The notes beneath the pieces are model-generated. The model saw only the letters and a list, made by a program, of their open reading frames with translations. It was not told where the DNA came from and did no database searches. A DNA stretch of 64,000 bases, taken from the IMG/VR virus record IMGVR_UViG_3300027754_000063, positions 25,277-89,276 of that record, one strand, 5' to 3'. The translations under genes were made by a program, and so were the position numbers. Every line of letters starts with the position of its first letter. The first letter of the stretch is position 1. This stretch comes from a virus. Positions 1-64,000 of the stretch are shown here, piece by piece.

Positions 1-672
1 ATTTATCAGGGAATTACAATCTTTTTGTAGTATTTCTGGTATAGATTTATTAGGAATTTCATTGATTTCATTATTCTCAAATTTAAATTTTATTTGTTTT
101 TTATGGGTACTTCCAATTGTAACAATAGCTTCTTCAGACAAATATGCTATATTCCCATATTCTGGAGTAGGGTACAGTGCTTCCACAAAAATATTGTGGT
201 TGTGCCAGATTATATTCTTTACTGCTTTATCTATTTTTTCAGCTAATTCCTGTACTCTTTTTTTTGAATGGTAAGAATAATTACTAATAGCTTTATCTAT
301 CTCTATACAGTTAATTTCCTCTGCATACAAACTAGTTTCATACTCTAATAACATTGAGTTTATTTTTTCTGCTGCTGTATTTGAATTTTTATATGCCCAA
401 TCAAATAGTTTTTTTCTTTCTTGTGATATCTTTTTTACTAAATGTGTAGCAACTGCCATCTCCAACAAAATTGAATTTGGGTACTGAGATTCTTCTAACA
501 AATTTGTTAATTCTAGTTCATTAATCGTATCGTTTTTAACAAATTTTATACGGTCTTTGCTTGGGTTCATTAGCAAGCCAGATAGTTCTTCTATCAAACT
601 ATTATTGTATTGTTCTATAGAAAATTCTGTTTTCTTATTTTCTTTAATTTCTATGTATTTTTTGTAAGACAT
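1..672 (-). CDS. Hypothetical protein, partial (runs off window start)
   Basis: Hand translation from ATG at 672: MSYKKYIEIKENKK... stays open to position 1; missing from the ORF track because no stop lies in the window; directly follows the terminase gene. Confidence 0.75.
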   Translation of the reverse strand, partial: MSYKKYIEIKENKKTEFSIEQYNNSLIEELSGLLMNPSKDRIKFVKNDTINELELTNLLEESQYPNSILLEMAVATHLVKKISQERKKLFDWAYKNSNTAAEKINSMLLEYETSLYAEEINCIEIDKAISNYSYHSKKRVQELAEKIDKAVKNIIWHNHNIFVEALYPTPEYGNIAYLSEEAIVTIGSTHKKQIKFKFENNEINEIPNKSIPEILQKDCNSLIN

Positions 673-681
673 TTTTTCTTT

Positions 682-2514
682 CTACCAATCAAATTCACGT
701 AAAATGTTGTTGTTTTTTCTTTGTTCGTTCATTATTGGACTTGCCGAGTTGTCCATATCTGGTGCCAGTAGATCTATTTCCTCTTCCTCAAGGTCGTCTA
801 TAGACATTTCGTCTATTTCTTTTTTAATTTCTTCATAAACTTGCGATTTTATGCTAGCATTATCCTCTCTAGTTCTTTCTTCTAATCCTATTGGAACATC
901 TCTAGCTATTGACTCTCTAACATATAATGCCATGCACATAGAAAGTATGGCATCATCATGTTTTCCTTTTTGTGCCTGTGCTTTTTTTGTTACGGCATTA
1001 TATTCAAATGTTTGAAGTTCTGTAACGAACCTTATGCTATTTATCAAAATAGAATTATTTATAAGTCTGTTTTGCAAAGACTCTAGGAATAAAGCCCTAT
1101 TTGTCTGACCGATTTTTATTCCAGGCTTTGTATTAGAAGTTATTTTGTCTGTATCATAATAAAGATTATCATAATATAGGGTGTGTTGTAAGTTGCTTAT
1201 TACAGCACCGCCTGGTCCCATATGTTCTATTGCCAGCATAGCATTATTGTAAAAAGTTCCCACTTCGTTTAGAACCTGAGCAAATTCATGTGGAACAATT
1301 GTGTTAGAATAAAATTCGGCTACTTGTTCAAGCGACATAGTGTCTATTATTTCAAAACAAGAATTATCATTATTTTCTCCTTGTCCTTCAGCACAATCTA
1401 CTCCAATTATGTATTCATGACCTTCAATTGGCTCTTTCCAGACCCACAAGGCTCCCCTTAAATGTTCATTTTCTAATTGAGCCATTCGACCTGTACGATT
1501 AGACCATTTTGAAAATAATTTTCTGCTCGGATGATTTTCTCTCGTTTGTTCTGTTAGATCAGTTATCACTTTTGTAGGAAAATATGTTTCTCCTGATCCT
1601 AAAAACTCTCTCATTACTTCTTGTAAGAATCCTTTTGGTCCAAGCTGTGCTTTTTGCTCAGCAACCCATTTTGGATCATTATAATCGGGATGCTCCCAGT
1701 AATCTAAGTCTATAACATGAAATTTGTTTCTATTTTCTTTTGCATCAACATATGTTTGCTCATACCAATTACCCAATCCATTAACAGTAGAAATTAAAGT
1801 GCATGATCCACCGGTAGACAGTACCGGCCACATAGCTTTCCAGTGCTTTTCCATATCGTCAATAAATGCGGCTTCGTCTACGATTAAAAATGTAACGGCT
1901 TTACCTCGTGCCGCCTCAGGAGAGTAAAACTTTATGGCGGAACCAGTGTCTGTAAACATTTTTAAATGATCGTTCCATTTTCCTTCTTTTTTTGGCTTTA
2001 ACCAAATTGGAAAATGCTCGCAAGCCCTATCGATCATCATGCCAATGTCGGTTGCTTCTCTATCTGTTTTAGACAACAACATTATTTGTTGATCCATTTG
2101 AAACATACACCTCCATAGCCCCCACAAAAGAGTAACGGTGGTGAGTCCTCCCTGCCTAAACTTGCTAATTATGTTGAATCTATAAACCTCGTAATCCTTA
2201 ATTACCTTTCTTTGGTACCCATATAAGACAAATGGAACAAGACCCTTCATTGGATGTAGAATCTTAATATATTTGTGGCAAAAATATGGAAAAGAATTAC
2301 AACATTTTATAATTTCTTTTTGCCTTCTATCAGAGTCATACGCATCAACCTCTTCGGCTGATTCGCAGGGATCTATTTCAAGTTCGTATTTGTCAAATTC
2401 GTAATATTGAGGATCATACTGAAATTGTTTCTTTTTTTTATCAAAAATGCCGCCAGATTCATAAAAGTCTTTTAAATTTTTATGTGATTTTTTCCAGAAT
2501 TTTTCTTTAGACAT
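682..2514 (-). CDS. terL: Terminase large subunit (T4 gp17-like)
   Basis: YQ adenine-binding motif, Walker A SKFRQGGLTT, Walker B FLIVDEAAF, ISTVNG coupling motif, RNase H-like nuclease motifs IIGVDCAEG and HDDAIL. Confidence 0.96.
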   Translation of the reverse strand: MSKEKFWKKSHKNLKDFYESGGIFDKKKKQFQYDPQYYEFDKYELEIDPCESAEEVDAYDSDRRQKEIIKCCNSFPYFCHKYIKILHPMKGLVPFVLYGYQRKVIKDYEVYRFNIISKFRQGGLTTVTLLWGLWRCMFQMDQQIMLLSKTDREATDIGMMIDRACEHFPIWLKPKKEGKWNDHLKMFTDTGSAIKFYSPEAARGKAVTFLIVDEAAFIDDMEKHWKAMWPVLSTGGSCTLISTVNGLGNWYEQTYVDAKENRNKFHVIDLDYWEHPDYNDPKWVAEQKAQLGPKGFLQEVMREFLGSGETYFPTKVITDLTEQTRENHPSRKLFSKWSNRTGRMAQLENEHLRGALWVWKEPIEGHEYIIGVDCAEGQGENNDNSCFEIIDTMSLEQVAEFYSNTIVPHEFAQVLNEVGTFYNNAMLAIEHMGPGGAVISNLQHTLYYDNLYYDTDKITSNTKPGIKIGQTNRALFLESLQNRLINNSILINSIRFVTELQTFEYNAVTKKAQAQKGKHDDAILSMCMALYVRESIARDVPIGLEERTREDNASIKSQVYEEIKKEIDEMSIDDLEEEEIDLLAPDMDNSASPIMNEQRKNNNILREFDW

Positions 2515-2625
2515 AATACTAACTTAGTTAATGTTTGCGAGAAACATATCTAGTAGACTTGACTCTCTGTTTAAATTATTATAATATATCTCAATCAATA
2601 TAATTAAATTAAAAAGGAACGTTAA

Positions 2626-3066
2626 ATGGGCGAAAAATCAATACAATTAGCAGATATGCTGGAGATACTTAATGGAGACTTAAGAAATGAATGGAAGCAC
2701 TTAAGATTTTACCTATTCCATGCTAGTGCTGTAACAGGTCTTCATGCTACAGAGTATAAAGAGTTTTTTCTTGAAGAAGCAGCAGGCGAAATGGTGCATG
2801 TAACGCAGTTTTCTGACTTAATCATAGGATTAGGGGGAACCGCAACAGATAAGTCTAATGACTTTTTAAAGTTTAAAAAGCCAAAAGAAATATTAGAATA
2901 TGCTTACGAAATGGAAAAAGAAGTTGTTTCAAATTATTCTGAGCGAATAAAACACGCCCAAATATTGGGTGGCGTCGACGGGCAATGGTTAGAAATTTTC
3001 CTAGAAACACAAATACAAAAGAGTCGAGAAGATGTAGACCATTATAAACAAATAATTCAAGAATAG
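2626..3066 (+). CDS. Ferritin/bacterioferritin-like four-helix protein
   Basis: 146 aa with diiron-type spacing (LRNEW, EEAAGEMVH, EMEKE..Y, EDVDH); AGGA RBS upstream. Confidence 0.8.
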   Translation: MGEKSIQLADMLEILNGDLRNEWKHLRFYLFHASAVTGLHATEYKEFFLEEAAGEMVHVTQFSDLIIGLGGTATDKSNDFLKFKKPKEILEYAYEMEKEVVSNYSERIKHAQILGGVDGQWLEIFLETQIQKSREDVDHYKQIIQE

Positions 3067-3107
3067 AGGAGATCCAAATTCCTATTGAAAACGAAGTTAA
3101 GTTTGTA

Positions 3108-3608
3108 TTGCTTGAAACAATAGAGTCCGAGCAATCAATAGCAGAACAAGCAGAACAAAAACTTCATATAGAACAAAAATACCTTACTATAGAAAAAGGA
3201 ATATCTGTTCGTATAAGACGCACAATAAATAATAGTATTTCTTCATATTCTATGACAGTTAAGAAAAATGTTTCAGGGCAATGCATAGAAATTGAATGTT
3301 TAATATCCAAAGATGACTTTGATAAATTGTGGACCACGGGACACAATAAAGTCACCAAAATAAGGTACCTATACAAAGGTTGGGATATTGATTTTTTTAA
3401 ACGCCATAATGGTAAAAATTATATCGCAATTGCAGAAATTGAGATGTTACCATTACAAAAGGCTCCTAAATTCATTCCAATTATAATAAAAAGAAATATA
3501 ATCCATAATGTTGATATTAATGATAATCGTTTTTCCAACAAAAAGTTAGGAAATATAAAATATGCCAACCAACTTCTTAAAAAAATTAAAAAAATAATAA
3601 AGATTTGA
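3108..3608 (+). CDS. CYTH-domain (triphosphate tunnel) protein
   Basis: IEQKYL, VRIRR, TVKK, EIEC, KIRY, WDIDFF, IAEIE and FSNKKL motifs; the N-terminal ExExKF motif (EEIQIP/EIQ region at ~3065-3085) is not in the called ORF, so the start is uncertain. Confidence 0.8.
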   Translation: MLETIESEQSIAEQAEQKLHIEQKYLTIEKGISVRIRRTINNSISSYSMTVKKNVSGQCIEIECLISKDDFDKLWTTGHNKVTKIRYLYKGWDIDFFKRHNGKNYIAIAEIEMLPLQKAPKFIPIIIKRNIIHNVDINDNRFSNKKLGNIKYANQLLKKIKKIIKI

Positions 3609-3633
3609 CCCAGAAATTTAATTGTGTTATAAT
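3605..3633 (+). promoter_or_regulatory. Host sigma70-type promoter with extended -10
   Basis: TTGACC-17 nt-TATAAT with TGn preceding the -10, upstream of AAGGAG RBS and ORF 3672. Confidence 0.75.
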
Positions 3634-3671
3634 AAAAAGGTGTCAAATAACAAAAGAATTAAGGAGTTAAA

Positions 3672-3971
3672 ATGAAGTACAATTTAGTAGAAAACTATCC
3701 GGTTGCAAGATTTTGGTATAAAGGAACTCACACGCACCCAGTTCGTAGAACTGTACTCGTTACAGAGTCTACAAAAACGCATTTGAGTGGATACGAACTT
3801 AGAGATGGAAATATTGTAAGACAGACAATAAACGCACCTGTAAAAACATACATAAGAAAGAAAATTGCAAAAGGAAGAAATTTGAGAGCAAGGCAAAAGA
3901 GCGTAATCAATCTTTCTAAAACTACTTTAGTGAGAAAAAGCCTCATGAGTCTCATAGAATCTGGAATTTAG
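3672..3971 (+). CDS. Hypothetical basic protein
   Basis: Good promoter and AAGGAG RBS; no recognised motif. Confidence 0.75.
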   Translation: MKYNLVENYPVARFWYKGTHTHPVRRTVLVTESTKTHLSGYELRDGNIVRQTINAPVKTYIRKKIAKGRNLRARQKSVINLSKTTLVRKSLMSLIESGI

Positions 3972-4011
3972 AAAATTTTTTACAAATTGTACACTATATT
4001 AAGATTAAGAA

Positions 4012-4108
4012 CGAACGTAATATCCGCTCCTACTGATTTTAGACAATCATAAGATTGCATTTAGTGGGAGAGGAAACTCACCCGCATTTAGCGTGTGTGT
4101 AGCTCAAC
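4012..4108. mobile_element. Orphan IS200/IS605-type terminal element / omegaRNA-like remnant
   Basis: Intergenic structured tract ending GAAACTCACCCGCATTTAGCGTGTGTGTAGCTCAAC, resembling the subterminal hairpin plus TCAA/TCAC end of IS200/IS605 elements; second hairpin CTCCTACTGA...TTAGTGGGAG. Confidence 0.5.
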
Positions 4109-4136
4109 GTCCACGAATTAGAAAAGGGTAAAAAAA

Positions 4137-4637
4137 ATGAATAATGTTGAAAAATGGACACTTGATGACGGAAGACGAGCTGAAAAAACAACCACAGAAA
4201 AACAAGTTAATGAGTTAGAGTTTGAGAGAGTTATAGAAATTAGTGTAGAAGAAGAGCGAACATTAAATTTGCAAAAAAGAATAACAGAAAAAACTCGACC
4301 ATTTGTTTATGAAAGAACAATAGAAACAATTAACGCAACTGGTGAAGTCGTTGACAAAGTGGTTGAGTCTATTGATCCTGAAGTTAACCTTAAATTAGTA
4401 CAATTGAATAATGATAGTTATGTTACAAAAAACGAAATGATTGAAACAATTGTAGAAGCTATAAAGTCTTCAAAAGATTTGCCTGTTAGTGCATGTCAAA
4501 TTAATACGAGAGGTGCCGCAGAAGAAATATCAAATTTAAAAGTAGTTGGCTATTCTGTTAAGGATATTGTTTTAACGCTTGTTATTGTATTACAGGTTGC
4601 ATTCTTAGCCTATTTGCTTGTTACTAAACCCAACTAA
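4137..4637 (+). CDS. Hypothetical protein with C-terminal transmembrane helix
   Basis: Hydrophobic tail IVLTLVIVLQVAFLAYLLV. Confidence 0.75.
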   Translation: MNNVEKWTLDDGRRAEKTTTEKQVNELEFERVIEISVEEERTLNLQKRITEKTRPFVYERTIETINATGEVVDKVVESIDPEVNLKLVQLNNDSYVTKNEMIETIVEAIKSSKDLPVSACQINTRGAAEEISNLKVVGYSVKDIVLTLVIVLQVAFLAYLLVTKPN

Positions 4638-4651
4638 AATAAGGAACCCAA

Positions 4652-5509
4652 ATGTCTTTTTACCAAAATGTATTTAATCAAGAGTTCAAAGGAAATTGGG
4701 TTCTGTCAGATAGACAATATTCTCTTACTTTTACGTGCCCTGCAAATAGAAACTCCTCAGAGTATCAGTATGCATATACAAACGGACCTTGGGACTTAAC
4801 AAATGGTAAAGATCATTTATTATTAAACTATGCATGGGATGTTGATTTTAAGAACTACGCAGTATTAGATGTAGATCTTCTACCAGCCGGAGCATTAGCT
4901 CCAGCTTTAGATACTGCTGTTACCGCATACGAAGTAGTAGCAATTTTAAATGCAAACGCAACATTTTCGGATATGTTCGTTGCAGAAACATCTGTTGATC
5001 GGTCTAATCCAAGCTTAATAACCGTTATAATAAAATCGAAAACTGGAAGAGCAAAGAAAGATATTAAGCTATGGATAAGCAATAGCGGGTCAGAAAGATC
5101 CATGAAATTCAATAAGTATGCAGGTGTTGCAGAACTACCAACTTATTTTGATAGGCACACAATCAGCAGTAGATTCAGTTTTTCTGATTCTGCTGGTGCT
5201 CTCATACTGCTTGACAACACGGATGGTGCGGAAGACGAAGACGTTATAACACTTGCGGGATTCGATCCAGCTAATCCTCTAGAAGATTGGGCGTTGCTTC
5301 GAGGAAGAGCATCTGGACTTTTTTCCTTTAAAAAGCAAACAGTAGACGGGGCAAGTAGGATTACGGAGATAATTGAGTATCCAGCAGGAGCAGCGGCTGG
5401 TGATTTTGCTAGAAAAACATTAATGACTTACACAGGTGATCAGACGGCTCCAGATGAGATTCTGCAAATTCCTTATGTATTAGCAGATGGTGATTTGATA
5501 GAGCCTTAA
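4652..5509 (+). CDS. Hypothetical protein, probably virion structural
   Basis: 285 aa, Ala/Thr/Gly/Asp-rich beta-type composition; AAGGA RBS. Confidence 0.7.
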   Translation: MSFYQNVFNQEFKGNWVLSDRQYSLTFTCPANRNSSEYQYAYTNGPWDLTNGKDHLLLNYAWDVDFKNYAVLDVDLLPAGALAPALDTAVTAYEVVAILNANATFSDMFVAETSVDRSNPSLITVIIKSKTGRAKKDIKLWISNSGSERSMKFNKYAGVAELPTYFDRHTISSRFSFSDSAGALILLDNTDGAEDEDVITLAGFDPANPLEDWALLRGRASGLFSFKKQTVDGASRITEIIEYPAGAAAGDFARKTLMTYTGDQTAPDEILQIPYVLADGDLIEP

Positions 5510-5524
5510 TAGCTAATTAGTTAA

Positions 5525-5881
5525 TTATAGTTGCCTTAATTTAACTTCAATTATAGTAGAATCTTTTAGTATTTTTTCTGCGTTATTTACTGCTATTATT
5601 TTTGCTTCTTCTTTTGTTAAAGCAAATATAGAAAAAATATTTTTGTATTCTATACCAAGACCTCTATCATATCTAACAATTGCTTGCCATTCTTTCTGGC
5701 GATTCACAAGCAACCATCCGGCAGCGGCAGCATCATCAAAACTTTTGTATTCCAATTTATTTTGGAAAGAATCATTCGTTTGTGTTGAAATTTTTTCTAA
5801 AATGAATTTACCATGCATATTTGCATAAATTATAATTCCATTTAAAGAAAACACTTCTTGTTGATTGACTAAATCCCCCAT
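5525..5881 (-). CDS. Hypothetical protein
   Basis: ORF overlapping the end of the upstream minus-strand gene. Confidence 0.65.
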   Translation of the reverse strand: MGDLVNQQEVFSLNGIIIYANMHGKFILEKISTQTNDSFQNKLEYKSFDDAAAAGWLLVNRQKEWQAIVRYDRGLGIEYKNIFSIFALTKEEAKIIAVNNAEKILKDSTIIEVKLRQL

Positions 5882-6390
5882 TTTTTTCTCAAATTTTCTA
5901 ATATTGTGTTTTTCTGTTTTTCTTTTTTATTTATATTTTCTTTTTTATCTCTTATTTTAACTTCTTTGTCAATGCCTTTTGCAATATTATAAAAATATTC
6001 TATTTTTTCTTGCCACTTTTCTTGTGGAGCATAGTTTTCTAATTCTCCAGATACCTCCTTATAAACTACATTGCTTTCGTTTGTTACTATTATTTCTCTT
6101 AAATGGAATCTAACAAGAATAGAGATATTTGATCCACGTGATAATCCATCAAAGTGTAAACCAATTTCTTGCGTTTGTTCCATATCATCCATTGTGTGTA
6201 TGGTTTCTTCTGTTTCCTGAAACTCATATGGATCTGCAAACTCGGTGCAGTCGGAGTACAGTCCTCCTTGCCTTATGATGGGGAACCCAAGTCTTTTTGC
6301 AATTAAGCAAAATTTACCACCAAGACCCATATAGCCATTTTTCATTGCTTCTAATGTTCTTGCCTCTTGAACTCTTTGATAAGGATCCAT
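5869..6390 (-). CDS. Hypothetical protein
   Basis: 173-aa ORF with GGA RBS. Confidence 0.7.
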   Translation of the reverse strand: MDPYQRVQEARTLEAMKNGYMGLGGKFCLIAKRLGFPIIRQGGLYSDCTEFADPYEFQETEETIHTMDDMEQTQEIGLHFDGLSRGSNISILVRFHLREIIVTNESNVVYKEVSGELENYAPQEKWQEKIEYFYNIAKGIDKEVKIRDKKENINKKEKQKNTILENLRKKWGI

Positions 6391-6439
6391 TTTAATTTCC
6401 GTTAATTGTTAAATTTTGATATAAAAGTCATATATATAT

Positions 6440-7969
6440 ATGTACATCTACAAAACAAAAGGAGTTGTTATGTTGAGTTTCTTAAATAAATTTTATAATA
6501 TTTTGACTTTAAGACAAGAGTCAATCCATGGAGAACCGTTATTTTTTCATAATGGAACAAATAGCACAAGATTCTATCTTAATGATCCAACCACGCCACA
6601 ATTAATTAATGAGCAAGATGCTACGTTTAAAACAGCTTTACCAATTAGTTCTTTAAACGATAAAGGCGGAGGATTTGAATTAGGAAGCCTTCAACAACAA
6701 GCCAGTGCGTGCAGTATAATGATAAACAATATATTGTCGTACATGATGGTTGCATATAAAACATCTGGGCCATTAAAAACGATATCAAAATGGGCAGCAA
6801 CAAACAACTTGGCGATTAAATCCAGAGCTGGAGTCGATATAAACGCTTATTATGATAGAAAATCATTAAAATTCTTTTATTTTAAAGATACTGTTAAAAA
6901 TAAAACTGTTTACGCTTGCGACTCTAACTCTGTCGTCTCACACGAATTCGGACATGCTTTTTTAGACATAATGCGCCCAGACTTTTGGTCAACACAAGCC
7001 CCAGAAATATGGGCATATCACGAAGCATTCGGAGACATTACAGCATTAATAGCATCGCTTCAATACGATTCTTTAATTAACTGTGCCCTAGAAGAAACAA
7101 AAGGCAATATGATGCAGTCTAATGTTATTTCAAGACTGGCTTCAGAAATGGGAATAGGACTTAACAATGTGTCCAGAGATAAAGATCCTGGACGTAACTG
7201 CCTTAGAGATCTTTCTACTGTATTTGTTTATCAAACACCAGAAAGCCTGCCTAAATCTGGTCCAGAAAGTATGCTTATTAATGAATGCCATAGTTTTAGT
7301 CGAGTTTTTAGCGGTGCATTTTATGAGATTTTAATACTGATCAATAAACATCATATAGCTTTAGGAAGATCGCCATTAGATGCTATGAAAATTTCAAGAG
7401 ACGTTATGGCAAGATATCTATTAAAAGCAACAGCAGCAGTTCCTGTAACAGTAAGACTATTTGATGCTTTATCCAGACAAATACTACAAGTAGATCAAAG
7501 CGAAGGTGGTAAATATCAGGATATAATAAAAGATGTTTTTACAAGACGCAAAATTTTAATTCAAAGAATTTTAATGCTAGATAATGCAAATATTGATTCT
7601 GTAAAAAAAACCATTTCAGATAATCCATATGAATTGCACCTTTTGAACAAAAATAAGCTTTTAAGAACAATTTCTAAAAAAACAATAAATTTATCTAAAA
7701 TGGATAAAAAAATATCTATTTTAAGTAATAACCCTTTATTAAAATTAGACATAGATGTTCCAAGTGAAACAGGTTACTATTTTGATGAAAATAATATGCT
7801 TTTTGATGTAGTAGAAACAACGAACGAGGAGATGATTACTGCTGCATATGACTGTTTAGAGTTTTTAGACAAAAAGCACTTGGTCGGAAGCCATGGTAAT
7901 GCTTTATTTGAAATCAAACACGGTAAGCTCATAAGAAAACAAATTGTGTGCAGATGTGGAGGTGCATAA
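6440..7969 (+). CDS. Zinc metallopeptidase, thermolysin/fungalysin (M4/M36)-like
   Basis: NAYYD, HEFGH zinc motif, third ligand in HEAFGD, later ECH; true start may be ATG 6470 after AGGAG. Confidence 0.85.
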   Translation: MYIYKTKGVVMLSFLNKFYNILTLRQESIHGEPLFFHNGTNSTRFYLNDPTTPQLINEQDATFKTALPISSLNDKGGGFELGSLQQQASACSIMINNILSYMMVAYKTSGPLKTISKWAATNNLAIKSRAGVDINAYYDRKSLKFFYFKDTVKNKTVYACDSNSVVSHEFGHAFLDIMRPDFWSTQAPEIWAYHEAFGDITALIASLQYDSLINCALEETKGNMMQSNVISRLASEMGIGLNNVSRDKDPGRNCLRDLSTVFVYQTPESLPKSGPESMLINECHSFSRVFSGAFYEILILINKHHIALGRSPLDAMKISRDVMARYLLKATAAVPVTVRLFDALSRQILQVDQSEGGKYQDIIKDVFTRRKILIQRILMLDNANIDSVKKTISDNPYELHLLNKNKLLRTISKKTINLSKMDKKISILSNNPLLKLDIDVPSETGYYFDENNMLFDVVETTNEEMITAAYDCLEFLDKKHLVGSHGNALFEIKHGKLIRKQIVCRCGGA

Positions 7970-8199
7970 TGTGTAAATGCTTGCCAAATTACTGCGACCC
8001 CTCGGCACCAGAATACCAAAAACCATGGAAACCAGCCAATAATTCCAGTTGTAGTGGGGCAGCATGCCTTCCAAGGAGTTGTGACTGCTCTCAAACAGTT
8101 AATATTCAAACAGAGAAAAAAGGTTGTTTTTTGACTGTAAAAAATTGTTTTAAAAATACATATCAAGTTGGTCAGAAGATAAGTAGGAAAAGTTGCTAA
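7969..8199 (+). CDS. Small cysteine-rich protein
   Basis: ATG overlaps the peptidase stop (TAATG); MCKCLPNYCDP...CSGAACLPRSCDC. Confidence 0.7.
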   Translation: MCKCLPNYCDPSAPEYQKPWKPANNSSCSGAACLPRSCDCSQTVNIQTEKKGCFLTVKNCFKNTYQVGQKISRKSC

Positions 8200-8291
8200 A
8201 ATATAAATATATAAACCATAAATTTTTTTCACCTTTTTAATACATAGTTACATTCTAATTAGCGTTATAAAAAAAATAAGAGAGGAATTCA

Positions 8292-8690
8292 ATGAAGAAA
8301 CTTGTACTTTTAAAAGAAAAATCACCTAGCTGCCATTTGATAAATTATTTTTTTGTATCCGTTACTTGCGAACTCGATACCGTTGTGAATCATGAATTTA
8401 TAGGTTCGAATGAATCATGCAGCTATGACGATTATGACGACGATGAAGATGAAGATTACGATGATGACGATGATGATGATGAAGATGATGACGAGGACGA
8501 TAGTGACGATGGTTACAATGACTACAAATATGAAAAGTATGATGATGATGATGATGATTACGAAGATGATGATGAGGATGATGATGAGGACGAGAACGAT
8601 GATGAGGACGATGAGGACGAGGATGAGGATGAAGACGACGATGAGGATGAAGACGACGATGAAGATGATGATTGGTCCATAGATGGATAA
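8292..8690 (+). CDS. Extremely acidic Asp/Glu-rich protein
   Basis: GAGG RBS; C-terminal two-thirds almost all D/E, encoded by GAT/GAC/GAA/GAG runs. Confidence 0.7.
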   Translation: MKKLVLLKEKSPSCHLINYFFVSVTCELDTVVNHEFIGSNESCSYDDYDDDEDEDYDDDDDDDEDDDEDDSDDGYNDYKYEKYDDDDDDYEDDDEDDDEDENDDEDDEDEDEDEDDDEDEDDDEDDDWSIDG

Positions 8691-8733
8691 TTGATATGTA
8701 ATATATAATATTTGTACTTACACGATGTAAGTA

Positions 8734-9420
8734 TTGTTTGAAACAAGGAGGTTTATGGTCAAAGTAATTTGTTTTTTTACACTTCTATGCTTTTTAAGCT
8801 TTTCTTATAAAATAAATTCAGATTTTGGTAGCGAAAAACAAGAGCTAACAGAAAATGAAGATGAACTTAAGAATGTTATGGTGCCTATCCAAATGCAAGA
8901 TAGGGTCTATAATAAAACCGGTGTGCAATGTGTGTGGGCGTCTATTGAATGTGTAGGACGATATGCAGAGGAGCCAAAATTAATTGGGCTTACTAAAGAT
9001 AAAGAATGTCAGAGCTATGCAAGTCCATCATCACTCTCAGCTAAACTGAAGAAATTAAATGTAAGATATGAACAGACAACAAGCCGTAATGATCGTAGTC
9101 TTATAATTAAATCCGTTGTTAAAGAAAGACGAGGTTGCCTGTTCGCAGTTCCAGGACATGCTATGACATTAGTGCATTATGATGCAATAAAAGGAGTAGT
9201 TAAGTATATCAACAACAGCGACAGAAGCTTACAAATTAGAACATGGACTATGAAAGAATTTGAACAAAGATGGGACGGATGGATTTGTGCAATATATGCT
9301 GATAATGATATTATTCCCAAAAAATACACTATAATGTATCCAATATCAATAATCGATAGAAGTGCAATACAAGGCGATTACGATAAGAGCTACATATTGA
9401 TGCCACGCCAGCTAAACTGA
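8734..9420 (+). CDS. Exported or membrane-anchored papain-like (C39-type) cysteine peptidase candidate
   Basis: N-terminal hydrophobic segment; QCVWAS (Cys), GHAMTL (His), YINNS (Asn) triad spacing; likely start ATG 8755 after AGGAGG. Confidence 0.6.
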   Translation: MFETRRFMVKVICFFTLLCFLSFSYKINSDFGSEKQELTENEDELKNVMVPIQMQDRVYNKTGVQCVWASIECVGRYAEEPKLIGLTKDKECQSYASPSSLSAKLKKLNVRYEQTTSRNDRSLIIKSVVKERRGCLFAVPGHAMTLVHYDAIKGVVKYINNSDRSLQIRTWTMKEFEQRWDGWICAIYADNDIIPKKYTIMYPISIIDRSAIQGDYDKSYILMPRQLN

Positions 9421-9639
9421 ATGATTGTCCAAATTAACAGGCTTCGGAAAAGCTTTTTTTGGAGAAGCGTTTGTTTTTGGCAATCGAACATGTGGCGGTG
9501 GATTTTTTTTTGTTATAGGCAAATCATCCTTATATGTTGGGAAAGCTCCTATAACTTCACCAGGCTTTTCATCGTCCACTCCAGAAACATTGCCGACAGA
9601 CCCACCATAATTTTCTAACCATTTTTTAAAATAAAACAT
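9412..9639 (-). CDS. Small protein with capsid-targeting-like leader
   Basis: Begins MFYFKKWLE; AGGTG RBS. Confidence 0.65.
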   Translation of the reverse strand: MFYFKKWLENYGGSVGNVSGVDDEKPGEVIGAFPTYKDDLPITKKNPPPHVRLPKTNASPKKAFPKPVNLDNHSV

Positions 9640-9683
9640 ATAGCACCTAAAAATATTTAATTATAATGTATATATATTAAGTA

Positions 9684-9890
9684 ATGGAATTCTATTGTTC
9701 GACAAGGAGGATTATGAAAAAAATAGTCAATATATTGATTTTAGTTAATTTGTTAAGTGCTGGTTATTTAATCTGTTCTATTTATGAAGAAAACTTTTTA
9801 AATAAGCAAGAAGATAATTCAAAAAATTATGGTATAGAAAGCAATTACTATAATTATCAAAAAAGCATTCTGCATTTTAGTTGCGAATAA
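9684..9890 (+). CDS. Small membrane protein
   Basis: AGGAGG RBS before ATG 9714 (MKKIVNILILVNLLSAGYLIC). Confidence 0.55.
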   Translation: MEFYCSTRRIMKKIVNILILVNLLSAGYLICSIYEENFLNKQEDNSKNYGIESNYYNYQKSILHFSCE

Positions 9891-9892
9891 TA

Positions 9893-10519
9893 TTAATTCA
9901 AAAAACCAGTAGAAAAAATATTTTTTTGTTGGCTTAAAAAGTAATTATACCTTTCGTAACAATCATCAGCTTCTTTCATAACGTTTAATGAAATACAATC
10001 TTTTTCTTTGTTAAAAGTTATTGGAGATAAAAGCTCTTTTTTAAAATTTATTTTCTCTTTTAAATCAAAAATGTCTTCAATTAAAGACATGCCTTTTTCC
10101 TTATATAAATCATCAAAAGTTAAAAGAATAGAATTTGGTGCTATTTTTGCAACCTCACATATTCTTCTAAGCCTATATTCATAATAACGAGCAGCAAATA
10201 TCTCGTTTATATTTTCTTTTATAACCATAAAATTTAAAACATCTTGTGGTCTTCTTATAATGTTTATCAAGAAAAACTTAGAATAATCTAGTTTTGTTGA
10301 AAGTTGATGGTTTTTTAGTATTTCATCAATATAAACTGCCGACTTATTTTTCTTTTTATGCAACTGCTTTGTAAGGCTAAGAAGATCTATATTGGTTAAA
10401 TAATTGTTTTCTGTCCTATATCTTTTATAACCTTGAATATTACCAATATCGCATAAGGATTCATACAAAGCAGAGCTGCCTGAATAGAAATGGCTGTTTA
10501 ATATGATTATTTTTTTCAT
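9893..10519 (-). CDS. Sulfotransferase-fold (P-loop) protein
   Basis: ILNSHFYSGSSAL resembles the 5'-PAPS loop; IIRRPQD resembles the 3'-PB motif; LLTFDDL; motifs partly degenerate. Confidence 0.6.
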   Translation of the reverse strand: MKKIIILNSHFYSGSSALYESLCDIGNIQGYKRYRTENNYLTNIDLLSLTKQLHKKKNKSAVYIDEILKNHQLSTKLDYSKFFLINIIRRPQDVLNFMVIKENINEIFAARYYEYRLRRICEVAKIAPNSILLTFDDLYKEKGMSLIEDIFDLKEKINFKKELLSPITFNKEKDCISLNVMKEADDCYERYNYFLSQQKNIFSTGFLN

Positions 10520-10603
10520 ATATGTCCGACAAAATTAAAGATTGACATACTATAATAGTAATAAAACAAAAAGTCTGTTTACTTTGTAGAAAAGAGAAGA
10601 ACA

Positions 10604-13138
10604 ATGCCCATATGGAGTGATTTTTTTAAACTGTTCACGTACGCCGGTGAGCAGGATCCTTTGTCAAAACAAAAGGATAACAATCAATTTCAAGGAGCTG
10701 GAATTGCACAACCGGATGCTATGGGCGTCGATTTCGCTGGAAGCGGTCCCAATTCGGGCACAGCCGGATTGCGTCAAACGAATGATATGATCGATACGAC
10801 CACTCTCACAAATCGGTCGATGAGATACAAAGAATACGAAAGACTAAGAAACGTACCAGAAATAGAAATGGCTATGACAGTGTTCTCTGATGAGGCATGT
10901 GTCGTTGGAGACACAAAAGTAGCTACTCCTTTTGGAATGATTAGTATAAAAGAACTAGCAGAGGAAAAAGGTAAAGAAAGATTCTTGGTTTATTGCTATG
11001 ATTTTGAAAGTAAAGACTACTCATTAGGATGGGCTTTTTCTCCAAGATTAGTAAAAGAAGAAAAAACACTAACACTTGTGCTAGACAATGGCACTACTTT
11101 AACATGCACCGAAGATCATAAAATATTGAAAAGAGATGGAACTTGGGCAGAAGCTGGCGAATTAAAACTATTTGAAGAGTTAATGCCCTTTTATAGAAAG
11201 CCAGCAAATTTTAGATTAACTAAAATAAGACAAAAACAATACCCAAGATTGTTTACTTTTTCTCATGGATGGATTCACGAAAGAAAATTTATAGACGATT
11301 GGAAATCAGGTAATAAAAAATCAGATTATAAAAGCGAAGTTGTAAGCAAAGCAATGAGAATGATCGGAGCAGGCATATCTGTTCGAAAAATAGTAGCAGA
11401 AATAAAAAAAGATTGGCTTACCATAGAAAGTTGGATAAAAGCACAAGGCTTTTCACACCAAGAAACAAAGAATTTATTCAAATTAGAAGATAGAAGAAAA
11501 ATTGTAGGAATACATCAAAATGAAGACCCGCAACCTGTTTATGATCTTTCTGTAGAAAATCACAAATGCTTTGCAACAGATAGCTTAATAATTCACAATT
11601 GCCAAAAAGATGAAACAGGAAATATCCTGAAAGTTGTTGCAAATAATGAAGAAGTTAAAAAAGAAATAGAATTTCTAATGCTTCATCGAAAAATGCTGAA
11701 CATAAACAGAAACGGATGGGGATGGTTTAAGAGCTTGTGTATATCAGGAGATTTATTTCTAGAAATAATTATCAATCCTGATAGCCCAAAAGATGGAATA
11801 TACAAAACTGTACCGCTACCGCCCGACACAATGTACAAAATAGAAACAGTTAAAGGAAAGGTAATAGAATACCAACAGTCAAAAGAAGGACCAGACTATC
11901 AGGCTATAGTAAGAGGATCAGCGGATGGATTCAATGACACAGAACTAAACAACACAACAGCAATACGATTTGCTACAAATCAAATCGTACATTTTAAAAT
12001 AGGAGATGATAGAAAAACATTTTATCCATACGGACAGTCTTTAGTAGAACCAGCAAGAGGTCCAGCACATAACCTCAGAATGCTAGAAGATGCTATGGTA
12101 ATTTATAGGCTCACCCGCGCCCCTGAGAGGCGTGTTTTTTACATAGATGTAGGGCAATTACCTCCATTCAAAGCAGAAGCTTTCCTAGAAAGAGTAAAAG
12201 ATCAATTCCGCAAAAGAAAAGTAACAAGCAATAGAGGAAATAGTGCAGGAGCTAATCAAGTAGACGAAAGATGGCAACCTCCTGCACAAGATGAAGATTA
12301 TTGGTTGCCAACGAGACCAAATAGCAACACTAGAATTGAAACTCTTCCAGGTGCTGAAAACTTAGGAGAAATTGACGATGCTATATATTTTAGAAATAAA
12401 TTACTTACTTCACTTAACTTTCCTAAAAATTATTTTAATAACGAAGATCCTACTGCAACAAGAATAACTTTGTCTTCGCAAGATGTAAAATTTGCACGAA
12501 TGATAGAAAGATTACAAAGCAATTTTGAAGACGGACTTTTAGCAATAGCTGAAACGCATTTACATCTAAGAGGTTTTCCTGAATCATCTTATCAAGATAT
12601 TAGAATAAAAATGACGCCACCATCCGATTGGAGAGAACTCTCTCGATCAGAAGTCATTACCGCTCGATACGGAAATGCAGCAAATCTAAAAAGCTCACTT
12701 CTTATGTCAGATTATGACATAATAAATAAAATACTAAAGTATGGGGAAAACGAAACAGAAGAAATGATTGCAAGATTAAAAATACAAAAACTTGAAGATC
12801 TTAAACTTCAAGTTATGGCTCAAAATCCACAGCTTCTAGGCGTGGGAATACCAGGACAAGAAGAATCTTCAACAGAACTAGGCACAGATCCAAGTGGACC
12901 GAATCCCATGATATCGCCAGAAGGACAACCAGAAGGACAACCCGAGGGACAACCCGAAGGACAACCTGATGAACAATCCGACGAACCACAAGGACCAGAA
13001 AAAGAGCAAACACCAGAACCAATTAATTTAGAAGAACCATCAAAAGACGATATAAAGAAATATGATCTAGAATTACAAGGATACGAAGCAGAACAAGACC
13101 TTGAAGATATAGATTATAGCGTCGGGGACAACGGATGA
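10604..13138 (+). CDS. gp20: Portal protein (T4 gp20-like) containing an intein
   Basis: LRMLEDAMVIYRLTRAPERRVFYIDVGQLP, EDYWLP and IETLPGAENLGEIDD are hallmark gp20 motifs; lies upstream of protease, scaffold and capsid genes. Confidence 0.96.
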   Translation: MPIWSDFFKLFTYAGEQDPLSKQKDNNQFQGAGIAQPDAMGVDFAGSGPNSGTAGLRQTNDMIDTTTLTNRSMRYKEYERLRNVPEIEMAMTVFSDEACVVGDTKVATPFGMISIKELAEEKGKERFLVYCYDFESKDYSLGWAFSPRLVKEEKTLTLVLDNGTTLTCTEDHKILKRDGTWAEAGELKLFEELMPFYRKPANFRLTKIRQKQYPRLFTFSHGWIHERKFIDDWKSGNKKSDYKSEVVSKAMRMIGAGISVRKIVAEIKKDWLTIESWIKAQGFSHQETKNLFKLEDRRKIVGIHQNEDPQPVYDLSVENHKCFATDSLIIHNCQKDETGNILKVVANNEEVKKEIEFLMLHRKMLNINRNGWGWFKSLCISGDLFLEIIINPDSPKDGIYKTVPLPPDTMYKIETVKGKVIEYQQSKEGPDYQAIVRGSADGFNDTELNNTTAIRFATNQIVHFKIGDDRKTFYPYGQSLVEPARGPAHNLRMLEDAMVIYRLTRAPERRVFYIDVGQLPPFKAEAFLERVKDQFRKRKVTSNRGNSAGANQVDERWQPPAQDEDYWLPTRPNSNTRIETLPGAENLGEIDDAIYFRNKLLTSLNFPKNYFNNEDPTATRITLSSQDVKFARMIERLQSNFEDGLLAIAETHLHLRGFPESSYQDIRIKMTPPSDWRELSRSEVITARYGNAANLKSSLLMSDYDIINKILKYGENETEEMIARLKIQKLEDLKLQVMAQNPQLLGVGIPGQEESSTELGTDPSGPNPMISPEGQPEGQPEGQPEGQPDEQSDEPQGPEKEQTPEPINLEEPSKDDIKKYDLELQGYEAEQDLEDIDYSVGDNG
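10898..11599 (+). mobile_element. Intein (234 aa) in the portal protein
   Basis: Block A CVVGDTKV, block B TCTEDHKIL, block F VYDLSV, block G IIHN followed by +1 Cys. Confidence 0.93.
12917..12964 (+). repeat. 12-nt tandem repeat x4 encoding PEGQ in the portal C-terminal tail
   Basis: ccagaaggacaa ccagaaggacaa cccgagggacaa cccgaaggacaa. Confidence 0.9.
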
Positions 13139-13380
13139 TAAAAATTTTTCCTAGAATAGCAATGAAAAATAGGAAAATGATAGAACAATCATCTTTAGTG
13201 GGATGCTATTCATGTTGCAAAATATTTGATTCAAAAGACGTAAAAGAATACACAGACCGTAATGAAACGGCATTATGCCCGCATTGCAACGTCGATTGCT
13301 TGGTCGGAAATCAATGCGGATTCGTTCTAGAAGAAAGTATATTAATAAAAGCACGCCAATACTGGTTTAATAATTGTTAA
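13135..13380 (+). CDS. Small zinc-ribbon protein
   Basis: GCYSC...ALCPHC..D motif; ATGA overlap with portal stop. Confidence 0.75.
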   Translation: MIKIFPRIAMKNRKMIEQSSLVGCYSCCKIFDSKDVKEYTDRNETALCPHCNVDCLVGNQCGFVLEESILIKARQYWFNNC

Positions 13381-13744
13381 CTGCTGGGTTGGCATTAGGA
13401 TCCTTAGAAACATCACCTAAACCTTGTGTAATCATTCCGCTAACACGCTTGCCACCACGAGTTACGCCAGTTCTTAAGTCTGATAGTGACTCAAAGTCAT
13501 GTTGCTTTAGTATTGCTTCAACTGTATCTCTTACCTCTGGAATACTATTGCTTTGAGCTTTAAGCCACGATATAGCAGCACCCGGCCTTTCGCCAAGTAT
13601 TAACTCAAAAGCCTCTATTGCAGCACTTAAAGCAGCTTGTGTTCTTGCATCTAATCCAATGCTTCCCGCTCCTCCAAGCATCTCTTTGCCCATGTTCATG
13701 GCACTTATTTCTTGTAGTTTTACGTAATCTATAAATTTTTTCAA
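13367..13744 (-). CDS. Hypothetical protein with capsid-targeting-like leader
   Basis: TTG start after AGGAG; MKKFIDYVKLQE. Confidence 0.7.
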   Translation of the reverse strand: MKKFIDYVKLQEISAMNMGKEMLGGAGSIGLDARTQAALSAAIEAFELILGERPGAAISWLKAQSNSIPEVRDTVEAILKQHDFESLSDLRTGVTRGGKRVSGMITQGLGDVSKDPNANPAVNNY

Positions 13745-13899
13745 TGTATTACTCTCCTAATTTTTAGCTTAGATGTATATCTATGTATTAGTCACTAATA
13801 AAAAATTATTATATAAAAAAATATTTTATTTGTTAAAAATTTGCATTGAATATATATATAACTCATTCGGATCAAACAATACAGGGAGTCAATTGACCT

Positions 13900-15744
13900 A
13901 TGAAAAGAAAACTAATTAGTTTCGATGTCTTCAAGAATCTTGAAGAACAGTCACTTACAAACGCTCAGAGAGAATTGGTTGAGGCTCAAGATGTTTTGGC
14001 CGAAGCACTAGGCGTAGAAAGCATCAAACTGTTTACCTTCGGAGAATCCGAAGTAACATATGAAGTACAAGATGGTACTTACATTCATGCAACATATACC
14101 ATAAAAGATAATAGCATCATATTAGAAAATATAGAGCAACTTGTTGTTGACGAAGAAGGCGAAAGAAAGAATACAAGAGAAATCATCTCGCAAATGGTGG
14201 AATCTATTATAAGCAATGATGAAAACAAAGCCAATCAAAAGTTTGAGCAGTACATAAATACACCCGCTGTTAAAAGAAGCCTAAACGAAGCAGCGTTCAA
14301 AGTTACAACATCAAGACCAACCGGTAAACGTTCTGAACTATGGCACAAGCGCCAGTCACGCTCAACGGTTGCTAAAAGAACCAGAGCTAGGAAAATGACA
14401 CTTTCCAGAATGTCACCTTCACAGAAGAAGCAACTCGCCAGAGCAAGAGCTATTGCGAAAAGAAAGTTGGGCGGCACGACAAACAGCAGAGCACGTGTTT
14501 ATGCAAGGAAAATCAAGAAAAGTCATATGAAAGAATGGAACACAATAATTGAAAATGTAACTAATTATATTAATTACAAACAATTCGGTTCTGTTATGAC
14601 TGAGTCCTTCGTAAAACATGATAAAAATGGAGAAATATCATCGCTATCAGTGCCAACAACCTCTAAAAGAAATGAAGGAAAGATTCTTTCTTTTAATTGG
14701 GACACAATGGATCACGAAGTAAAGTGCATGCGTAGCAAAATGAAGAATATAAAAGAAGATCAGAATTTTATCAAAGCTATGGCAGATCTAAAAAGATATA
14801 ACAACATATCAGACAACACTTCGCTAGAAAGTACATTGGAAGCTATTGTAACTCGTTGGCCTGAAATGATCTATATGACAGAGTCGGAACTAGCTACACA
14901 AATTTCAAAGGCACTAGAATCAGCAAATATTAAAAACTTTGATGATAAAACTTGCTTGTTTATGGCAGAAGCTGTGCTGCGAACTGCACACAATGCATAT
15001 GCAGACAGAGTTAAAAATATAAGCAAATTAGCCGGAGAAACAAAAGATGTAACAAGCGAATGCAAAGATTGCGAAGATGCTTATAATGACTTTAAAAATG
15101 TTGTAGAACAGTTTTATGTCAAATTAGACGAATCAGAAGAAAAAGAACTAAAGGTTTTTGAAGACCTGTTTAACGCTTTGAGAGAAGTACATGCTTTTGC
15201 TGTAGAAGCCGAAGACAAAGAAGAACTAGAAGAGATTGAAGGTCTTCTCGAAAGATGCGTTTCTGTACTTAAAAAAGAAAGCGAAATCGATCTTGAACTC
15301 GCAGAAGAAATGACAGACTATTTGGCATATTTCTCTGAGGCAAATGTCGATGGAGCATCACAGGATTGGGATGTCGAAGAGAAACCTCATCATTCCGTAT
15401 CAGGAAATCATCCTTATGTTGATAAACTTGCAAAATCAGATGCTGTAGCAAGTTTGTACAACGGTGACTGGAAAAGCCCAGCACCTGTGAGTGATGGAAA
15501 AAGTCACCATGGTAATCTTGATGATGAAATGAAAAATGATGGATGGAGCAATTGTGGAGGCGATGACACATGGCCAACACTAGATAATCCATATGTTCCT
15601 AAATCCGATACATATAAAATGAAAGAAAAGTCTGTTGTTGATGATGGTGATGAACTCGCTCAGAATCAATCAAATGACACATGGCCAAATTTGAGTAATC
15701 CTTATGCTAAAGTAGGAAAAAATACACCCAAAGACGTAGAGTAA
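13900..15744 (+). CDS. Probable prohead core protein
   Basis: Syntenic with T4 gp67/gp68 between portal and protease; Arg/Lys-rich segment, acidic helical region, many (L/M)xE sites. Confidence 0.6.
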   Translation: MKRKLISFDVFKNLEEQSLTNAQRELVEAQDVLAEALGVESIKLFTFGESEVTYEVQDGTYIHATYTIKDNSIILENIEQLVVDEEGERKNTREIISQMVESIISNDENKANQKFEQYINTPAVKRSLNEAAFKVTTSRPTGKRSELWHKRQSRSTVAKRTRARKMTLSRMSPSQKKQLARARAIAKRKLGGTTNSRARVYARKIKKSHMKEWNTIIENVTNYINYKQFGSVMTESFVKHDKNGEISSLSVPTTSKRNEGKILSFNWDTMDHEVKCMRSKMKNIKEDQNFIKAMADLKRYNNISDNTSLESTLEAIVTRWPEMIYMTESELATQISKALESANIKNFDDKTCLFMAEAVLRTAHNAYADRVKNISKLAGETKDVTSECKDCEDAYNDFKNVVEQFYVKLDESEEKELKVFEDLFNALREVHAFAVEAEDKEELEEIEGLLERCVSVLKKESEIDLELAEEMTDYLAYFSEANVDGASQDWDVEEKPHHSVSGNHPYVDKLAKSDAVASLYNGDWKSPAPVSDGKSHHGNLDDEMKNDGWSNCGGDDTWPTLDNPYVPKSDTYKMKEKSVVDDGDELAQNQSNDTWPNLSNPYAKVGKNTPKDVE

Positions 15745-15768
15745 TTTATAAAAAAAAGGAGTACGTTA

Positions 15769-16449
15769 ATGGAACAAAAACAAACACTTTTCGTAGATTG
15801 CTGCTGCAATTCTGGCTTTACTCTGGACTTAAATGAGTCCACTGAAAAAGGCACAACCGTTTTTAAAGGTAAATTCCAAGAAGCAGAGGCTGTTAATAAA
15901 AACAAAAGAATATACCCATATGCTGTATTAGATGAAAATGTTAAAAAACTAATACCAATAATCGAAGCAAGAGGACTTGTAGGTGAATTAGACCACCCAG
16001 CAGATAGTATTATTCATTTTGAAAAATGTTCCCACATAATTACTAAGCTATGGTGGGAAGGTAATAGCCTCATGGGACAAGGAGAGATACTGAACACACC
16101 ACACGGTAGAATATTAAAAGGATTGCTAAATGATGGCGTTAGAATAGGAATCAGTAGCCGTGGGGTAGGGAATGGGAAAAATGATGATAATGGTATTTTA
16201 ATAATTGGAGAAAGTTATAAACTCATCACGTTTGATGCTGTAGCTGATCCAAGTACATATTCTGCTTTTCAAGAAAAAGTAGTAGGGAAAAAAGAAAATT
16301 ATGAAGCACATGCAAACAAAGATCTTCAATTAACAAAAAAAGCAGAAAAAATTGACTCGAGCTGCATACATAAAGTTAACAAAGAAGCACTCATTGCTTG
16401 CTTGGGCGGAATAATAGAACAAAAAACAGAAACATTAAAGCGAGGTTAG
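15769..16449 (+). CDS. gp21: Prohead maturation protease (T4 gp21-like)
   Basis: NKNKRIYP, GELDHP, ILNTPHG, GISSRGVG, FDAVADPS. Confidence 0.95.
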   Translation: MEQKQTLFVDCCCNSGFTLDLNESTEKGTTVFKGKFQEAEAVNKNKRIYPYAVLDENVKKLIPIIEARGLVGELDHPADSIIHFEKCSHIITKLWWEGNSLMGQGEILNTPHGRILKGLLNDGVRIGISSRGVGNGKNDDNGILIIGESYKLITFDAVADPSTYSAFQEKVVGKKENYEAHANKDLQLTKKAEKIDSSCIHKVNKEALIACLGGIIEQKTETLKRG

Positions 16450-16455
16450 ACTAAT

Positions 16456-17355
16456 ATGGAAAAGATTGTAGAAGCATTAAGAAAACTTTTGCCAGAAAAT
16501 GAAATCAATGAGGTTTCATCCGCCGTTCAACAAATGTTGGAACAAGCAAAGCTTGATCTAGAAACAGAATTCAACGAGAAACTTGAAGAAGCGTATGGCG
16601 ACCTATCCAGCGAAGTAGCCGAAGCAGAAAAAATTGCAGAAGCTGGATATGAAGAAGCATATGCAATTATTGCAGATCTTAGAAACAGATTAGAAATTCA
16701 AGGCGAAGAATATAAAGCCGCATTAGAAGAAGGATACGAAGAAGCATACGAAATGCTCACCCAAGAAAAGGGAAAGAATCAAACACTCGAAGTAGAAATG
16801 TACGAAGAGTATGACAAAAAGCTTTCCGAAATGAAAGAATATATCGTAGACAAAGTCGACCAGTTCCTACAGTTTAAAGGTCAAGAGATTTATGAACAAG
16901 CTAAACTTGAGATCGTAAATGATCCTCGTATGGCAGAACATAAAGTCGCTCTTAACAAAATTGTAGACATAACTGCAAACTACCTGTCTGACGATGACTT
17001 TGCTGCTGTATCTTCAAATAAAGTTGAAGAAGCAAATAAGAAGATAGAAGAAATGAAAGGACAGCTTCGAATCATGGAAGCCCGCAACATCAGAGTTTCA
17101 ACAGAAAATACCAAGCTCAATGAAACCGTACGACACGCTCAAGAAGTAATCAACGAAAGCCGAAAAGCTGTCGTGGAAAGCAAAAAGGAAGCTGTCGTTA
17201 ACGAACAGAAAGAAAGAACTGAAAAAGCAAAGAATGTAACGGGGAGAGGAAGAACAAGTGATGGTGAAGTCGTATCGGAATACGCATCACCCAATAATAA
17301 TAATTCTGGTGCAGATCAATTATTGATCCTATCAGGATTGAAACAAGCTCAATAA
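16456..17355 (+). CDS. gp22: Prohead scaffolding protein (T4 gp22-like)
   Basis: Acidic coiled coil between protease and major capsid genes; IVDKVDQFL motif. Confidence 0.8.
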   Translation: MEKIVEALRKLLPENEINEVSSAVQQMLEQAKLDLETEFNEKLEEAYGDLSSEVAEAEKIAEAGYEEAYAIIADLRNRLEIQGEEYKAALEEGYEEAYEMLTQEKGKNQTLEVEMYEEYDKKLSEMKEYIVDKVDQFLQFKGQEIYEQAKLEIVNDPRMAEHKVALNKIVDITANYLSDDDFAAVSSNKVEEANKKIEEMKGQLRIMEARNIRVSTENTKLNETVRHAQEVINESRKAVVESKKEAVVNEQKERTEKAKNVTGRGRTSDGEVVSEYASPNNNNSGADQLLILSGLKQAQ

Positions 17356-17384
17356 ATTTAACTCATATAAATTATAAGGAAAAT

Positions 17385-18824
17385 ATGAACGCAAATTCGC
17401 AATTTCTCAATGAAGCAAAAGAGTTAGAATCTCGCTGGGCGCAGACAGGTCTCCTCGAAGGCATTACAGACAGGTTCACTCGATCTGCTACAGCGGTTCT
17501 ACTCGAAAATCAAAGGCTTATGAACGAAGCCAGCACCGACACAGGTGACGTTGCTCAGTTCAAACGAATCAGTATACCACTCGTTCGTCGTATCTATCCA
17601 CAGCTTATCGCTAACAAAATTGTTAGCGTTCAGCCACTACTCGGACCAACAGGTCTAGTGTATTATCTCCGATTCCGATATGGTAGCAATAAGGGTGCAA
17701 CTCGAGGTGCTGACAAGAACGGTTTCCCAACTGATGATGCAAACAGCTTGATGCAGTTGGCAGACGGTACTGCCAATTTAGATATTTTCTATAGCAGCCA
17801 GTTCGTTCAGAATGAAGTATCCAATACGGATACAGGCACCGGAACCACAGTTGTGTACACCGGAACTGAACACACTCCAATCCTAGCAGGAACCATCACT
17901 GGTACTGTTTATGATAATGCTACTGCAATTCAGACGTTTGTTGTATCAGCGGCTGGCGTTTTTACATTTACTGATATTGGTAGTCCAAATCCTAAAGCTC
18001 AATCTGCTGGATCAAGCGTTAACACAACAACGGGCGAACTAACAGTTGTGTGGACCGGTGTTGCAGGAGATAATCATCTTGTATTCAGCTATGAATACAA
18101 TATGGAATGTAATCAGGATCTACCAGAAATCAACCTAGTTATTGAGTCAGAAGAAATTGCTGCAAAAACACGCAAGCTAAAAGCTGTGTGGAGCTATGAA
18201 GCTCAGCAAGATCTACGCTCACAGCACAATCTTGATGCTGAAGCTGAGTTGACTGCTGTTCTAGCTCAGGAAATTAACCTTGAAATCGACCGTGAAGTTC
18301 TAACCGATCTTCGTAACAATGCTGGTACCGTATCAGCTTGGGATTTCAATACCGCTCTTGGTGATACCATCAAAGAGAAGTATGAATCACTATATGTTAA
18401 GGTTGTCGAAATCAGCAACGTAATTCATCGTAAGACATTACGTGGTGGTGCCAATTGGCTCGTAACAAGCCCAGAAGTTGCCTCAATATTTGAGACGGCA
18501 ACCGCCGGCTTCGCTCCAGCCCCAAGTGAGACGTTCACAAGCTCACTCGGTGTTCAGTATGTTGGTACTGTCAATAACAGATGGAGACTCTACAAGGATC
18601 CACTATTCCCAAGCAATCAGGTATTGATGGGATATAAGGGCGACAGCTACATGGACAGCGGATATTTCTACTGCCCATACGTGCCACTCACCCAGACTCC
18701 AGTGGTTCTTGACCCAGAATCCTTCTGCCCACGCAAGGGAATCTTGACTCGTTACGGAAAAAAATTATTAAGGGAAGGGGCAAAATTCTACGCCAGATTA
18801 TCTATCGCTAATTTTGTGATATAG
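17385..18824 (+). CDS. gp23: Major capsid protein (T4 gp23-like)
   Basis: AVLLENQ, IPLVRR, VQPLLGPTG, RKLKAVWS.EAQQDL, EINLEIDRE, GYFYCPYVPL, ILTRYG. Confidence 0.98.
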   Translation: MNANSQFLNEAKELESRWAQTGLLEGITDRFTRSATAVLLENQRLMNEASTDTGDVAQFKRISIPLVRRIYPQLIANKIVSVQPLLGPTGLVYYLRFRYGSNKGATRGADKNGFPTDDANSLMQLADGTANLDIFYSSQFVQNEVSNTDTGTGTTVVYTGTEHTPILAGTITGTVYDNATAIQTFVVSAAGVFTFTDIGSPNPKAQSAGSSVNTTTGELTVVWTGVAGDNHLVFSYEYNMECNQDLPEINLVIESEEIAAKTRKLKAVWSYEAQQDLRSQHNLDAEAELTAVLAQEINLEIDREVLTDLRNNAGTVSAWDFNTALGDTIKEKYESLYVKVVEISNVIHRKTLRGGANWLVTSPEVASIFETATAGFAPAPSETFTSSLGVQYVGTVNNRWRLYKDPLFPSNQVLMGYKGDSYMDSGYFYCPYVPLTQTPVVLDPESFCPRKGILTRYGKKLLREGAKFYARLSIANFVI

Positions 18825-18852
18825 GCATGAATATTTGTTCGCTATAAAAACT

Positions 18853-18884
18853 AAACCTCGACTGGAAACAGTCGAGGTTTTTTT
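18853..18884 (+). terminator. Rho-independent terminator after the capsid operon
   Basis: AAACCTCGACTG-GAAA-CAGTCGAGGTTT followed by a T run. Confidence 0.92.
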
Positions 18885-18937
18885 GTAGAATTTACTATAC
18901 TAAATTAAACGTAAAAACCAAAAAAAGGACAAATAAA

Positions 18938-19759
18938 ATGCCTAGTGGTGGATCCAATAAACTTTCTTATGAAGATGTCAAAATTATTTTTGAACAAAAT
19001 GGACTTAAGTTATTGGAAAAAGACTATGTAAACAATAATACTCCTCTTGAGTGCATTTGTGTTTGTGGAAATAAAGTTAAACTACGTCTGTCTCATGTGA
19101 AAAAAGGCGAAAAATGTCAAAAATATTGTATGCCTAAAATTCTTTCTGATAAATTTAAAACTAAAGATGAAGAAATTAAAAAAGTATGTGATGAAAATGG
19201 TTGCAAACTTATAAAATCATGGATTCATAAAAAAAGAACTCGAATAAAATATATTTGTAAATGTGGAAATGATTGGGAAGCTTATCTTTGTAACTTTAGA
19301 CGTTGTCCCAACTGTAAAAAGTGTGGAAATGCAAAAGTATCAGGAGAGAATTGTTATATGTACGATCCTGATAGAGATGCTGTTAAATTAAGAAAAAGAT
19401 TCCGTAAAATGTGTGGTCAATATATTAAACGGTTTATGGATGCCACAGGACAATGTAAAACACGTCATACGCACGAATTATTAGGTTACACGCCACAGCA
19501 GTTGCAAGCACACATATTAAATCATCCTGACTATGAAGCTCTTAAAAATGAAGAGTGGCACGTTGACCACATTACGCCTATTCAAGCATTTTTAGATCAT
19601 GATATATTAGACTTAAAGATAATTAATGCTTTAGATAATTTGAGACCAATGAAAGGATTTGAAAACTTATCAAAGGCAGACGAATATTCTAAGGAAGAAT
19701 TTAAGAACAAATATAAAATAGATTTATTTTTTCAAGATAAACCATCCCTACTCAATTAA
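18938..19759 (+). CDS. HNH homing endonuclease with repeated zinc-ribbon N-terminus
   Basis: Two CxCGN...CxxC units; LLGYT, WHVDHITP, NALDNLRPM..FENLSK. Confidence 0.88.
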   Translation: MPSGGSNKLSYEDVKIIFEQNGLKLLEKDYVNNNTPLECICVCGNKVKLRLSHVKKGEKCQKYCMPKILSDKFKTKDEEIKKVCDENGCKLIKSWIHKKRTRIKYICKCGNDWEAYLCNFRRCPNCKKCGNAKVSGENCYMYDPDRDAVKLRKRFRKMCGQYIKRFMDATGQCKTRHTHELLGYTPQQLQAHILNHPDYEALKNEEWHVDHITPIQAFLDHDILDLKIINALDNLRPMKGFENLSKADEYSKEEFKNKYKIDLFFQDKPSLLN

Positions 19760-19808
19760 ATCAAATCATTTATTTCTGCACCAACTCCTATTGATTCAAT
19801 CATAAGCT

Positions 19809-21263
19809 GTGATACTATATAACGTTATGATAAAAGACCCCACAGAGTTCGAATTTTCTTCTAAAAAGCTAAAAATCGACTGTTCATGTGATTATTGTGG
19901 ACTTCCATTTCAAAGAACTATATCTAATCTTGAAAGATCCCACAAACATATAAAAAAAGATTCTTGTGGCAAAAAAGAGTGTGTACAGAAGAAGAAAAAA
20001 GAAGTATTTAATTTGAAATATGGCTGTGATAATCCATTTCAATCACAAGAGATAAAACAGAAAATAGCAGATTCTAATCTGCAAAAATATGGTGTTGTTA
20101 ATCCTACACAAAATGAAGAAATAAGAAAAAAACAAAAGAGTACATGTTTAGAAAAATATGGAGTTGAGAATCCTTTTCAGTCACAAGAAATAAAGGACAA
20201 AATAAAGAGGCAGAATATTAATTTGTATGGTGTTGAGAATAGTTTTCAAAGAAAAGAAGTTCAAGAAAAACAAAGGAATACCATACAGAGAAACTATAAA
20301 GTTAGTCATTATTCAAAGACTCAGGAATGTAGAAGTAAAGTAGTCGCCACCAACATAGAAAAATATGGCTCACCTTTTCCAAATCATAAATATGGCAAAA
20401 CACAAGATGAAATAAAAGAATGGCTTAATAGTTTTGGGTTTAATTTTTCATCTGACTATGAAATCTTAGAAAATAAAGAAATAGACCTTTTAGATAAAGA
20501 CAAGAAGGTGGGAATAGAATATTGTGGCTTATATTGGCACAACGATACATCACCAGAGCCTAGAGATCGTACGTATCATATTGGCAAGTATAAAAATTGT
20601 CTTAAGAAGGATGTACAGCTTTTAACTATATTTGAAGATGAGTGGAAATCGAGACAAGATCAGTGTAAGTCTCATATTAAGTCTATTTTGGGAATATACA
20701 ATAATAAGGTTTTTGCTAGAAAGTGTAAGGTTGTAGAAATTTCAAAAGAAGAGGCGAGACGGTTTTTTGATTCTTATCATATACAGGGATCTAATAGTCT
20801 TGGATTGGTATTTTTTGGTTTATTTTTTCAAGATGAGTTGTGTGCTGTTATGAGTTTAGGAAGGCATACTAGAAAAACAGATATTTCTAAAAAAGAAATA
20901 ACATTAGATCGTCTTTGTTTCAAGGACGGTTTTAATGTTGTTGGTGGAGCAAGTAAGTTGTTCTGTCAGTGTTTAGAGTGGGCAAAAATCCATGGATATA
21001 AAAAAGTAATTAGCTTCAGTGATAACAGGTGGAGTTTAGGTCGTGTATATGAAAAAATGGGATTTATTTTAGACGAAGAATATGGTGCAGACTATAGTTA
21101 TGTAGAAATTAAAAATCCTAGAAAAAGACTGAGCAAGCAAAGTCAGAAGAAGTCAATTACTAATTGTCCTGCTGAATTAACTGAGCACACATGGGCGGTA
21201 CAGAGGGGCTTGGCAAGAATTTATGATTGTGGCAAGAAAAGGTGGACGTTTAATGTTGGATAG
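19809..21263 (+). CDS. Hef-like free-standing homing endonuclease
   Basis: Repeated KYGVENPFQS.EIK units, EIDL..GIEYCGLYWH nuclease core, IFEDEW, FARKC, GGASKL, IYDCG. Confidence 0.85.
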   Translation: MILYNVMIKDPTEFEFSSKKLKIDCSCDYCGLPFQRTISNLERSHKHIKKDSCGKKECVQKKKKEVFNLKYGCDNPFQSQEIKQKIADSNLQKYGVVNPTQNEEIRKKQKSTCLEKYGVENPFQSQEIKDKIKRQNINLYGVENSFQRKEVQEKQRNTIQRNYKVSHYSKTQECRSKVVATNIEKYGSPFPNHKYGKTQDEIKEWLNSFGFNFSSDYEILENKEIDLLDKDKKVGIEYCGLYWHNDTSPEPRDRTYHIGKYKNCLKKDVQLLTIFEDEWKSRQDQCKSHIKSILGIYNNKVFARKCKVVEISKEEARRFFDSYHIQGSNSLGLVFFGLFFQDELCAVMSLGRHTRKTDISKKEITLDRLCFKDGFNVVGGASKLFCQCLEWAKIHGYKKVISFSDNRWSLGRVYEKMGFILDEEYGADYSYVEIKNPRKRLSKQSQKKSITNCPAELTEHTWAVQRGLARIYDCGKKRWTFNVG

Positions 21264-21273
21264 ATTATTCGTA

Positions 21274-21726
21274 TCAGTTTAACTCCCAAACGACCATAGC
21301 AACATCTTGTTGAGTGGAGATAACTATCTTGGCATTTGGAAATTCTTGGGGAAAGTGTGTTGCGTATTTCATCCAAGAGAATTTTTTAAGAAAAACCCTA
21401 CAAACTAATTTGTTGCATCGCTTCAGCATCTTTTCTACTAATTGCATTCCCTCCAGATTTATAACTCCATCTCCAATTATAGCATCAGCATATTCTTCAA
21501 ATTCATTCCAATTTTTTTCGATTACTGGTTTCGATTGTTTTGTAGGATGCAATTCGACCATATAATCACAAAGTGGTTGCATGTCTTTAGTCATACCTAA
21601 AAGGCATACTGGGGAGCACCCTTTAACATACTTTTTATACAAACTAATTTCGTATTCGTTTGGACATAGGGGAGGGCTCAGATTATCCCAATACTCTGTA
21701 TTTTTTTCTATTTCCATATAATTCAA
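21274..21726 (-). CDS. Hypothetical protein, possible class I methyltransferase-like fold
   Basis: VCLLGMT and DAIIGDGVIN resemble degenerate SAM-MTase motifs. Confidence 0.5.
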   Translation of the reverse strand: MNYMEIEKNTEYWDNLSPPLCPNEYEISLYKKYVKGCSPVCLLGMTKDMQPLCDYMVELHPTKQSKPVIEKNWNEFEEYADAIIGDGVINLEGMQLVEKMLKRCNKLVCRVFLKKFSWMKYATHFPQEFPNAKIVISTQQDVAMVVWELN

Positions 21727-21733
21727 ATTTTAT

Positions 21734-23944
21734 TTAGAATAGTCTTTGATTACAAATAGTAACAGCAGGAACCCAAGCACCAGATCGACCACTACAGGTT
21801 CCTAGTGCTTGTAAAATCCTGCTGCATCGTGGATAGAAGATCTTCCATTTTCTGCATGAGCATGTTGACTTTTTTAAACAGCTAAATCCAGTTGATCCGC
21901 ATGGTTGCCCACAAGTCTCAACAATTACGGGTACGGTTGCGTTGATTGTATCTAAGAACTTTTGGGATAAGTCTGTGTACTCTTCTGTTGTAAAAAGAGT
22001 TCCATCTTTCTTAGAAACAGTTAAAGCATACAACTCTGTCTTACCGCTTATTCCTTCGACGGCATGGTCATCATATTCGGTTGATGTGTCATAGGAGTGA
22101 GTTATTCCTTCGCTAGTTCCGGGCACTATTATCAAGTGAGTAGGAGCGGTTTCATTATTCTCTGCTTCAACAGTTTTAACAAATACAGAGTATAGATTTC
22201 CTTTTGATGTTAATGAAAGAGCGTCCACGGCATAAGTGGTATCGCCATCTGCACCAATGTCTCCTGTTATAGAGAATTCATCAACATTTACGCTTGTAGC
22301 TACCAAAACAAACATTCCGGGATACATGTTTGTAAAGTAGCTGCTGCCAGCACCGAAGTAACTTGTCCCGTCTTCTACACTTCCGTCAGGATTACTAGGT
22401 ATATAAGCATATCCCATTGAATCTTCGGGATTGTCAGCAACGTCATTTGTCATTTGCGTGTGTGTTGATGGAATGGATAGATCGCTATTTCCCTCGCCAC
22501 CATCTATACTGCTATAAGGTTGTGTTAAATCAGTGTTATAATAATTAGCACCATCATACATATCAAAATTACTATCGCTGATTCCTGTTGTGCGAATCTT
22601 GAATGGACTACCGAAGCTTGCAACTCCTGATCCATTAAGTTTTGCATAATATCTCTTTGGTTGTATGAAATAGCCACCAACCCATATTTCACTAGATGAA
22701 ACAATATAAATATCATAAATACAGTTGTAATAACTACTATTATCGATTCCTTGTTGGTAAGTATTTGAATTATCATTGTAGAAATCTGTTGGATTTCCAA
22801 AAGATGAGTCTAAACTACCATTAATGTTTAATCTGCATATGTAGTTTCTTGTACTTTCGTTGTATGAGTTAAAGTCGCCAACAACAATTAGCTTGTCGTC
22901 TGATTGAACTTTAATTTGGGAAACGTATGGATAATAAAAACCATCATCATTATCTGGGTTGCTATAATATTGAAGTCCCGCTCCTGTTTGGGAGAAGGTA
23001 TTATCATAATTACCAATGGAATTTAATCTTGCAATAGAAATAGCAGCGTGAGAATCTACACCGCAAATGATAGTATCAAATACGCCTCCGATGATAATTT
23101 TATTATTGCTCTGCACTTCCACAGTTCTTAAAAAGCAGTCATAAGCTCCCGTTTGTATAACAGTGGGTGCTGTGAAACTTCCATCAGTTGTTCCGTTATC
23201 GTTTAGTTTGGCTATAAAACCTGTGTTGTTACTTTTTCCGCCTACTACAATAATTTTTGCTGATGAATCAATAGCAATATCATAAATAGCAGAAACATCA
23301 AAATTGCTTCCTAAAACATTGTTGGTAAATGTTTCATCTAGAGTACCGTCGCTGTTTAGTTTAATTAGTCTTGTATGGTCTGAGTCTACGCTATAATCAA
23401 ATCTGCCGCAAACTAAGATTGAGTCGTCCGAAAGAACAACAACTTTATTTACAACATGGTCTGCACCACTATTAATTATGTTGTTTAGGTTGGTGTCAAA
23501 AGTTGAATCAAAAGTTCCATCTGCATTTAATCTTGCAAGTCCCCAGTTCTGTCCTGGCGTCAGATCAACCCAGCCAGCACCAGAATTATACTGCTGAATC
23601 ACTCCACCGACTATAATTTTACCAGTTGATTGAATGCCTAGCGTGTAAACACTTAGGTCAAATTTGGTTTTTGTAAAGCTTTCATCCGTTACGTTTGAAC
23701 TGCTTACTTTGGTGACATAGCTAAAACAACAGCCACCATCAAGTTGTATGTCTAAAAAACCTTCTCCTGCGAGAATCATGTCGCCACTAGTGTGTTTGGC
23801 TACAGCCATAACTTCTTGGCCATTACAGTCGCAGCCTAGGGTCGTAGATCTATCGTCTGTAAAGTAGAATAAATCATTTACTGTATTGGTGATTTGCTCA
23901 TGGCTGGTGTTTAATTTGGATAGAACGTAATTAATATTTGTCAA
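21734..23944 (-). CDS. Delta-60-repeat beta-propeller protein, probably virion-associated
   Basis: Repeated QSxxKIIVGG...ARLNADGTxDxTF units; TTG start after AAGGAGG; Cys-rich C-terminus. Confidence 0.85.
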   Translation of the reverse strand: MTNINYVLSKLNTSHEQITNTVNDLFYFTDDRSTTLGCDCNGQEVMAVAKHTSGDMILAGEGFLDIQLDGGCCFSYVTKVSSSNVTDESFTKTKFDLSVYTLGIQSTGKIIVGGVIQQYNSGAGWVDLTPGQNWGLARLNADGTFDSTFDTNLNNIINSGADHVVNKVVVLSDDSILVCGRFDYSVDSDHTRLIKLNSDGTLDETFTNNVLGSNFDVSAIYDIAIDSSAKIIVVGGKSNNTGFIAKLNDNGTTDGSFTAPTVIQTGAYDCFLRTVEVQSNNKIIIGGVFDTIICGVDSHAAISIARLNSIGNYDNTFSQTGAGLQYYSNPDNDDGFYYPYVSQIKVQSDDKLIVVGDFNSYNESTRNYICRLNINGSLDSSFGNPTDFYNDNSNTYQQGIDNSSYYNCIYDIYIVSSSEIWVGGYFIQPKRYYAKLNGSGVASFGSPFKIRTTGISDSNFDMYDGANYYNTDLTQPYSSIDGGEGNSDLSIPSTHTQMTNDVADNPEDSMGYAYIPSNPDGSVEDGTSYFGAGSSYFTNMYPGMFVLVATSVNVDEFSITGDIGADGDTTYAVDALSLTSKGNLYSVFVKTVEAENNETAPTHLIIVPGTSEGITHSYDTSTEYDDHAVEGISGKTELYALTVSKKDGTLFTTEEYTDLSQKFLDTINATVPVIVETCGQPCGSTGFSCLKKSTCSCRKWKIFYPRCSRILQALGTCSGRSGAWVPAVTICNQRLF

Positions 23945-24035
23945 ACTGCCCTCCTTGAGTTAATCACATGTATCTTATATATATTTTGTGTATAAATTTT
24001 TTTTAAAAAATTTTACCAATTGAGTATTATAAAAT

Positions 24036-25085
24036 ATGTTTAATAGTAATAAAATTATTGAAAAAGTACAACTTCTTTTAGAAGTATTTGAAGATTCACA
24101 ATGGAATCATGTTGTCAATTTCGATTATGTTTCTGATTTTAAAGTCATGACTAGGAGCGACCTTCAGACTTTGAAAATGAAAAGATATTTATGTTCTACT
24201 AGAACATCTGGATCTACTGGTGAGCCTATTACTATAGAAAAAACTATCCTTGATCATATTTGGTATGTTGCTACAAATATAAGAGAAATTAGATGGAGAA
24301 AGTGGGACGCAACAAAGAATATAGCTATAATAAAACCTGGTCATAAAAAACAAGATAAAAATTCTTGGGGCATTCCTAATATTATCAATAAAGAACAAGG
24401 CAAGTCATTTATAAATGGTTACGCCACTATAGCAGAACTTCAATGTTGGCTAGAAGAAAAAAACCCTCATTACCTGCATTGTGCTCCATCTATACTAACT
24501 CAACTAGACTTGTCTAAGATGCCTAATTTCATAGACCACAAAGGCACAGGAGAGGCCGGTGGTTCAATGTATTCTAGTGAAGAGTGTGGGACTATATCTA
24601 TAAGATGTCCTGACAATTCTGATTTCCACCATGTTATGGAAAATCAAATAGTAGAGGTAGATTATGATGGCGGGATAATCATAACTACTACTACTAACCC
24701 TTACATTAAAAGATACAAGCATGGTGATCACATAGAACTTGGTGAGTGCACATGTGGTAGAAAACTACAGGCTATTAAGAAAATTAATGGAAGAATAAGA
24801 AACATGTTTATTCTTCCAAATGGCGATAAAAAATGGCCTCTTTTTGGTTCTAGAGATTATTATGAAGTATTCGGAATTAAAAGGTATAAGATAGTTCAGA
24901 CTACTTTAAATGATTTAGAAGCTCAGATAATTTCGGAACCTTTAGGAGACAAAGAGGAAGCATTTATTAGGCTAATTAAAGATACATTAAATTCGCCAAT
25001 AAACGTAAAAATCAAGTATGTAAATGAATTTCCAATGTATAAATTTGAAGAATTTGTTTCTTTGGTGGATATATCTTCATCGTAA
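24036..25085 (+). CDS. Phenylacetate-CoA ligase/CapK-like adenylate-forming enzyme
   Basis: TSGSTGEP P-loop, YSSEECG, RYKHGD, CTCGR, INGR. Confidence 0.85.
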   Translation: MFNSNKIIEKVQLLLEVFEDSQWNHVVNFDYVSDFKVMTRSDLQTLKMKRYLCSTRTSGSTGEPITIEKTILDHIWYVATNIREIRWRKWDATKNIAIIKPGHKKQDKNSWGIPNIINKEQGKSFINGYATIAELQCWLEEKNPHYLHCAPSILTQLDLSKMPNFIDHKGTGEAGGSMYSSEECGTISIRCPDNSDFHHVMENQIVEVDYDGGIIITTTTNPYIKRYKHGDHIELGECTCGRKLQAIKKINGRIRNMFILPNGDKKWPLFGSRDYYEVFGIKRYKIVQTTLNDLEAQIISEPLGDKEEAFIRLIKDTLNSPINVKIKYVNEFPMYKFEEFVSLVDISSS

Positions 25086-25108
25086 CATGATGGATCGCTG
25101 TATTTAAA

Positions 25109-25195
25109 TCAAAACATGGTTGTTCCTAAAACATATCCAACAACAAAAAATGCAATAATAATGAAAATTGCAGTTATTTCTTTTCTGTGCTTCAT
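25109..25195 (-). CDS. Possible 28-aa single-pass membrane peptide
   Basis: MKHRKEITAIFIIIAFFVVGYVLGTTMF directly downstream of ORF 25204-25881. Confidence 0.4.
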   Translation of the reverse strand: MKHRKEITAIFIIIAFFVVGYVLGTTMF

Positions 25196-25203
25196 ATTAT
25201 AGT

Positions 25204-25881
25204 TTAGAAAAAATTAAATAAATCTATTTTTCCATCCTTTACAACAAGATAATTACAGGGAATTTCAGTCCAACTTCCACTATTATAGTAACCTGTGTGC
25301 GGTTTTGCGTCTGCATAATGCACATGACCACAACAAACCATATCGCAGCCAATTTTTCTCATATAATCAGTTGATTTTTTCTCTATAATTTCTGCATTTC
25401 TTAAAAAAGTTTTGCTACTTTTCTTGGCAAGTTTAGCCAAATAAAAACTCTTATCTATTTTTTGAATAAACTTGTATATTTTATCTGCAAAATATACTAA
25501 TATTGGTCTGTCTATTATAACGCTATCGAATCTATCGCCGTGTAAAGCCAAAATTTTCTTGCCACCGCTCTCAAAAACATATTCCTCTAAAAAATCTATT
25601 CCTAATAGATGTGAAAGAACTTCAGCAGGACCATCATGATTGCCCAAAATTAAAACAACCTTAATATGATCGGACATACTTCTTATGAGCGAAAGAACTT
25701 TCCAGTGATGTTTCTTTAAACGACGAAAATCCATATTATCAAAAAAATCACCGTTCAAAATAATACACTTTGTTGAGTTTTCTTTTTCAATTTTTTCTAA
25801 AAAAGTAGTTAGTAATTTTGCTTGACTAACATCACTACCCAAATGAATATCGCTTATTATGATAGCATCAGCATTTTCCAT
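25204..25881 (-). CDS. Calcineurin-like metallophosphoesterase (LpxH/UDP-2,3-diacylglucosamine hydrolase-like)
   Basis: SDIHLG, LNGDFFD, LGNHD, HGDRFD, CGHVH, YNSGSW. Confidence 0.9.
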   Translation of the reverse strand: MENADAIIISDIHLGSDVSQAKLLTTFLEKIEKENSTKCIILNGDFFDNMDFRRLKKHHWKVLSLIRSMSDHIKVVLILGNHDGPAEVLSHLLGIDFLEEYVFESGGKKILALHGDRFDSVIIDRPILVYFADKIYKFIQKIDKSFYLAKLAKKSSKTFLRNAEIIEKKSTDYMRKIGCDMVCCGHVHYADAKPHTGYYNSGSWTEIPCNYLVVKDGKIDLFNFF

Positions 25882-25926
25882 GATATTATTTATTATAATG
25901 ATTTAATTATTATAATGATATTCGTA

Positions 25927-26100
25927 TCAGTTTTTCTTCAAAGAAGCGTTCTTTTTCTTTTTTATAGATTTTTTCCCACAATTTAAATCAGAAAGTGCAC
26001 CCCAAATTTGAAAATTAGCATTACTTCTATCTTTGCAACCTACTATGGCATCACCGCCTGCGTTCTCTTTAATTTTTAACCAATTATAAAATGTTTTCAT
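25927..26100 (-). CDS. 57-aa protein with capsid-targeting-like leader
   Basis: Hand translation MKTFYNWLKIKENAGGDAIVGC...KKN; below the ORF-track cutoff. Confidence 0.6.
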   Translation of the reverse strand: MKTFYNWLKIKENAGGDAIVGCKDRSNANFQIWGALSDLNCGKKSIKKKKNASLKKN

Positions 26101-26120
26101 GATATATTAATGCTGGAAGC

Positions 26121-26158
26121 GAAAGAAAAAAGCCCTTAATTCTTCAATTAAGGGCTTT
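26121..26158 (-). terminator. Rho-independent terminator (copy 1)
   Basis: AAAGCCCTTAATT...AATTAAGGGCTTT hairpin with T run on the minus strand. Confidence 0.85.
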
Positions 26159-26183
26159 AAAAATGTTTAATTTTTTCTAATTA

Positions 26184-26891
26184 TTATGATACGGCTGCAC
26201 TGAACGGAGTAACCTCGGTGGCAGTCTGAGTAAGAACAGCTTTTACATGGAATAATCCGGCGGCAATGTCGAGTATTTCAACATAATTTCCTCTTCTACC
26301 ACCTTTGGTAGAGCCATCCATAGTAATCGTATCATCGGTTCCACCTGCAATCCACATATCGATTGCTGTAGGCGTACCAGTCAGTGGTGTCTCGTCATCT
26401 GAACCAAAAGCAACTCCGGTCATTACGTCAGTAGCATTAGCGACCTGAACTACGTATGTACCAGGACTTACAACAAGAGTATCTACATAAAACTTATAAT
26501 TATTACCAGATCCAGATGCGGCTGGAAGCGTTGCAACAACGCCTGCGGCTCTTGTTAAAACGAGCGGCACATTAGCATGTGTGGCGGCTGTAAGCGTCAC
26601 AGTCGCTGTATTTAGAACCACAGGGGCTTTTGATAGAGCGGTATTTGCTATCTTCGCCTGCGTAACGGCTAAAGCATCTAATTTAGCAGTTGTAACGGCT
26701 AGAGCATCTAATTTAGCAGTTGTAACGGCTAGAGCGGCTAATTCGGCGGTTGAAATCGCTGAATCTGCGACGTCTACATTTACAACAGCATCTGTTGCCA
26801 AATTAACTGTTTTAACGACACCATTTAATATTCTTGGTTTTAGTAGCTCGACAGAGCCAGGACCAGTACCTTCAGTTGTTTGTGTTGACAT
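26184..26891 (-). CDS. Virion structural (decoration/fibre-like) protein, paralogue 1
   Basis: MSTQTTEGTGPGS start, AVTTAKL repeats, Ala/Thr/Val-rich; close paralogue at 37446-37997. Confidence 0.75.
   Translation of the reverse strand: MSTQTTEGTGPGSVELLKPRILNGVVKTVNLATDAVVNVDVADSAISTAELAALAVTTAKLDALAVTTAKLDALAVTQAKIANTALSKAPVVLNTATVTLTAATHANVPLVLTRAAGVVATLPAASGSGNNYKFYVDTLVVSPGTYVVQVANATDVMTGVAFGSDDETPLTGTPTAIDMWIAGGTDDTITMDGSTKGGRRGNYVEILDIAAGLFHVKAVLTQTATEVTPFSAAVS
26662..26735 (-). repeat. 30-nt tandem repeat (~2.5 copies) encoding ALAVTTAKLD
   Basis: gtaacggctagagcatctaatttagcagtt repeated. Confidence 0.9.
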
Positions 26892-26995
26892 TTTAAAATC
26901 CTTTCAAAGAAATACCTAGTACATTATATATTATTTTATAAATAAAATTTAAAATTTGTTATCAGAATTTCTTTGAATTTCGCAGAAATCTGTAG

Positions 26996-29900
26996 TTAAG
27001 GAATAGACCAAGTATTGTTTTGAACATTAAAAGTTCCTTCTTGAACATAATATCCTGCTGGAGGCGTGTTGGATGCAGTTGCATAGTTAAAATAACCTCT
27101 ATTATATCTCATTTCGTCTCCACCAACTCCGTTTTTGTAATAAGCTGCTTTATACCATTCATTTTCTGTAGGAATCCAGCAATCGCTCATAACTTCAATA
27201 GACATTTCTCCATAATACGAAGTATTTGGGAAAATATACGAACCAGTTTCTGTGTCAGCATGAAAAGTTATACTAACTGTTCCGCTTGCAGTAGCAGGTG
27301 CCGACATAATAATTGTTGCATCCTCATAATCTGGTATGTCTATAACAGAGGCACCGGTATCTATTCCCGTTCCAGTCATTAGCATTCCAATACAAACATC
27401 AAGAACACCAGGATCTGTATCCGCTGTAAAAATTACAGAGCTGCTCCCGTTTGTTGTGGTGCCTGTCAGAACTATCGTGTAAACGGCGGGAGTTTGTGCA
27501 CCATTGTGAATCCAATTGCAGTACCGTGCTGCTGCATGCCATTTCGTTGCTATCGGTTTTTTGTGCATTCCGCTTCTAATTTGCAAAATATCCAGTGTAG
27601 AATCAAAATATATTCCTAACCATTGACCGGATAAGTTTGGATTTGCACCTTCTTGATCTTGAATAAGATCTAGGTCTACTATGCGTTGCATGCTGCCGTC
27701 TATTACATTAGCCTGTAAAAAAAGCATATATTGTTCTACAGTTATATTCAAAGCACTAATATAAAAATCATAATGTACATTACCACAATTCTTTTTAAGT
27801 GCTTTTGTGGATAACAAGCCATCTCCGAACCTGCTTTCCACCACATCAGCATTGTTACCTGCTTCATCAATGTCAATTAGATTTACTAATTTAAGCGATG
27901 CGTTTCCATCATAAAAATCTTTGTGAAAACTTGCAATTCTAAATGTTGAAAGGTTTTCTATATCCCATGATATTTCATGTTTATTGGTAGATCGAAAAAC
28001 TTTAGTTCTTTTATCTGGTCTGTTGTCTTCAATTTCATATAAAGATCGTTTATTAGGAAATAAAGTTCTTCCTCCTGTGAGACCTACTCCTCTTACAATG
28101 TATTCTGCATCTTGTTCTAACTGTTCTGGAGCATCGAAAGAATCTTCTACGTAAACAGCACTGCTAGATATACGAACATCATCAATATATCCATTAAAAA
28201 CTTCGGCTAAATTGTGTCGACCGGCACCAATAGTAAGGTCGTGTGTGGCTGGAGAATCTGGATCCGTTATTACCGTGTTGTTGAAGAATTCGTATACATT
28301 TACACCATTCGCATATATGCGGTAATTGTTAGTATTTTCATCTACAAGCCAAGCATTATTTCTTACTAATGCAAGGTGCGTCCATGATCCAACGGGAGCA
28401 TGAACCTCAGCGTTCCAATCATAATGCAGAACGCTTGTTCCTGTTATTTCTGCATAACCAGACGTACTACAACCATCACTATCGTTGAAGTGTGCGGATT
28501 GTGCAACTGTAAAAGCCGTATCCGTAACAGTAAGTATTGTATAGGTTATTGTAACATCGTGTAGACAAGCGGTACACTGTGCATATTTAAGCCTTGTTAT
28601 TGTAACGCTACCACCAACTGAAAATCCGTGGGAGCGTTCAGCGATAGGATCAGCAAAGCCTCCAATTTCACTTGTATCTCCTACATACGTGATTGTAATC
28701 GTAGCACCACTTCTATTATAAGATCCCGTAAATGATTTATTCCCACTGATATATAAAGAATCTGAATTGCTCCCGTGTCTCCAAAGGATACCATCGTTAT
28801 ACTCTCCTACACTGAACAAGCCTCCTACTAAAGTTTGAGATGTTGGGTAAACCCATGCTTCTAAAGTAAAGTCTCCTATTCCAAAATCAAAAACTTCGTT
28901 TGCCGCGATATACGCAAAATTGCCAGAACAAGCCATAGCAGATGCACCAAATTTCTTTTCAGCACTAGTTGTAATACTTATTGGACTGCCAATTGATCCG
29001 TTGTATCCCAATACTTCCAAACCAAAATAACTGTTATCCGTTAATTCGTCCTCGAAATTTAGAATTAATATGGCATTTACACCTTCCCATGTGCTTGTAA
29101 GTTCTCTACCGTTTCCACCTTGATCGAATGTGCCATAAGCACTCGTGCTTTTTATTGTGCCAACATCCAGTATAACACCTCCAGAGCTATGGCTATAGCC
29201 GCTGCCGCCGTTTGTAACAGTTACAGCGGTTATAACGCCGTTGCTTGTGTTTATTATACCCGTAGCACCTGAACCATTTGAAGCTGTGAAAATAATTTTT
29301 GATCCATTTCCATACCCTGTGCCTCCTTTAGGATCATATTTCCCGAACCCTACAACATTAACGCCGCTGATGGATGTACTAGGTTCTGGGCTTACAACTA
29401 CAAAGAATTCTGCTCCTACACCGTCAACCACAGATGCTGTAATGTACCCAGAAACTTCAGGATCGTTAGTAGAGATGTAGCCACTGCCGCCATTTGTAAT
29501 ATTTACGCTAGTAACAATACCAGAAGAAGTAACAATTGTTGCTGTGGCTCCAGAACCATTTGAAGTTGTAAAAGAAATGTTTGATCCACTTCCATAATCT
29601 GCACCTCCTCTGATAATGCCTACGCCTGTTATCGCACCAGAAGATACTGTTATATTTCCAAACACAACTCCAGAACCGCTTTTAACATAAGCTTGAACAG
29701 GATCTTCGGGTTGAGTATTATTTTCTGTTGAATCTCCATGCGTAAATTGATCTTCTTTAACATCAACATTAAAATGAAAGGTAGAGCAGTTGTCAGCACA
29801 CCTTGGATCTGCTTGTGTTTCTATCATGAGTCGAATAGTTTTTGTTTCAAAAGGTAGAGCTATTACATACCCTTCTTCTTCTTGCGATCCAGTCCAAACC

Positions 29901-32065
29901 TGAAAATCATCAGCCCATATATGAAATACATTCGGGTTCTCAATTTGACCACCGCATGTGAATGTCAAGGACTTTATTCCAATAGGGCGTATAAAATTGT
30001 GAGTAAACCAAGAGCCATCTGGTTCTGCTGTAACCTGACACTTACAATTTTCAACAGGAGTTGTTGGAGGGGCTCCAGGATCTGTGCCGCATGTATAGGT
30101 GTGGGTTCCTATGGATGGTTCGTAACTATCAACGATGCAAACTTCTGGGGCACAACAATTCGGACACGTCCTTTGTAACGGAAATTGTTTCGGTAGATAG
30201 TTGGCTTGATTAGAATCGCTTCCAATCGTTGTGCCTGGAGGTGTTTCACTCTGTGTGGCGAAAGACCAGTATCCGCCGACGCCAGATCCACAGCGATTTG
30301 GTGAGTAGTACCCAGCTTTGTACCACTCGTCTATAGTTGGCATCCGATACGTAGGAGCTAAACCCGTATTTGGGTTTATGTCGTTGACGGTATATATTAA
30401 GTTTGATACACTTAGTAGTGTAGGTTGACCGTATTGGTCCAATGCACTCTCATCAAAATTGTATGCACCGTTTTCTGTTGTCGTTCCGTCTTGTGCTCCG
30501 CTCGGTTTGCCATTACTCATCCAATTGCAAAATCTCGCACATGAATCAAAGCTAACAAACTCGACCGGATGGTTACCAGCACTGTTCAAAACGGCATATA
30601 CGTAGCCGCCGTTTGTACCAGAACGGCTGATTGATGGTATATAAGATGTTTGATAGACTGTTGTGTTCATTAGGGTACTGTAGAGACCACCAACGGGATC
30701 AGTGGCAGCTACCGCATTTAAGAACTCCGTGTACTGATCGACCGTCACTGCGTACTTGCCGATCTGGTATTCGTATGACACGGAACCCGCATCTCGTGCC
30801 GGGTTCCCGCAAACCGAAGAAGAGTCGTACGCCGCACCGAGGATGGCGGCATCCCGCCGTGCCTGCAAAGCCTGCGAGGGTGACAAGCTGTTACCACAAG
30901 GGACCAGTAAGCCACTTTCTTTGGCGGCGTTTCCAGGATTGCCAACCGGCACCATGTCAGGGAGTTCTTCCATTGATGAACTTGCGAGGCGAAAACCGAT
31001 GTAGTAACCCCCGTAACGAGGGTCCTGCTCCTCGACCATGGGTCTGCTGTAACTCCAGAGGGAGGAATATATGCTGATATTAACAGTGCTTCCCGTGAAA
31101 CCAGTAGCTACACCATTAAGTTTAATTTCGATAACCTCTCCGGTCCACTCATTTACATTGCCAAACTGATCAAATGTGCCGTAGAAGCTCTCGCTGCCAG
31201 TAAATGAGCCTACGTCAGTTACGTGCCCGATCCAGTTTTCACTAGTCCAGATGTCTTCTTCTGATACTACTGGTTGGTCATTAACTAGCGTAACAGGCGA
31301 TGTATCAGGTACAAGAGCGTCAAGTTCTGCTCCACTACCTTTGTCTCCTCCGTCCCCTCCAGACAACGGAGTTATTTCAGGTGCTCCAGTTGCTCCAACT
31401 TTAACGTTCAAAACAGTCCAAGAAATGTCTCTGAATGTTCCTTGTCCTGGCAAGTCATTATTATCAAGAATATAAGATACGGTTGTGTGGTTTGTTTGTA
31501 CTAAGTATCCAGGAACGAGTGTTGCTGTACCTTGCCAAGATTTGTCGCCAAATTTTTGATCTATTATGGCTAATTCTCCAATATCTGAAAGATTAAATGA
31601 GAATTTGTCAGGACGATAACTAGCGTCTTTCCTTGTCCATACTCTATTTCCATTTGCTCGTATAAGATTTCCTTTAACATCATATGAGGGTCCATTCATG
31701 TCTGCTGCTGTACATTCCCAGTAAACAGTCATGCCTGTAATGTTTACTCTAATTTTATCGATTCTTCTTTTGTCTCCGATTTTAAAGTGTGCATCAAGCA
31801 GTCCTTGTGCATACATAAGCGGTCCTTTTCCGTCTATTGTGTATTCAGCAGGACTAAGATCTGATGGAACTCTATCTTCTGGATCGGTGCTAGCATTTTC
31901 AAAATAGAAAGTTTTTATTCCAGTTTCAGGCATGTCATTGTCTGTTGTGAAACTGTTACAGCTTTCAATTGACAGTATGTGTGTGTCTGCTGGTACATTT
32001 TCTCCTGTAACCTTAAGACCAACACGCAAGAATGCTGTCGGGCACGATCCGGCTATTTTTGTCAT
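26996..32065 (-). CDS. Large mosaic fibre/adhesin with FGE-sulfatase (C-type lectin fold) segments, Gly-rich repeats and a LamG domain
   Basis: FGE motifs VPVGNPGN, ARFCNW, PTxxEWYKAxYY, YGTFDQxGN, GFRLAS; LamG motifs GDFTLEAWVYP, WTHLALVR, FNGYIDDVRIS; GSGATA...VTNGGSGY repeats. Confidence 0.85.
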   Translation of the reverse strand: MTKIAGSCPTAFLRVGLKVTGENVPADTHILSIESCNSFTTDNDMPETGIKTFYFENASTDPEDRVPSDLSPAEYTIDGKGPLMYAQGLLDAHFKIGDKRRIDKIRVNITGMTVYWECTAADMNGPSYDVKGNLIRANGNRVWTRKDASYRPDKFSFNLSDIGELAIIDQKFGDKSWQGTATLVPGYLVQTNHTTVSYILDNNDLPGQGTFRDISWTVLNVKVGATGAPEITPLSGGDGGDKGSGAELDALVPDTSPVTLVNDQPVVSEEDIWTSENWIGHVTDVGSFTGSESFYGTFDQFGNVNEWTGEVIEIKLNGVATGFTGSTVNISIYSSLWSYSRPMVEEQDPRYGGYYIGFRLASSSMEELPDMVPVGNPGNAAKESGLLVPCGNSLSPSQALQARRDAAILGAAYDSSSVCGNPARDAGSVSYEYQIGKYAVTVDQYTEFLNAVAATDPVGGLYSTLMNTTVYQTSYIPSISRSGTNGGYVYAVLNSAGNHPVEFVSFDSCARFCNWMSNGKPSGAQDGTTTENGAYNFDESALDQYGQPTLLSVSNLIYTVNDINPNTGLAPTYRMPTIDEWYKAGYYSPNRCGSGVGGYWSFATQSETPPGTTIGSDSNQANYLPKQFPLQRTCPNCCAPEVCIVDSYEPSIGTHTYTCGTDPGAPPTTPVENCKCQVTAEPDGSWFTHNFIRPIGIKSLTFTCGGQIENPNVFHIWADDFQVWTGSQEEEGYVIALPFETKTIRLMIETQADPRCADNCSTFHFNVDVKEDQFTHGDSTENNTQPEDPVQAYVKSGSGVVFGNITVSSGAITGVGIIRGGADYGSGSNISFTTSNGSGATATIVTSSGIVTSVNITNGGSGYISTNDPEVSGYITASVVDGVGAEFFVVVSPEPSTSISGVNVVGFGKYDPKGGTGYGNGSKIIFTASNGSGATGIINTSNGVITAVTVTNGGSGYSHSSGGVILDVGTIKSTSAYGTFDQGGNGRELTSTWEGVNAILILNFEDELTDNSYFGLEVLGYNGSIGSPISITTSAEKKFGASAMACSGNFAYIAANEVFDFGIGDFTLEAWVYPTSQTLVGGLFSVGEYNDGILWRHGSNSDSLYISGNKSFTGSYNRSGATITITYVGDTSEIGGFADPIAERSHGFSVGGSVTITRLKYAQCTACLHDVTITYTILTVTDTAFTVAQSAHFNDSDGCSTSGYAEITGTSVLHYDWNAEVHAPVGSWTHLALVRNNAWLVDENTNNYRIYANGVNVYEFFNNTVITDPDSPATHDLTIGAGRHNLAEVFNGYIDDVRISSSAVYVEDSFDAPEQLEQDAEYIVRGVGLTGGRTLFPNKRSLYEIEDNRPDKRTKVFRSTNKHEISWDIENLSTFRIASFHKDFYDGNASLKLVNLIDIDEAGNNADVVESRFGDGLLSTKALKKNCGNVHYDFYISALNITVEQYMLFLQANVIDGSMQRIVDLDLIQDQEGANPNLSGQWLGIYFDSTLDILQIRSGMHKKPIATKWHAAARYCNWIHNGAQTPAVYTIVLTGTTTNGSSSVIFTADTDPGVLDVCIGMLMTGTGIDTGASVIDIPDYEDATIIMSAPATASGTVSITFHADTETGSYIFPNTSYYGEMSIEVMSDCWIPTENEWYKAAYYKNGVGGDEMRYNRGYFNYATASNTPPAGYYVQEGTFNVQNNTWSIP

Positions 32066-32081
32066 TTAATTTCTTTCTATG

Positions 32082-33362
32082 TTAGTTTTTATAGACGCCT
32101 CCGCGTCCCTTACGTGCAGGAGGAGCACATCCTACACATCCACGACGTCTTGGCGGACGAGCACCATCGCATCTACGGCAGCAACATGGTGGTTTGTAGC
32201 CGTTTGCTGCTGGATATGGGGGCGGAGGAGCACCATTGTTCGTTGCTCTGGAGAAAAACAAACGTCCTACAAGACCCCTACGCTGGCCACGTGGTCTGCA
32301 AGTGCTTGGAATGCACTTCGGTTCGGCCTGCGGCGGGCAAAGATAGCATCGTTCTGGTACTTCTTTAGGAGGCAGGTCTGGTACTGTACCTGATGGCGGT
32401 GTTGGTGGTAATGGGCTTTGTCTCGGCAGCGGAGTTATTGTTATAACTGGTGAGTCATGAGTTGTGTTTACAATAATAGGCGTGCGTGTAGTTGGAGTGA
32501 TAGGATCAGGATAATCAGGTCCAACAGTCATTGTCGTTGTTGCTCTCTTGTTATAAGTCTGCTCACCAAATCCAAACTTGTGGTAGCAATTCGCTTCCAT
32601 GGTATCGGTTGCAGGATCAAAACACCCATCAAACATTAATCTTGTTGGTTGGTATTCGTCGTCAACGTCAGGTGAGTTCGGGGAGTTATCTAAAATTCGT
32701 AAAACAGAGTCGACAGTAAGATCATCAGAGAATTCTGTCAGCATTTGGCTTACATTAGGAGCATGCTTATTGCAGTTGTATTCTCCATCTGGTCCTGTAT
32801 AAACATCCGGAAAACCAGGCGGAGTGTTGCTGCTGTACACGCACGGTTGTCCATATCCTGGTCTGTACCATCCCTCACAACCTCCAGGACAGAATGGTTT
32901 TGGGTTTGGTGGTTTTGGTGGTATTGGTATTGGTGTCATTGGGAGCCATGTTATTACTGGTACATGCTCAGGAGGGCTGGCACATGCACGAGATGAATCG
33001 CCTTCGTCGTATCCGTCGCAATTAATAAACCAAGTAACAAAGAATGAATTTGTTGGCGATACTGTGTCTCGATTATCATTTGACTGCATTGCATGGATTT
33101 CTTCTGCTGTTGCAAATGTAATTTTTTGAAAAACTTGTGCCGAACTGCAGTCATCTGTAAGCATTTCTTCTGAGTCTGCTATTTGCCCACAAGGTCTTAA
33201 TGGATGTGATGGAGGCGGGCTAACTTCCTCTTCCAAAGGCAAAGGCGTAGTTTCTTCAAGAGATTTAACGTATTCGGAAATTATATCTTCTGCATAAGAC
33301 TTTTTCTGATTCCATAATACTTTGTGTTCAAATTGAATTTCACTCATATATGGATTTGGCAA
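32082..33362 (-). CDS. Pro/Cys-rich hypothetical protein
   Basis: 426-aa ORF co-oriented with the fibre gene; GC-rich Arg/Cys/Pro tail; start uncertain. Confidence 0.65.
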   Translation of the reverse strand: MPNPYMSEIQFEHKVLWNQKKSYAEDIISEYVKSLEETTPLPLEEEVSPPPSHPLRPCGQIADSEEMLTDDCSSAQVFQKITFATAEEIHAMQSNDNRDTVSPTNSFFVTWFINCDGYDEGDSSRACASPPEHVPVITWLPMTPIPIPPKPPNPKPFCPGGCEGWYRPGYGQPCVYSSNTPPGFPDVYTGPDGEYNCNKHAPNVSQMLTEFSDDLTVDSVLRILDNSPNSPDVDDEYQPTRLMFDGCFDPATDTMEANCYHKFGFGEQTYNKRATTTMTVGPDYPDPITPTTRTPIIVNTTHDSPVITITPLPRQSPLPPTPPSGTVPDLPPKEVPERCYLCPPQAEPKCIPSTCRPRGQRRGLVGRLFFSRATNNGAPPPPYPAANGYKPPCCCRRCDGARPPRRRGCVGCAPPARKGRGGVYKN

Positions 33363-33506
33363 GGAAACAGTCCATAAGTGGAATGCAATGAATTGCCTTT
33401 AGCTCCTAAGCATTTTTATTAAAAGTTTATTTACATTATATATATTGTTTTTTTTAAATTTTATTATATATAGATTGTCAGTATAATCTACAATTTAAGG
33501 GTTTTT

Positions 33507-33548
33507 ATGCAATTTAATCAATGGTTAGAATGTAATAATACCAGATAG
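33507..33548 (+). pseudogene. Leader-only mini-ORF (MQFNQWLECNNTR), probable gene relic
   Basis: AAGGG RBS, leader like that of the next gene, stop after 13 codons. Confidence 0.4.
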
Positions 33549-33596
33549 CTACGAAGCAATTTTTAGAAAAATTATACTTACAGTACTAGGAATAAT

Positions 33597-34112
33597 ATGA
33601 ATTTTAAACAGTGGTTAGTTAGTTGCAAGTCACCAAGTATTTTTGAAAACTCTAAAGGCTTAGACTTCTTGCGGGCTGACAGCTCTGAACGTGCTAGATT
33701 CCAGTCCCTAAGTCAGCAAATAGATCAAGCATATGCGATAAAAGATTATAAAAAAGCAGAAGAACTAGAAGTTGAATTAGAAGACCTGTCTAATAATTTG
33801 GAAGATAAACTAAGTGATATTGGTCAAGAAGGTGGAGAGGAAGATGATGTTGATCAAGATTGGAGTGTTCAAGATGACTTTGCAAATATATATGCTAGAT
33901 ATTTAAGCAATAAGATAAGCGATGCTGATATTTTCCCTATTCTTAAAGATGCTATACTTGCACCTAATATTAATTTATCTTTTCCAAATATGAAGCTAAT
34001 AAATAGTCTTGACAAAGAGTCTTTACTTGCGATGGCAAAAGATGCTTATTTACATAAGAAAAATATGCATGCTTCTTTAAAAGGAGCCGGTAGTTTGTGG
34101 GGTAAAAAGTAA
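33597..34112 (+). CDS. Hypothetical protein with capsid-targeting-like leader and UVR-like coiled coil
   Basis: MNFKQWL start; IDQAYAIKDYKKAEELE resembles the UvrB/UvrC interaction motif. Confidence 0.7.
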   Translation: MNFKQWLVSCKSPSIFENSKGLDFLRADSSERARFQSLSQQIDQAYAIKDYKKAEELEVELEDLSNNLEDKLSDIGQEGGEEDDVDQDWSVQDDFANIYARYLSNKISDADIFPILKDAILAPNINLSFPNMKLINSLDKESLLAMAKDAYLHKKNMHASLKGAGSLWGKK

Positions 34113-36805
34113 TGAGTTTTTCTGGAATAATATTAGCTAAGGCGACAAGCAAAGATGGCGTAGATTCCATATTGAAAAATGGTTTTCAAACGCAAGAAAA
34201 GCATATATCTTCTACAAAAACTTTTGAAAAGCATGCGGAAACAGACACGGATCAAATGTATGGTGCTGGTTTATATTTTTCTATTGCTTATTCTATGGAT
34301 CAGGTAAAAAATAATTGTGGAAAGTATGCCGATACGTGGGGTAGCGAGATCATAATTGCCACCTTAAACGGTAAGTATAAAATACTTAATACAGCTTTCT
34401 CAATGCCGGAAAGCCATCCTATATGGAGTGCATCAACCGCTGGCAGAGCAGGCATTTATAACCAGCTAGTAAATCTTGGTATTATAAGCTTGTTTCCCGA
34501 TTATAAAGATGGCGATACACACTTTCCTTCTGAATACGGATACAAAATTTCTCATAGCATTGATGCGTGGGTTCACGAGCACAATCAAATCGCACATATT
34601 GTTGTTTATAACCCTAAAATATTAAAATATGTTACATCTTTTGAGTGCAAAAAAGAAGAAAAACAATTCAAAGTTCTACAACCATCAGAGAAAAAAGAGC
34701 AGCCAAAAATAGATCTTTTGCAACAAGCTGCACAGCGAAGAAAAGAAAAAGAAGCATTAAGTTTAAAAGTTCCAAAGGCTTCAAATGATCTTAATCTAGA
34801 AAATAATTTTAAAGCTTGGTTGGAATCAATTGAAGATTACGAGCCATTTAGAAGCAAGATAGATAAAATAGGAGCTAATAGAACATTTCCTTTTGAAAAA
34901 TGGTTTTCCAACTCAGAAAACGGAAGAATTTATATTCCCTTATCGGAGGTACAGGAAGAAGATATAAAGTCTACAAAATATTTACGTGATTATCTTGAAT
35001 CTCGTGGATATCAAATCATAGATTTAAAAAAAGGATATGCAAAGCAGGATAATAAACAAAATATTTTTAAAATAGGCAAACTTCTAGACACTTTATTATA
35101 CAAAGACCTAAAGCTATTAGATATAGAATTACAAGATAATAAAATTTCTTTGTTGAAATACAATAAAGAAAAATTAAATATGAATCAAAATCATACGTCT
35201 ATGAAAACTAAATTTGAGAATCTTAACTCTAGGGTTAGCGGCGTATTGTATGTTGTAATAAGCAGCAATATTCATGATTTAGCATCTATGAGCACAGGAA
35301 GAGGATGGAGTAGCTGCATGAATCTTGATGGCGGCGAGAAGAAAGACGATGTTTATTGTGAAGTAGAGAGAGGCGGATTTGTTGCGTATGTAATAAAAGA
35401 TAACGACAGAGAAATACAGCAGCCAATAGCAAGATTACATATACGTAGGTTTGACAGTAAAAAAGGACTTTCCATAGCCGTACCAGAAGAAACAATATAT
35501 GGAAAAGAAATAAATGGTTTTATAGAAAAAGTAAAAGACTGGATACAGTCTAAACAAGGAAGTAAGGCAGGTCGATATCGAAAAGTAGGTGGCAATTATT
35601 CAGATACATTTAGTTCTTCTAACAATATATTAATCTCTCCAAAAGAAGGCAACAAAATAAGGCAATGGCTAACGAAATGGCTTGATATTAAGCAAGAAGA
35701 TAAGAGCAAGTACGCAGATTATTTTAGTAAGTCATTGATTTCTCTTTTTAATTCTAGTGAAAAATATCCAGATAAATTTTTAAACAGACTAAAAGAATAT
35801 ATATTTAATTCTAATATATGGTATAAACCTACTAAAGGATTTGCACAAACCACAGATCAGTTCATGAGTAAATTTGCAATAAGGTTTCCAGACTTAATAA
35901 GCAAAGAAGATTTTTTTAAAGCTTATGCAAAAAATATAAACAGCGAAGGCGGTATTGGCAAGCAGCTACTGGAAAAATTCCCCCAGTATATTGACGAAAA
36001 GATATTATCAATAACATCAAATAGAAATAAGTCAGCAGTTATACAATCAGCTCCTCATCTAAGTCCTGTTCATAAAGAGATCATAGAGGACGAATTAGAC
36101 AACAAATTAACTATTAGTAATCCAGATTTCACTCCCAGCAATAAAAATGGCATATATCAAGTAAGAAATTACATACATAATGAAATAGAAAAATTATCAA
36201 TTTGGAAGCCTATACCAGAAAGAATTGCATCAAAGGCAATTAAGTTTGCAGAAGATATAATGCGTAAAGACTTCGATGAAGAAAAAGAAGGATCTAAAGA
36301 TGATAAAGACCTAATTACAGACTTTAAAAGATTGAAAATTTCTCCTTCTGATTTTGAAGAAATGAAGGAATCTGTTATAGAATCTCTTCTACACGTTTTC
36401 ACACAAACAAAAACGGATGTGCCAGTTGTACAAAAGTTCTATAAATCTTTGCTGCCAAATTGGGAGAAATATGGAGGAATAGGAATTATAGGATATGCCA
36501 TCTCTTCTCTTCGAGAAAATGGTCGACAATTTTTGCCATTTATAAAACAAAAGAAGCAAGACTTCATACGAGAAAACAGCATTGGCACTCCGGAGTCAGA
36601 ACTTCATCAAGGCTACAAGGGTTTGACACCACTAACGAACTCTGAGTACGCTAGGATTGCCAAAGACAAGGATGAGGTAGTTGAATCTTTTAACTATGTC
36701 ATTGATACATTAGAAACTGGAAGTCCCTCTAAAAAATATTCCATGAAATTTGGGGTTAATTATGACAACTATATGCACAGGCAAAAAAGAAGGACAACAA
36801 ATTAA
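34112..36805 (+). CDS. 897-aa multidomain protein with N-terminal ADP-ribosyltransferase-like domain
   Basis: LAKATS...SILKNGF...MYGAGLYFS...IVVYNP follows the PARP/ART pattern (His replaced by Lys); central DLASMSTGRGWSSCM domain; TAATG coupling to the upstream gene. Confidence 0.6.
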   Translation: MSFSGIILAKATSKDGVDSILKNGFQTQEKHISSTKTFEKHAETDTDQMYGAGLYFSIAYSMDQVKNNCGKYADTWGSEIIIATLNGKYKILNTAFSMPESHPIWSASTAGRAGIYNQLVNLGIISLFPDYKDGDTHFPSEYGYKISHSIDAWVHEHNQIAHIVVYNPKILKYVTSFECKKEEKQFKVLQPSEKKEQPKIDLLQQAAQRRKEKEALSLKVPKASNDLNLENNFKAWLESIEDYEPFRSKIDKIGANRTFPFEKWFSNSENGRIYIPLSEVQEEDIKSTKYLRDYLESRGYQIIDLKKGYAKQDNKQNIFKIGKLLDTLLYKDLKLLDIELQDNKISLLKYNKEKLNMNQNHTSMKTKFENLNSRVSGVLYVVISSNIHDLASMSTGRGWSSCMNLDGGEKKDDVYCEVERGGFVAYVIKDNDREIQQPIARLHIRRFDSKKGLSIAVPEETIYGKEINGFIEKVKDWIQSKQGSKAGRYRKVGGNYSDTFSSSNNILISPKEGNKIRQWLTKWLDIKQEDKSKYADYFSKSLISLFNSSEKYPDKFLNRLKEYIFNSNIWYKPTKGFAQTTDQFMSKFAIRFPDLISKEDFFKAYAKNINSEGGIGKQLLEKFPQYIDEKILSITSNRNKSAVIQSAPHLSPVHKEIIEDELDNKLTISNPDFTPSNKNGIYQVRNYIHNEIEKLSIWKPIPERIASKAIKFAEDIMRKDFDEEKEGSKDDKDLITDFKRLKISPSDFEEMKESVIESLLHVFTQTKTDVPVVQKFYKSLLPNWEKYGGIGIIGYAISSLRENGRQFLPFIKQKKQDFIRENSIGTPESELHQGYKGLTPLTNSEYARIAKDKDEVVESFNYVIDTLETGSPSKKYSMKFGVNYDNYMHRQKRRTTN

Positions 36806-37382
36806 ATATATTTTTTTGTTTTTTCTTTTGATACCATTTTTTTTAATTTATTTTTTTATTTGTCTAACAATTCCTTTGATTAAATTTGGTAAAATTAAAA
36901 AAAATAAAGGAATAGTTTTTTTTGTTAGAAAAGACATCATACACGCAGACTATGTCTTTCCAGTAAACTTATGGGAAGAATTGGAAACAGAAAAAAAATA
37001 TGTTGCTATAGGTTGGGGCGAAAGATCAATGTTCTTAGAAACACAAAAGTGGTCTGAAGTAAAATTAAATAATTTGCTAAAAGCTTTTTTTGGAATTAAC
37101 AAGACGGTTGTAAGGATTGAATTTTTAGATAATATACCAAAAAACAACAAAAAGTTTGAATGCAACTCAGAGCAATTTGAAACAATTAAAAAACATATAT
37201 TACAGTCATTTGATTTAAATAAACTTATATTAAAGAAAAAATCAGATTATCAAATAGGATCATATTATGAATCTGAACTTAATTATAACTTAATTTTAAC
37301 TTGCAATAACTGGATTAATTTAGGTCTTAAAAAATGCAAATTATCGAATAGATTTTGGTGCCCTTTAAGCTTTTGGATTTGA
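36762..37382 (+). CDS. DUF2459 (TIGR02117-like) membrane-anchored protein
   Basis: N-terminal TM, HADYVFP, YVAIGWGER, YNLILTCNNW; start chosen at ATG 36762. Confidence 0.75.
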   Translation: MTTICTGKKEGQQIKYIFLFFLLIPFFLIYFFICLTIPLIKFGKIKKNKGIVFFVRKDIIHADYVFPVNLWEELETEKKYVAIGWGERSMFLETQKWSEVKLNNLLKAFFGINKTVVRIEFLDNIPKNNKKFECNSEQFETIKKHILQSFDLNKLILKKKSDYQIGSYYESELNYNLILTCNNWINLGLKKCKLSNRFWCPLSFWI

Positions 37383-37383
37383 C

Positions 37384-37420
37384 AAAAGAAAAAAGCCCTT
37401 AATTTTTCAATTAAGGGCTT
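37384..37420 (-). terminator. Rho-independent terminator (copy 2)
   Basis: AAGCCCTTAATT...AATTAAGGGCTT, near-identical to 26121-26158. Confidence 0.85.
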
Positions 37421-37445
37421 AAAAATGTTTAATTTTTTTTAATTA

Positions 37446-37997
37446 TTATGCTACGGCTGCACTGAACGGAGTAGCTTCGGTACCAGTCTGAGTCAAGTAA
37501 GCTTTTACAACGAACAATCCAGCGGCAATGTCGAGTATTTCTACGCTGTCGCCTTTGTATCCACCTTGTGTGCTACCATCCATTGTGAACGTATCGCTTG
37601 TAGACGAGGTTGCCCATCCATTGCCTGGTTCTCCGTCGCCATCATCACCGAACGCCTGACCTTGAATTACGTCAGTAGCATTAGCGACCTGAATTTTATA
37701 TGAATTCGATGTAACAGTAGTATCTACATAAAATTTATAACTATTGCCAGATCCAGATGCTTTTGGAAGCGTTGCAACAACGCCAGCAGCTCTTGTTAGC
37801 ACTAGTGGTAAATTAGCGTGAGTTTCGGCTGTGATCGTCACAGTCGATGCACTTAGAACCACAGGTGCTGAAACTGCTAGCTTTTCTCTTGTTACTGCTT
37901 TTGCCGCTAAATTTGCGGTTACGATTTTATTACGAATAATTGGGTAAACAGATTCTATAGATCCATTTCCTGTACCCATTGTTGTTTGTGTGCTCAT
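37446..37997 (-). CDS. Virion structural protein, paralogue 2
   Basis: Shares MSTQTT.GTG.GS, PLVLTRAAGVVATLP.ASGSGN.YKFYVDT, TMDGST.GG and TPFSAAV with 26184-26891. Confidence 0.75.
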   Translation of the reverse strand: MSTQTTMGTGNGSIESVYPIIRNKIVTANLAAKAVTREKLAVSAPVVLSASTVTITAETHANLPLVLTRAAGVVATLPKASGSGNSYKFYVDTTVTSNSYKIQVANATDVIQGQAFGDDGDGEPGNGWATSSTSDTFTMDGSTQGGYKGDSVEILDIAAGLFVVKAYLTQTGTEATPFSAAVA

Positions 37998-38152
37998 TTA
38001 AATTCCTTTTTAAAAAGTATGGGAACAAAATATTCCCTACATTGTATATATGCAAATTGAAATCATTTTTAAATTATCTATTTATTTTTTTCTTAAAATA
38101 TGTTATATAGTGTTTTGCAATAACAGTTTACATCACAAAAGTAATAAATAAC

Positions 38153-38413
38153 ATGAATGGCAAAGGTTCCAAAAGAAGAAAAAAAATAGTTACTCAAGAA
38201 ATTTGGGACGAAAATTGGACTAGGATTTTCAAAAAGGGAAAAAAAATGAGTCAAGGTATTAAAGTGTTAATAAATACAAAAGACGGAAACAACCATGATG
38301 TTTGTGATTATGGTTATATTGTCAGAAGAATGAACGCACAGCTATATGAAATTTGGTCAGAAACATATCAAGTTTCTATGCTTCTTTCGCCTGATGAGTT
38401 TACAGAAATTTAA
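38153..38413 (+). CDS. Hypothetical protein
   Basis: MNGKGSKRR...WDENWTRIF; a second start at MSQGIK is possible. Confidence 0.6.
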   Translation: MNGKGSKRRKKIVTQEIWDENWTRIFKKGKKMSQGIKVLINTKDGNNHDVCDYGYIVRRMNAQLYEIWSETYQVSMLLSPDEFTEI

Positions 38414-38442
38414 GCGGCAGAAAACCACAAGCGGTTAATTTT

Positions 38443-38862
38443 GTGAAACAAATAATAAATTTAAAAAAAATTACTGAAATTAGTATGGCGTTAGCAGGCA
38501 GGAGTTTAACCAACAAAAGATGTAAACACTTTAGTTTTATTTTTAAAGGGAAAAGACTTTTATCAATAGGAATAAATAGTTCTAAAACTCATCCTGCTAA
38601 TTTAAAATATAATTATAGAAACAAGCAGAATCATAATATTAGTGAGTTTGTTGGAACCCACTCGGAATTAAGTGCAGTGCTAAGATTAGGACTTGAAGAC
38701 TGTTCTGGACTTACCATTGTGAACACACGTATAAATAGGAACAATAAGATAGATTATAGTTGTCCGTGCAGTGGATGCATGGAAATGATAAAGCAATTAG
38801 GATTTAAAAAAATAATTTTTTCCAATAAAGATCAAGGATTTTCTTCTAAAAGAATTTTTTAG
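38443..38862 (+). CDS. Cytidine/deoxycytidylate deaminase-family protein
   Basis: HSE...SCPCSGC zinc-binding motif. Confidence 0.82.
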   Translation: MKQIINLKKITEISMALAGRSLTNKRCKHFSFIFKGKRLLSIGINSSKTHPANLKYNYRNKQNHNISEFVGTHSELSAVLRLGLEDCSGLTIVNTRINRNNKIDYSCPCSGCMEMIKQLGFKKIIFSNKDQGFSSKRIF

Positions 38863-39430
38863 ACAACAAATTCCAATTGCTTTTACTCCAATCAATAAAT
38901 TTTCTTTCTGCCGCAACGGGACCTACTTCACTTGTTTTACCAGTAGTTTGTAGTTCTAGTTCATGTGTTGCTTCATGTATTATTGTGGAGGCTATTTCTA
39001 ATATCGCTTGTGGAGTGTCTCCAAGCTGTTTTAGTATTTTTTGTATGTTTACATGTATTGTATCAGAAGGTATTATCTGTTTTTCATCCAGATCAGGAAG
39101 ATATTGTTTTAACACTGCATTTGGTAATGTTTGTAATTTTTTATCTAACATAATATCTTTAGGAAACAACAACTTCATTTTATCTAATACTTCTTTTCCT
39201 ATAACCTTATTATTTTCAGATGACATATACATGCCATAGACTCCGGAAGATAGAGGAGCTATTGTACTTATATTGGTTAATAGTTTTTGATTTGTCATTT
39301 TATCATATAGCTGAACAATTTGCACAGATATTTTTGCTTTCTCGTATAGCACATCTATTTTAGATGAATCAACAAGTTCTGTTCCAACTGTTGTTTGTTC
39401 AAGCCATTTTGCAAAATGCATAGAATTCAT
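38846..39430 (-). CDS. HExxH (zincin-like) protein with capsid-targeting-like leader
   Basis: MHFAKWLE leader; STIIHEATHE...SE motif. Confidence 0.7.
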   Translation of the reverse strand: MNSMHFAKWLEQTTVGTELVDSSKIDVLYEKAKISVQIVQLYDKMTNQKLLTNISTIAPLSSGVYGMYMSSENNKVIGKEVLDKMKLLFPKDIMLDKKLQTLPNAVLKQYLPDLDEKQIIPSDTIHVNIQKILKQLGDTPQAILEIASTIIHEATHELELQTTGKTSEVGPVAAERKFIDWSKSNWNLLSKKFF

Positions 39431-39690
39431 TTCTTAGAAGCAGGTTTTACTGTTTTCTGTATAAGTTTTACAAATTCACTATCGCTTAGATATGTTTTAG
39501 GATTTTTTACTAGTTTTGCAACGAGTTCTTTTCCTTTTGGAGAGGACAAGTCATCCCATACTTTCTTTCTTGTACTAATATCATATTTAGAAAATACATC
39601 TCTTAGTGCGTCTACAATTGATACAACTGCTTTTGTTTTGTTACTAGAGTTCTCAGCTTCTTGTATAATCCAATCTTGAAATTTTTTCAT
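39427..39690 (-). CDS. Small protein with capsid-targeting-like leader
   Basis: MKKFQDWIIQE. Confidence 0.7.
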   Translation of the reverse strand: MKKFQDWIIQEAENSSNKTKAVVSIVDALRDVFSKYDISTRKKVWDDLSSPKGKELVAKLVKNPKTYLSDSEFVKLIQKTVKPASKK

Positions 39691-39755
39691 TTTTTATTTT
39701 TCTTTCATATCATTTTCGTCAATATTTGGTTCTTAATATATATCTATATTTTGTT

Positions 39756-39781
39756 AAAATCTACCATTTAAAAATGGTAGA
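39756..39781 (-). terminator. Probable terminator hairpin
   Basis: TCTACCATT-TAAA-AATGGTAGA with TTTT following on the minus strand. Confidence 0.55.
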
Positions 39782-39795
39782 AGAAGATAGAAGAA

Positions 39796-39897
39796 AGTGA
39801 GCTTATTCGTCGTACGGGGCTTCATCCCCGCACGGTAACTCTTGATATTCGTCAGAGACGCTGTCAAACCACGGTGATAGGTCTGGAAGTATCACGA
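39796..39897 (-). ncRNA. Candidate structured RNA (alternatively a 30-codon ORF)
   Basis: GC-rich intergenic tract with stems GTGATA/TATCAC, CTCT..AGAG and CGTGCGGGG-ATGAAG-CCCCGTACG (G-U pair favours the minus strand). Confidence 0.4.
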
Positions 39898-40638
39898 TCA
39901 GTCATGAATTTGCAAAGCACTTTTATCTGAAATGAATATATTTTCACCAAAAGCAAGTTCGAACCAGATATTATATATTCCGGCATCGATTTCTGAGGTG
40001 TCTATAAAGTAGTAGGCGTACATTTTTTCACGAAATCCAACAAGTTGTCTGTCTACCAATAGTTTCAAGTCATTTTCTACTGGCACACAATCACCGCAAG
40101 CAGATTCTATTGACACTCTTAAATCTGCTACTATTGCTAAATTTTCGTAGTAGTTTTGTACATCTGATCCTCTCGGTACATTCGGTGTTACCTGTATTAG
40201 CAGATATCTTTTTGTACCTTTTCTTATTCTATTTGGTCTAAAGTTAAAATTAAAGTCATAAATTGGAGGCACAGAAGTTGTGAACCAAAGATCTGGATAG
40301 ATTGTGAAGTTGTTGGTTATAGTTGCAACACAAGCTTCATTGTCTTCAAATTTAACAGTCCATTTGTCTACATAATTTCCAATAACATAATCCGGATCCA
40401 GTGCTGCAATTTCCAGCAAATATTGTCCAGCGGATTCATTCGTTACATTGTTCCCACTTATTGTTTCTATTAATCGAAGTCCATCTGGATTATCAACTGT
40501 TTTTTCTGCTGGATCTAAGAAATATATTTTAACTTCTTCTATTTCATTTACATTAACTTTGTTATTACTGTTATAGGTGAATAGCCTTAAGAAAATATTG
40601 TCTCCAACCGTTGGATTTTGGTATCTTTCTTTTGTCAC
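39898..40638 (-). CDS. Hypothetical virion protein (beta-rich, possible baseplate component)
   Basis: GTG start; two Ig-like halves (GNYVDKW; AGIYNIWFEL); follows the gp26-like gene. Confidence 0.7.
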   Translation of the reverse strand: MTKERYQNPTVGDNIFLRLFTYNSNNKVNVNEIEEVKIYFLDPAEKTVDNPDGLRLIETISGNNVTNESAGQYLLEIAALDPDYVIGNYVDKWTVKFEDNEACVATITNNFTIYPDLWFTTSVPPIYDFNFNFRPNRIRKGTKRYLLIQVTPNVPRGSDVQNYYENLAIVADLRVSIESACGDCVPVENDLKLLVDRQLVGFREKMYAYYFIDTSEIDAGIYNIWFELAFGENIFISDKSALQIHD

Positions 40639-40641
40639 TTC

Positions 40642-40878
40642 TTACTTCCTTTTTGACTGAGATTGTGCTTTTTTTCTAGAAGACTCCATAGCTGCATTCT
40701 CGCTTTCCTTTTGCTGAATAAACCTTTCGATCATCCATTTTCTCATGTTTATTGGCAAACGCATAGACTTTTCCATATCAAGGTGCAAGTGATATTGAAA
40801 GAAAAAAACTTCTTCCGCTAACCCTTTCCATAGTTCTAGGCTTGGCTGGGCCCCTTCTTGCGCCGTGGGAAGAAAAAA
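40642..40878 (-). CDS. -1 frame extension of the gp26-like gene (gp51/gpGT-like)
   Basis: Open -1 frame ...LELWKGLAEEVFFFQYHLHLDMEKSMRLPINMRKWMIERFIQQKESEN...KRK with no upstream start; entered at slippery T TTT TTC (40878-40872). Confidence 0.7.
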   Translation of the reverse strand, partial: FFLPTAQEGAQPSLELWKGLAEEVFFFQYHLHLDMEKSMRLPINMRKWMIERFIQQKESENAAMESSRKKAQSQSKRK

Positions 40879-41927
40879 CTTGCTTCCAGTGGCAGATCTA
40901 TTTCAAATTCAGCATAACAGGAAGGACAAACAATTGATATATTGGTATCAACTCCAAACGGTGGTTCATTAATGACATTTCTTATATATGAAACGTCACT
41001 AATTGGCAAGCTTTTCAAAAGAATTTGAAGTTCATTTTTATTATCAATTCCATCAATTTCTTCTAATAGTGAAGCTGTTCTGAAAGTTAGAGTATCATCA
41101 GCAGCAGAATCACCGAAAGCCTTTACTCTTCGTTCTCTGTGGTCCGTAATATCTTGCTCATCTTTACCTGTTGAAAGTCTATAAGTAAAAGGAAGTTTTG
41201 TAGTTGGCAAAACGTCTTTAAGATTTGGTCCATATGTTTCTGGACATGATTCAACATAAAGTGCATTAAGATCTATCGTTGTAGAAAACTTTGCTTCACA
41301 TTCGGGGCACTTAATTTCTACGTCATATTTTGGAGTGTATGAAATACCTCTTAAATAGATAAGAAGAAATGTTCTGTCGACTGAAAGCAAGTTTTCTGAT
41401 TTGAATTGATTTCCTTCTTTTAGACATTTTTGGAATATCATATTAATTGCTTGACCTTTTCGAACAAATCTAGGAGTAGCCAAAATTTGTTCTTCTTCTC
41501 CGGTCATTGGTCTGATTGAAACAACTCCATTTGAAGGACCGTTATCTCCGTCATAAAATCGACCTTTAGACGGCAACTGTATTTCTTCATATACAGAGCT
41601 AGACCCTTTTATAATTTCTAAAAGATCTTTAAGATGCCCAGTACTGACTTCTTTCTTCTCAAAGCCTTTCATTTTTTGTTTTTGTTCTTTTTCCTCACCC
41701 ATACTACTGAATCCAGATTTAGGCTCGGTGCTTTCTCCTCGCACTTCTTTTAGTGCCCTTGTGAATTCAGCAGGAATATTGCCTTTTATTTGAACGCCGC
41801 TTCCTCCTTCTGAAGGTTGGGATTCAGAAACTGGAGAGTATGATTCTTGTGTTTCGTTTGTCTCATTTGCTTCATTTTCTGACACATCTTTATTTGGTCT
41901 CTTTGGGCGAAAAGCTTCATCTGCCAT
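40836..41927 (-). CDS. T4 gp26-like baseplate hub/tail assembly chaperone
   Basis: LPSKGRFY, IRPMTGEEEQIL, DRTFLLIYLRGISY, two CPxC motifs, ends FFFP. Confidence 0.85.
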   Translation of the reverse strand: MADEAFRPKRPNKDVSENEANETNETQESYSPVSESQPSEGGSGVQIKGNIPAEFTRALKEVRGESTEPKSGFSSMGEEKEQKQKMKGFEKKEVSTGHLKDLLEIIKGSSSVYEEIQLPSKGRFYDGDNGPSNGVVSIRPMTGEEEQILATPRFVRKGQAINMIFQKCLKEGNQFKSENLLSVDRTFLLIYLRGISYTPKYDVEIKCPECEAKFSTTIDLNALYVESCPETYGPNLKDVLPTTKLPFTYRLSTGKDEQDITDHRERRVKAFGDSAADDTLTFRTASLLEEIDGIDNKNELQILLKSLPISDVSYIRNVINEPPFGVDTNISIVCPSCYAEFEIDLPLEASFFFPRRKKGPSQA

Positions 41928-41975
41928 TTTGGTCTCCTTAATGTTTATGCAATACTACTATGATAAGATAGTATC

Positions 41976-42329
41976 ATGGAAATAAATTTAAAAAATGTTG
42001 AAGATTTGATTTTTTTTGACAAAAAGGCTCAAGCCGCTTTGCCTGACTTTAAGGATCTTTTCGACCAGTGGCATCTTGGACGAATGATTCCGGCTTTAAA
42101 TGGCATTGGGAATAAAAGCATTTTTGACTTAATAAACTCTTTAGAAAGCAAGCATTTAGAGTCTTTAGAGCGGTATTTTGGAGAAAAGATTATTTTCAAT
42201 AGAATAGAAACAGGTATAGTTAAAAATCATTCTATTAATTTGTCCGATAATTTATGTGGGTTCTCTGAATACAAGGATTTTTTTGCTTATCGGAATAAGA
42301 ATGAAATATTCATATCTTTTTGGAGGTGA
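41976..42329 (+). CDS. Hypothetical protein
   Basis: 117-aa ORF filling the gap. Confidence 0.65.
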   Translation: MEINLKNVEDLIFFDKKAQAALPDFKDLFDQWHLGRMIPALNGIGNKSIFDLINSLESKHLESLERYFGEKIIFNRIETGIVKNHSINLSDNLCGFSEYKDFFAYRNKNEIFISFWR

Positions 42330-42332
42330 ATA

Positions 42333-42581
42333 TCAAGAAATATTTTCTTTTTTTATCATTTCTTTTTTAAGCAATACCTGACAAGCTTCTATCGCATCTT
42401 CTAAATCTTTTGGCTTACACTTTAAGACGCGGCAGGCTCCACTTTTATTGAGTCTACCTTTTTTTGTATATACCTTGCCATCATTTAAAAGAAAAGCGTC
42501 TACTAGATTTCCGTAACCATTATCTATTAGCTTTTGTATTAGTTCTTGATTTTCTAATTGATCAAACGGGTTGTTTTTCAT
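42333..42581 (-). CDS. Small hypothetical protein, possible helix-turn-helix
   Basis: LNKSGACRVLKCKPKDL; AGGA RBS. Confidence 0.65.
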   Translation of the reverse strand: MKNNPFDQLENQELIQKLIDNGYGNLVDAFLLNDGKVYTKKGRLNKSGACRVLKCKPKDLEDAIEACQVLLKKEMIKKENIS

Positions 42582-42640
42582 TATATTTTATCCTATTTGG
42601 AGAGTATGTTATATTATTATAATAAAATAATAACTATGAA

Positions 42641-43201
42641 TCAATAGTCAACAACAATATTTTGTTTTTTATAAATTCCTTTTTTACTAGTAATTTGTTT
42701 TTCTTGTATTTGCACAAAATCCAAGTATCTTTTTTTAAGTTCATTATAATTTCTGGCAGTTCTGTACATCTGTCTAAAATGATTTAATATACAAGTTGTC
42801 ATATAATTAAACGCTTTGCCTTTTTGTGGGTCAAAACGGTCAATTTTTTCGAAACATATCATTACGCCTTCTTGTATTGCATCATCTTGATCTATTAGGT
42901 TAAATTTTGCATATCGAACAATGTTTTCAGAAAGAGTGTAAAACGCCATTGCCAACTGACGCTGCATTTCGACGTAATTTATACTAACAACCCCATAGGT
43001 TGATTCTGTTTGAACCCATAATGGTGGTTTTTTATATTTGCCTCTTTTTAATGTTCTTTCTTCTGTTTGCTTTATATCATCCATGAACAACTGATATTTA
43101 ATCTTTTCTTTTTTTGAGTATTGAAAAGTTACGATTAGCTTCTCGAAAGATCTGTTATTAAGGTATTCATTTGACATTGAGTTTCTTTCTACAATCATCA
43201 A
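42641..43201 (-). CDS. Late-transcription sigma factor (T4 gp55-like)
   Basis: EYLNN start motif, DAIQEGVMICFEKIDRFDP, AFNYMTTCILNHF (sigma region 2 only); likely start MSNEY. Confidence 0.82.
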   Translation of the reverse strand: MMIVERNSMSNEYLNNRSFEKLIVTFQYSKKEKIKYQLFMDDIKQTEERTLKRGKYKKPPLWVQTESTYGVVSINYVEMQRQLAMAFYTLSENIVRYAKFNLIDQDDAIQEGVMICFEKIDRFDPQKGKAFNYMTTCILNHFRQMYRTARNYNELKKRYLDFVQIQEKQITSKKGIYKKQNIVVDY

Positions 43202-44081
43202 ACTTTTCGTTTATATGATTTATTGTGTTGCTGCTAGAGTTTTCCTTCCAGCATTTTATTCTTTCAAGTGCTTCTTTTTTTGCATCAAAATACCACTTTC
43301 TAGCTTTTTTATAATATGTTTTATTATACAATTTTGAGCTTGTAAAACTACGAAAATGGTCTATATTTTCGTCTTTTTTCCTTTGAAAGTTTAATTCTTT
43401 GCCAATAATGTGCGGCACAATATTGTGTGTTCTGAGTATGTAGTTTCCCAGTATCTCCGTATCAGGCCACCCAGGACGCGATAACGAAGGAGAATAGTCT
43501 TTAATGTTATAATAGTTAGCCAATCTTCTTAGGCTCCAACCGAACCCAATTCTGTCCATTACAGGCATGTGATACATTGTGGCGGTATGAGATACCATTC
43601 CAACCCAATCTTCATGTTTTCTAGGGCTTATTTCATAGCCAACCACAGGAGATATCTTTTTACAAAGGTTAACAAGCTCAGCTAAAAAAGTTTTTTTTCG
43701 CATAAAGCAATCTGCATGTGTTGCAAAAAGATACTCGGTTCTACAGGCACTAAAAGCTAAGTCCATTGCAATTGCTGGGAAGTCTGATGGGTGTATAACT
43801 CCATTCAATCTTAATGCATGTACTTCTAAGTCATCTGATCTTAATTTCTCTATTTTCTTATATTCTTTATTGCAACTACCTGTGTCTACAATAATAATGT
43901 ATGGTTTTTGTGTTTGTAGCCTTAAAAGCTCCACATTCAAAAGGATCTGTTCAGATGTGTCTAAACAAGGTATTACTGCTGTTATGGTGTATTCCCAAGG
44001 CTTTTTAATACAATTGCCTTTCCACGGTTCGCTTTGTTGCGACATGTTTCGTAGAGGTGCCAAATCTTTTTTAACTACCAT
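43167..44081 (-). CDS. Glycosyltransferase family 2-like protein
   Basis: ITAVIPC, IIIVDTGS, YLFATHAD (DxD-like), WPDTE. Confidence 0.8.
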   Translation of the reverse strand: MVVKKDLAPLRNMSQQSEPWKGNCIKKPWEYTITAVIPCLDTSEQILLNVELLRLQTQKPYIIIVDTGSCNKEYKKIEKLRSDDLEVHALRLNGVIHPSDFPAIAMDLAFSACRTEYLFATHADCFMRKKTFLAELVNLCKKISPVVGYEISPRKHEDWVGMVSHTATMYHMPVMDRIGFGWSLRRLANYYNIKDYSPSLSRPGWPDTEILGNYILRTHNIVPHIIGKELNFQRKKDENIDHFRSFTSSKLYNKTYYKKARKWYFDAKKEALERIKCWKENSSSNTINHINEKFDDCRKKLNVK

Positions 44082-44218
44082 TTAGCACCGCACTTGTTTA
44101 TAAAAAATGCCAATATTGACTCTCTATTTTTGTTTTGCACAAGCTAATATAGTACAAAATTTGCATTTCTCCTTGATAAGAAATACCGTATTTTTTGATG
44201 TTCTTACTATGTTAAATA

Positions 44219-44389
44219 GTGAAAAATATATTAGTTCAATTAATTGAAAAGCCTAATGCTCCAAAATTTTATAGAGATTTATACAAATATTATAATGAAA
44301 AAAAAATGGAAAATGAAGCTATGGCAATACTAAACTTAATCAAAATTAAATTTGATCAAGACCTTGAAAAAAATGACAATAACGATTAA
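44219..44389 (+). CDS. Small hypothetical protein
   Basis: Hand translation GTG MKNILVQLIEKPNAPKFYRDLY..., 56 aa, overlapping the next start. Confidence 0.5.
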   Translation: MKNILVQLIEKPNAPKFYRDLYKYYNEKKMENEAMAILNLIKIKFDQDLEKNDNND

Positions 44390-45347
44390 CCTAGTAACCA
44401 AAAACAACGACCAGACAATTAAAAGTACTTTAGAATCTATTAAAGAATTAAAAGCAAAAATTTTAATTGGAGACTTAGGTTCAAAAGACAATACAATAAA
44501 AATATGTCGTCAATATGAGAACGCAGAAATAATTCCAATCTCGCTGAACAACAGCATGAGTATTGCAAAAAATCTACTTATTAAAAAATGTAAGACAGAA
44601 TGGATGTTTTTTATTGATCCATGGGAAGTAATAATATCTGGATTAGAAGATATAAATTCATTGTCTAATTCCAAAGATAAAAATGCATATAATGTAAATT
44701 TTTTACAAAATGATCTTATAACAAAAGAGACTAGATTGTGGCACAAAGATAAAAATTTGCAATTTAAGAATCCTGTTTTTGAAACAGTGCCTAACGTAGG
44801 CTTAGAAACAGAAATATATCTAGTTTCAAATAACAATATCAAAAATCCACTAAAAATAGAATTACTAGATCAGTGGAGATCAAATAAGCCTTTATCTAAT
44901 GAGCCACTATACTACTTATCTTGTGTGCATTTATCTAATAAAGAATGGGACAAGTTTTTAAATTTAGCTGATCTATACTTGTACAAGGAAGTGTCTGTTA
45001 CAATGTCATTCATAATGACTCAGTACTATTGTGCTATGGTCAAATGCTACGTTAAGGAGCAACAAGACTACAATAAAGCAATAGGATATATATTAAACTG
45101 TATTGAGCACAAGCCTTTAATGGCAGAGTTTTGGTGTTTGCTTGGTGATATTTTTTATGCCGTTAGCGAATATGAAAAGTCTATATGTTTTTATGAAAAT
45201 GCAATTATTCTAGGAAGTAAAAGGCTAAAGAGTGACGCATGGCCAATGGAAATATCAAAATATAAAGAATATCCAAATAAAATGATAAAAATTTGCAACA
45301 ATTTAAAAAGTACTGTATGTAACTATATTAACGATACAAAAGAATAA
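44373..45347 (+). CDS. Glycosyltransferase family 2 with TPR region
   Basis: TKNNDQTI, IGDLGSKDNT, WMFFIDPWE, TRLW, then AEFWCLLGDIFY...FYENA TPR. Confidence 0.82.
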   Translation: MTITINLVTKNNDQTIKSTLESIKELKAKILIGDLGSKDNTIKICRQYENAEIIPISLNNSMSIAKNLLIKKCKTEWMFFIDPWEVIISGLEDINSLSNSKDKNAYNVNFLQNDLITKETRLWHKDKNLQFKNPVFETVPNVGLETEIYLVSNNNIKNPLKIELLDQWRSNKPLSNEPLYYLSCVHLSNKEWDKFLNLADLYLYKEVSVTMSFIMTQYYCAMVKCYVKEQQDYNKAIGYILNCIEHKPLMAEFWCLLGDIFYAVSEYEKSICFYENAIILGSKRLKSDAWPMEISKYKEYPNKMIKICNNLKSTVCNYINDTKE

Positions 45348-45364
45348 TTTGAAAAAAGGAAAAT

Positions 45365-45691
45365 ATGGTAAACTTAATTTTGTTCATAGTAAGTACAATT
45401 GGAATGACTCATATAATTGTTGATGGATCAATTCTGGAAAGATTTAGAATCTTTTTTAAAGAATGTTCTAAGAAGCTTTATGTTCCAACTTTAGGCAGCA
45501 TAGTTGACTGCTACCTTTGCTCTGGCACTTGGTGCGGCTTTTTAATGGGTTATATTTGGATTTCTAAAGATCCATTAGAAGTTTTTGCCTGTGGTTGTGC
45601 AGGTGGATTTTTAGCTAATTTTGCTGCAACCGTTTCTAACTGGATCGAATCCGCTACCATAATGAATTTCCCAAATGAAAACGACCAATAA
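45365..45691 (+). CDS. DUF1360-like membrane protein
   Basis: Hydrophobic helices with CYLCSGTWCG. Confidence 0.7.
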   Translation: MVNLILFIVSTIGMTHIIVDGSILERFRIFFKECSKKLYVPTLGSIVDCYLCSGTWCGFLMGYIWISKDPLEVFACGCAGGFLANFAATVSNWIESATIMNFPNENDQ

Positions 45692-45923
45692 ATATACAGT
45701 TTTTTGTCACAATTGTAATTTTAAGCAAATAATAATTCCATCAGAATTAAAAAATTTTGTTTGCATAAAATCCTCTATGATACAAAAAACTATACCTCAA
45801 ATAGATCTATTGACTAAAAAGCTTATATCAAAAGAAACTAGTCAGCCAATAAAGGTCAAATGCCCAAAGTGTGGTTTTGCCATTAGACCAAAAATTATAC
45901 CGAAAGAAAAACAAAATGACTAA
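45675..45923 (+). CDS. Small zinc-ribbon protein
   Basis: CHNC...CPKCG. Confidence 0.65.
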   Translation: MKTTNKYTVFCHNCNFKQIIIPSELKNFVCIKSSMIQKTIPQIDLLTKKLISKETSQPIKVKCPKCGFAIRPKIIPKEKQND

Positions 45924-46308
45924 TTCAATTAGCCGACCAGTTTCTTTAATGGATGTTAAACAAGCTTTAAGAGACACAAGATTCAGAGAAAAACTACCAG
46001 ATTCTTTTAAAGAAGAAATTCATAAATATCAACAAAATCCAGGATGTGCTTGTAACGTTCCTTTATACAAAAGAATAATGACAGAAGCGAAAGACGTTTT
46101 ACAAAATTACTATCCGAATAAGTCTGTGGTTAGTTTAGAAGAAGATGCAAAAAAGTTAGCAGACAATAACTTTTCTGTGATTAATTGCCATATTAAAGAT
46201 TTAGAAGAAAATCTTAAAAAGCTATCTATAGGAAGAAAACAAATAGCAATTTGTAGATATGAAGATCAGGTAACTGCTATTATAAATGAACTTGATTTCT
46301 TATACTAA
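45916..46308 (+). CDS. Hypothetical protein
   Basis: Likely start MTNSIS overlapping the previous stop; PGCACN motif. Confidence 0.65.
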   Translation: MTNSISRPVSLMDVKQALRDTRFREKLPDSFKEEIHKYQQNPGCACNVPLYKRIMTEAKDVLQNYYPNKSVVSLEEDAKKLADNNFSVINCHIKDLEENLKKLSIGRKQIAICRYEDQVTAIINELDFLY

Positions 46309-46313
46309 AAAAA

Positions 46314-46868
46314 TCATGCCTTTTTGAGATATGCCCTATCATATCTTAAAATTAGGTCGCACATAACTATGTCGCTACTCGCCATATCTAAATCTCCAAA
46401 GTCAATAGAGTTAGGCCACACATGATCGAAACCCCATTTTTCTATAACATTTCCACATCCATCATAAAGCTCTAATTCTGCATCATGCTTTTTGAAGTTT
46501 TCTCCTGATGTAGTAGGAACAACGTCTGCAAGGCAAGACGGAACATATGTGCCTTTTTCTGGATCATATAGTTTTTTTAACCATTCGAATATAGGATGTT
46601 CATTTTTTTTAAGGTCATATAATGTTAAGGCAACAGGTTTCCAATCGGGTTTTCCTGGATAATAAATAGTTTCTGTAAGATGCTGTGCTTCTATCTCTTT
46701 GAACGTAATAGTAGGTCTAGCTGATTTGTGTGGAGCTAAAGCATTAATCCCCTCAGCACTGATATCTTTTATTGTAAAAAGCCAACGAAATTTTCTTTTA
46801 AAACAGGTTGACTCATCATCTAGCCCAAGACCTTTAACTGCTCCGGGACCCATATCTTCTAATTTCAT
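46314..46868 (-). CDS. Tail tube protein-like paralogue (gp19 family)
   Basis: KRKFRW, ARP, PGKPDWKPV.LT.YD, LYDGCG, WP..IDFGDLD, LRYDRA. Confidence 0.88.
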   Translation of the reverse strand: MKLEDMGPGAVKGLGLDDESTCFKRKFRWLFTIKDISAEGINALAPHKSARPTITFKEIEAQHLTETIYYPGKPDWKPVALTLYDLKKNEHPIFEWLKKLYDPEKGTYVPSCLADVVPTTSGENFKKHDAELELYDGCGNVIEKWGFDHVWPNSIDFGDLDMASSDIVMCDLILRYDRAYLKKA

Positions 46869-46892
46869 ATTAATTTTTCTATTAGAGTATAA

Positions 46893-46938
46893 AACAAGAA
46901 ACCTTGTACCTATTAGATAGTAATAAGTACAAGGTTCC
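46893..46938 (-). terminator. Hairpin/terminator between the two tube genes
   Basis: AACCTTGTAC...GTACAAGGTT stem followed by TCTTGTTTT on the minus strand. Confidence 0.7.
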
Positions 46939-46957
46939 TATTAAGTAATTATAAAAT

Positions 46958-47578
46958 TTAGTTGCAGCCAGCACAGCATGGTTCTACTGTTCCGTTGCAT
47001 CGTGGGGTGTATGTGACTTCACTGTAACGAAGAGTTAGTTCCAACGTTACTTCTTCCGAAGAAGAATAGTCTAATTCACCAAAATTCACTGCCTGTGGCC
47101 ATACGTGGTTTAGCTCCCAGCTTTCAAGAGATGTACCACAGCCGTCATAAAGATCAATATAAGCAGTAGCTGCATATCCCTGTCCGCCGCCGCCTCTTTG
47201 ACCTTTCTTAGAAGCTTGTGAATACGGAACCTGCTTGCCTGTGAAGTTAAAAGTCGTGGCAAGCCAACTGTAAAGAGCTGTCATGCCCTGTACGGTATCA
47301 GGACCAGCAATATCATAGAACGTGACCGTAATCGTTTCCCAGCTTGCTTTTCCTGGAATCCACATCTTGCTATTTAGAAAATTTATTTCAGTTTCTTCAA
47401 TAGTTAGATTTGGTCTTGAGGCAAGCTTAACATAGAAAGGTGCAATGCGTCCGCCTGAGCAATTCGTCTTTAGCTCAAACGTCCACCTATATTTCCTCTT
47501 GAACACTACATTGTCTCCACCAAGTTGATCCATACCCATGTCGGTCAATTTGGCACCCGGTGCAAAAGCATTAGGCAT
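46958..47578 (-). CDS. gp19: Tail tube protein (T4 gp19-like)
   Basis: Immediately downstream of sheath; PGKASWETITVTFYD, WPQAVNFGELDYS, LTLRY. Confidence 0.9.
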   Translation of the reverse strand: MPNAFAPGAKLTDMGMDQLGGDNVVFKRKYRWTFELKTNCSGGRIAPFYVKLASRPNLTIEETEINFLNSKMWIPGKASWETITVTFYDIAGPDTVQGMTALYSWLATTFNFTGKQVPYSQASKKGQRGGGGQGYAATAYIDLYDGCGTSLESWELNHVWPQAVNFGELDYSSSEEVTLELTLRYSEVTYTPRCNGTVEPCCAGCN

Positions 47579-47622
47579 AATTTAATTCTCCTTTTTTAAC
47601 TATCTTTTTATTTTTTATAATC

Positions 47623-50022
47623 TTAGAATATCGCATCGGCGTTTTCTGTAAAGCTTCCTGTTCTGTGTATTGAGAACTCAATAAACATGAATTCGACTGC
47701 ACGTGTTGGCTGCACGCCAATTTGTGCTCTAAATTCATTCCTGTCTATAACGTCTGGAGTATTTAGCTCCGCATCAGCCTTGACAAAGTAGTCTGTTAGT
47801 CCTCGTCCTCTTTTTACTTCTTCTAGTATGCCAACGCATATGGACACGAATGATTTTCGGAATATGTCGTCGTTTGGATCGAACAACAGTCCTCTGACAG
47901 CCACTCTAATTCTTTTTTCTAAGTAGAACATAAGCCGTCTAACGTTCACTCGGTCTAAAGCCGTAGGTCTACGCTGAAGTGTCTTTTGACCCCAAACTAA
48001 GAAGCCTTGTACGTCAACAAACTGCACAATAGGATTGATACAATTTCTGAATCCATACATCAAGTCTCTCTCGGCTAACGTGGGGCGATCATAAACATCC
48101 GTGATGCCAGGAACAATTCCACGATTTAAACCTGCTGGAGCAAACCAAGGCTTGCTAAGATAGTCACTTCTTGCAATTACAGCCAAGATTGAGCCGGATG
48201 GTGGAACCCAAACGTCTACGCGATTAAAGTTGTCTCTAATTTTCACCCAAGGCCAGTACATTGCACCAAAGTCTGAATCGAATCTGGTCAAGTTAAGTGG
48301 ATGGGAACCATTTTGCCACGCTACTATTTCTTTAACAGTTAATCCGAATGGAGGATCAACGATAGCCAAGCAATCCATTCGAACGTTTTGGCAGAAGTCT
48401 AGCATAGCGGTTACGACTGATGTACTAGCATGGCCAGGAACAGCGATCAAATCGATATCAATTTGTTCTGGCTCACTAAGTACATAGAGTCCGGTGCTTC
48501 CTACGGCAGATCCGATGAGCAGCTCATCTTGTAAATCTGGATCCGATGGAATACCGTCCGAACCACCAACAAGGTCATAAGTTCCAACAAGTGGCTGAGC
48601 TAAAACGTCTGTATTGTCTACAACTCGAATATAGTCAGACACTAAAGAAAGGTATGTTTCAACATAATATGAACTTTGATCATTCTTTGTTAGCATTCCC
48701 CATGCTTCAACTTGAACACCATTGTTATAAACTTCTAATATAAAGTGATTCTCACGAGCATCGTTTTTAACAACAACTTGCGTTTGATTTCCATCGATAC
48801 CAGCAGACTCAGCAGAAAGACTAAATGTAATTTCATCTGTTGTGTTTTCTGCTCCTGTTACAACACCAAAAGCTGCTGTACCTGCAACGTCATCGGATGC
48901 CCCCTCTGGGCTAAGTCCGTGACCAGTAAGTGTAGATAAACCAAAGAATTGTTCTCCAGTGCTTGATTTTCTAACTCTAATTCTAGCGTCCGCTCCAATG
49001 CTTAACGTTGAGAACACCAAAGAGTTTGCATCTTCTGAAGCTACCCAGCCACCAGGAAGTTCGCCGCCTTCTTCATATCTCAGTGCATTTATAGCAATCA
49101 CAATATCAGCAATAGCTGTAATCGGAGTGCCAGATAACTCTAACGCTGTGTTTAAATCTATTAGTTGTATAACACCATCAATTGTTACATTATCTGTTCC
49201 ATCTAATATTAAACTTAAATTCCAAGTTCCAGATGATGGTATTGTGTACACACCAGCCGATCCACCAGCAGGATATTTCGTAAGTGTTCCTGCTGCCTGA
49301 CCTGCTGTCATGCCAGTACCCAATCCAATAATTTGATATATATCATTTTGAACAGATACTATTTCAAGCGAAGAAGCTGGACCATAAGCCCATATTGCTC
49401 TGACGCCTATTTCACTCTCATCATCCGTCTCATCGAGAAGATAAAACTCTATGCCATCATTTTCTGCATCTAGTTGTAAATTCAATTCGTCTATAACTTC
49501 TTGTGATGTTTTGTCTGTTACACTCGATTCAACCATAAGAGTTTTTGGATTTAGTATGCCATTGAGCTTGTATCGAAAGAAGTATGCTTCTACCTCTATT
49601 GAGGCATCTACATAAGGATTTGGGTCAAAAGTATGTGAAGTACCAGTTATGGCGGATTCCAGTTTTGCTACGGTTCCGGCTGCTGGAACATCAACAGCAG
49701 CTATTTCTGCCTGCTCATCACTAACAGGATCTTCGTCGCCAACTCTCACAACAAAAAGTTCGTTTGCAACTAAAAGATACTGCTGTGCAGCATATATGAG
49801 GTACGGATCACCCACATCTGGGTGTGGATTACCGAATACAGTTGTAAGTTGTCTGGATGTATTGATTAGTATCGGAAGATTGAAAGGACCTTTAGATGCA
49901 AATCCAATCAAGCCAGCACGATGAAAACTTTGTTCGGCTGGTACAAAACTTAAATCTTTTTCTGCTATTCTTATGCTTGGGCTTATTGTATTGGAAGGTG
50001 GAAAACCTCTTAAAATCGCCAT
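47623..50022 (-). CDS. gp18: Contractile tail sheath protein (T4 gp18-like)
   Basis: SPSIRIAEKD, GFASKGP, YWPWV, WFAPAGLNRG, INPI, WGQKTL, DRVNVRRL, DRNEF, EFMFIEF. Confidence 0.96.
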   Translation of the reverse strand: MAILRGFPPSNTISPSIRIAEKDLSFVPAEQSFHRAGLIGFASKGPFNLPILINTSRQLTTVFGNPHPDVGDPYLIYAAQQYLLVANELFVVRVGDEDPVSDEQAEIAAVDVPAAGTVAKLESAITGTSHTFDPNPYVDASIEVEAYFFRYKLNGILNPKTLMVESSVTDKTSQEVIDELNLQLDAENDGIEFYLLDETDDESEIGVRAIWAYGPASSLEIVSVQNDIYQIIGLGTGMTAGQAAGTLTKYPAGGSAGVYTIPSSGTWNLSLILDGTDNVTIDGVIQLIDLNTALELSGTPITAIADIVIAINALRYEEGGELPGGWVASEDANSLVFSTLSIGADARIRVRKSSTGEQFFGLSTLTGHGLSPEGASDDVAGTAAFGVVTGAENTTDEITFSLSAESAGIDGNQTQVVVKNDARENHFILEVYNNGVQVEAWGMLTKNDQSSYYVETYLSLVSDYIRVVDNTDVLAQPLVGTYDLVGGSDGIPSDPDLQDELLIGSAVGSTGLYVLSEPEQIDIDLIAVPGHASTSVVTAMLDFCQNVRMDCLAIVDPPFGLTVKEIVAWQNGSHPLNLTRFDSDFGAMYWPWVKIRDNFNRVDVWVPPSGSILAVIARSDYLSKPWFAPAGLNRGIVPGITDVYDRPTLAERDLMYGFRNCINPIVQFVDVQGFLVWGQKTLQRRPTALDRVNVRRLMFYLEKRIRVAVRGLLFDPNDDIFRKSFVSICVGILEEVKRGRGLTDYFVKADAELNTPDVIDRNEFRAQIGVQPTRAVEFMFIEFSIHRTGSFTENADAIF

Positions 50023-50025
50023 AGT

Positions 50026-50244
50026 CTATTCTCCCTTGTTTACGTTTGTTGTGTTTCTTATGGAAATCAATCCATTTTTCTCTGCTCTATCTATGTATTC
50101 TGTTGTTCTTTCTTCATCCAGAAGAAAAATATTTTTTCCGGATCCAATTCCTGGTATGTTTAGCGTCGTAAAAGAGTGTGGTGCTCTTCTAGATTTTACA
50201 ACTAATTGTACTGGGAATTTATTTCTATTTCTTATTTCTAACAA
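50026..50244 (-). CDS. Small hypothetical protein in the tail operon
   Basis: Between the gp15-like gene and sheath; ends in the sheath RBS (AAGGGAG). Confidence 0.7.
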   Translation of the reverse strand: MLEIRNRNKFPVQLVVKSRRAPHSFTTLNIPGIGSGKNIFLLDEERTTEYIDRAEKNGLISIRNTTNVNKGE

Positions 50245-51221
50245 TCTAACTCCTCCACGGCTTCTTCTATTTGGGTAAGTACTTCGTTTATCTGACTTTC
50301 TTGTGTAACATTTATAACATCAACTCTTGCCTTAAGTACTGCTTTCTTTCTTGTTATTGGTTGTGATATATAGGACTTTGCCAACACATTAAATTCATAT
50401 TTAATTACTTTAATTGCACTATCTCCGGGCTCTTGGTCTATGTTGTTGGCAATGCTTTCTATTGTTACAATTATTTCCCAAGGTATTCCAGTTACTTTTA
50501 TATATGCAGCTAAACTAAATTTTGTTAAAATTTGTTCAATAATTTGATTCATATCTTCTTTGTACATTGTCCAAGCTGTAATTGTATATCCTATATTGAT
50601 AGGTATTCCCTTAGAAATGCCGAAAATCGTATCTCTTTGGTACTTTTCTTTTATAGCATATCCAGGCTTTCCATCGTCTGGGCGGCTAAAATAATTGAGA
50701 GCTTGATGATACGTATATCGATCCACATCATAGTCGATGCTGGTTTGTGTGATTGCCATCATAGGTAATTTTATTCGATCAACTACGAGAGTTTCATCTT
50801 TTCTAACATTATCTTGTATAATAGCTGCGACGGCTTTTTCAGGTGTTCCTAGAATAACTGGTATAGGCCATGCTTTTCCATCTTCGTCAATTACAACAAC
50901 ATCTCGAAACATATCAAGAATGGCTTCATCTGTTCCTCTTATTGATTTTGAGTATCTGTAGATTACTGTTCTGTCTGGATTTTCTAAGTCATTTACAATG
51001 TGCCCGCGCGTAATAGGATCACAGTCCACTTTAGAACCAAACCCTGTTTTTTTCATCGTTTGATCTTTTAGCCAGTTTAAAGTAGAGTCATTTGGTTCAC
51101 GAAGGCTATCGGACTTATCTGTAGAGCAATATGCTGCGGAGTCTAGATTCACATTTCCTTGTGGTCCTTTTTCGTTACACTCCACATAGTTTTTTTGATT
51201 ATGATTTGGGTTGCTTGTCAT
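50238..51221 (-). CDS. Tail completion/terminator protein (T4 gp15-like)
   Basis: IPVILGTPEK, IKLPMMAI, PINIGY, DMNQIIEQILTKF; upstream of sheath. Confidence 0.8.
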   Translation of the reverse strand: MTSNPNHNQKNYVECNEKGPQGNVNLDSAAYCSTDKSDSLREPNDSTLNWLKDQTMKKTGFGSKVDCDPITRGHIVNDLENPDRTVIYRYSKSIRGTDEAILDMFRDVVVIDEDGKAWPIPVILGTPEKAVAAIIQDNVRKDETLVVDRIKLPMMAITQTSIDYDVDRYTYHQALNYFSRPDDGKPGYAIKEKYQRDTIFGISKGIPINIGYTITAWTMYKEDMNQIIEQILTKFSLAAYIKVTGIPWEIIVTIESIANNIDQEPGDSAIKVIKYEFNVLAKSYISQPITRKKAVLKARVDVINVTQESQINEVLTQIEEAVEELDC

Positions 51222-51251
51222 TTTTTTCTCTCTACATATGTAGTAATATTT

Positions 51252-51839
51252 TTAAAAATCAAAAGACGGCTGATTTTGTGACGGCACAGATTTTAATATC
51301 CATCCACCAACTTTCTGTTCCTTATCTTGTACTTTCCACCATCTTTTGTCTCCATTCTTTGGATATAAAATAGATCCTTCTCCAAAACTAGAGTCTGTCC
51401 ACAGCTCCATAAATAAATCGTTTTGCGTAAGAATTACTGCTTCAAAAGAAGTTGGTTTTTCATATTGAATTGTTTTATAAACATCTCCGTAAAGATCATC
51501 CTTTTTCTCTCGAATGATAGCAGGAAGACAATAAATGAATGTTTTTTCTATTGATGGCTTTAATTCTTGTTCTTTTTTATTTACTTTTATATTTTCTTTT
51601 TTAAATTCATTCTCATTTATTTTTGATGAATCTAATTCATCCAAAAAAATAGCACCTTGATTTTTTTCTTGTAATTCAAAATCTGATCCCATTGGCATGA
51701 CCATTGTTCCATCTTCTTTGAATTCTGGTTTCCAAGTCATATTGTGGACAGAGAAGGCAGACCAAATATTTTGCTCTTTCATCGCAGGATTAGGTGCTAT
51801 AAGTTTATAAACCGATCCATCTTTGTGGTAGAGCGTCAT
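51252..51839 (-). CDS. Hypothetical protein, possible neck component
   Basis: MTLYHKDGSVYKL start resembles MALLNSDGTPYKL of 52736; DDLYGD motif. Confidence 0.65.
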   Translation of the reverse strand: MTLYHKDGSVYKLIAPNPAMKEQNIWSAFSVHNMTWKPEFKEDGTMVMPMGSDFELQEKNQGAIFLDELDSSKINENEFKKENIKVNKKEQELKPSIEKTFIYCLPAIIREKKDDLYGDVYKTIQYEKPTSFEAVILTQNDLFMELWTDSSFGEGSILYPKNGDKRWWKVQDKEQKVGGWILKSVPSQNQPSFDF

Positions 51840-51937
51840 GTGTCTTTTCGAAATTATTTAATTTTTTCCAAAAAATGTTGGGCTGAATATATATTAGAAG
51901 AAGACATAATAATTTAAAAAAATATACAAAGGGAAAT

Positions 51938-52732
51938 ATGGTTTTAGTTGTACCTGACAGTGCAGATGTTTTAATGTTAAAATTCATTTTAAACAACATT
52001 ACAACCACTGGATCTGCTCCTGTATCTGGTGGAGATAGAAGATTAAGATTGTTTACCAATGATATAATACCATATAAGTCTACTATATTGGGCGATCTCG
52101 TTGAAGCAAGCAACACAGGATACGCAGCTATACCTTTGGTTGGCACGAGTTGGGTGGTTTCCACAACAGATGCCCCTCATATTATATCATGTGGAAATCT
52201 ACAACGAACTAGCCATTTAGTTCAAAACGAGGTTTCTAATGTTGATGTTGGAGCGGTTGAACCATTACCAGCAACTTATTACTCTGTATATACTCATTCT
52301 GATAATATTCCAATTTTAGAAGGAACAATTAGCGGGACAGTTTACAGTGCATCTGTAGCCATACAAACTTTTGTTGTTTCTTGTGCTGGAGTCTTTACAT
52401 TCACAGACATTGGATCTCCAGCCGTAAAATGTAAAACTTCTGGATCAAGTGTAAACAATGTCACAGGAGTTATTACTTTGGCGTGGATTGGAATGCCAGC
52501 CGCTAATTATATCACGTTCAATTATGAATATGATGCGTGTCATAAGAAGACAACAGCTTCTTATTCTATTCAAACCTTTTCTATGACCCAAGCTGCCGAT
52601 GTATATGGTTATTATATAACTAATGTAGGCGGAACGCAACTTTTGTGGGCAGAGAGATTTCCGCATGCACCATTTATCATACCGAATTGGGGTGGAAATA
52701 TAACAGTCACATTAAACTTTACATTGGATTGA
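51938..52732 (+). CDS. Virion protein containing an inserted copy of the major-capsid insertion domain
   Basis: LRLFTND...VYGYY...LLWAERF frame interrupted by ~107 aa matching the capsid protein. Confidence 0.8.
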   Translation: MVLVVPDSADVLMLKFILNNITTTGSAPVSGGDRRLRLFTNDIIPYKSTILGDLVEASNTGYAAIPLVGTSWVVSTTDAPHIISCGNLQRTSHLVQNEVSNVDVGAVEPLPATYYSVYTHSDNIPILEGTISGTVYSASVAIQTFVVSCAGVFTFTDIGSPAVKCKTSGSSVNNVTGVITLAWIGMPAANYITFNYEYDACHKKTTASYSIQTFSMTQAADVYGYYITNVGGTQLLWAERFPHAPFIIPNWGGNITVTLNFTLD

Positions 52733-52735
52733 AAT

Positions 52736-53278
52736 ATGGCATTATTAAATTCTGATGGTACTCCATACAAACTTCAAGGTAGCGTACAGCAGTTTGATCC
52801 AAATAATCCAATGTTTGACCTTTTTAATCTGTGGGATCAAGAATCAATAAAAAGAGGTGGATCACCAATATTTTATTATGAAGTTATAATACGACCAGAT
52901 ATGATTGACCCGATATATTTGGAAGCAAGAAACAAGTTGTTTTCAAACAATCCGATACAGTTTTGGTGCAATTATGAGCCAATTTCTTCGCAAAATGTTT
53001 TAAATCAATTTGGAATAGATGCACCGGATGAAATGCGGTTTGAATTAAACTATAGGTCTGTTTTGAAAGGTCTGGGTCATCCTCCGAAAATAGGATCTAG
53101 ACTTTTTACTCCGCACCTTCAAGAGAATTGGGTTATTGTTCAAAGAAATTTAAGTGAATTTAAAATGTGGGGAGTTCTTAGAGTTGAATTAATCTGTCAA
53201 AGATTCCAAGAAGATGTTGTGACAGGGGATGGAAAAGTTACTCAGAAACAACCAGATCTAAAAATTAAAATAATATAA
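52736..53278 (+). CDS. Neck/head-closure protein (T4 gp14-like)
   Basis: ESIKRGG.PIFYY, DPIYLE, QFGID, PKIGSRL pattern. Confidence 0.7.
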   Translation: MALLNSDGTPYKLQGSVQQFDPNNPMFDLFNLWDQESIKRGGSPIFYYEVIIRPDMIDPIYLEARNKLFSNNPIQFWCNYEPISSQNVLNQFGIDAPDEMRFELNYRSVLKGLGHPPKIGSRLFTPHLQENWVIVQRNLSEFKMWGVLRVELICQRFQEDVVTGDGKVTQKQPDLKIKII

Positions 53279-53281
53279 ATA

Positions 53282-53443
53282 TTACAAAATTTCAATTTGA
53301 TATATTTCGTGATTCATATTAATTATTTTATGTACTTTTTTAAAAAAACATAATGGAATAGAAGGCTTCTTAAAAGATCCAATTGCTTTTGCTAAAAAAA
53401 CATGTGTTCTAGTGTCTCTTTTTTTTATCTTAAAAGCCTTCAT
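53282..53443 (-). CDS. Possible small basic protein
   Basis: 53-aa ORF with ATGA overlap to the upstream gene. Confidence 0.4.
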   Translation of the reverse strand: MKAFKIKKRDTRTHVFLAKAIGSFKKPSIPLCFFKKVHKIINMNHEIYQIEIL

Positions 53444-54270
53444 TTTTTTTCTTTATTTTTTTTCTTTATTTTTAACTTACATTTGTAAAGAACTGTCGGT
53501 TTCTTTTTTTTCTGTATATCGTTTAAAAAATTTTTCATTCCGTCATAACCACTTTTACCTACAATAGTAGAAAGTTGTTTGTATTTGTCACTAAACTTAT
53601 TACCTGAGTTATCTTTCCACTGATTTTTGGCAACCTTATTAAGATTACTTTCTAGTGTGTTATCTAATGTTGTTCTTTCTACTTTTTCTTCATGTGTCAT
53701 TTCTTCGATATCGTATGAAACTTTTCTTGGAATTACTAAAGCCTGTCCATACGGCTCTGCTTTTCTAAAAATTATTTCTTGATTTACTTTGGGAGCCTTA
53801 AAAACTACAAAAAATATTTTTGGCCACCAGTTCGTTTGTATGTGTCCAGGAAGACAACAAGGAACAGTTCCAGAGCAATCTGTGTAAAATCTTGGATGCG
53901 GCTCAGTTCTTAAAACATAGCCTTCTGGCACCTTTATATCTAATGATGATGTCATACCAAAGTAACCAGATGCAAAAGCCACAAATGGAGGCAATTTGAT
54001 GTCTGGGCACTGTTTATTTTCTTCTTCAAAATCGCCATCAAATACAATCGATCCGTTTATATTTCTAACGTGACATTCTGTGTCAAAAGGATAACATAAT
54101 TCAATTCCATAAGTAGATCCTTCAACAAAAGGAGGACAATGCCATGGTTGAGGTTCTGATCCATTACTATGACTATTGGGATTTCCAGCCCATCCTGGTA
54201 TGTCAAGTTTTATCTGTTTTGGTACCCCACCTTTAAACCACGACCTATATTTTATTTTTATAATTTCCAT
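53440..54270 (-). CDS. Hypothetical protein (DUF6065-like, dUTPase-like beta fold)
   Basis: HCPPF...YGIEL, GHIQTNWWP, FRKAEPYGQALVIPR. Confidence 0.6.
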   Translation of the reverse strand: MEIIKIKYRSWFKGGVPKQIKLDIPGWAGNPNSHSNGSEPQPWHCPPFVEGSTYGIELCYPFDTECHVRNINGSIVFDGDFEEENKQCPDIKLPPFVAFASGYFGMTSSLDIKVPEGYVLRTEPHPRFYTDCSGTVPCCLPGHIQTNWWPKIFFVVFKAPKVNQEIIFRKAEPYGQALVIPRKVSYDIEEMTHEEKVERTTLDNTLESNLNKVAKNQWKDNSGNKFSDKYKQLSTIVGKSGYDGMKNFLNDIQKKKKPTVLYKCKLKIKKKNKEKK

Positions 54271-54365
54271 TTTAAAAGCATTCCTGTGAAACCATGCTTC
54301 GTCATTTACAATTCTTGATTATATTGTATTTGATTTGGCGGGTCAACTGTTTGGCTACAGATAGC

Positions 54366-54635
54366 CTATGTGCGAGTCTTTTCGGCAACAATAGTTGCCG
54401 TAAGTCCAAGTTGAGTTAATTGTTCTTTATGATCTTGCACCGACTTCATGTAAGCTGTTTCGTAAACATCTGTAACCAGAGTAAAGAAGCTTTTCATGTC
54501 GCTCTCATTCGCAAGCATTGTTCCAAGTCGATCTATAATTTGCTCGTTTTTATAATATTTTTCTTTTATCAATTCAAACATTACTTTTTTTATATAGTTG
54601 CCATTCAAGTTGTTGAATTGATTCATCCAGTTCAT
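54366..54635 (-). CDS. Hypothetical protein
   Basis: 89-aa ORF within the minus-strand operon. Confidence 0.65.
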   Translation of the reverse strand: MNWMNQFNNLNGNYIKKVMFELIKEKYYKNEQIIDRLGTMLANESDMKSFFTLVTDVYETAYMKSVQDHKEQLTQLGLTATIVAEKTRT

Positions 54636-54639
54636 TGTT

Positions 54640-55497
54640 TTACATTTCTGTTTGTTTTTTTACAATTTCGATAGCTTTTTTTATTTTTAATTCTTCTTCT
54701 TTTCCTATAATTTCACGCTCCAACATTCGTTTTAGATGTGATATTAGATTAGATCCAGTTTCTTCTATTTCTATTTCTTTTTTATGATGGAAAAATTTTC
54801 TGAAATTAAAGTCAGGAGAAATTATTTTATTTATAAGGGATAGTTCATTTTCTGAGTGTTTTGTAGTTTCTTCTGGTGCAGTTTTTGTAGGTTCTTCTGG
54901 TGCAGTTTGTTCGGGTTCAGTTTTAATAGTTTTTTCTGATGCAGGTTGTTTTGCTTTTCTTGGAACAGCACGGAAACGTTTTTCCGTTTTTGTTGGTGTC
55001 GGAGTCTGTTCTACCGAAGGACCGATATCCTCTACATCTTTTGATGTTATAATATCATATAAATTCATTTTTAGTTTTTCGGCGGATGATTTAATTAGTT
55101 GAACAATTCTTAATTTTTCTGCTCCTTGTGGAACATCTTCATTTAGCTGATTTAACTGATCCTCTATTTTTTTTACTATTGATCTTATCTCATAATATTG
55201 TTTTAGATTTAAAAAAGAGGGATTAAAAGATTCTTGTGCACCCAACTCATCGCCAAATCTATTTTTCCAATAATAAGGATTATTAGTGTTTGTTCTTCCT
55301 CCGTGCCATATATTAGATACAGACCCTTTGAATCGATCCCAAAGTCCACGTTTTAGAGCTGGGTTCATCGGCTCACTAACTAAACTTCTAATAAGATCAG
55401 AAACCCAAGAATCTACTGCTGCACTAATTTCATTAGAAAGCTCTTTTCCATTATGTTCTTCTCTAAATTTTTTAAGAATTTCATTGTTCGCTAACAT
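54640..55497 (-). CDS. Hypothetical protein with TAPEE repeats
   Basis: 285 aa; 24-nt duplication near 54862-54908; LNE sites. Confidence 0.7.
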   Translation of the reverse strand: MLANNEILKKFREEHNGKELSNEISAAVDSWVSDLIRSLVSEPMNPALKRGLWDRFKGSVSNIWHGGRTNTNNPYYWKNRFGDELGAQESFNPSFLNLKQYYEIRSIVKKIEDQLNQLNEDVPQGAEKLRIVQLIKSSAEKLKMNLYDIITSKDVEDIGPSVEQTPTPTKTEKRFRAVPRKAKQPASEKTIKTEPEQTAPEEPTKTAPEETTKHSENELSLINKIISPDFNFRKFFHHKKEIEIEETGSNLISHLKRMLEREIIGKEEELKIKKAIEIVKKQTEM

Positions 55498-55942
55498 ATT
55501 CTCCTATCTTCTTTAGTGACATTAAGCAGGAATCAAAACAGTGAAAATCACTGGAGATATAATCTAGAGCTAAGTCATTAAATTTATCGTTATGATCGGA
55601 TGATTCTTCTACTTCAAAATAAATAGATTTGTTCTTTTTGCCTAGCACTCTGTATTTATGCATAAGAACATAGGCAGCGGCTCCTAGGTCTGTGACAAAT
55701 CGATTGCCCTTAGAATCAAAGTTATACTCTCCTATTTTTTTAAGTGACATGATACAAGAATCAAATCTATGGAATTCGCTTGAAAGGTAGTCTAGCGTTA
55801 ATTGATCAAACAATTCAGCAGTGTGCTTTTCGTCTATTAAGAAGTAAATATCTCTTCCTTTTCTCCCAATAACACGAAATTTTTGCATTAAAATATAAGC
55901 TGCTGCTCCTAAGTCTCCAATAGTTTTATAGTTTTTTTTCAT
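55481..55942 (-). CDS. Tandem-domain protein (two DUF5659-like units)
   Basis: Internal duplication DLGAAAY.LM...LDY.SS.FH.FDSC.MSLKKIGEY x2. Confidence 0.75.
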   Translation of the reverse strand: MKKNYKTIGDLGAAAYILMQKFRVIGRKGRDIYFLIDEKHTAELFDQLTLDYLSSEFHRFDSCIMSLKKIGEYNFDSKGNRFVTDLGAAAYVLMHKYRVLGKKNKSIYFEVEESSDHNDKFNDLALDYISSDFHCFDSCLMSLKKIGEYVSEQ

Positions 55943-55957
55943 TTTTTATTTTTGTTT

Positions 55958-56962
55958 TTACTTTACGGCTTCAGCAGCTATTAGACACCCTCTTGCCACA
56001 GAATACAAGGGGTCTTCTGGTTTTATTATTGAGCCAATTTTTATAGGTAGCTGTGTTTGTTCAATTACATCTTTAAATAATTCTGTAAATCCGTTTGGAG
56101 AAGAAGTACCACCAGCAATTACTATATCAATAGGAGCATCGGATCTAACTGTTTTAGAAATATCTGCAAAACCTTTTTTAATGCCACCAACGGTGTGCTC
56201 TATCATTAGTTTATATTGTGTACTTATTGCTCTTTGAATAAGATTCGTTGGAGGAACAGTAAGATCTATTTTTGTTTTTTCAATATTTATGTAAGCAATT
56301 GTCTCACCAGTTGCTTTTGCAGCCTGTTTGTCTATCCAATCTCCTGAGTTAACAATAGAAAAAGCAAACACTGGGTTGCCATACATAGCATAACAAACGT
56401 TCACCATTCCGCTTCCAAATGAGATTCCGATGCCAGTAAATGCTTTTCCTCCTAATTCCGCATACACTAAAGCTAAAGCCTCGTTAATTGGGTGTGCATC
56501 AACACGATATCCAGTTTCACTCTTATAAGCTTTAAATATTGCTTCTAGTATTCTTTGGTGATAGTCAGCATCAGTATCTTGGTTTATTGCATTTGCTGGA
56601 ATACAGTAATAAAGAATCTCTCCATCTTTTTTAACATTGTTAATCAAACTGTGAATCATAATAGAAAGTATTTGAAAAGCATCTTTTTCTTTTGGGTTTA
56701 CACACCCGTGAATCATTGGGCGTTTTAGTTCTACTTGGCTCATCGTATACGCCATGTTCACGGATGCTTCTCCTAAAGCATATGCAATATTGTCCCGTTC
56801 TATCAGTGGCACTCCAGCACTCTTCATCATGTTAAAAACGAATCTGTTTTCAAGTGGAATTTCTAGAAATGCATTCACTTCTCTTTTATAAGAGAATTCC
56901 CCTTTGCTTGTTCTATTGCAACACACTAAATTATATGTACCAGCGTCAAATCCTACTGCCAT
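55958..56962 (-). CDS. Actin-like ATPase (MreB/MamK/ParM superfamily)
   Basis: Phosphate-1 GFDAGTYN, connect-1 INEALA, phosphate-2 ISFGSGMVN, adenosine IAGGTS, connect-2 PLYSVARG. Confidence 0.9.
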   Translation of the reverse strand: MAVGFDAGTYNLVCCNRTSKGEFSYKREVNAFLEIPLENRFVFNMMKSAGVPLIERDNIAYALGEASVNMAYTMSQVELKRPMIHGCVNPKEKDAFQILSIMIHSLINNVKKDGEILYYCIPANAINQDTDADYHQRILEAIFKAYKSETGYRVDAHPINEALALVYAELGGKAFTGIGISFGSGMVNVCYAMYGNPVFAFSIVNSGDWIDKQAAKATGETIAYINIEKTKIDLTVPPTNLIQRAISTQYKLMIEHTVGGIKKGFADISKTVRSDAPIDIVIAGGTSSPNGFTELFKDVIEQTQLPIKIGSIIKPEDPLYSVARGCLIAAEAVK

Positions 56963-57027
56963 TGTGTTTTATCCTTTACTTTGTACTTCTACTACTAATG
57001 CCGTACTTCATTATAACTATACACTTG

Positions 57028-57261
57028 TTATTTTCCAAATTCTATTTTAGATCCTTCTTCAAAACTTGGTATTTCCCAAGCAAAATCTTCTTCTTTTTTA
57101 ATTTTTTTCTCTAATTCTGTTTCTATTGATTTTCTTTCTATACCTTGTGATAACAAACCTTCTGTATTCATATTGATATTGATATCTAACGTCAGCGATA
57201 CCTGTATTTCGCCTTCTTTTGTTATTATTTTTACATTTCCTGGTTTAATTAAAGACGCCAC
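57028..57261 (-). CDS. Small hypothetical protein
   Basis: GTG start after AGGTGG; upstream of the actin-like gene. Confidence 0.65.
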   Translation of the reverse strand: MASLIKPGNVKIITKEGEIQVSLTLDININMNTEGLLSQGIERKSIETELEKKIKKEEDFAWEIPSFEEGSKIEFGK

Positions 57262-57358
57262 AATACCACCTTTAAATTATAAAGTTGTTCATTCTATTTA
57301 GTGGAATATGTGCTTTTTTTAAACTAAAAACTTTCGCAAAAACAGCATATATCCATAA

Positions 57359-57940
57359 TTAGCTTGTAGGAACACTTCGGACAGAAATGATTGTTTGAAC
57401 GGATGAACTGCTACCACTGCTATTGCTTAATTCAAGCTTGGTAATTGTTATATCTCCATAATTAAAAACTTGAGTATTACCACTTTCCAAAGAAAAAACA
57501 GCGTTTGCTATACCATTAATTCTAATTGAAACATCTCCGGTGCCTATATTGTGGATTTGAACAAATTGAGCAGGACCGCCGTTGTCGCCAAGTATATCAA
57601 TAAGATTATCATCATAAGTTGAATCATCATCAACAGTTAAGGAATATACTCTTGGAAAATTGTTTTCCTCAGGTATATCACTGTATACAGAGCCATCATC
57701 AGTTACTACTGCTATAAATGCGTCTTGTTGAGATACTTGTGGATAAGAAAAGCGTTTCCAGTAATTGCAGTCTGTGAATGTCTCTCCATCTTTTAAATTT
57801 CGATAAATTCTTCCTGGCCCTGACACATATATCGTTCTTTGCACAGAAGGATCCATTTGAGCGTATGGCGATAAAACAGAAGGGTTTAAATCCAAACTAC
57901 CTTGGCTTACGTTATTTAGAACTACTCGGAATACACTCAT
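57359..57940 (-). CDS. Hypothetical virion-type protein
   Basis: Beta-rich composition; preceded by a TATATA motif. Confidence 0.7.
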   Translation of the reverse strand: MSVFRVVLNNVSQGSLDLNPSVLSPYAQMDPSVQRTIYVSGPGRIYRNLKDGETFTDCNYWKRFSYPQVSQQDAFIAVVTDDGSVYSDIPEENNFPRVYSLTVDDDSTYDDNLIDILGDNGGPAQFVQIHNIGTGDVSIRINGIANAVFSLESGNTQVFNYGDITITKLELSNSSGSSSSVQTIISVRSVPTS

Positions 57941-57964
57941 TTGTTACTTTCTATTATGCAAATA

Positions 57965-58627
57965 TTACATTATATATATATTGATTATTTGATTGTTTGG
58001 AAATAATTTTTTAAATAAATTCTCCCCGATTCCAGTAGGCACTAAAATAGTTTGCATGCCAGTAGAAGCCGCTTTATATAAATATTCATTTTCAACACCA
58101 AATACAGCATCAAATTCATTATAATCTATTGGATTAATATCCACAGAATATTCATTGCTTTCAATTATTTCAATAGCTTTCTTTATTTGCGAACCAGTAA
58201 GAGATTTTGTTGGAAAGCAACCGTTTGTTAGAAGAGCACATCTTTTTAAATGGTTTTTACCTGTATTTTTAAGAGTGATATCACATGAAAAATTAGGGAA
58301 ATTTGTCAAAGCAATACTTTGGAATTCTATGTCAGATTCGACCATAAGATTTTCCACAGGGTGAAAATCTATATTATCTGAAATTTCTTTTACATAGGAC
58401 AAGCTATTTTTATTGTTTATTAATTCTGTTCTAGAAAAAACTTTTTTTTCATACTTAAGAACATGAATTGAATCATCTTGGCATGCTATATACATCTGAA
58501 GACCGGGAAAAGAGGATTCTATTGTTGGTCTTAATAAAGACAATTGAACAAGATATTCTCTGTTATTTCCATAATAAGCAACACAAAAATTATTCTTTAT
58601 TTTAACGTAGTTAGGCAGTGTAATCAT
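57965..58627 (-). CDS. Hypothetical protein, possibly degenerate GT-B glycosyltransferase-like
   Basis: PTKSL, DAVFGVEN..LYKAAS.G pattern recalls GT9-like C-termini; weak. Confidence 0.55.
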   Translation of the reverse strand: MITLPNYVKIKNNFCVAYYGNNREYLVQLSLLRPTIESSFPGLQMYIACQDDSIHVLKYEKKVFSRTELINNKNSLSYVKEISDNIDFHPVENLMVESDIEFQSIALTNFPNFSCDITLKNTGKNHLKRCALLTNGCFPTKSLTGSQIKKAIEIIESNEYSVDINPIDYNEFDAVFGVENEYLYKAASTGMQTILVPTGIGENLFKKLFPNNQIINIYIM

Positions 58628-58773
58628 TCAAAAAATTCCTTACGATCAAGCCTTAGTTGGCACGGATGCTATTAAGGCATTTACAAAACAATTTGGATCA
58701 ATGGACGATCATATAAATAGAATTATTTTAGAAGAAGTTCTAAAATTATTGCTAAATTACAAAGAAGGCGAAA

Positions 58774-59136
58774 ATGGTTGAACTTTATCTTTATCTTACA
58801 AAAAGAGATAAAAAAGGAATGAGAATAATTGCAAAGTTCTTGTCAAAAGAACAATCTGCGATTAGAATCACAGAAGATAATATAACAAATCTTTCAATTC
58901 CAATCAATATATTAAATGATATCAACAAAAAAATTTATGATTCTAGAATGATGTGGGAAGTTTGGGCAGAATCCTCAGACAGCTATGTATCTCTTAAAAA
59001 ATTACTTAAAAAAAGAGGATACAAAAATATACCAATGAGTGCACAACCGGAAATTATGACGTTAACAATTGAATTAGATAACCGGTTAGAAAATAAAAAG
59101 CCTATGATTCAAAAACTAGCTGATCACAACATGTAA
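58774..59136 (+). CDS. Hypothetical protein
   Basis: 120-aa ORF with AAGG RBS. Confidence 0.65.
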   Translation: MVELYLYLTKRDKKGMRIIAKFLSKEQSAIRITEDNITNLSIPINILNDINKKIYDSRMMWEVWAESSDSYVSLKKLLKKRGYKNIPMSAQPEIMTLTIELDNRLENKKPMIQKLADHNM

Positions 59137-59397
59137 TTTATTTAATTCTATTTTACCATTATTGGTTTCTATTGTTACAATATTACCAAACTTTTCTGTT
59201 ACGATGCCTCCATTTATTCGGAAGTCTTTTAATACTTTGCGTGCATCGCCTTCAATTACTTCAGCTATTAGAGAAAGTTTTTTTGTTGATTCTTTTAATT
59301 CTACTTTGCAACCAACAATAGAATCTTTTTCTTCTTTTGAATGGGATATCCATTTTTTAAAATCACTAAAATTAAAATTAAACGGATCGTTGCTCAT
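59116..59397 (-). CDS. Small hypothetical protein
   Basis: MSNDPFNFNFSDFKKWI; in operon with the upstream gene. Confidence 0.65.
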   Translation of the reverse strand: MSNDPFNFNFSDFKKWISHSKEEKDSIVGCKVELKESTKKLSLIAEVIEGDARKVLKDFRINGGIVTEKFGNIVTIETNNGKIELNKLHVVIS

Positions 59398-59400
59398 AGT

Positions 59401-60285
59401 TTAGTTTTCAAAAAAATCTATTATTTTGTCTTCATCTATATAAGCAGCAAATTCATGTTTTATTCCACTTGAACAATCTGCAACCTTAATTTCATAGTTT
59501 TTTTCTTGTGAAAGCCAGAATAAATTACTTCCTATTAAGTTGCTAGCAATTTTTTGCTGCGGATACATCCATAAGTTGTTTTCAAGTTTATCGGCTCCAG
59601 GACGTTCCTCTTTAAATGAACTATCGCAACATAAAAGAAGCAGTTTTTCTACTCCAAATTTGTATGATAAACCAATTGACGCACATACGGGATTTCTATA
59701 ATCGTCTATTTGCCATAGTGCCTCTTTTTTCCAAGAACCCTCATATTCTGACTCTTCCACAGGGCTATATCGGTACTTTATTCCGTTGTATTTGTTAAGA
59801 AACATAAAGTTTGTCCTTGTTGCCGCAATACAACGGGGTAATGGTCTATTTGTTCTAGGAAGATAAGACATACACTCATCATAAGGATTGTTTACAACAT
59901 AATATGATAAGTTTCTTTGACACTGCCACTTTTTAAGACTTCCATTGACTCCTATTATAACAATATCTTTTGGCAAATTATCTAAAATTTTATGCTTTTC
60001 TTTAAAGTTAAATCCGTCAGAAACAATGATGATATTTGGGTGATAAATAGGGTTTGAATCTATCCATGTATATTTTTCTAATTGATTTTTAAACTCATTC
60101 GTTAGAAAAAGAAAATGATCTTTTGCTTGAATTGTCTTGTTTATGTCCGAATAAGGAACATTATCCTTAGTAAAGTTTCTAACCCACATATTATCAGAAG
60201 TTAATATGTACTCATTACCATTTTTGTTTTTTTTAATTCTCATTACATGCTCGTATATTACAAAACCGCAATAATTCAAGTTCAT
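59401..60285 (-). CDS. Maf/MptE (DUF115)-like transferase-fold protein
   Basis: IIIVSDG, IIGVNGS, YYVVNNP, ASIGLSYKFGVEKLLLLCCD, VADCS pattern of Maf_flag10/GT42-like folds. Confidence 0.65.
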   Translation of the reverse strand: MNLNYCGFVIYEHVMRIKKNKNGNEYILTSDNMWVRNFTKDNVPYSDINKTIQAKDHFLFLTNEFKNQLEKYTWIDSNPIYHPNIIIVSDGFNFKEKHKILDNLPKDIVIIGVNGSLKKWQCQRNLSYYVVNNPYDECMSYLPRTNRPLPRCIAATRTNFMFLNKYNGIKYRYSPVEESEYEGSWKKEALWQIDDYRNPVCASIGLSYKFGVEKLLLLCCDSSFKEERPGADKLENNLWMYPQQKIASNLIGSNLFWLSQEKNYEIKVADCSSGIKHEFAAYIDEDKIIDFFEN

Positions 60286-63200
60286 TTAGCACATGGAACA
60301 ATAGCAACGCACTGTGCGTTTCCATTCTCGCCTGTAATTCTTCCAATATCTAAACTTATTTTTACGTCAATTGGAGAACCTTTATAAACTAGTTCTACTT
60401 CTGGTTTATCTGGAAGCACCAACTTAATTTCTGACGGTGCACCAATAAGTTCAATAACAGAAGGTATTCCAACAACTTGAATTTTATCGGGTATACCAGA
60501 TGCATCAATTTTTATAGATGGGAAATAATCCGGTACCTGTAAAGGTATGAATTTTGGCAAACTACTAGAATCTATTGCTATGGAATCAGGAAGATTACTT
60601 ACTAATTCTATTGTGCTAGGCATATTCAATACAAACATTTTTATTTCAGAAGGAATTGGTATCTCTGGGGATATAATTCTAATATCCGGTATTTCTGGAG
60701 ATAACACTTTAATCATAACGGGTATGTCATGAACAACTCTAATGTCTGGAACTTCTGGAAACTTAACTATTATTTCAGATGGGATACTAAAGTCCCCCAT
60801 GCTTACTTCAATAGAATCAGAATCTTGATCTTGATCTCTTGCTCTCATGCCGCCACCGCCGGGACTCGGACATTCTATAGACACGGTGCAGCTAAGCGTA
60901 GGAACAGAACCCCAATTTATACTTATTGTAGGTGCCGCTCCAAAGCCAATAGCAGAAAAAGTTGGTGCATTACCAAAATTAATTAAGGATGGCAACCACT
61001 CTCCACTTGTCCCCTTAGGCATAGGACCAAATTGAATTAAAGAAGGTAACCACTCTCCATTTAGCCCCTTAGGCATAGGACCAAACTGAATTAAAGAAGG
61101 CAACCACTCTCCATTTAGCCCTTTAGGCATCGGACCAAAACTAATTAAAGATGGTAGACCGGTCGGCATCGGACCAAAACTAATTGTAGATGGCAAACCA
61201 GTCGGCATCGGACCAAAACTAATTGTAGATGGTAACCCTGTCGGCATAGGACCAAAACTAATTAAAGAAGGTAACCCTGTCGGCATAGGACCAAAACTAA
61301 TTAAAGAAGGTAGACCTGTTGGCATAGGACCAAAACTAATTGTAGATGGTAGACCTGTTGGCATAGGACCAAATTCAATTAATGTAGTTCCAGTCGGTAT
61401 CGGACCAAATTCAATTAATGTAGTTCCAGTAGGTATCGGACCAAATTCAATTAATGTAGTTCCAGTAGGTATCGGACCAAATTCAATTAACGTTGTTCCA
61501 GTCGGTATTGGACCAAATTCAATTAACGTAGTTCCAGTCGGTATAGGACCAAAACTAATTAATGTAGTTCCAATCGGTATCGGACCAAAACTAATTAAAG
61601 ATGGTAGCCCTGTAGGTATCGGACCAAAACTAATTAACGTAGTTCCAGTCGGTATCGGACCAAAACTAATTAATGTAGTTCCAGTCGGTATCGGACCAAA
61701 GTTAATTAAAGATGGTAAACCTGTCGGCATCGGACCAAAACTAATTATAGAGGGGAGCCCAGTCGGCATCGGACCAAAGCTAATTAACGTGGTGCCAGTC
61801 GGTATAGGACCAAAGTTAATTAACGTAGTTCCAGTTGGTATCGGACCAAAGTTAATTAACGTAGTTCCAGTTGGTATCGGACCAAATTCAATTAACGTGG
61901 TTCCAATCGGAATCGGACCAAATTCAATTAACGTTGTTACATTCGGAATCGGACCAAAGTTAATTAATGTAGGCAGGCATACTTGTATGTCTATGTAAAG
62001 ATTCGGCAAAGGACCAAAACTAATTAAAGTTGGCAGACCTGTCGGCATAGGACCAAAACTAATTATAGATGGAAGTCCAGTTGGTATAGGACCAAAGCTA
62101 ATTAAAGTGGTTCCAGTCGGTATAGGACCAAAGTTAATTAAAGTAGTTCCAGTTGGTATCGGACCAAAGTTAATTAAAGTAGTTCCAGTTGGTATCGGAC
62201 CAAAGTTAATTAACGTGGTTCCAATTGGTATAGGACCAAATTCAATTAAAGTAGTTCCAATTGGTATAGGACCAAAATTAATTAATGTAGGCAGACAAAC
62301 TTGTATGTCTATGTAAAGATTTGGCAAAGGACCAAATTCAATTAAAGTTGGTAGACCTGTTGGCAAAGGACCAAAACTAATTATAGATGGCAATCCAGTT
62401 GGTATCGGACCAAAATTAATTAACGTAGTCCCAAATGGTATCGGACCAAATTCAATTAACGTAGTTCCAGTCGGTATAGGACCAAAGTTAATTAATGTAG
62501 GCAGGCAAACTTGTATGTCTATGTAAAGATTTGGCAAAGGACCAAATTCAATTAAAGTTGGCAGACCTGTCGGTATAGGTCCAAATTCAATCGAAGACGG
62601 TAGCCCCATTGGGATCGGACCAAACTCAATTAAAGTAGTTCCAGTCGGTATAGGACCAAAACTAATTAAAGTAGTACCAATTGGTATAGGACCAAAGTTA
62701 ATTAACGTAGTTCCAGTCGGTATCGGACCAAAGTTAATTAATGTAGGCAAACATACTTGTATATCTATATAAAGATTAGGTAAAGGACCAAATTCAATTA
62801 AAGTTGGTACTGTTGGCATAGGACCAAAACTAATTAACGATGTTCCAATCGGTATAGGACCAAAACTAATTAAAGTAGTTCCAGTCGGTATAGGACCGAA
62901 ATTAATCAACGTAGGCAAACCAGTTGGTATAGGACCAAAACTAATTAAAGAAGGCAGACCAGTCGGTATAGGACCAAAACTAATTAAAGAAAGCAGACCA
63001 GTCGGTATAGGACCGAAATTAATCAATGATGGAATGTTTGCAGGTCCAAATTCAATCTTTGAAGGCATACAAACTTGTATGTCTACTGTTACCGTTGGTA
63101 CAGCACCAAAATTAATTAACGTTGGCACTGTAGGAGTAGGACCGAAGTTAATCGCTGATGGTACTGTAGGAATAGGACCAAAGTTAATCACGGACGGTAT

Positions 63201-64000
63201 GTTTACAGGACCGAAATTAATAACCGATGGTATGTTTACAGGAGAGAATTCAATCTTTGAAGGCATACAAACTTGTATGTCCACAGTCACCGTTGGAACA
63301 GCACCAAAATTAATCAATGTTGGTACTGTAGGAATAGGACCAAAGTTAATCACGGACGGTATATTTACAGGACCGAAATTAATAACCGATGGTATGTTTA
63401 CAGGAGAGAATTCAATCTTTGAGGGCATACAAACTTGTATGTCTACGGTAACCGTTGGTACAGCACCAAAATTAATTAACGTTGGCACTGTAGGAGTAGG
63501 ACCGAAGTTAATCACTGATGGTACGTTTACAGGACCGAAACTAATAACCGATGGTATGTTTACAGGAGAGAATTCAATCTTTGAAGGCATACAAACTTGT
63601 ATGTCCACAGTCACCGTTGGTACAGCACCAAAATTAATCAATGTTGGTACTGTAGGAATAGGACCAAAGTTAATCACTGACGGTATGTTTATAGGACCGA
63701 AACTAATAACCGATGGTATGGTTACAGGAGAGAATTCAATCTTTGAAGGCATACAAACTTGTATGTCTACTGTCACGGTTGGCACAGCACCAAAGCTAAT
63801 CAATGTTGGTATGTTTAAAGGTACAGGTCCGAAACTAATCACGGATGGTACGTTTATAGGGCCGAAACTAATCACCGATGGTATGGTTACAGGAGAGAAT
63901 TCAATCTTTGAAGGCATACAAACTTGTATGTCTACTGTCACGGTTGGCACAGCACCAAAGCTAATCAATGTTGGTATGTTTAAAGGTACAGGTCCGAAAC
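60282..64000 (-). CDS. Giant Pro/Thr/Ile-rich repeat protein, partial (start outside window)
   Basis: Frame open past 64000; dozens of 11-13-aa I(S/N/E)FGPxPTG repeats; degenerate IP..I repeats at the C-terminus. Confidence 0.85.
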   Translation of the reverse strand, partial: FGPVPLNIPTLISFGAVPTVTVDIQVCMPSKIEFSPVTIPSVISFGPINVPSVISFGPVPLNIPTLISFGAVPTVTVDIQVCMPSKIEFSPVTIPSVISFGPINIPSVINFGPIPTVPTLINFGAVPTVTVDIQVCMPSKIEFSPVNIPSVISFGPVNVPSVINFGPTPTVPTLINFGAVPTVTVDIQVCMPSKIEFSPVNIPSVINFGPVNIPSVINFGPIPTVPTLINFGAVPTVTVDIQVCMPSKIEFSPVNIPSVINFGPVNIPSVINFGPIPTVPSAINFGPTPTVPTLINFGAVPTVTVDIQVCMPSKIEFGPANIPSLINFGPIPTGLLSLISFGPIPTGLPSLISFGPIPTGLPTLINFGPIPTGTTLISFGPIPIGTSLISFGPMPTVPTLIEFGPLPNLYIDIQVCLPTLINFGPIPTGTTLINFGPIPIGTTLISFGPIPTGTTLIEFGPIPMGLPSSIEFGPIPTGLPTLIEFGPLPNLYIDIQVCLPTLINFGPIPTGTTLIEFGPIPFGTTLINFGPIPTGLPSIISFGPLPTGLPTLIEFGPLPNLYIDIQVCLPTLINFGPIPIGTTLIEFGPIPIGTTLINFGPIPTGTTLINFGPIPTGTTLINFGPIPTGTTLISFGPIPTGLPSIISFGPMPTGLPTLISFGPLPNLYIDIQVCLPTLINFGPIPNVTTLIEFGPIPIGTTLIEFGPIPTGTTLINFGPIPTGTTLINFGPIPTGTTLISFGPMPTGLPSIISFGPMPTGLPSLINFGPIPTGTTLISFGPIPTGTTLISFGPIPTGLPSLISFGPIPIGTTLISFGPIPTGTTLIEFGPIPTGTTLIEFGPIPTGTTLIEFGPIPTGTTLIEFGPIPTGTTLIEFGPMPTGLPSTISFGPMPTGLPSLISFGPMPTGLPSLISFGPMPTGLPSTISFGPMPTGLPSTISFGPMPTGLPSLISFGPMPKGLNGEWLPSLIQFGPMPKGLNGEWLPSLIQFGPMPKGTSGEWLPSLINFGNAPTFSAIGFGAAPTISINWGSVPTLSCTVSIECPSPGGGGMRARDQDQDSDSIEVSMGDFSIPSEIIVKFPEVPDIRVVHDIPVMIKVLSPEIPDIRIISPEIPIPSEIKMFVLNMPSTIELVSNLPDSIAIDSSSLPKFIPLQVPDYFPSIKIDASGIPDKIQVVGIPSVIELIGAPSEIKLVLPDKPEVELVYKGSPIDVKISLDIGRITGENGNAQCVAIVPCAK
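60960..64000 (-). repeat. Coding tandem repeat array (33-39-nt units, 54-nt and 162-198-nt higher-order units)
   Basis: Recurrent ggaccaaa..taatt core; caatctttga.ggcatac landmark at 63053, 63251, 63413, 63575, 63737, 63902. Confidence 0.95.

Follow-up and report, generated by a model that had tools for sequence, protein, structure and literature searches.

A copy of the capsid insertion domain inside a candidate whisker or fibre protein of a very large lake phage

We analysed a window of 64,000 nucleotides (positions 25,277 to 89,276 of the IMG/VR virus record IMGVR_UViG_3300027754_000063), in which searches of Pfam and PHROGs reveal a T4-type structural module. The source record comprises 89,276 bases at a CheckV completeness of 18%, which implies a very large phage, and the 595-kb uncultured phage LR756511.1 is a relative. 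The gene examined here, ORF264, is flanked by ORF195 and ORF180 (Table 1), neither of which obtained a family from Pfam, PHROGs or PDB sequence searches. The Atlas matches of ORF195 (0.89, SH3b-like) lie below the trusted level of that tool. ORF180 has 393 homologues, with identities of 63-100% among the 120 matches listed, and the Atlas search provides it with a lead only, namely clusters of neighbours whose members bear T4_neck-protein in 13% of cases and Phage_H_T_join_2 in 19%. Scans of the window returned 12 promoter-like sites against 10.3 expected and 0 terminators, and the T4 late-promoter word TATAAATA gave 10 matches against 8.9 expected, none of them before ORF264; the timing of ORF264 expression is not readable from these scans.

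Table 1. Structural genes of the window and the subdivisions of ORF264 and of the capsid gene (positions are those of the window; aa, amino acids).
Feature	Position	Strand	Basis or remark
Portal	10604-13138		Structural module
Prohead protease	15769-16449		Structural module
Likely scaffold protein	16456-17355		Reading from position and composition; PHROGs gives no family
Major capsid protein, gp23 family, 479 aa	17385-18824	+	Pfam PF07068, 4.4e-88; phrog_138 major head protein, 7.1e-85
Capsid insertion (I) domain, aa 137-244, paralogue of the ORF264 insert	17793-18116	+	BLASTP, codon comparison, tree
Tail tube paralogue 1	46314-46868		
Tail tube paralogue 2	46958-47578		
Tail sheath	47623-50022		
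gp15-like tail sheath stabiliser / tail terminator	50238-51221	-	Pfam PF16724, 8.7e-18; phrog_227, 3.1e-15
ORF195, divergent neighbour of ORF264	51252-51839	-	Also next to the family gene in relative G001
ORF264, 264 aa plus stop	51938-52732	+	ORF; two genes from gp15
ORF264 N-terminal half of core, aa 1-76 (MxLVVP start, helix 7-17, first strands)	51938-52165	+	HMM 5-77, E 8.7e-24; pLDDT 84-98
ORF264 inserted segment, aa 77-204, replacing the family hairpin turn	52166-52549	+	1-2 family residues aligned, at the turn only
Homologous capsid I-domain core within the inserted segment, aa 91-203	52208-52546	+	BLASTP
ORF264 C-terminal half of core, aa 205-264	52550-52729	+	HMM 68-135, E 4.5e-27; pLDDT 90-98
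ORF180, conserved virion-module protein, possible neck protein	52736-53278	+	Begins 4 bases past the ORF264 stop

The central part of ORF264 is homologous to the major capsid protein encoded by the same phage. In a single BLASTP comparison, ORF264 residues 91-203 align with capsid residues 137-244 (60/114 identical, 53%, E 2e-29), and the same insert matches the capsid proteins of other relatives at 39-54% identity. The 89,276-base record holds exactly two copies of this domain, one in the capsid gene and one in ORF264. A sequence-only reading of the window had matched 52211-52531 to 17796-18098, in agreement with the BLASTP alignment (52208-52546 against 17793-18116), and had placed the boundaries of the match at the variable insertion of gp23, which is where they lie: in an alignment of capsid proteins (A4), residues 140-238 are 55-65% identical to those of four relatives, against 87-92% for the rest of the protein. 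Judged from this alignment, no other part of these capsid proteins evolves nearly as fast as the I-domain, which also contains all five positions at which this phage's capsid protein differs from that of the relative L008.

The same reading had held that the two copies combine synonymous divergence with protein conservation, and the codon comparison bears this out. Over 107 aligned codons the insert and the capsid I-domain share 61% of their nucleotides, with identities of 69%, 75% and 40% at codon positions 1, 2 and 3. The proportion of synonymous differences (pS) is 0.746 and that of nonsynonymous differences (pN) 0.273; since pS is saturated, the computed dS of ~4 is not a usable number. 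Among the 60 identical residues, the same codon is used in 24 and a different codon in 36. On these codon data the ORF264 insert is under purifying selection. The GC content of the insert (37.5%) is close to that of the ORF264 flanks (38.0%), as opposed to 43.2% in the capsid I-domain, and the codon divergence together with the flank-like composition indicates that the copy is old as DNA and has been retained as protein.

The window derives from a metagenome-assembled viral contig, and an assembly chimera or a decaying pseudogene would be the trivial explanation of the fused gene. However, two contigs from other lake metagenome runs, belonging to different studies, span both insert junctions with no joint (contig X2 over 51617-53300 and contig X3 over 51200-53046) and differ from the window by 7 and 11 letters, respectively. 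Thus, both junctions are bridged by independent lake assemblies and ORF264 is not a chimera. The two DNA copies, at only 61% identity, are also too different to mislead an assembler. The 90% cluster of ORF264 has 15 members, of which 10 are full length and all different in sequence, the gene recurs in dozens of contigs, and the variable positions among the ten full-length alleles are divided between insert (8) and flanks (10). The frame is intact and under purifying selection, so that a chimeric or dead gene is hardly credible. One contig of a metatranscriptome (RNA) library lies inside the insert, which does not in itself prove transcription, just as stretches without cover in RNA libraries are no evidence of absence.

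Outside the insert, ORF264 belongs to a widespread family of ~135 residues. Scanned in full with HMMER, a set of 1.84 billion representatives yielded 958 matches at E <= 0.001, and 150 of these, those listed, were sorted by architecture together with two capsid proteins from a word-index search, 152 proteins in all. Both ORF264 flanks without the insert were found in 126 of the 152, which are typically 130-140 residues long; 18 contain only the insert domain, and seven only one flank (2 the N-terminal and 5 the C-terminal). Flanks and insert occur together in a single protein of the 152, which represents ORF264's own cluster (98% identical). The word-index protein search matched only this cluster and the two capsid proteins. 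ORF264 contains both halves of the family profile in order and matches phrog_10467 at 2.8e-07; the family has no Pfam entry and is covered in part by phrog_10467.

Alignments were made separately for the family (A2, 79 members), for the domain (A3) and for the capsid proteins (A4), as a joint MAFFT alignment wrongly pairs the family strand ...QTFTFT with QTFVVS...FTFT of the insert. In A2, residues 77 to 204 or thereabouts of ORF264 take the place of a turn of 1-3 residues between two strands. The capsid linkers that precede (NLDIFY...) and follow (...NQDLPE) the domain in gp23 are absent from ORF264. Thus, with unrelated flanks of ~135 residues and no capsid linkers, ORF264 is not a capsid protein and has the domain alone in common with gp23.

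The genomic neighbourhoods of relatives provide the same picture of an interrupted family gene. In the 245-kb relative G001, a syntenic family gene of 133 residues lies between the homologues of ORF195 and ORF180, next to gp15; the ORF195 homologue (L013 439-1095) was judged by eye from a common N-terminal sequence. We fetched 80 relatives' loci using the conserved ORF180 as anchor. An uninterrupted family gene is present upstream of the ORF180 homologue and on the same strand in 59 of them (cut by a contig end in 5 of the 59), and in many of these loci the ORF180 homologue follows the family gene directly. No flank of the 80 loci contains a match to the I-domain. Of the 21 loci that lack a family gene, several offer hardly any upstream sequence or none at all, and others extend over the full 3 kb and still lack it. 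A search of LR756511.1 with the family profile came back empty, an outcome that carries no weight. From these comparisons of sequence and gene order, the domain in ORF264 is a true insertion into an unrelated, widespread family.

This bears out the view of the sequence-only reading that a capsid module had been placed in an unrelated gene: 126 of the 127 two-flank proteins among the matches listed, and all 59 syntenic genes, lack the insert. Its idea of a reused module also stands, as copies of the domain occur in 18 of the 152 proteins classified, including tandem copies in non-capsid proteins. It had named, as the opposite case, a generic fold present in all homologues and no closer to this phage's own capsid than to others; instead, among the proteins classified, the domain is peculiar to the cluster of ORF264 within the family, and it is closest to the phage's own capsid. 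Among 28 domain copies compared, the insert is 54% identical to the own capsid I-domain and 55% to that of L008, against 31-50% for the other 25 copies.

A maximum-likelihood tree places the insert as sister to the own capsid protein and the 99%-identical L008 capsid protein, with support of 97/87, on a long branch of 0.77 compared with about 0.13 on the capsid side. Constraining the own, L008, P0002 and P0003 capsid domains to a group that excludes the insert lowers the log-likelihood by 3.9 units (AU test, p 0.087). The fine placement of the insert within its own capsid lineage is therefore favoured by sequence, not significantly so; the AU test does not reject a slightly older copy that predates the divergence of the P0002/P0003 capsid lineage. 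The AU test does reject (p 0.015) a topology in which all eight capsid domains group apart from every non-capsid copy, a group that was named after the tree was seen. This rejection indicates that non-capsid copies arose within capsid diversity, and more than once.

The inserted domain was modelled from a 19-row domain alignment as an eight-strand Ig-like sandwich (pLDDT 87.9). Its best structural match is the insertion region of the P1 capsid protein (9ukm_A 197-305, Z 7.2), followed by that of the S6 capsid protein (7x30_A 150-281, Z 6.4, in a range that the tool calls common), and then by tailspike end domains and Ig V-type domains. These structural matches are modest, and a Foldseek search with the insert model gave no match at E <= 0.001. 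The domain alignment has 17 positions that are invariant or nearly so, and ORF264 retains every one of them. All four of its cysteines lie within the inserted segment: Cys85 and Cys201 at the base of the insert, and Cys149 and Cys165 inside it. Cys201 aligns with the conserved capsid Cys242. That the insert contains disulfides is a guess.

The insert has clear sequence homology to the I-domain of its own phage's gp23 and so belongs with the T4-type gp23/gp24 I-domains, from which it differs in residing in a non-capsid protein and in having a 6-residue extra loop and three new cysteines. For T4, the I-domain is described as stabilising capsomers and as a feature of T4 alone, each copy lying against the adjacent subunit of the capsomer to which it belongs (PMC9546572). 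The domain in that account is a stabiliser of capsomers, not a mobile module as here (PMC9546572).

For the surrounding protein, AlphaFold with the family alignment modelled the ORF264 flanks at pLDDT 84-98, as a helix (residues 7-17) followed by a small sandwich, and modelled the insert poorly. A Foldseek search with the whole model returned nothing at E <= 0.001. The low-confidence insert was trimmed and the core fold compared in a VIA-align structural scan. The core superimposes on the Sf14 neck chain 9c39_K (Z 9.9, rmsd 2.4, 105 of 108 residues aligned) and on GP4 Fiber I 8jou_a (Z 7.9, rmsd 3.6, 105 residues aligned). Tail, baseplate and fibre parts of HFTV1, KP1, phi812 and 7-7-1 reach Z 7.4-7.8, and as these baseplate and tail-fibre matches are nearly as good, the site of the protein could be the tail rather than the neck.

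By sequence, the family profile matches a 'Structural protein' in the PDB (26la/44nx, E 3.8e-4) and does not reach the Sf14 or GP4 chains at E <= 10. ORF264 itself matches 0 Pfam families at E <= 10 and is hence outside PF23140 (Gp80) by sequence; the family member P0018 scores 16.7 bits against PF23140 (E 0.0097), where the cut-off is 27. Homologues in cyanophages sit among fibre genes, and one of them is annotated as 'tail fiber rope protein'. In the window, no gene for a rope or collar partner was recognised.

Proteins of this fold have been described as whiskers. The neck of Sf14 is described as bearing whiskers in two sets, made of gp30 and gp31 (PMC11821841). In the Bas63 study, dimers of the whisker protein gp5 wrap a collar protein 'rope' like beads on a string, and the closest structural relatives of gp5 are Sf14 and GP4 Fiber-1 (PMC12609058). 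In the same study, the up-facing whiskers of Bas63 contact the capsid, the GP4 Fiber-1 fibres point toward the capsid, and binding of lipopolysaccharide (LPS) is proposed for whiskers (PMC12609058). The predicted core of ORF264, a helix with a beta sandwich in ~135 residues, resembles these whisker and Fiber-1 beads (Bas63 gp5, Sf14 gp30/gp31 and GP4 gp80), and its gene lies beside the tail terminator gp15. The strictly conserved N-terminus of the ORF264 family would also fit the N-terminal strand exchange described for the Bas63 whisker dimers (PMC12609058). ORF264 differs from the beads in having no significant sequence match to them, the likeness being one of fold only, and none of the beads described in the available parts of these reports carries a domain inserted in a loop, unlike ORF264. 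The fold matches, the weak sequence links and the gene context together suggest that ORF264 is probably a virion protein of the whisker- or fibre-bead type and that its place is probably the neck.

The hairpin turn that received the domain has accepted other inserts. Three family members (P0048, P0116 and P0140) have inserts at the same HMM positions 73-78 that are unrelated to the I-domain, and the insert of P0048 matches phrog_20658 'head decoration' (1.4e-11). With three unrelated inserts at the hairpin, the turn looks like a display site. The domain, for its part, occurs in 2-4 tandem copies in the non-capsid proteins P0004, P0005, P0006 and P0009. The first of these is 3142 residues long and combines four domain copies with GH81 and, weakly matched, a planctomycete extracellular motif. 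Such tandem copies, including those of the GH81 protein, are in the habit of adhesion or spacer modules. On sequence evidence, the distribution suggests that the capsid I-domain behaves as a portable module between proteins. The gene that carries it here also changes rapidly: in relatives with 79-89% identity in ORF180, the flanks of the family gene reach 45-54%, and by this comparison the ORF264 gene evolves several times faster than its neighbours.

A weak-adhesion role has been proposed for Ig-like domains on phage particles. The I-domain resembles these Ig-like accessory domains (Hoc, tail-fibre and capsid domains) in being a small, predicted beta sandwich found on several kinds of virion protein, in forming tandem arrays and in evolving fast. 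It differs from them in that the donor can be named as the phage's own capsid protein, that the domain is a capsomer-locking, integral part of its donor rather than a terminal add-on, and that it entered a loop, not an end.

We lean towards the proposal that ORF264 is a whisker or fibre bead with the I-domain of its own capsid in a hairpin turn, displayed as an outward binding module. The core of ORF264 would be a bead of ~135 residues with the whisker/Fiber-1 fold, assembling near the neck. In the lineage of this lake phage, a copy of ~125 residues of the Ig-like I-domain of its own gp23 entered the beta-hairpin turn, kept the core of its fold, lost the capsid linkers and drifted to the local base composition. 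Since then, the copy has been maintained by purifying selection in a fast-evolving gene. The homology, the site of insertion, the unique architecture, the lineage of the donor, the selection and the genuine junctions are established by the comparisons above; the assembly and the display are the proposed part. The insert would point outward as a binding module on the whisker or fibre, and the same fast-evolving surface domain, present on head and whisker, would most likely serve weak adhesion to host or environmental surfaces. It is from the display-like turn, the tandem copies elsewhere and the fast evolution of both carriers that we infer an exposed, interacting module.

As the main rival, the insert could instead dock on the capsid, an option already raised by the sequence-only reading, by sitting on a gp23 subunit or pairing with capsid I-domains; up-pointing whiskers would then be fastened to the capsomers of the portal vertex, tying head to tail. 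The capsidward whiskers and fibres of Bas63 and GP4 (PMC12609058) would suit such an arrangement, as would the origin of the copy in this phage's own capsid lineage and the 'head decoration'-like insert that another family member has at the same loop. However, the seats of I-domains in T4 are filled, as described, by the I-domains of neighbouring subunits in the same capsomer (PMC9546572), and no free seat would be expected in a finished shell. The copy has also diverged to 54% on a long branch, far beyond the capsid body, which outside the I-domain is 87-100% identical among relatives; a conserved dock interface would be expected to restrain that divergence. Tandem arrays in non-capsid proteins likewise suit a general module better than a specific dock. 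Complex prediction of the capsid protein (A4) with the insert (A3) scored 0.00 twice and, with controls absent, speaks neither for nor against binding. With the seats used by neighbouring subunits and the copy so diverged, we consider docking unlikely.

A passive passenger, that is a tolerated bulge that is harmless or adds bulk or length to the fibre, would need no ligand, and none is known; the loop does tolerate unrelated inserts, and Ig-like domains often act as spacers. Against this, nonsynonymous differences are much scarcer than synonymous ones (pN against pS, 107 codons), none of the 17 conserved fold positions has been lost, and the ten alleles keep the insert intact, its variable positions being 8 compared with 10 in the flanks, so that we regard a mere passenger as distinctly improbable. 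Capsid-sensing defences such as CapRel exist, and the sequence-only reading had suggested that the copy might be a decoy that soaks up a host sensor of the capsid protein. In its favour are only the domain in common and the rapid change of the capsid I-domain and ORF264 alike, which could reflect an arms race. However, the domain is embedded in the fold of a virion part rather than being a free-standing small protein, the gene sits with neck and tail genes and immediately precedes a conserved structural gene, and no link to a defence system was found in this analysis. The decoy suggestion thus found no support, and we hold it to be very improbable. Outward display of a binding module by a whisker or fibre fits the ensemble of these observations best.

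In its kind, the event is domain shuffling among virion proteins, which is known; new are the named donor and the unusual donor domain. A full-text search, seen as titles and the starts of abstracts, found no description of a whisker or fibre protein that had acquired a copy of a capsid I-domain. The T4-type I-domain, described as a capsomer lock of T4 only (PMC9546572), is here portable, having been copied and kept under selection. As a portable module that is also the fastest-evolving part of the capsid protein, the I-domain may have an additional outward-facing role. The hairpin turn of ORF264 is a natural loop of a small virion protein that accepts whole domains, and could serve phage display. 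More speculatively, and in our view rather unlikely, the I-domain of this clade of very large freshwater phages might be more than a capsomer lock, forming the fast-evolving outer binding surface of the particle, and might have escaped repeatedly from the capsid gene, into the whisker protein, the multi-copy proteins and a cellular GH81 giant, to act as a recognition module on head and neck. If so, the whisker copy would either share its external ligand with the head or hold on to the I-domains of the head itself, and head and neck would carry one co-evolving recognition module.

Comparison of the major capsid protein (17385-18824, +) with its counterpart in a near-identical relative (L008, 3537-4973) reveals five differing residues, all within the insertion domain (I-domain), which is 94.9% identical, while the remaining 380 residues are 100% identical. 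Against four further relatives, identity is 55-65% in the I-domain and 87-92% in the rest of the protein. Two endonuclease genes lie directly 3' of the capsid gene, and mobile-element activity at this site could bear on how capsid DNA is copied elsewhere.

I-domain-like sequence was also found in other contexts. The 595-kb uncultured phage relative LR756511.1 holds two additional weak stretches apart from its capsid gene, in frames of 123 (L005) and 243 (L007) residues, with E-values of 1.1e-07 and 4.3e-08 against our own HMM and of 0.0016 and 0.036 in the genome search, respectively. Among the proteins matching parts of ORF264, the bead-family protein with the inserted capsid domain, P0005, P0023, P0006, P0009 and P0036/P0037 each contain one to three I-domain copies. 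P0005 and P0023 have an unknown N-terminal domain in common and retain the capsid linker motif ahead of each copy, and in P0009 and P0037 the I-domain(s) are followed by the C-terminal half of gp23 only. These could represent paralogues of the capsid protein or, alternatively, genes whose calls are truncated.

In the bead family itself, P0048, P0116 and P0140 carry unrelated inserts of 50-70 residues at the same hairpin as in ORF264 (profile positions 73-78), and the whole family domain is duplicated in tandem in P0125. A second, more distant paralogue is present in the 245-kb relative G001 (204-residue frame, E = 1.4e-33), distant from the neck genes. No family member besides ORF264 was found in the 89,276-base record of the window's own genome.

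Elsewhere in the window, two tail tube paralogues form an adjacent pair. In the portal protein (844 residues) the portal profile is confined to residues 348-736, and the N-terminal extension of approximately 350 residues outside it gave only weak helicase or terminase-like matches.

Features of the capsid, tail, portal and related proteins (window positions unless indicated)
Feature	Location	Strand	Profile match
Portal protein gene	10604-13138	+	
Endonuclease gene, HNH-type	18938-19759	+	phrog_681/559
Homing endonuclease gene	19809-21263	+	phrog_3339, 5e-92
Tail tube paralogue	46314-46868	-	phrog_4542, 1.6e-26
Tail tube paralogue	46958-47578	-	phrog_4542, 6.2e-30
Second bead-family paralogue, G001	L014 1501-2115	-	
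I-domain-like copies, P0004	aa 264-368, 492-599, 596-700, 693-801		

Finally, P0004, a 3142-residue match to ORF264 in the HMMER scan, contains four tandem copies of an I-domain-like module. It has a GH81 C-terminal domain (1.1e-28) and DUF4214, as well as a planctomycete extracellular motif that matches weakly. In the tree, the four copies nest beside phage capsid domains (support 92/84). The copies may reflect transfer between phage and host, and P0004 may hint at the host group.
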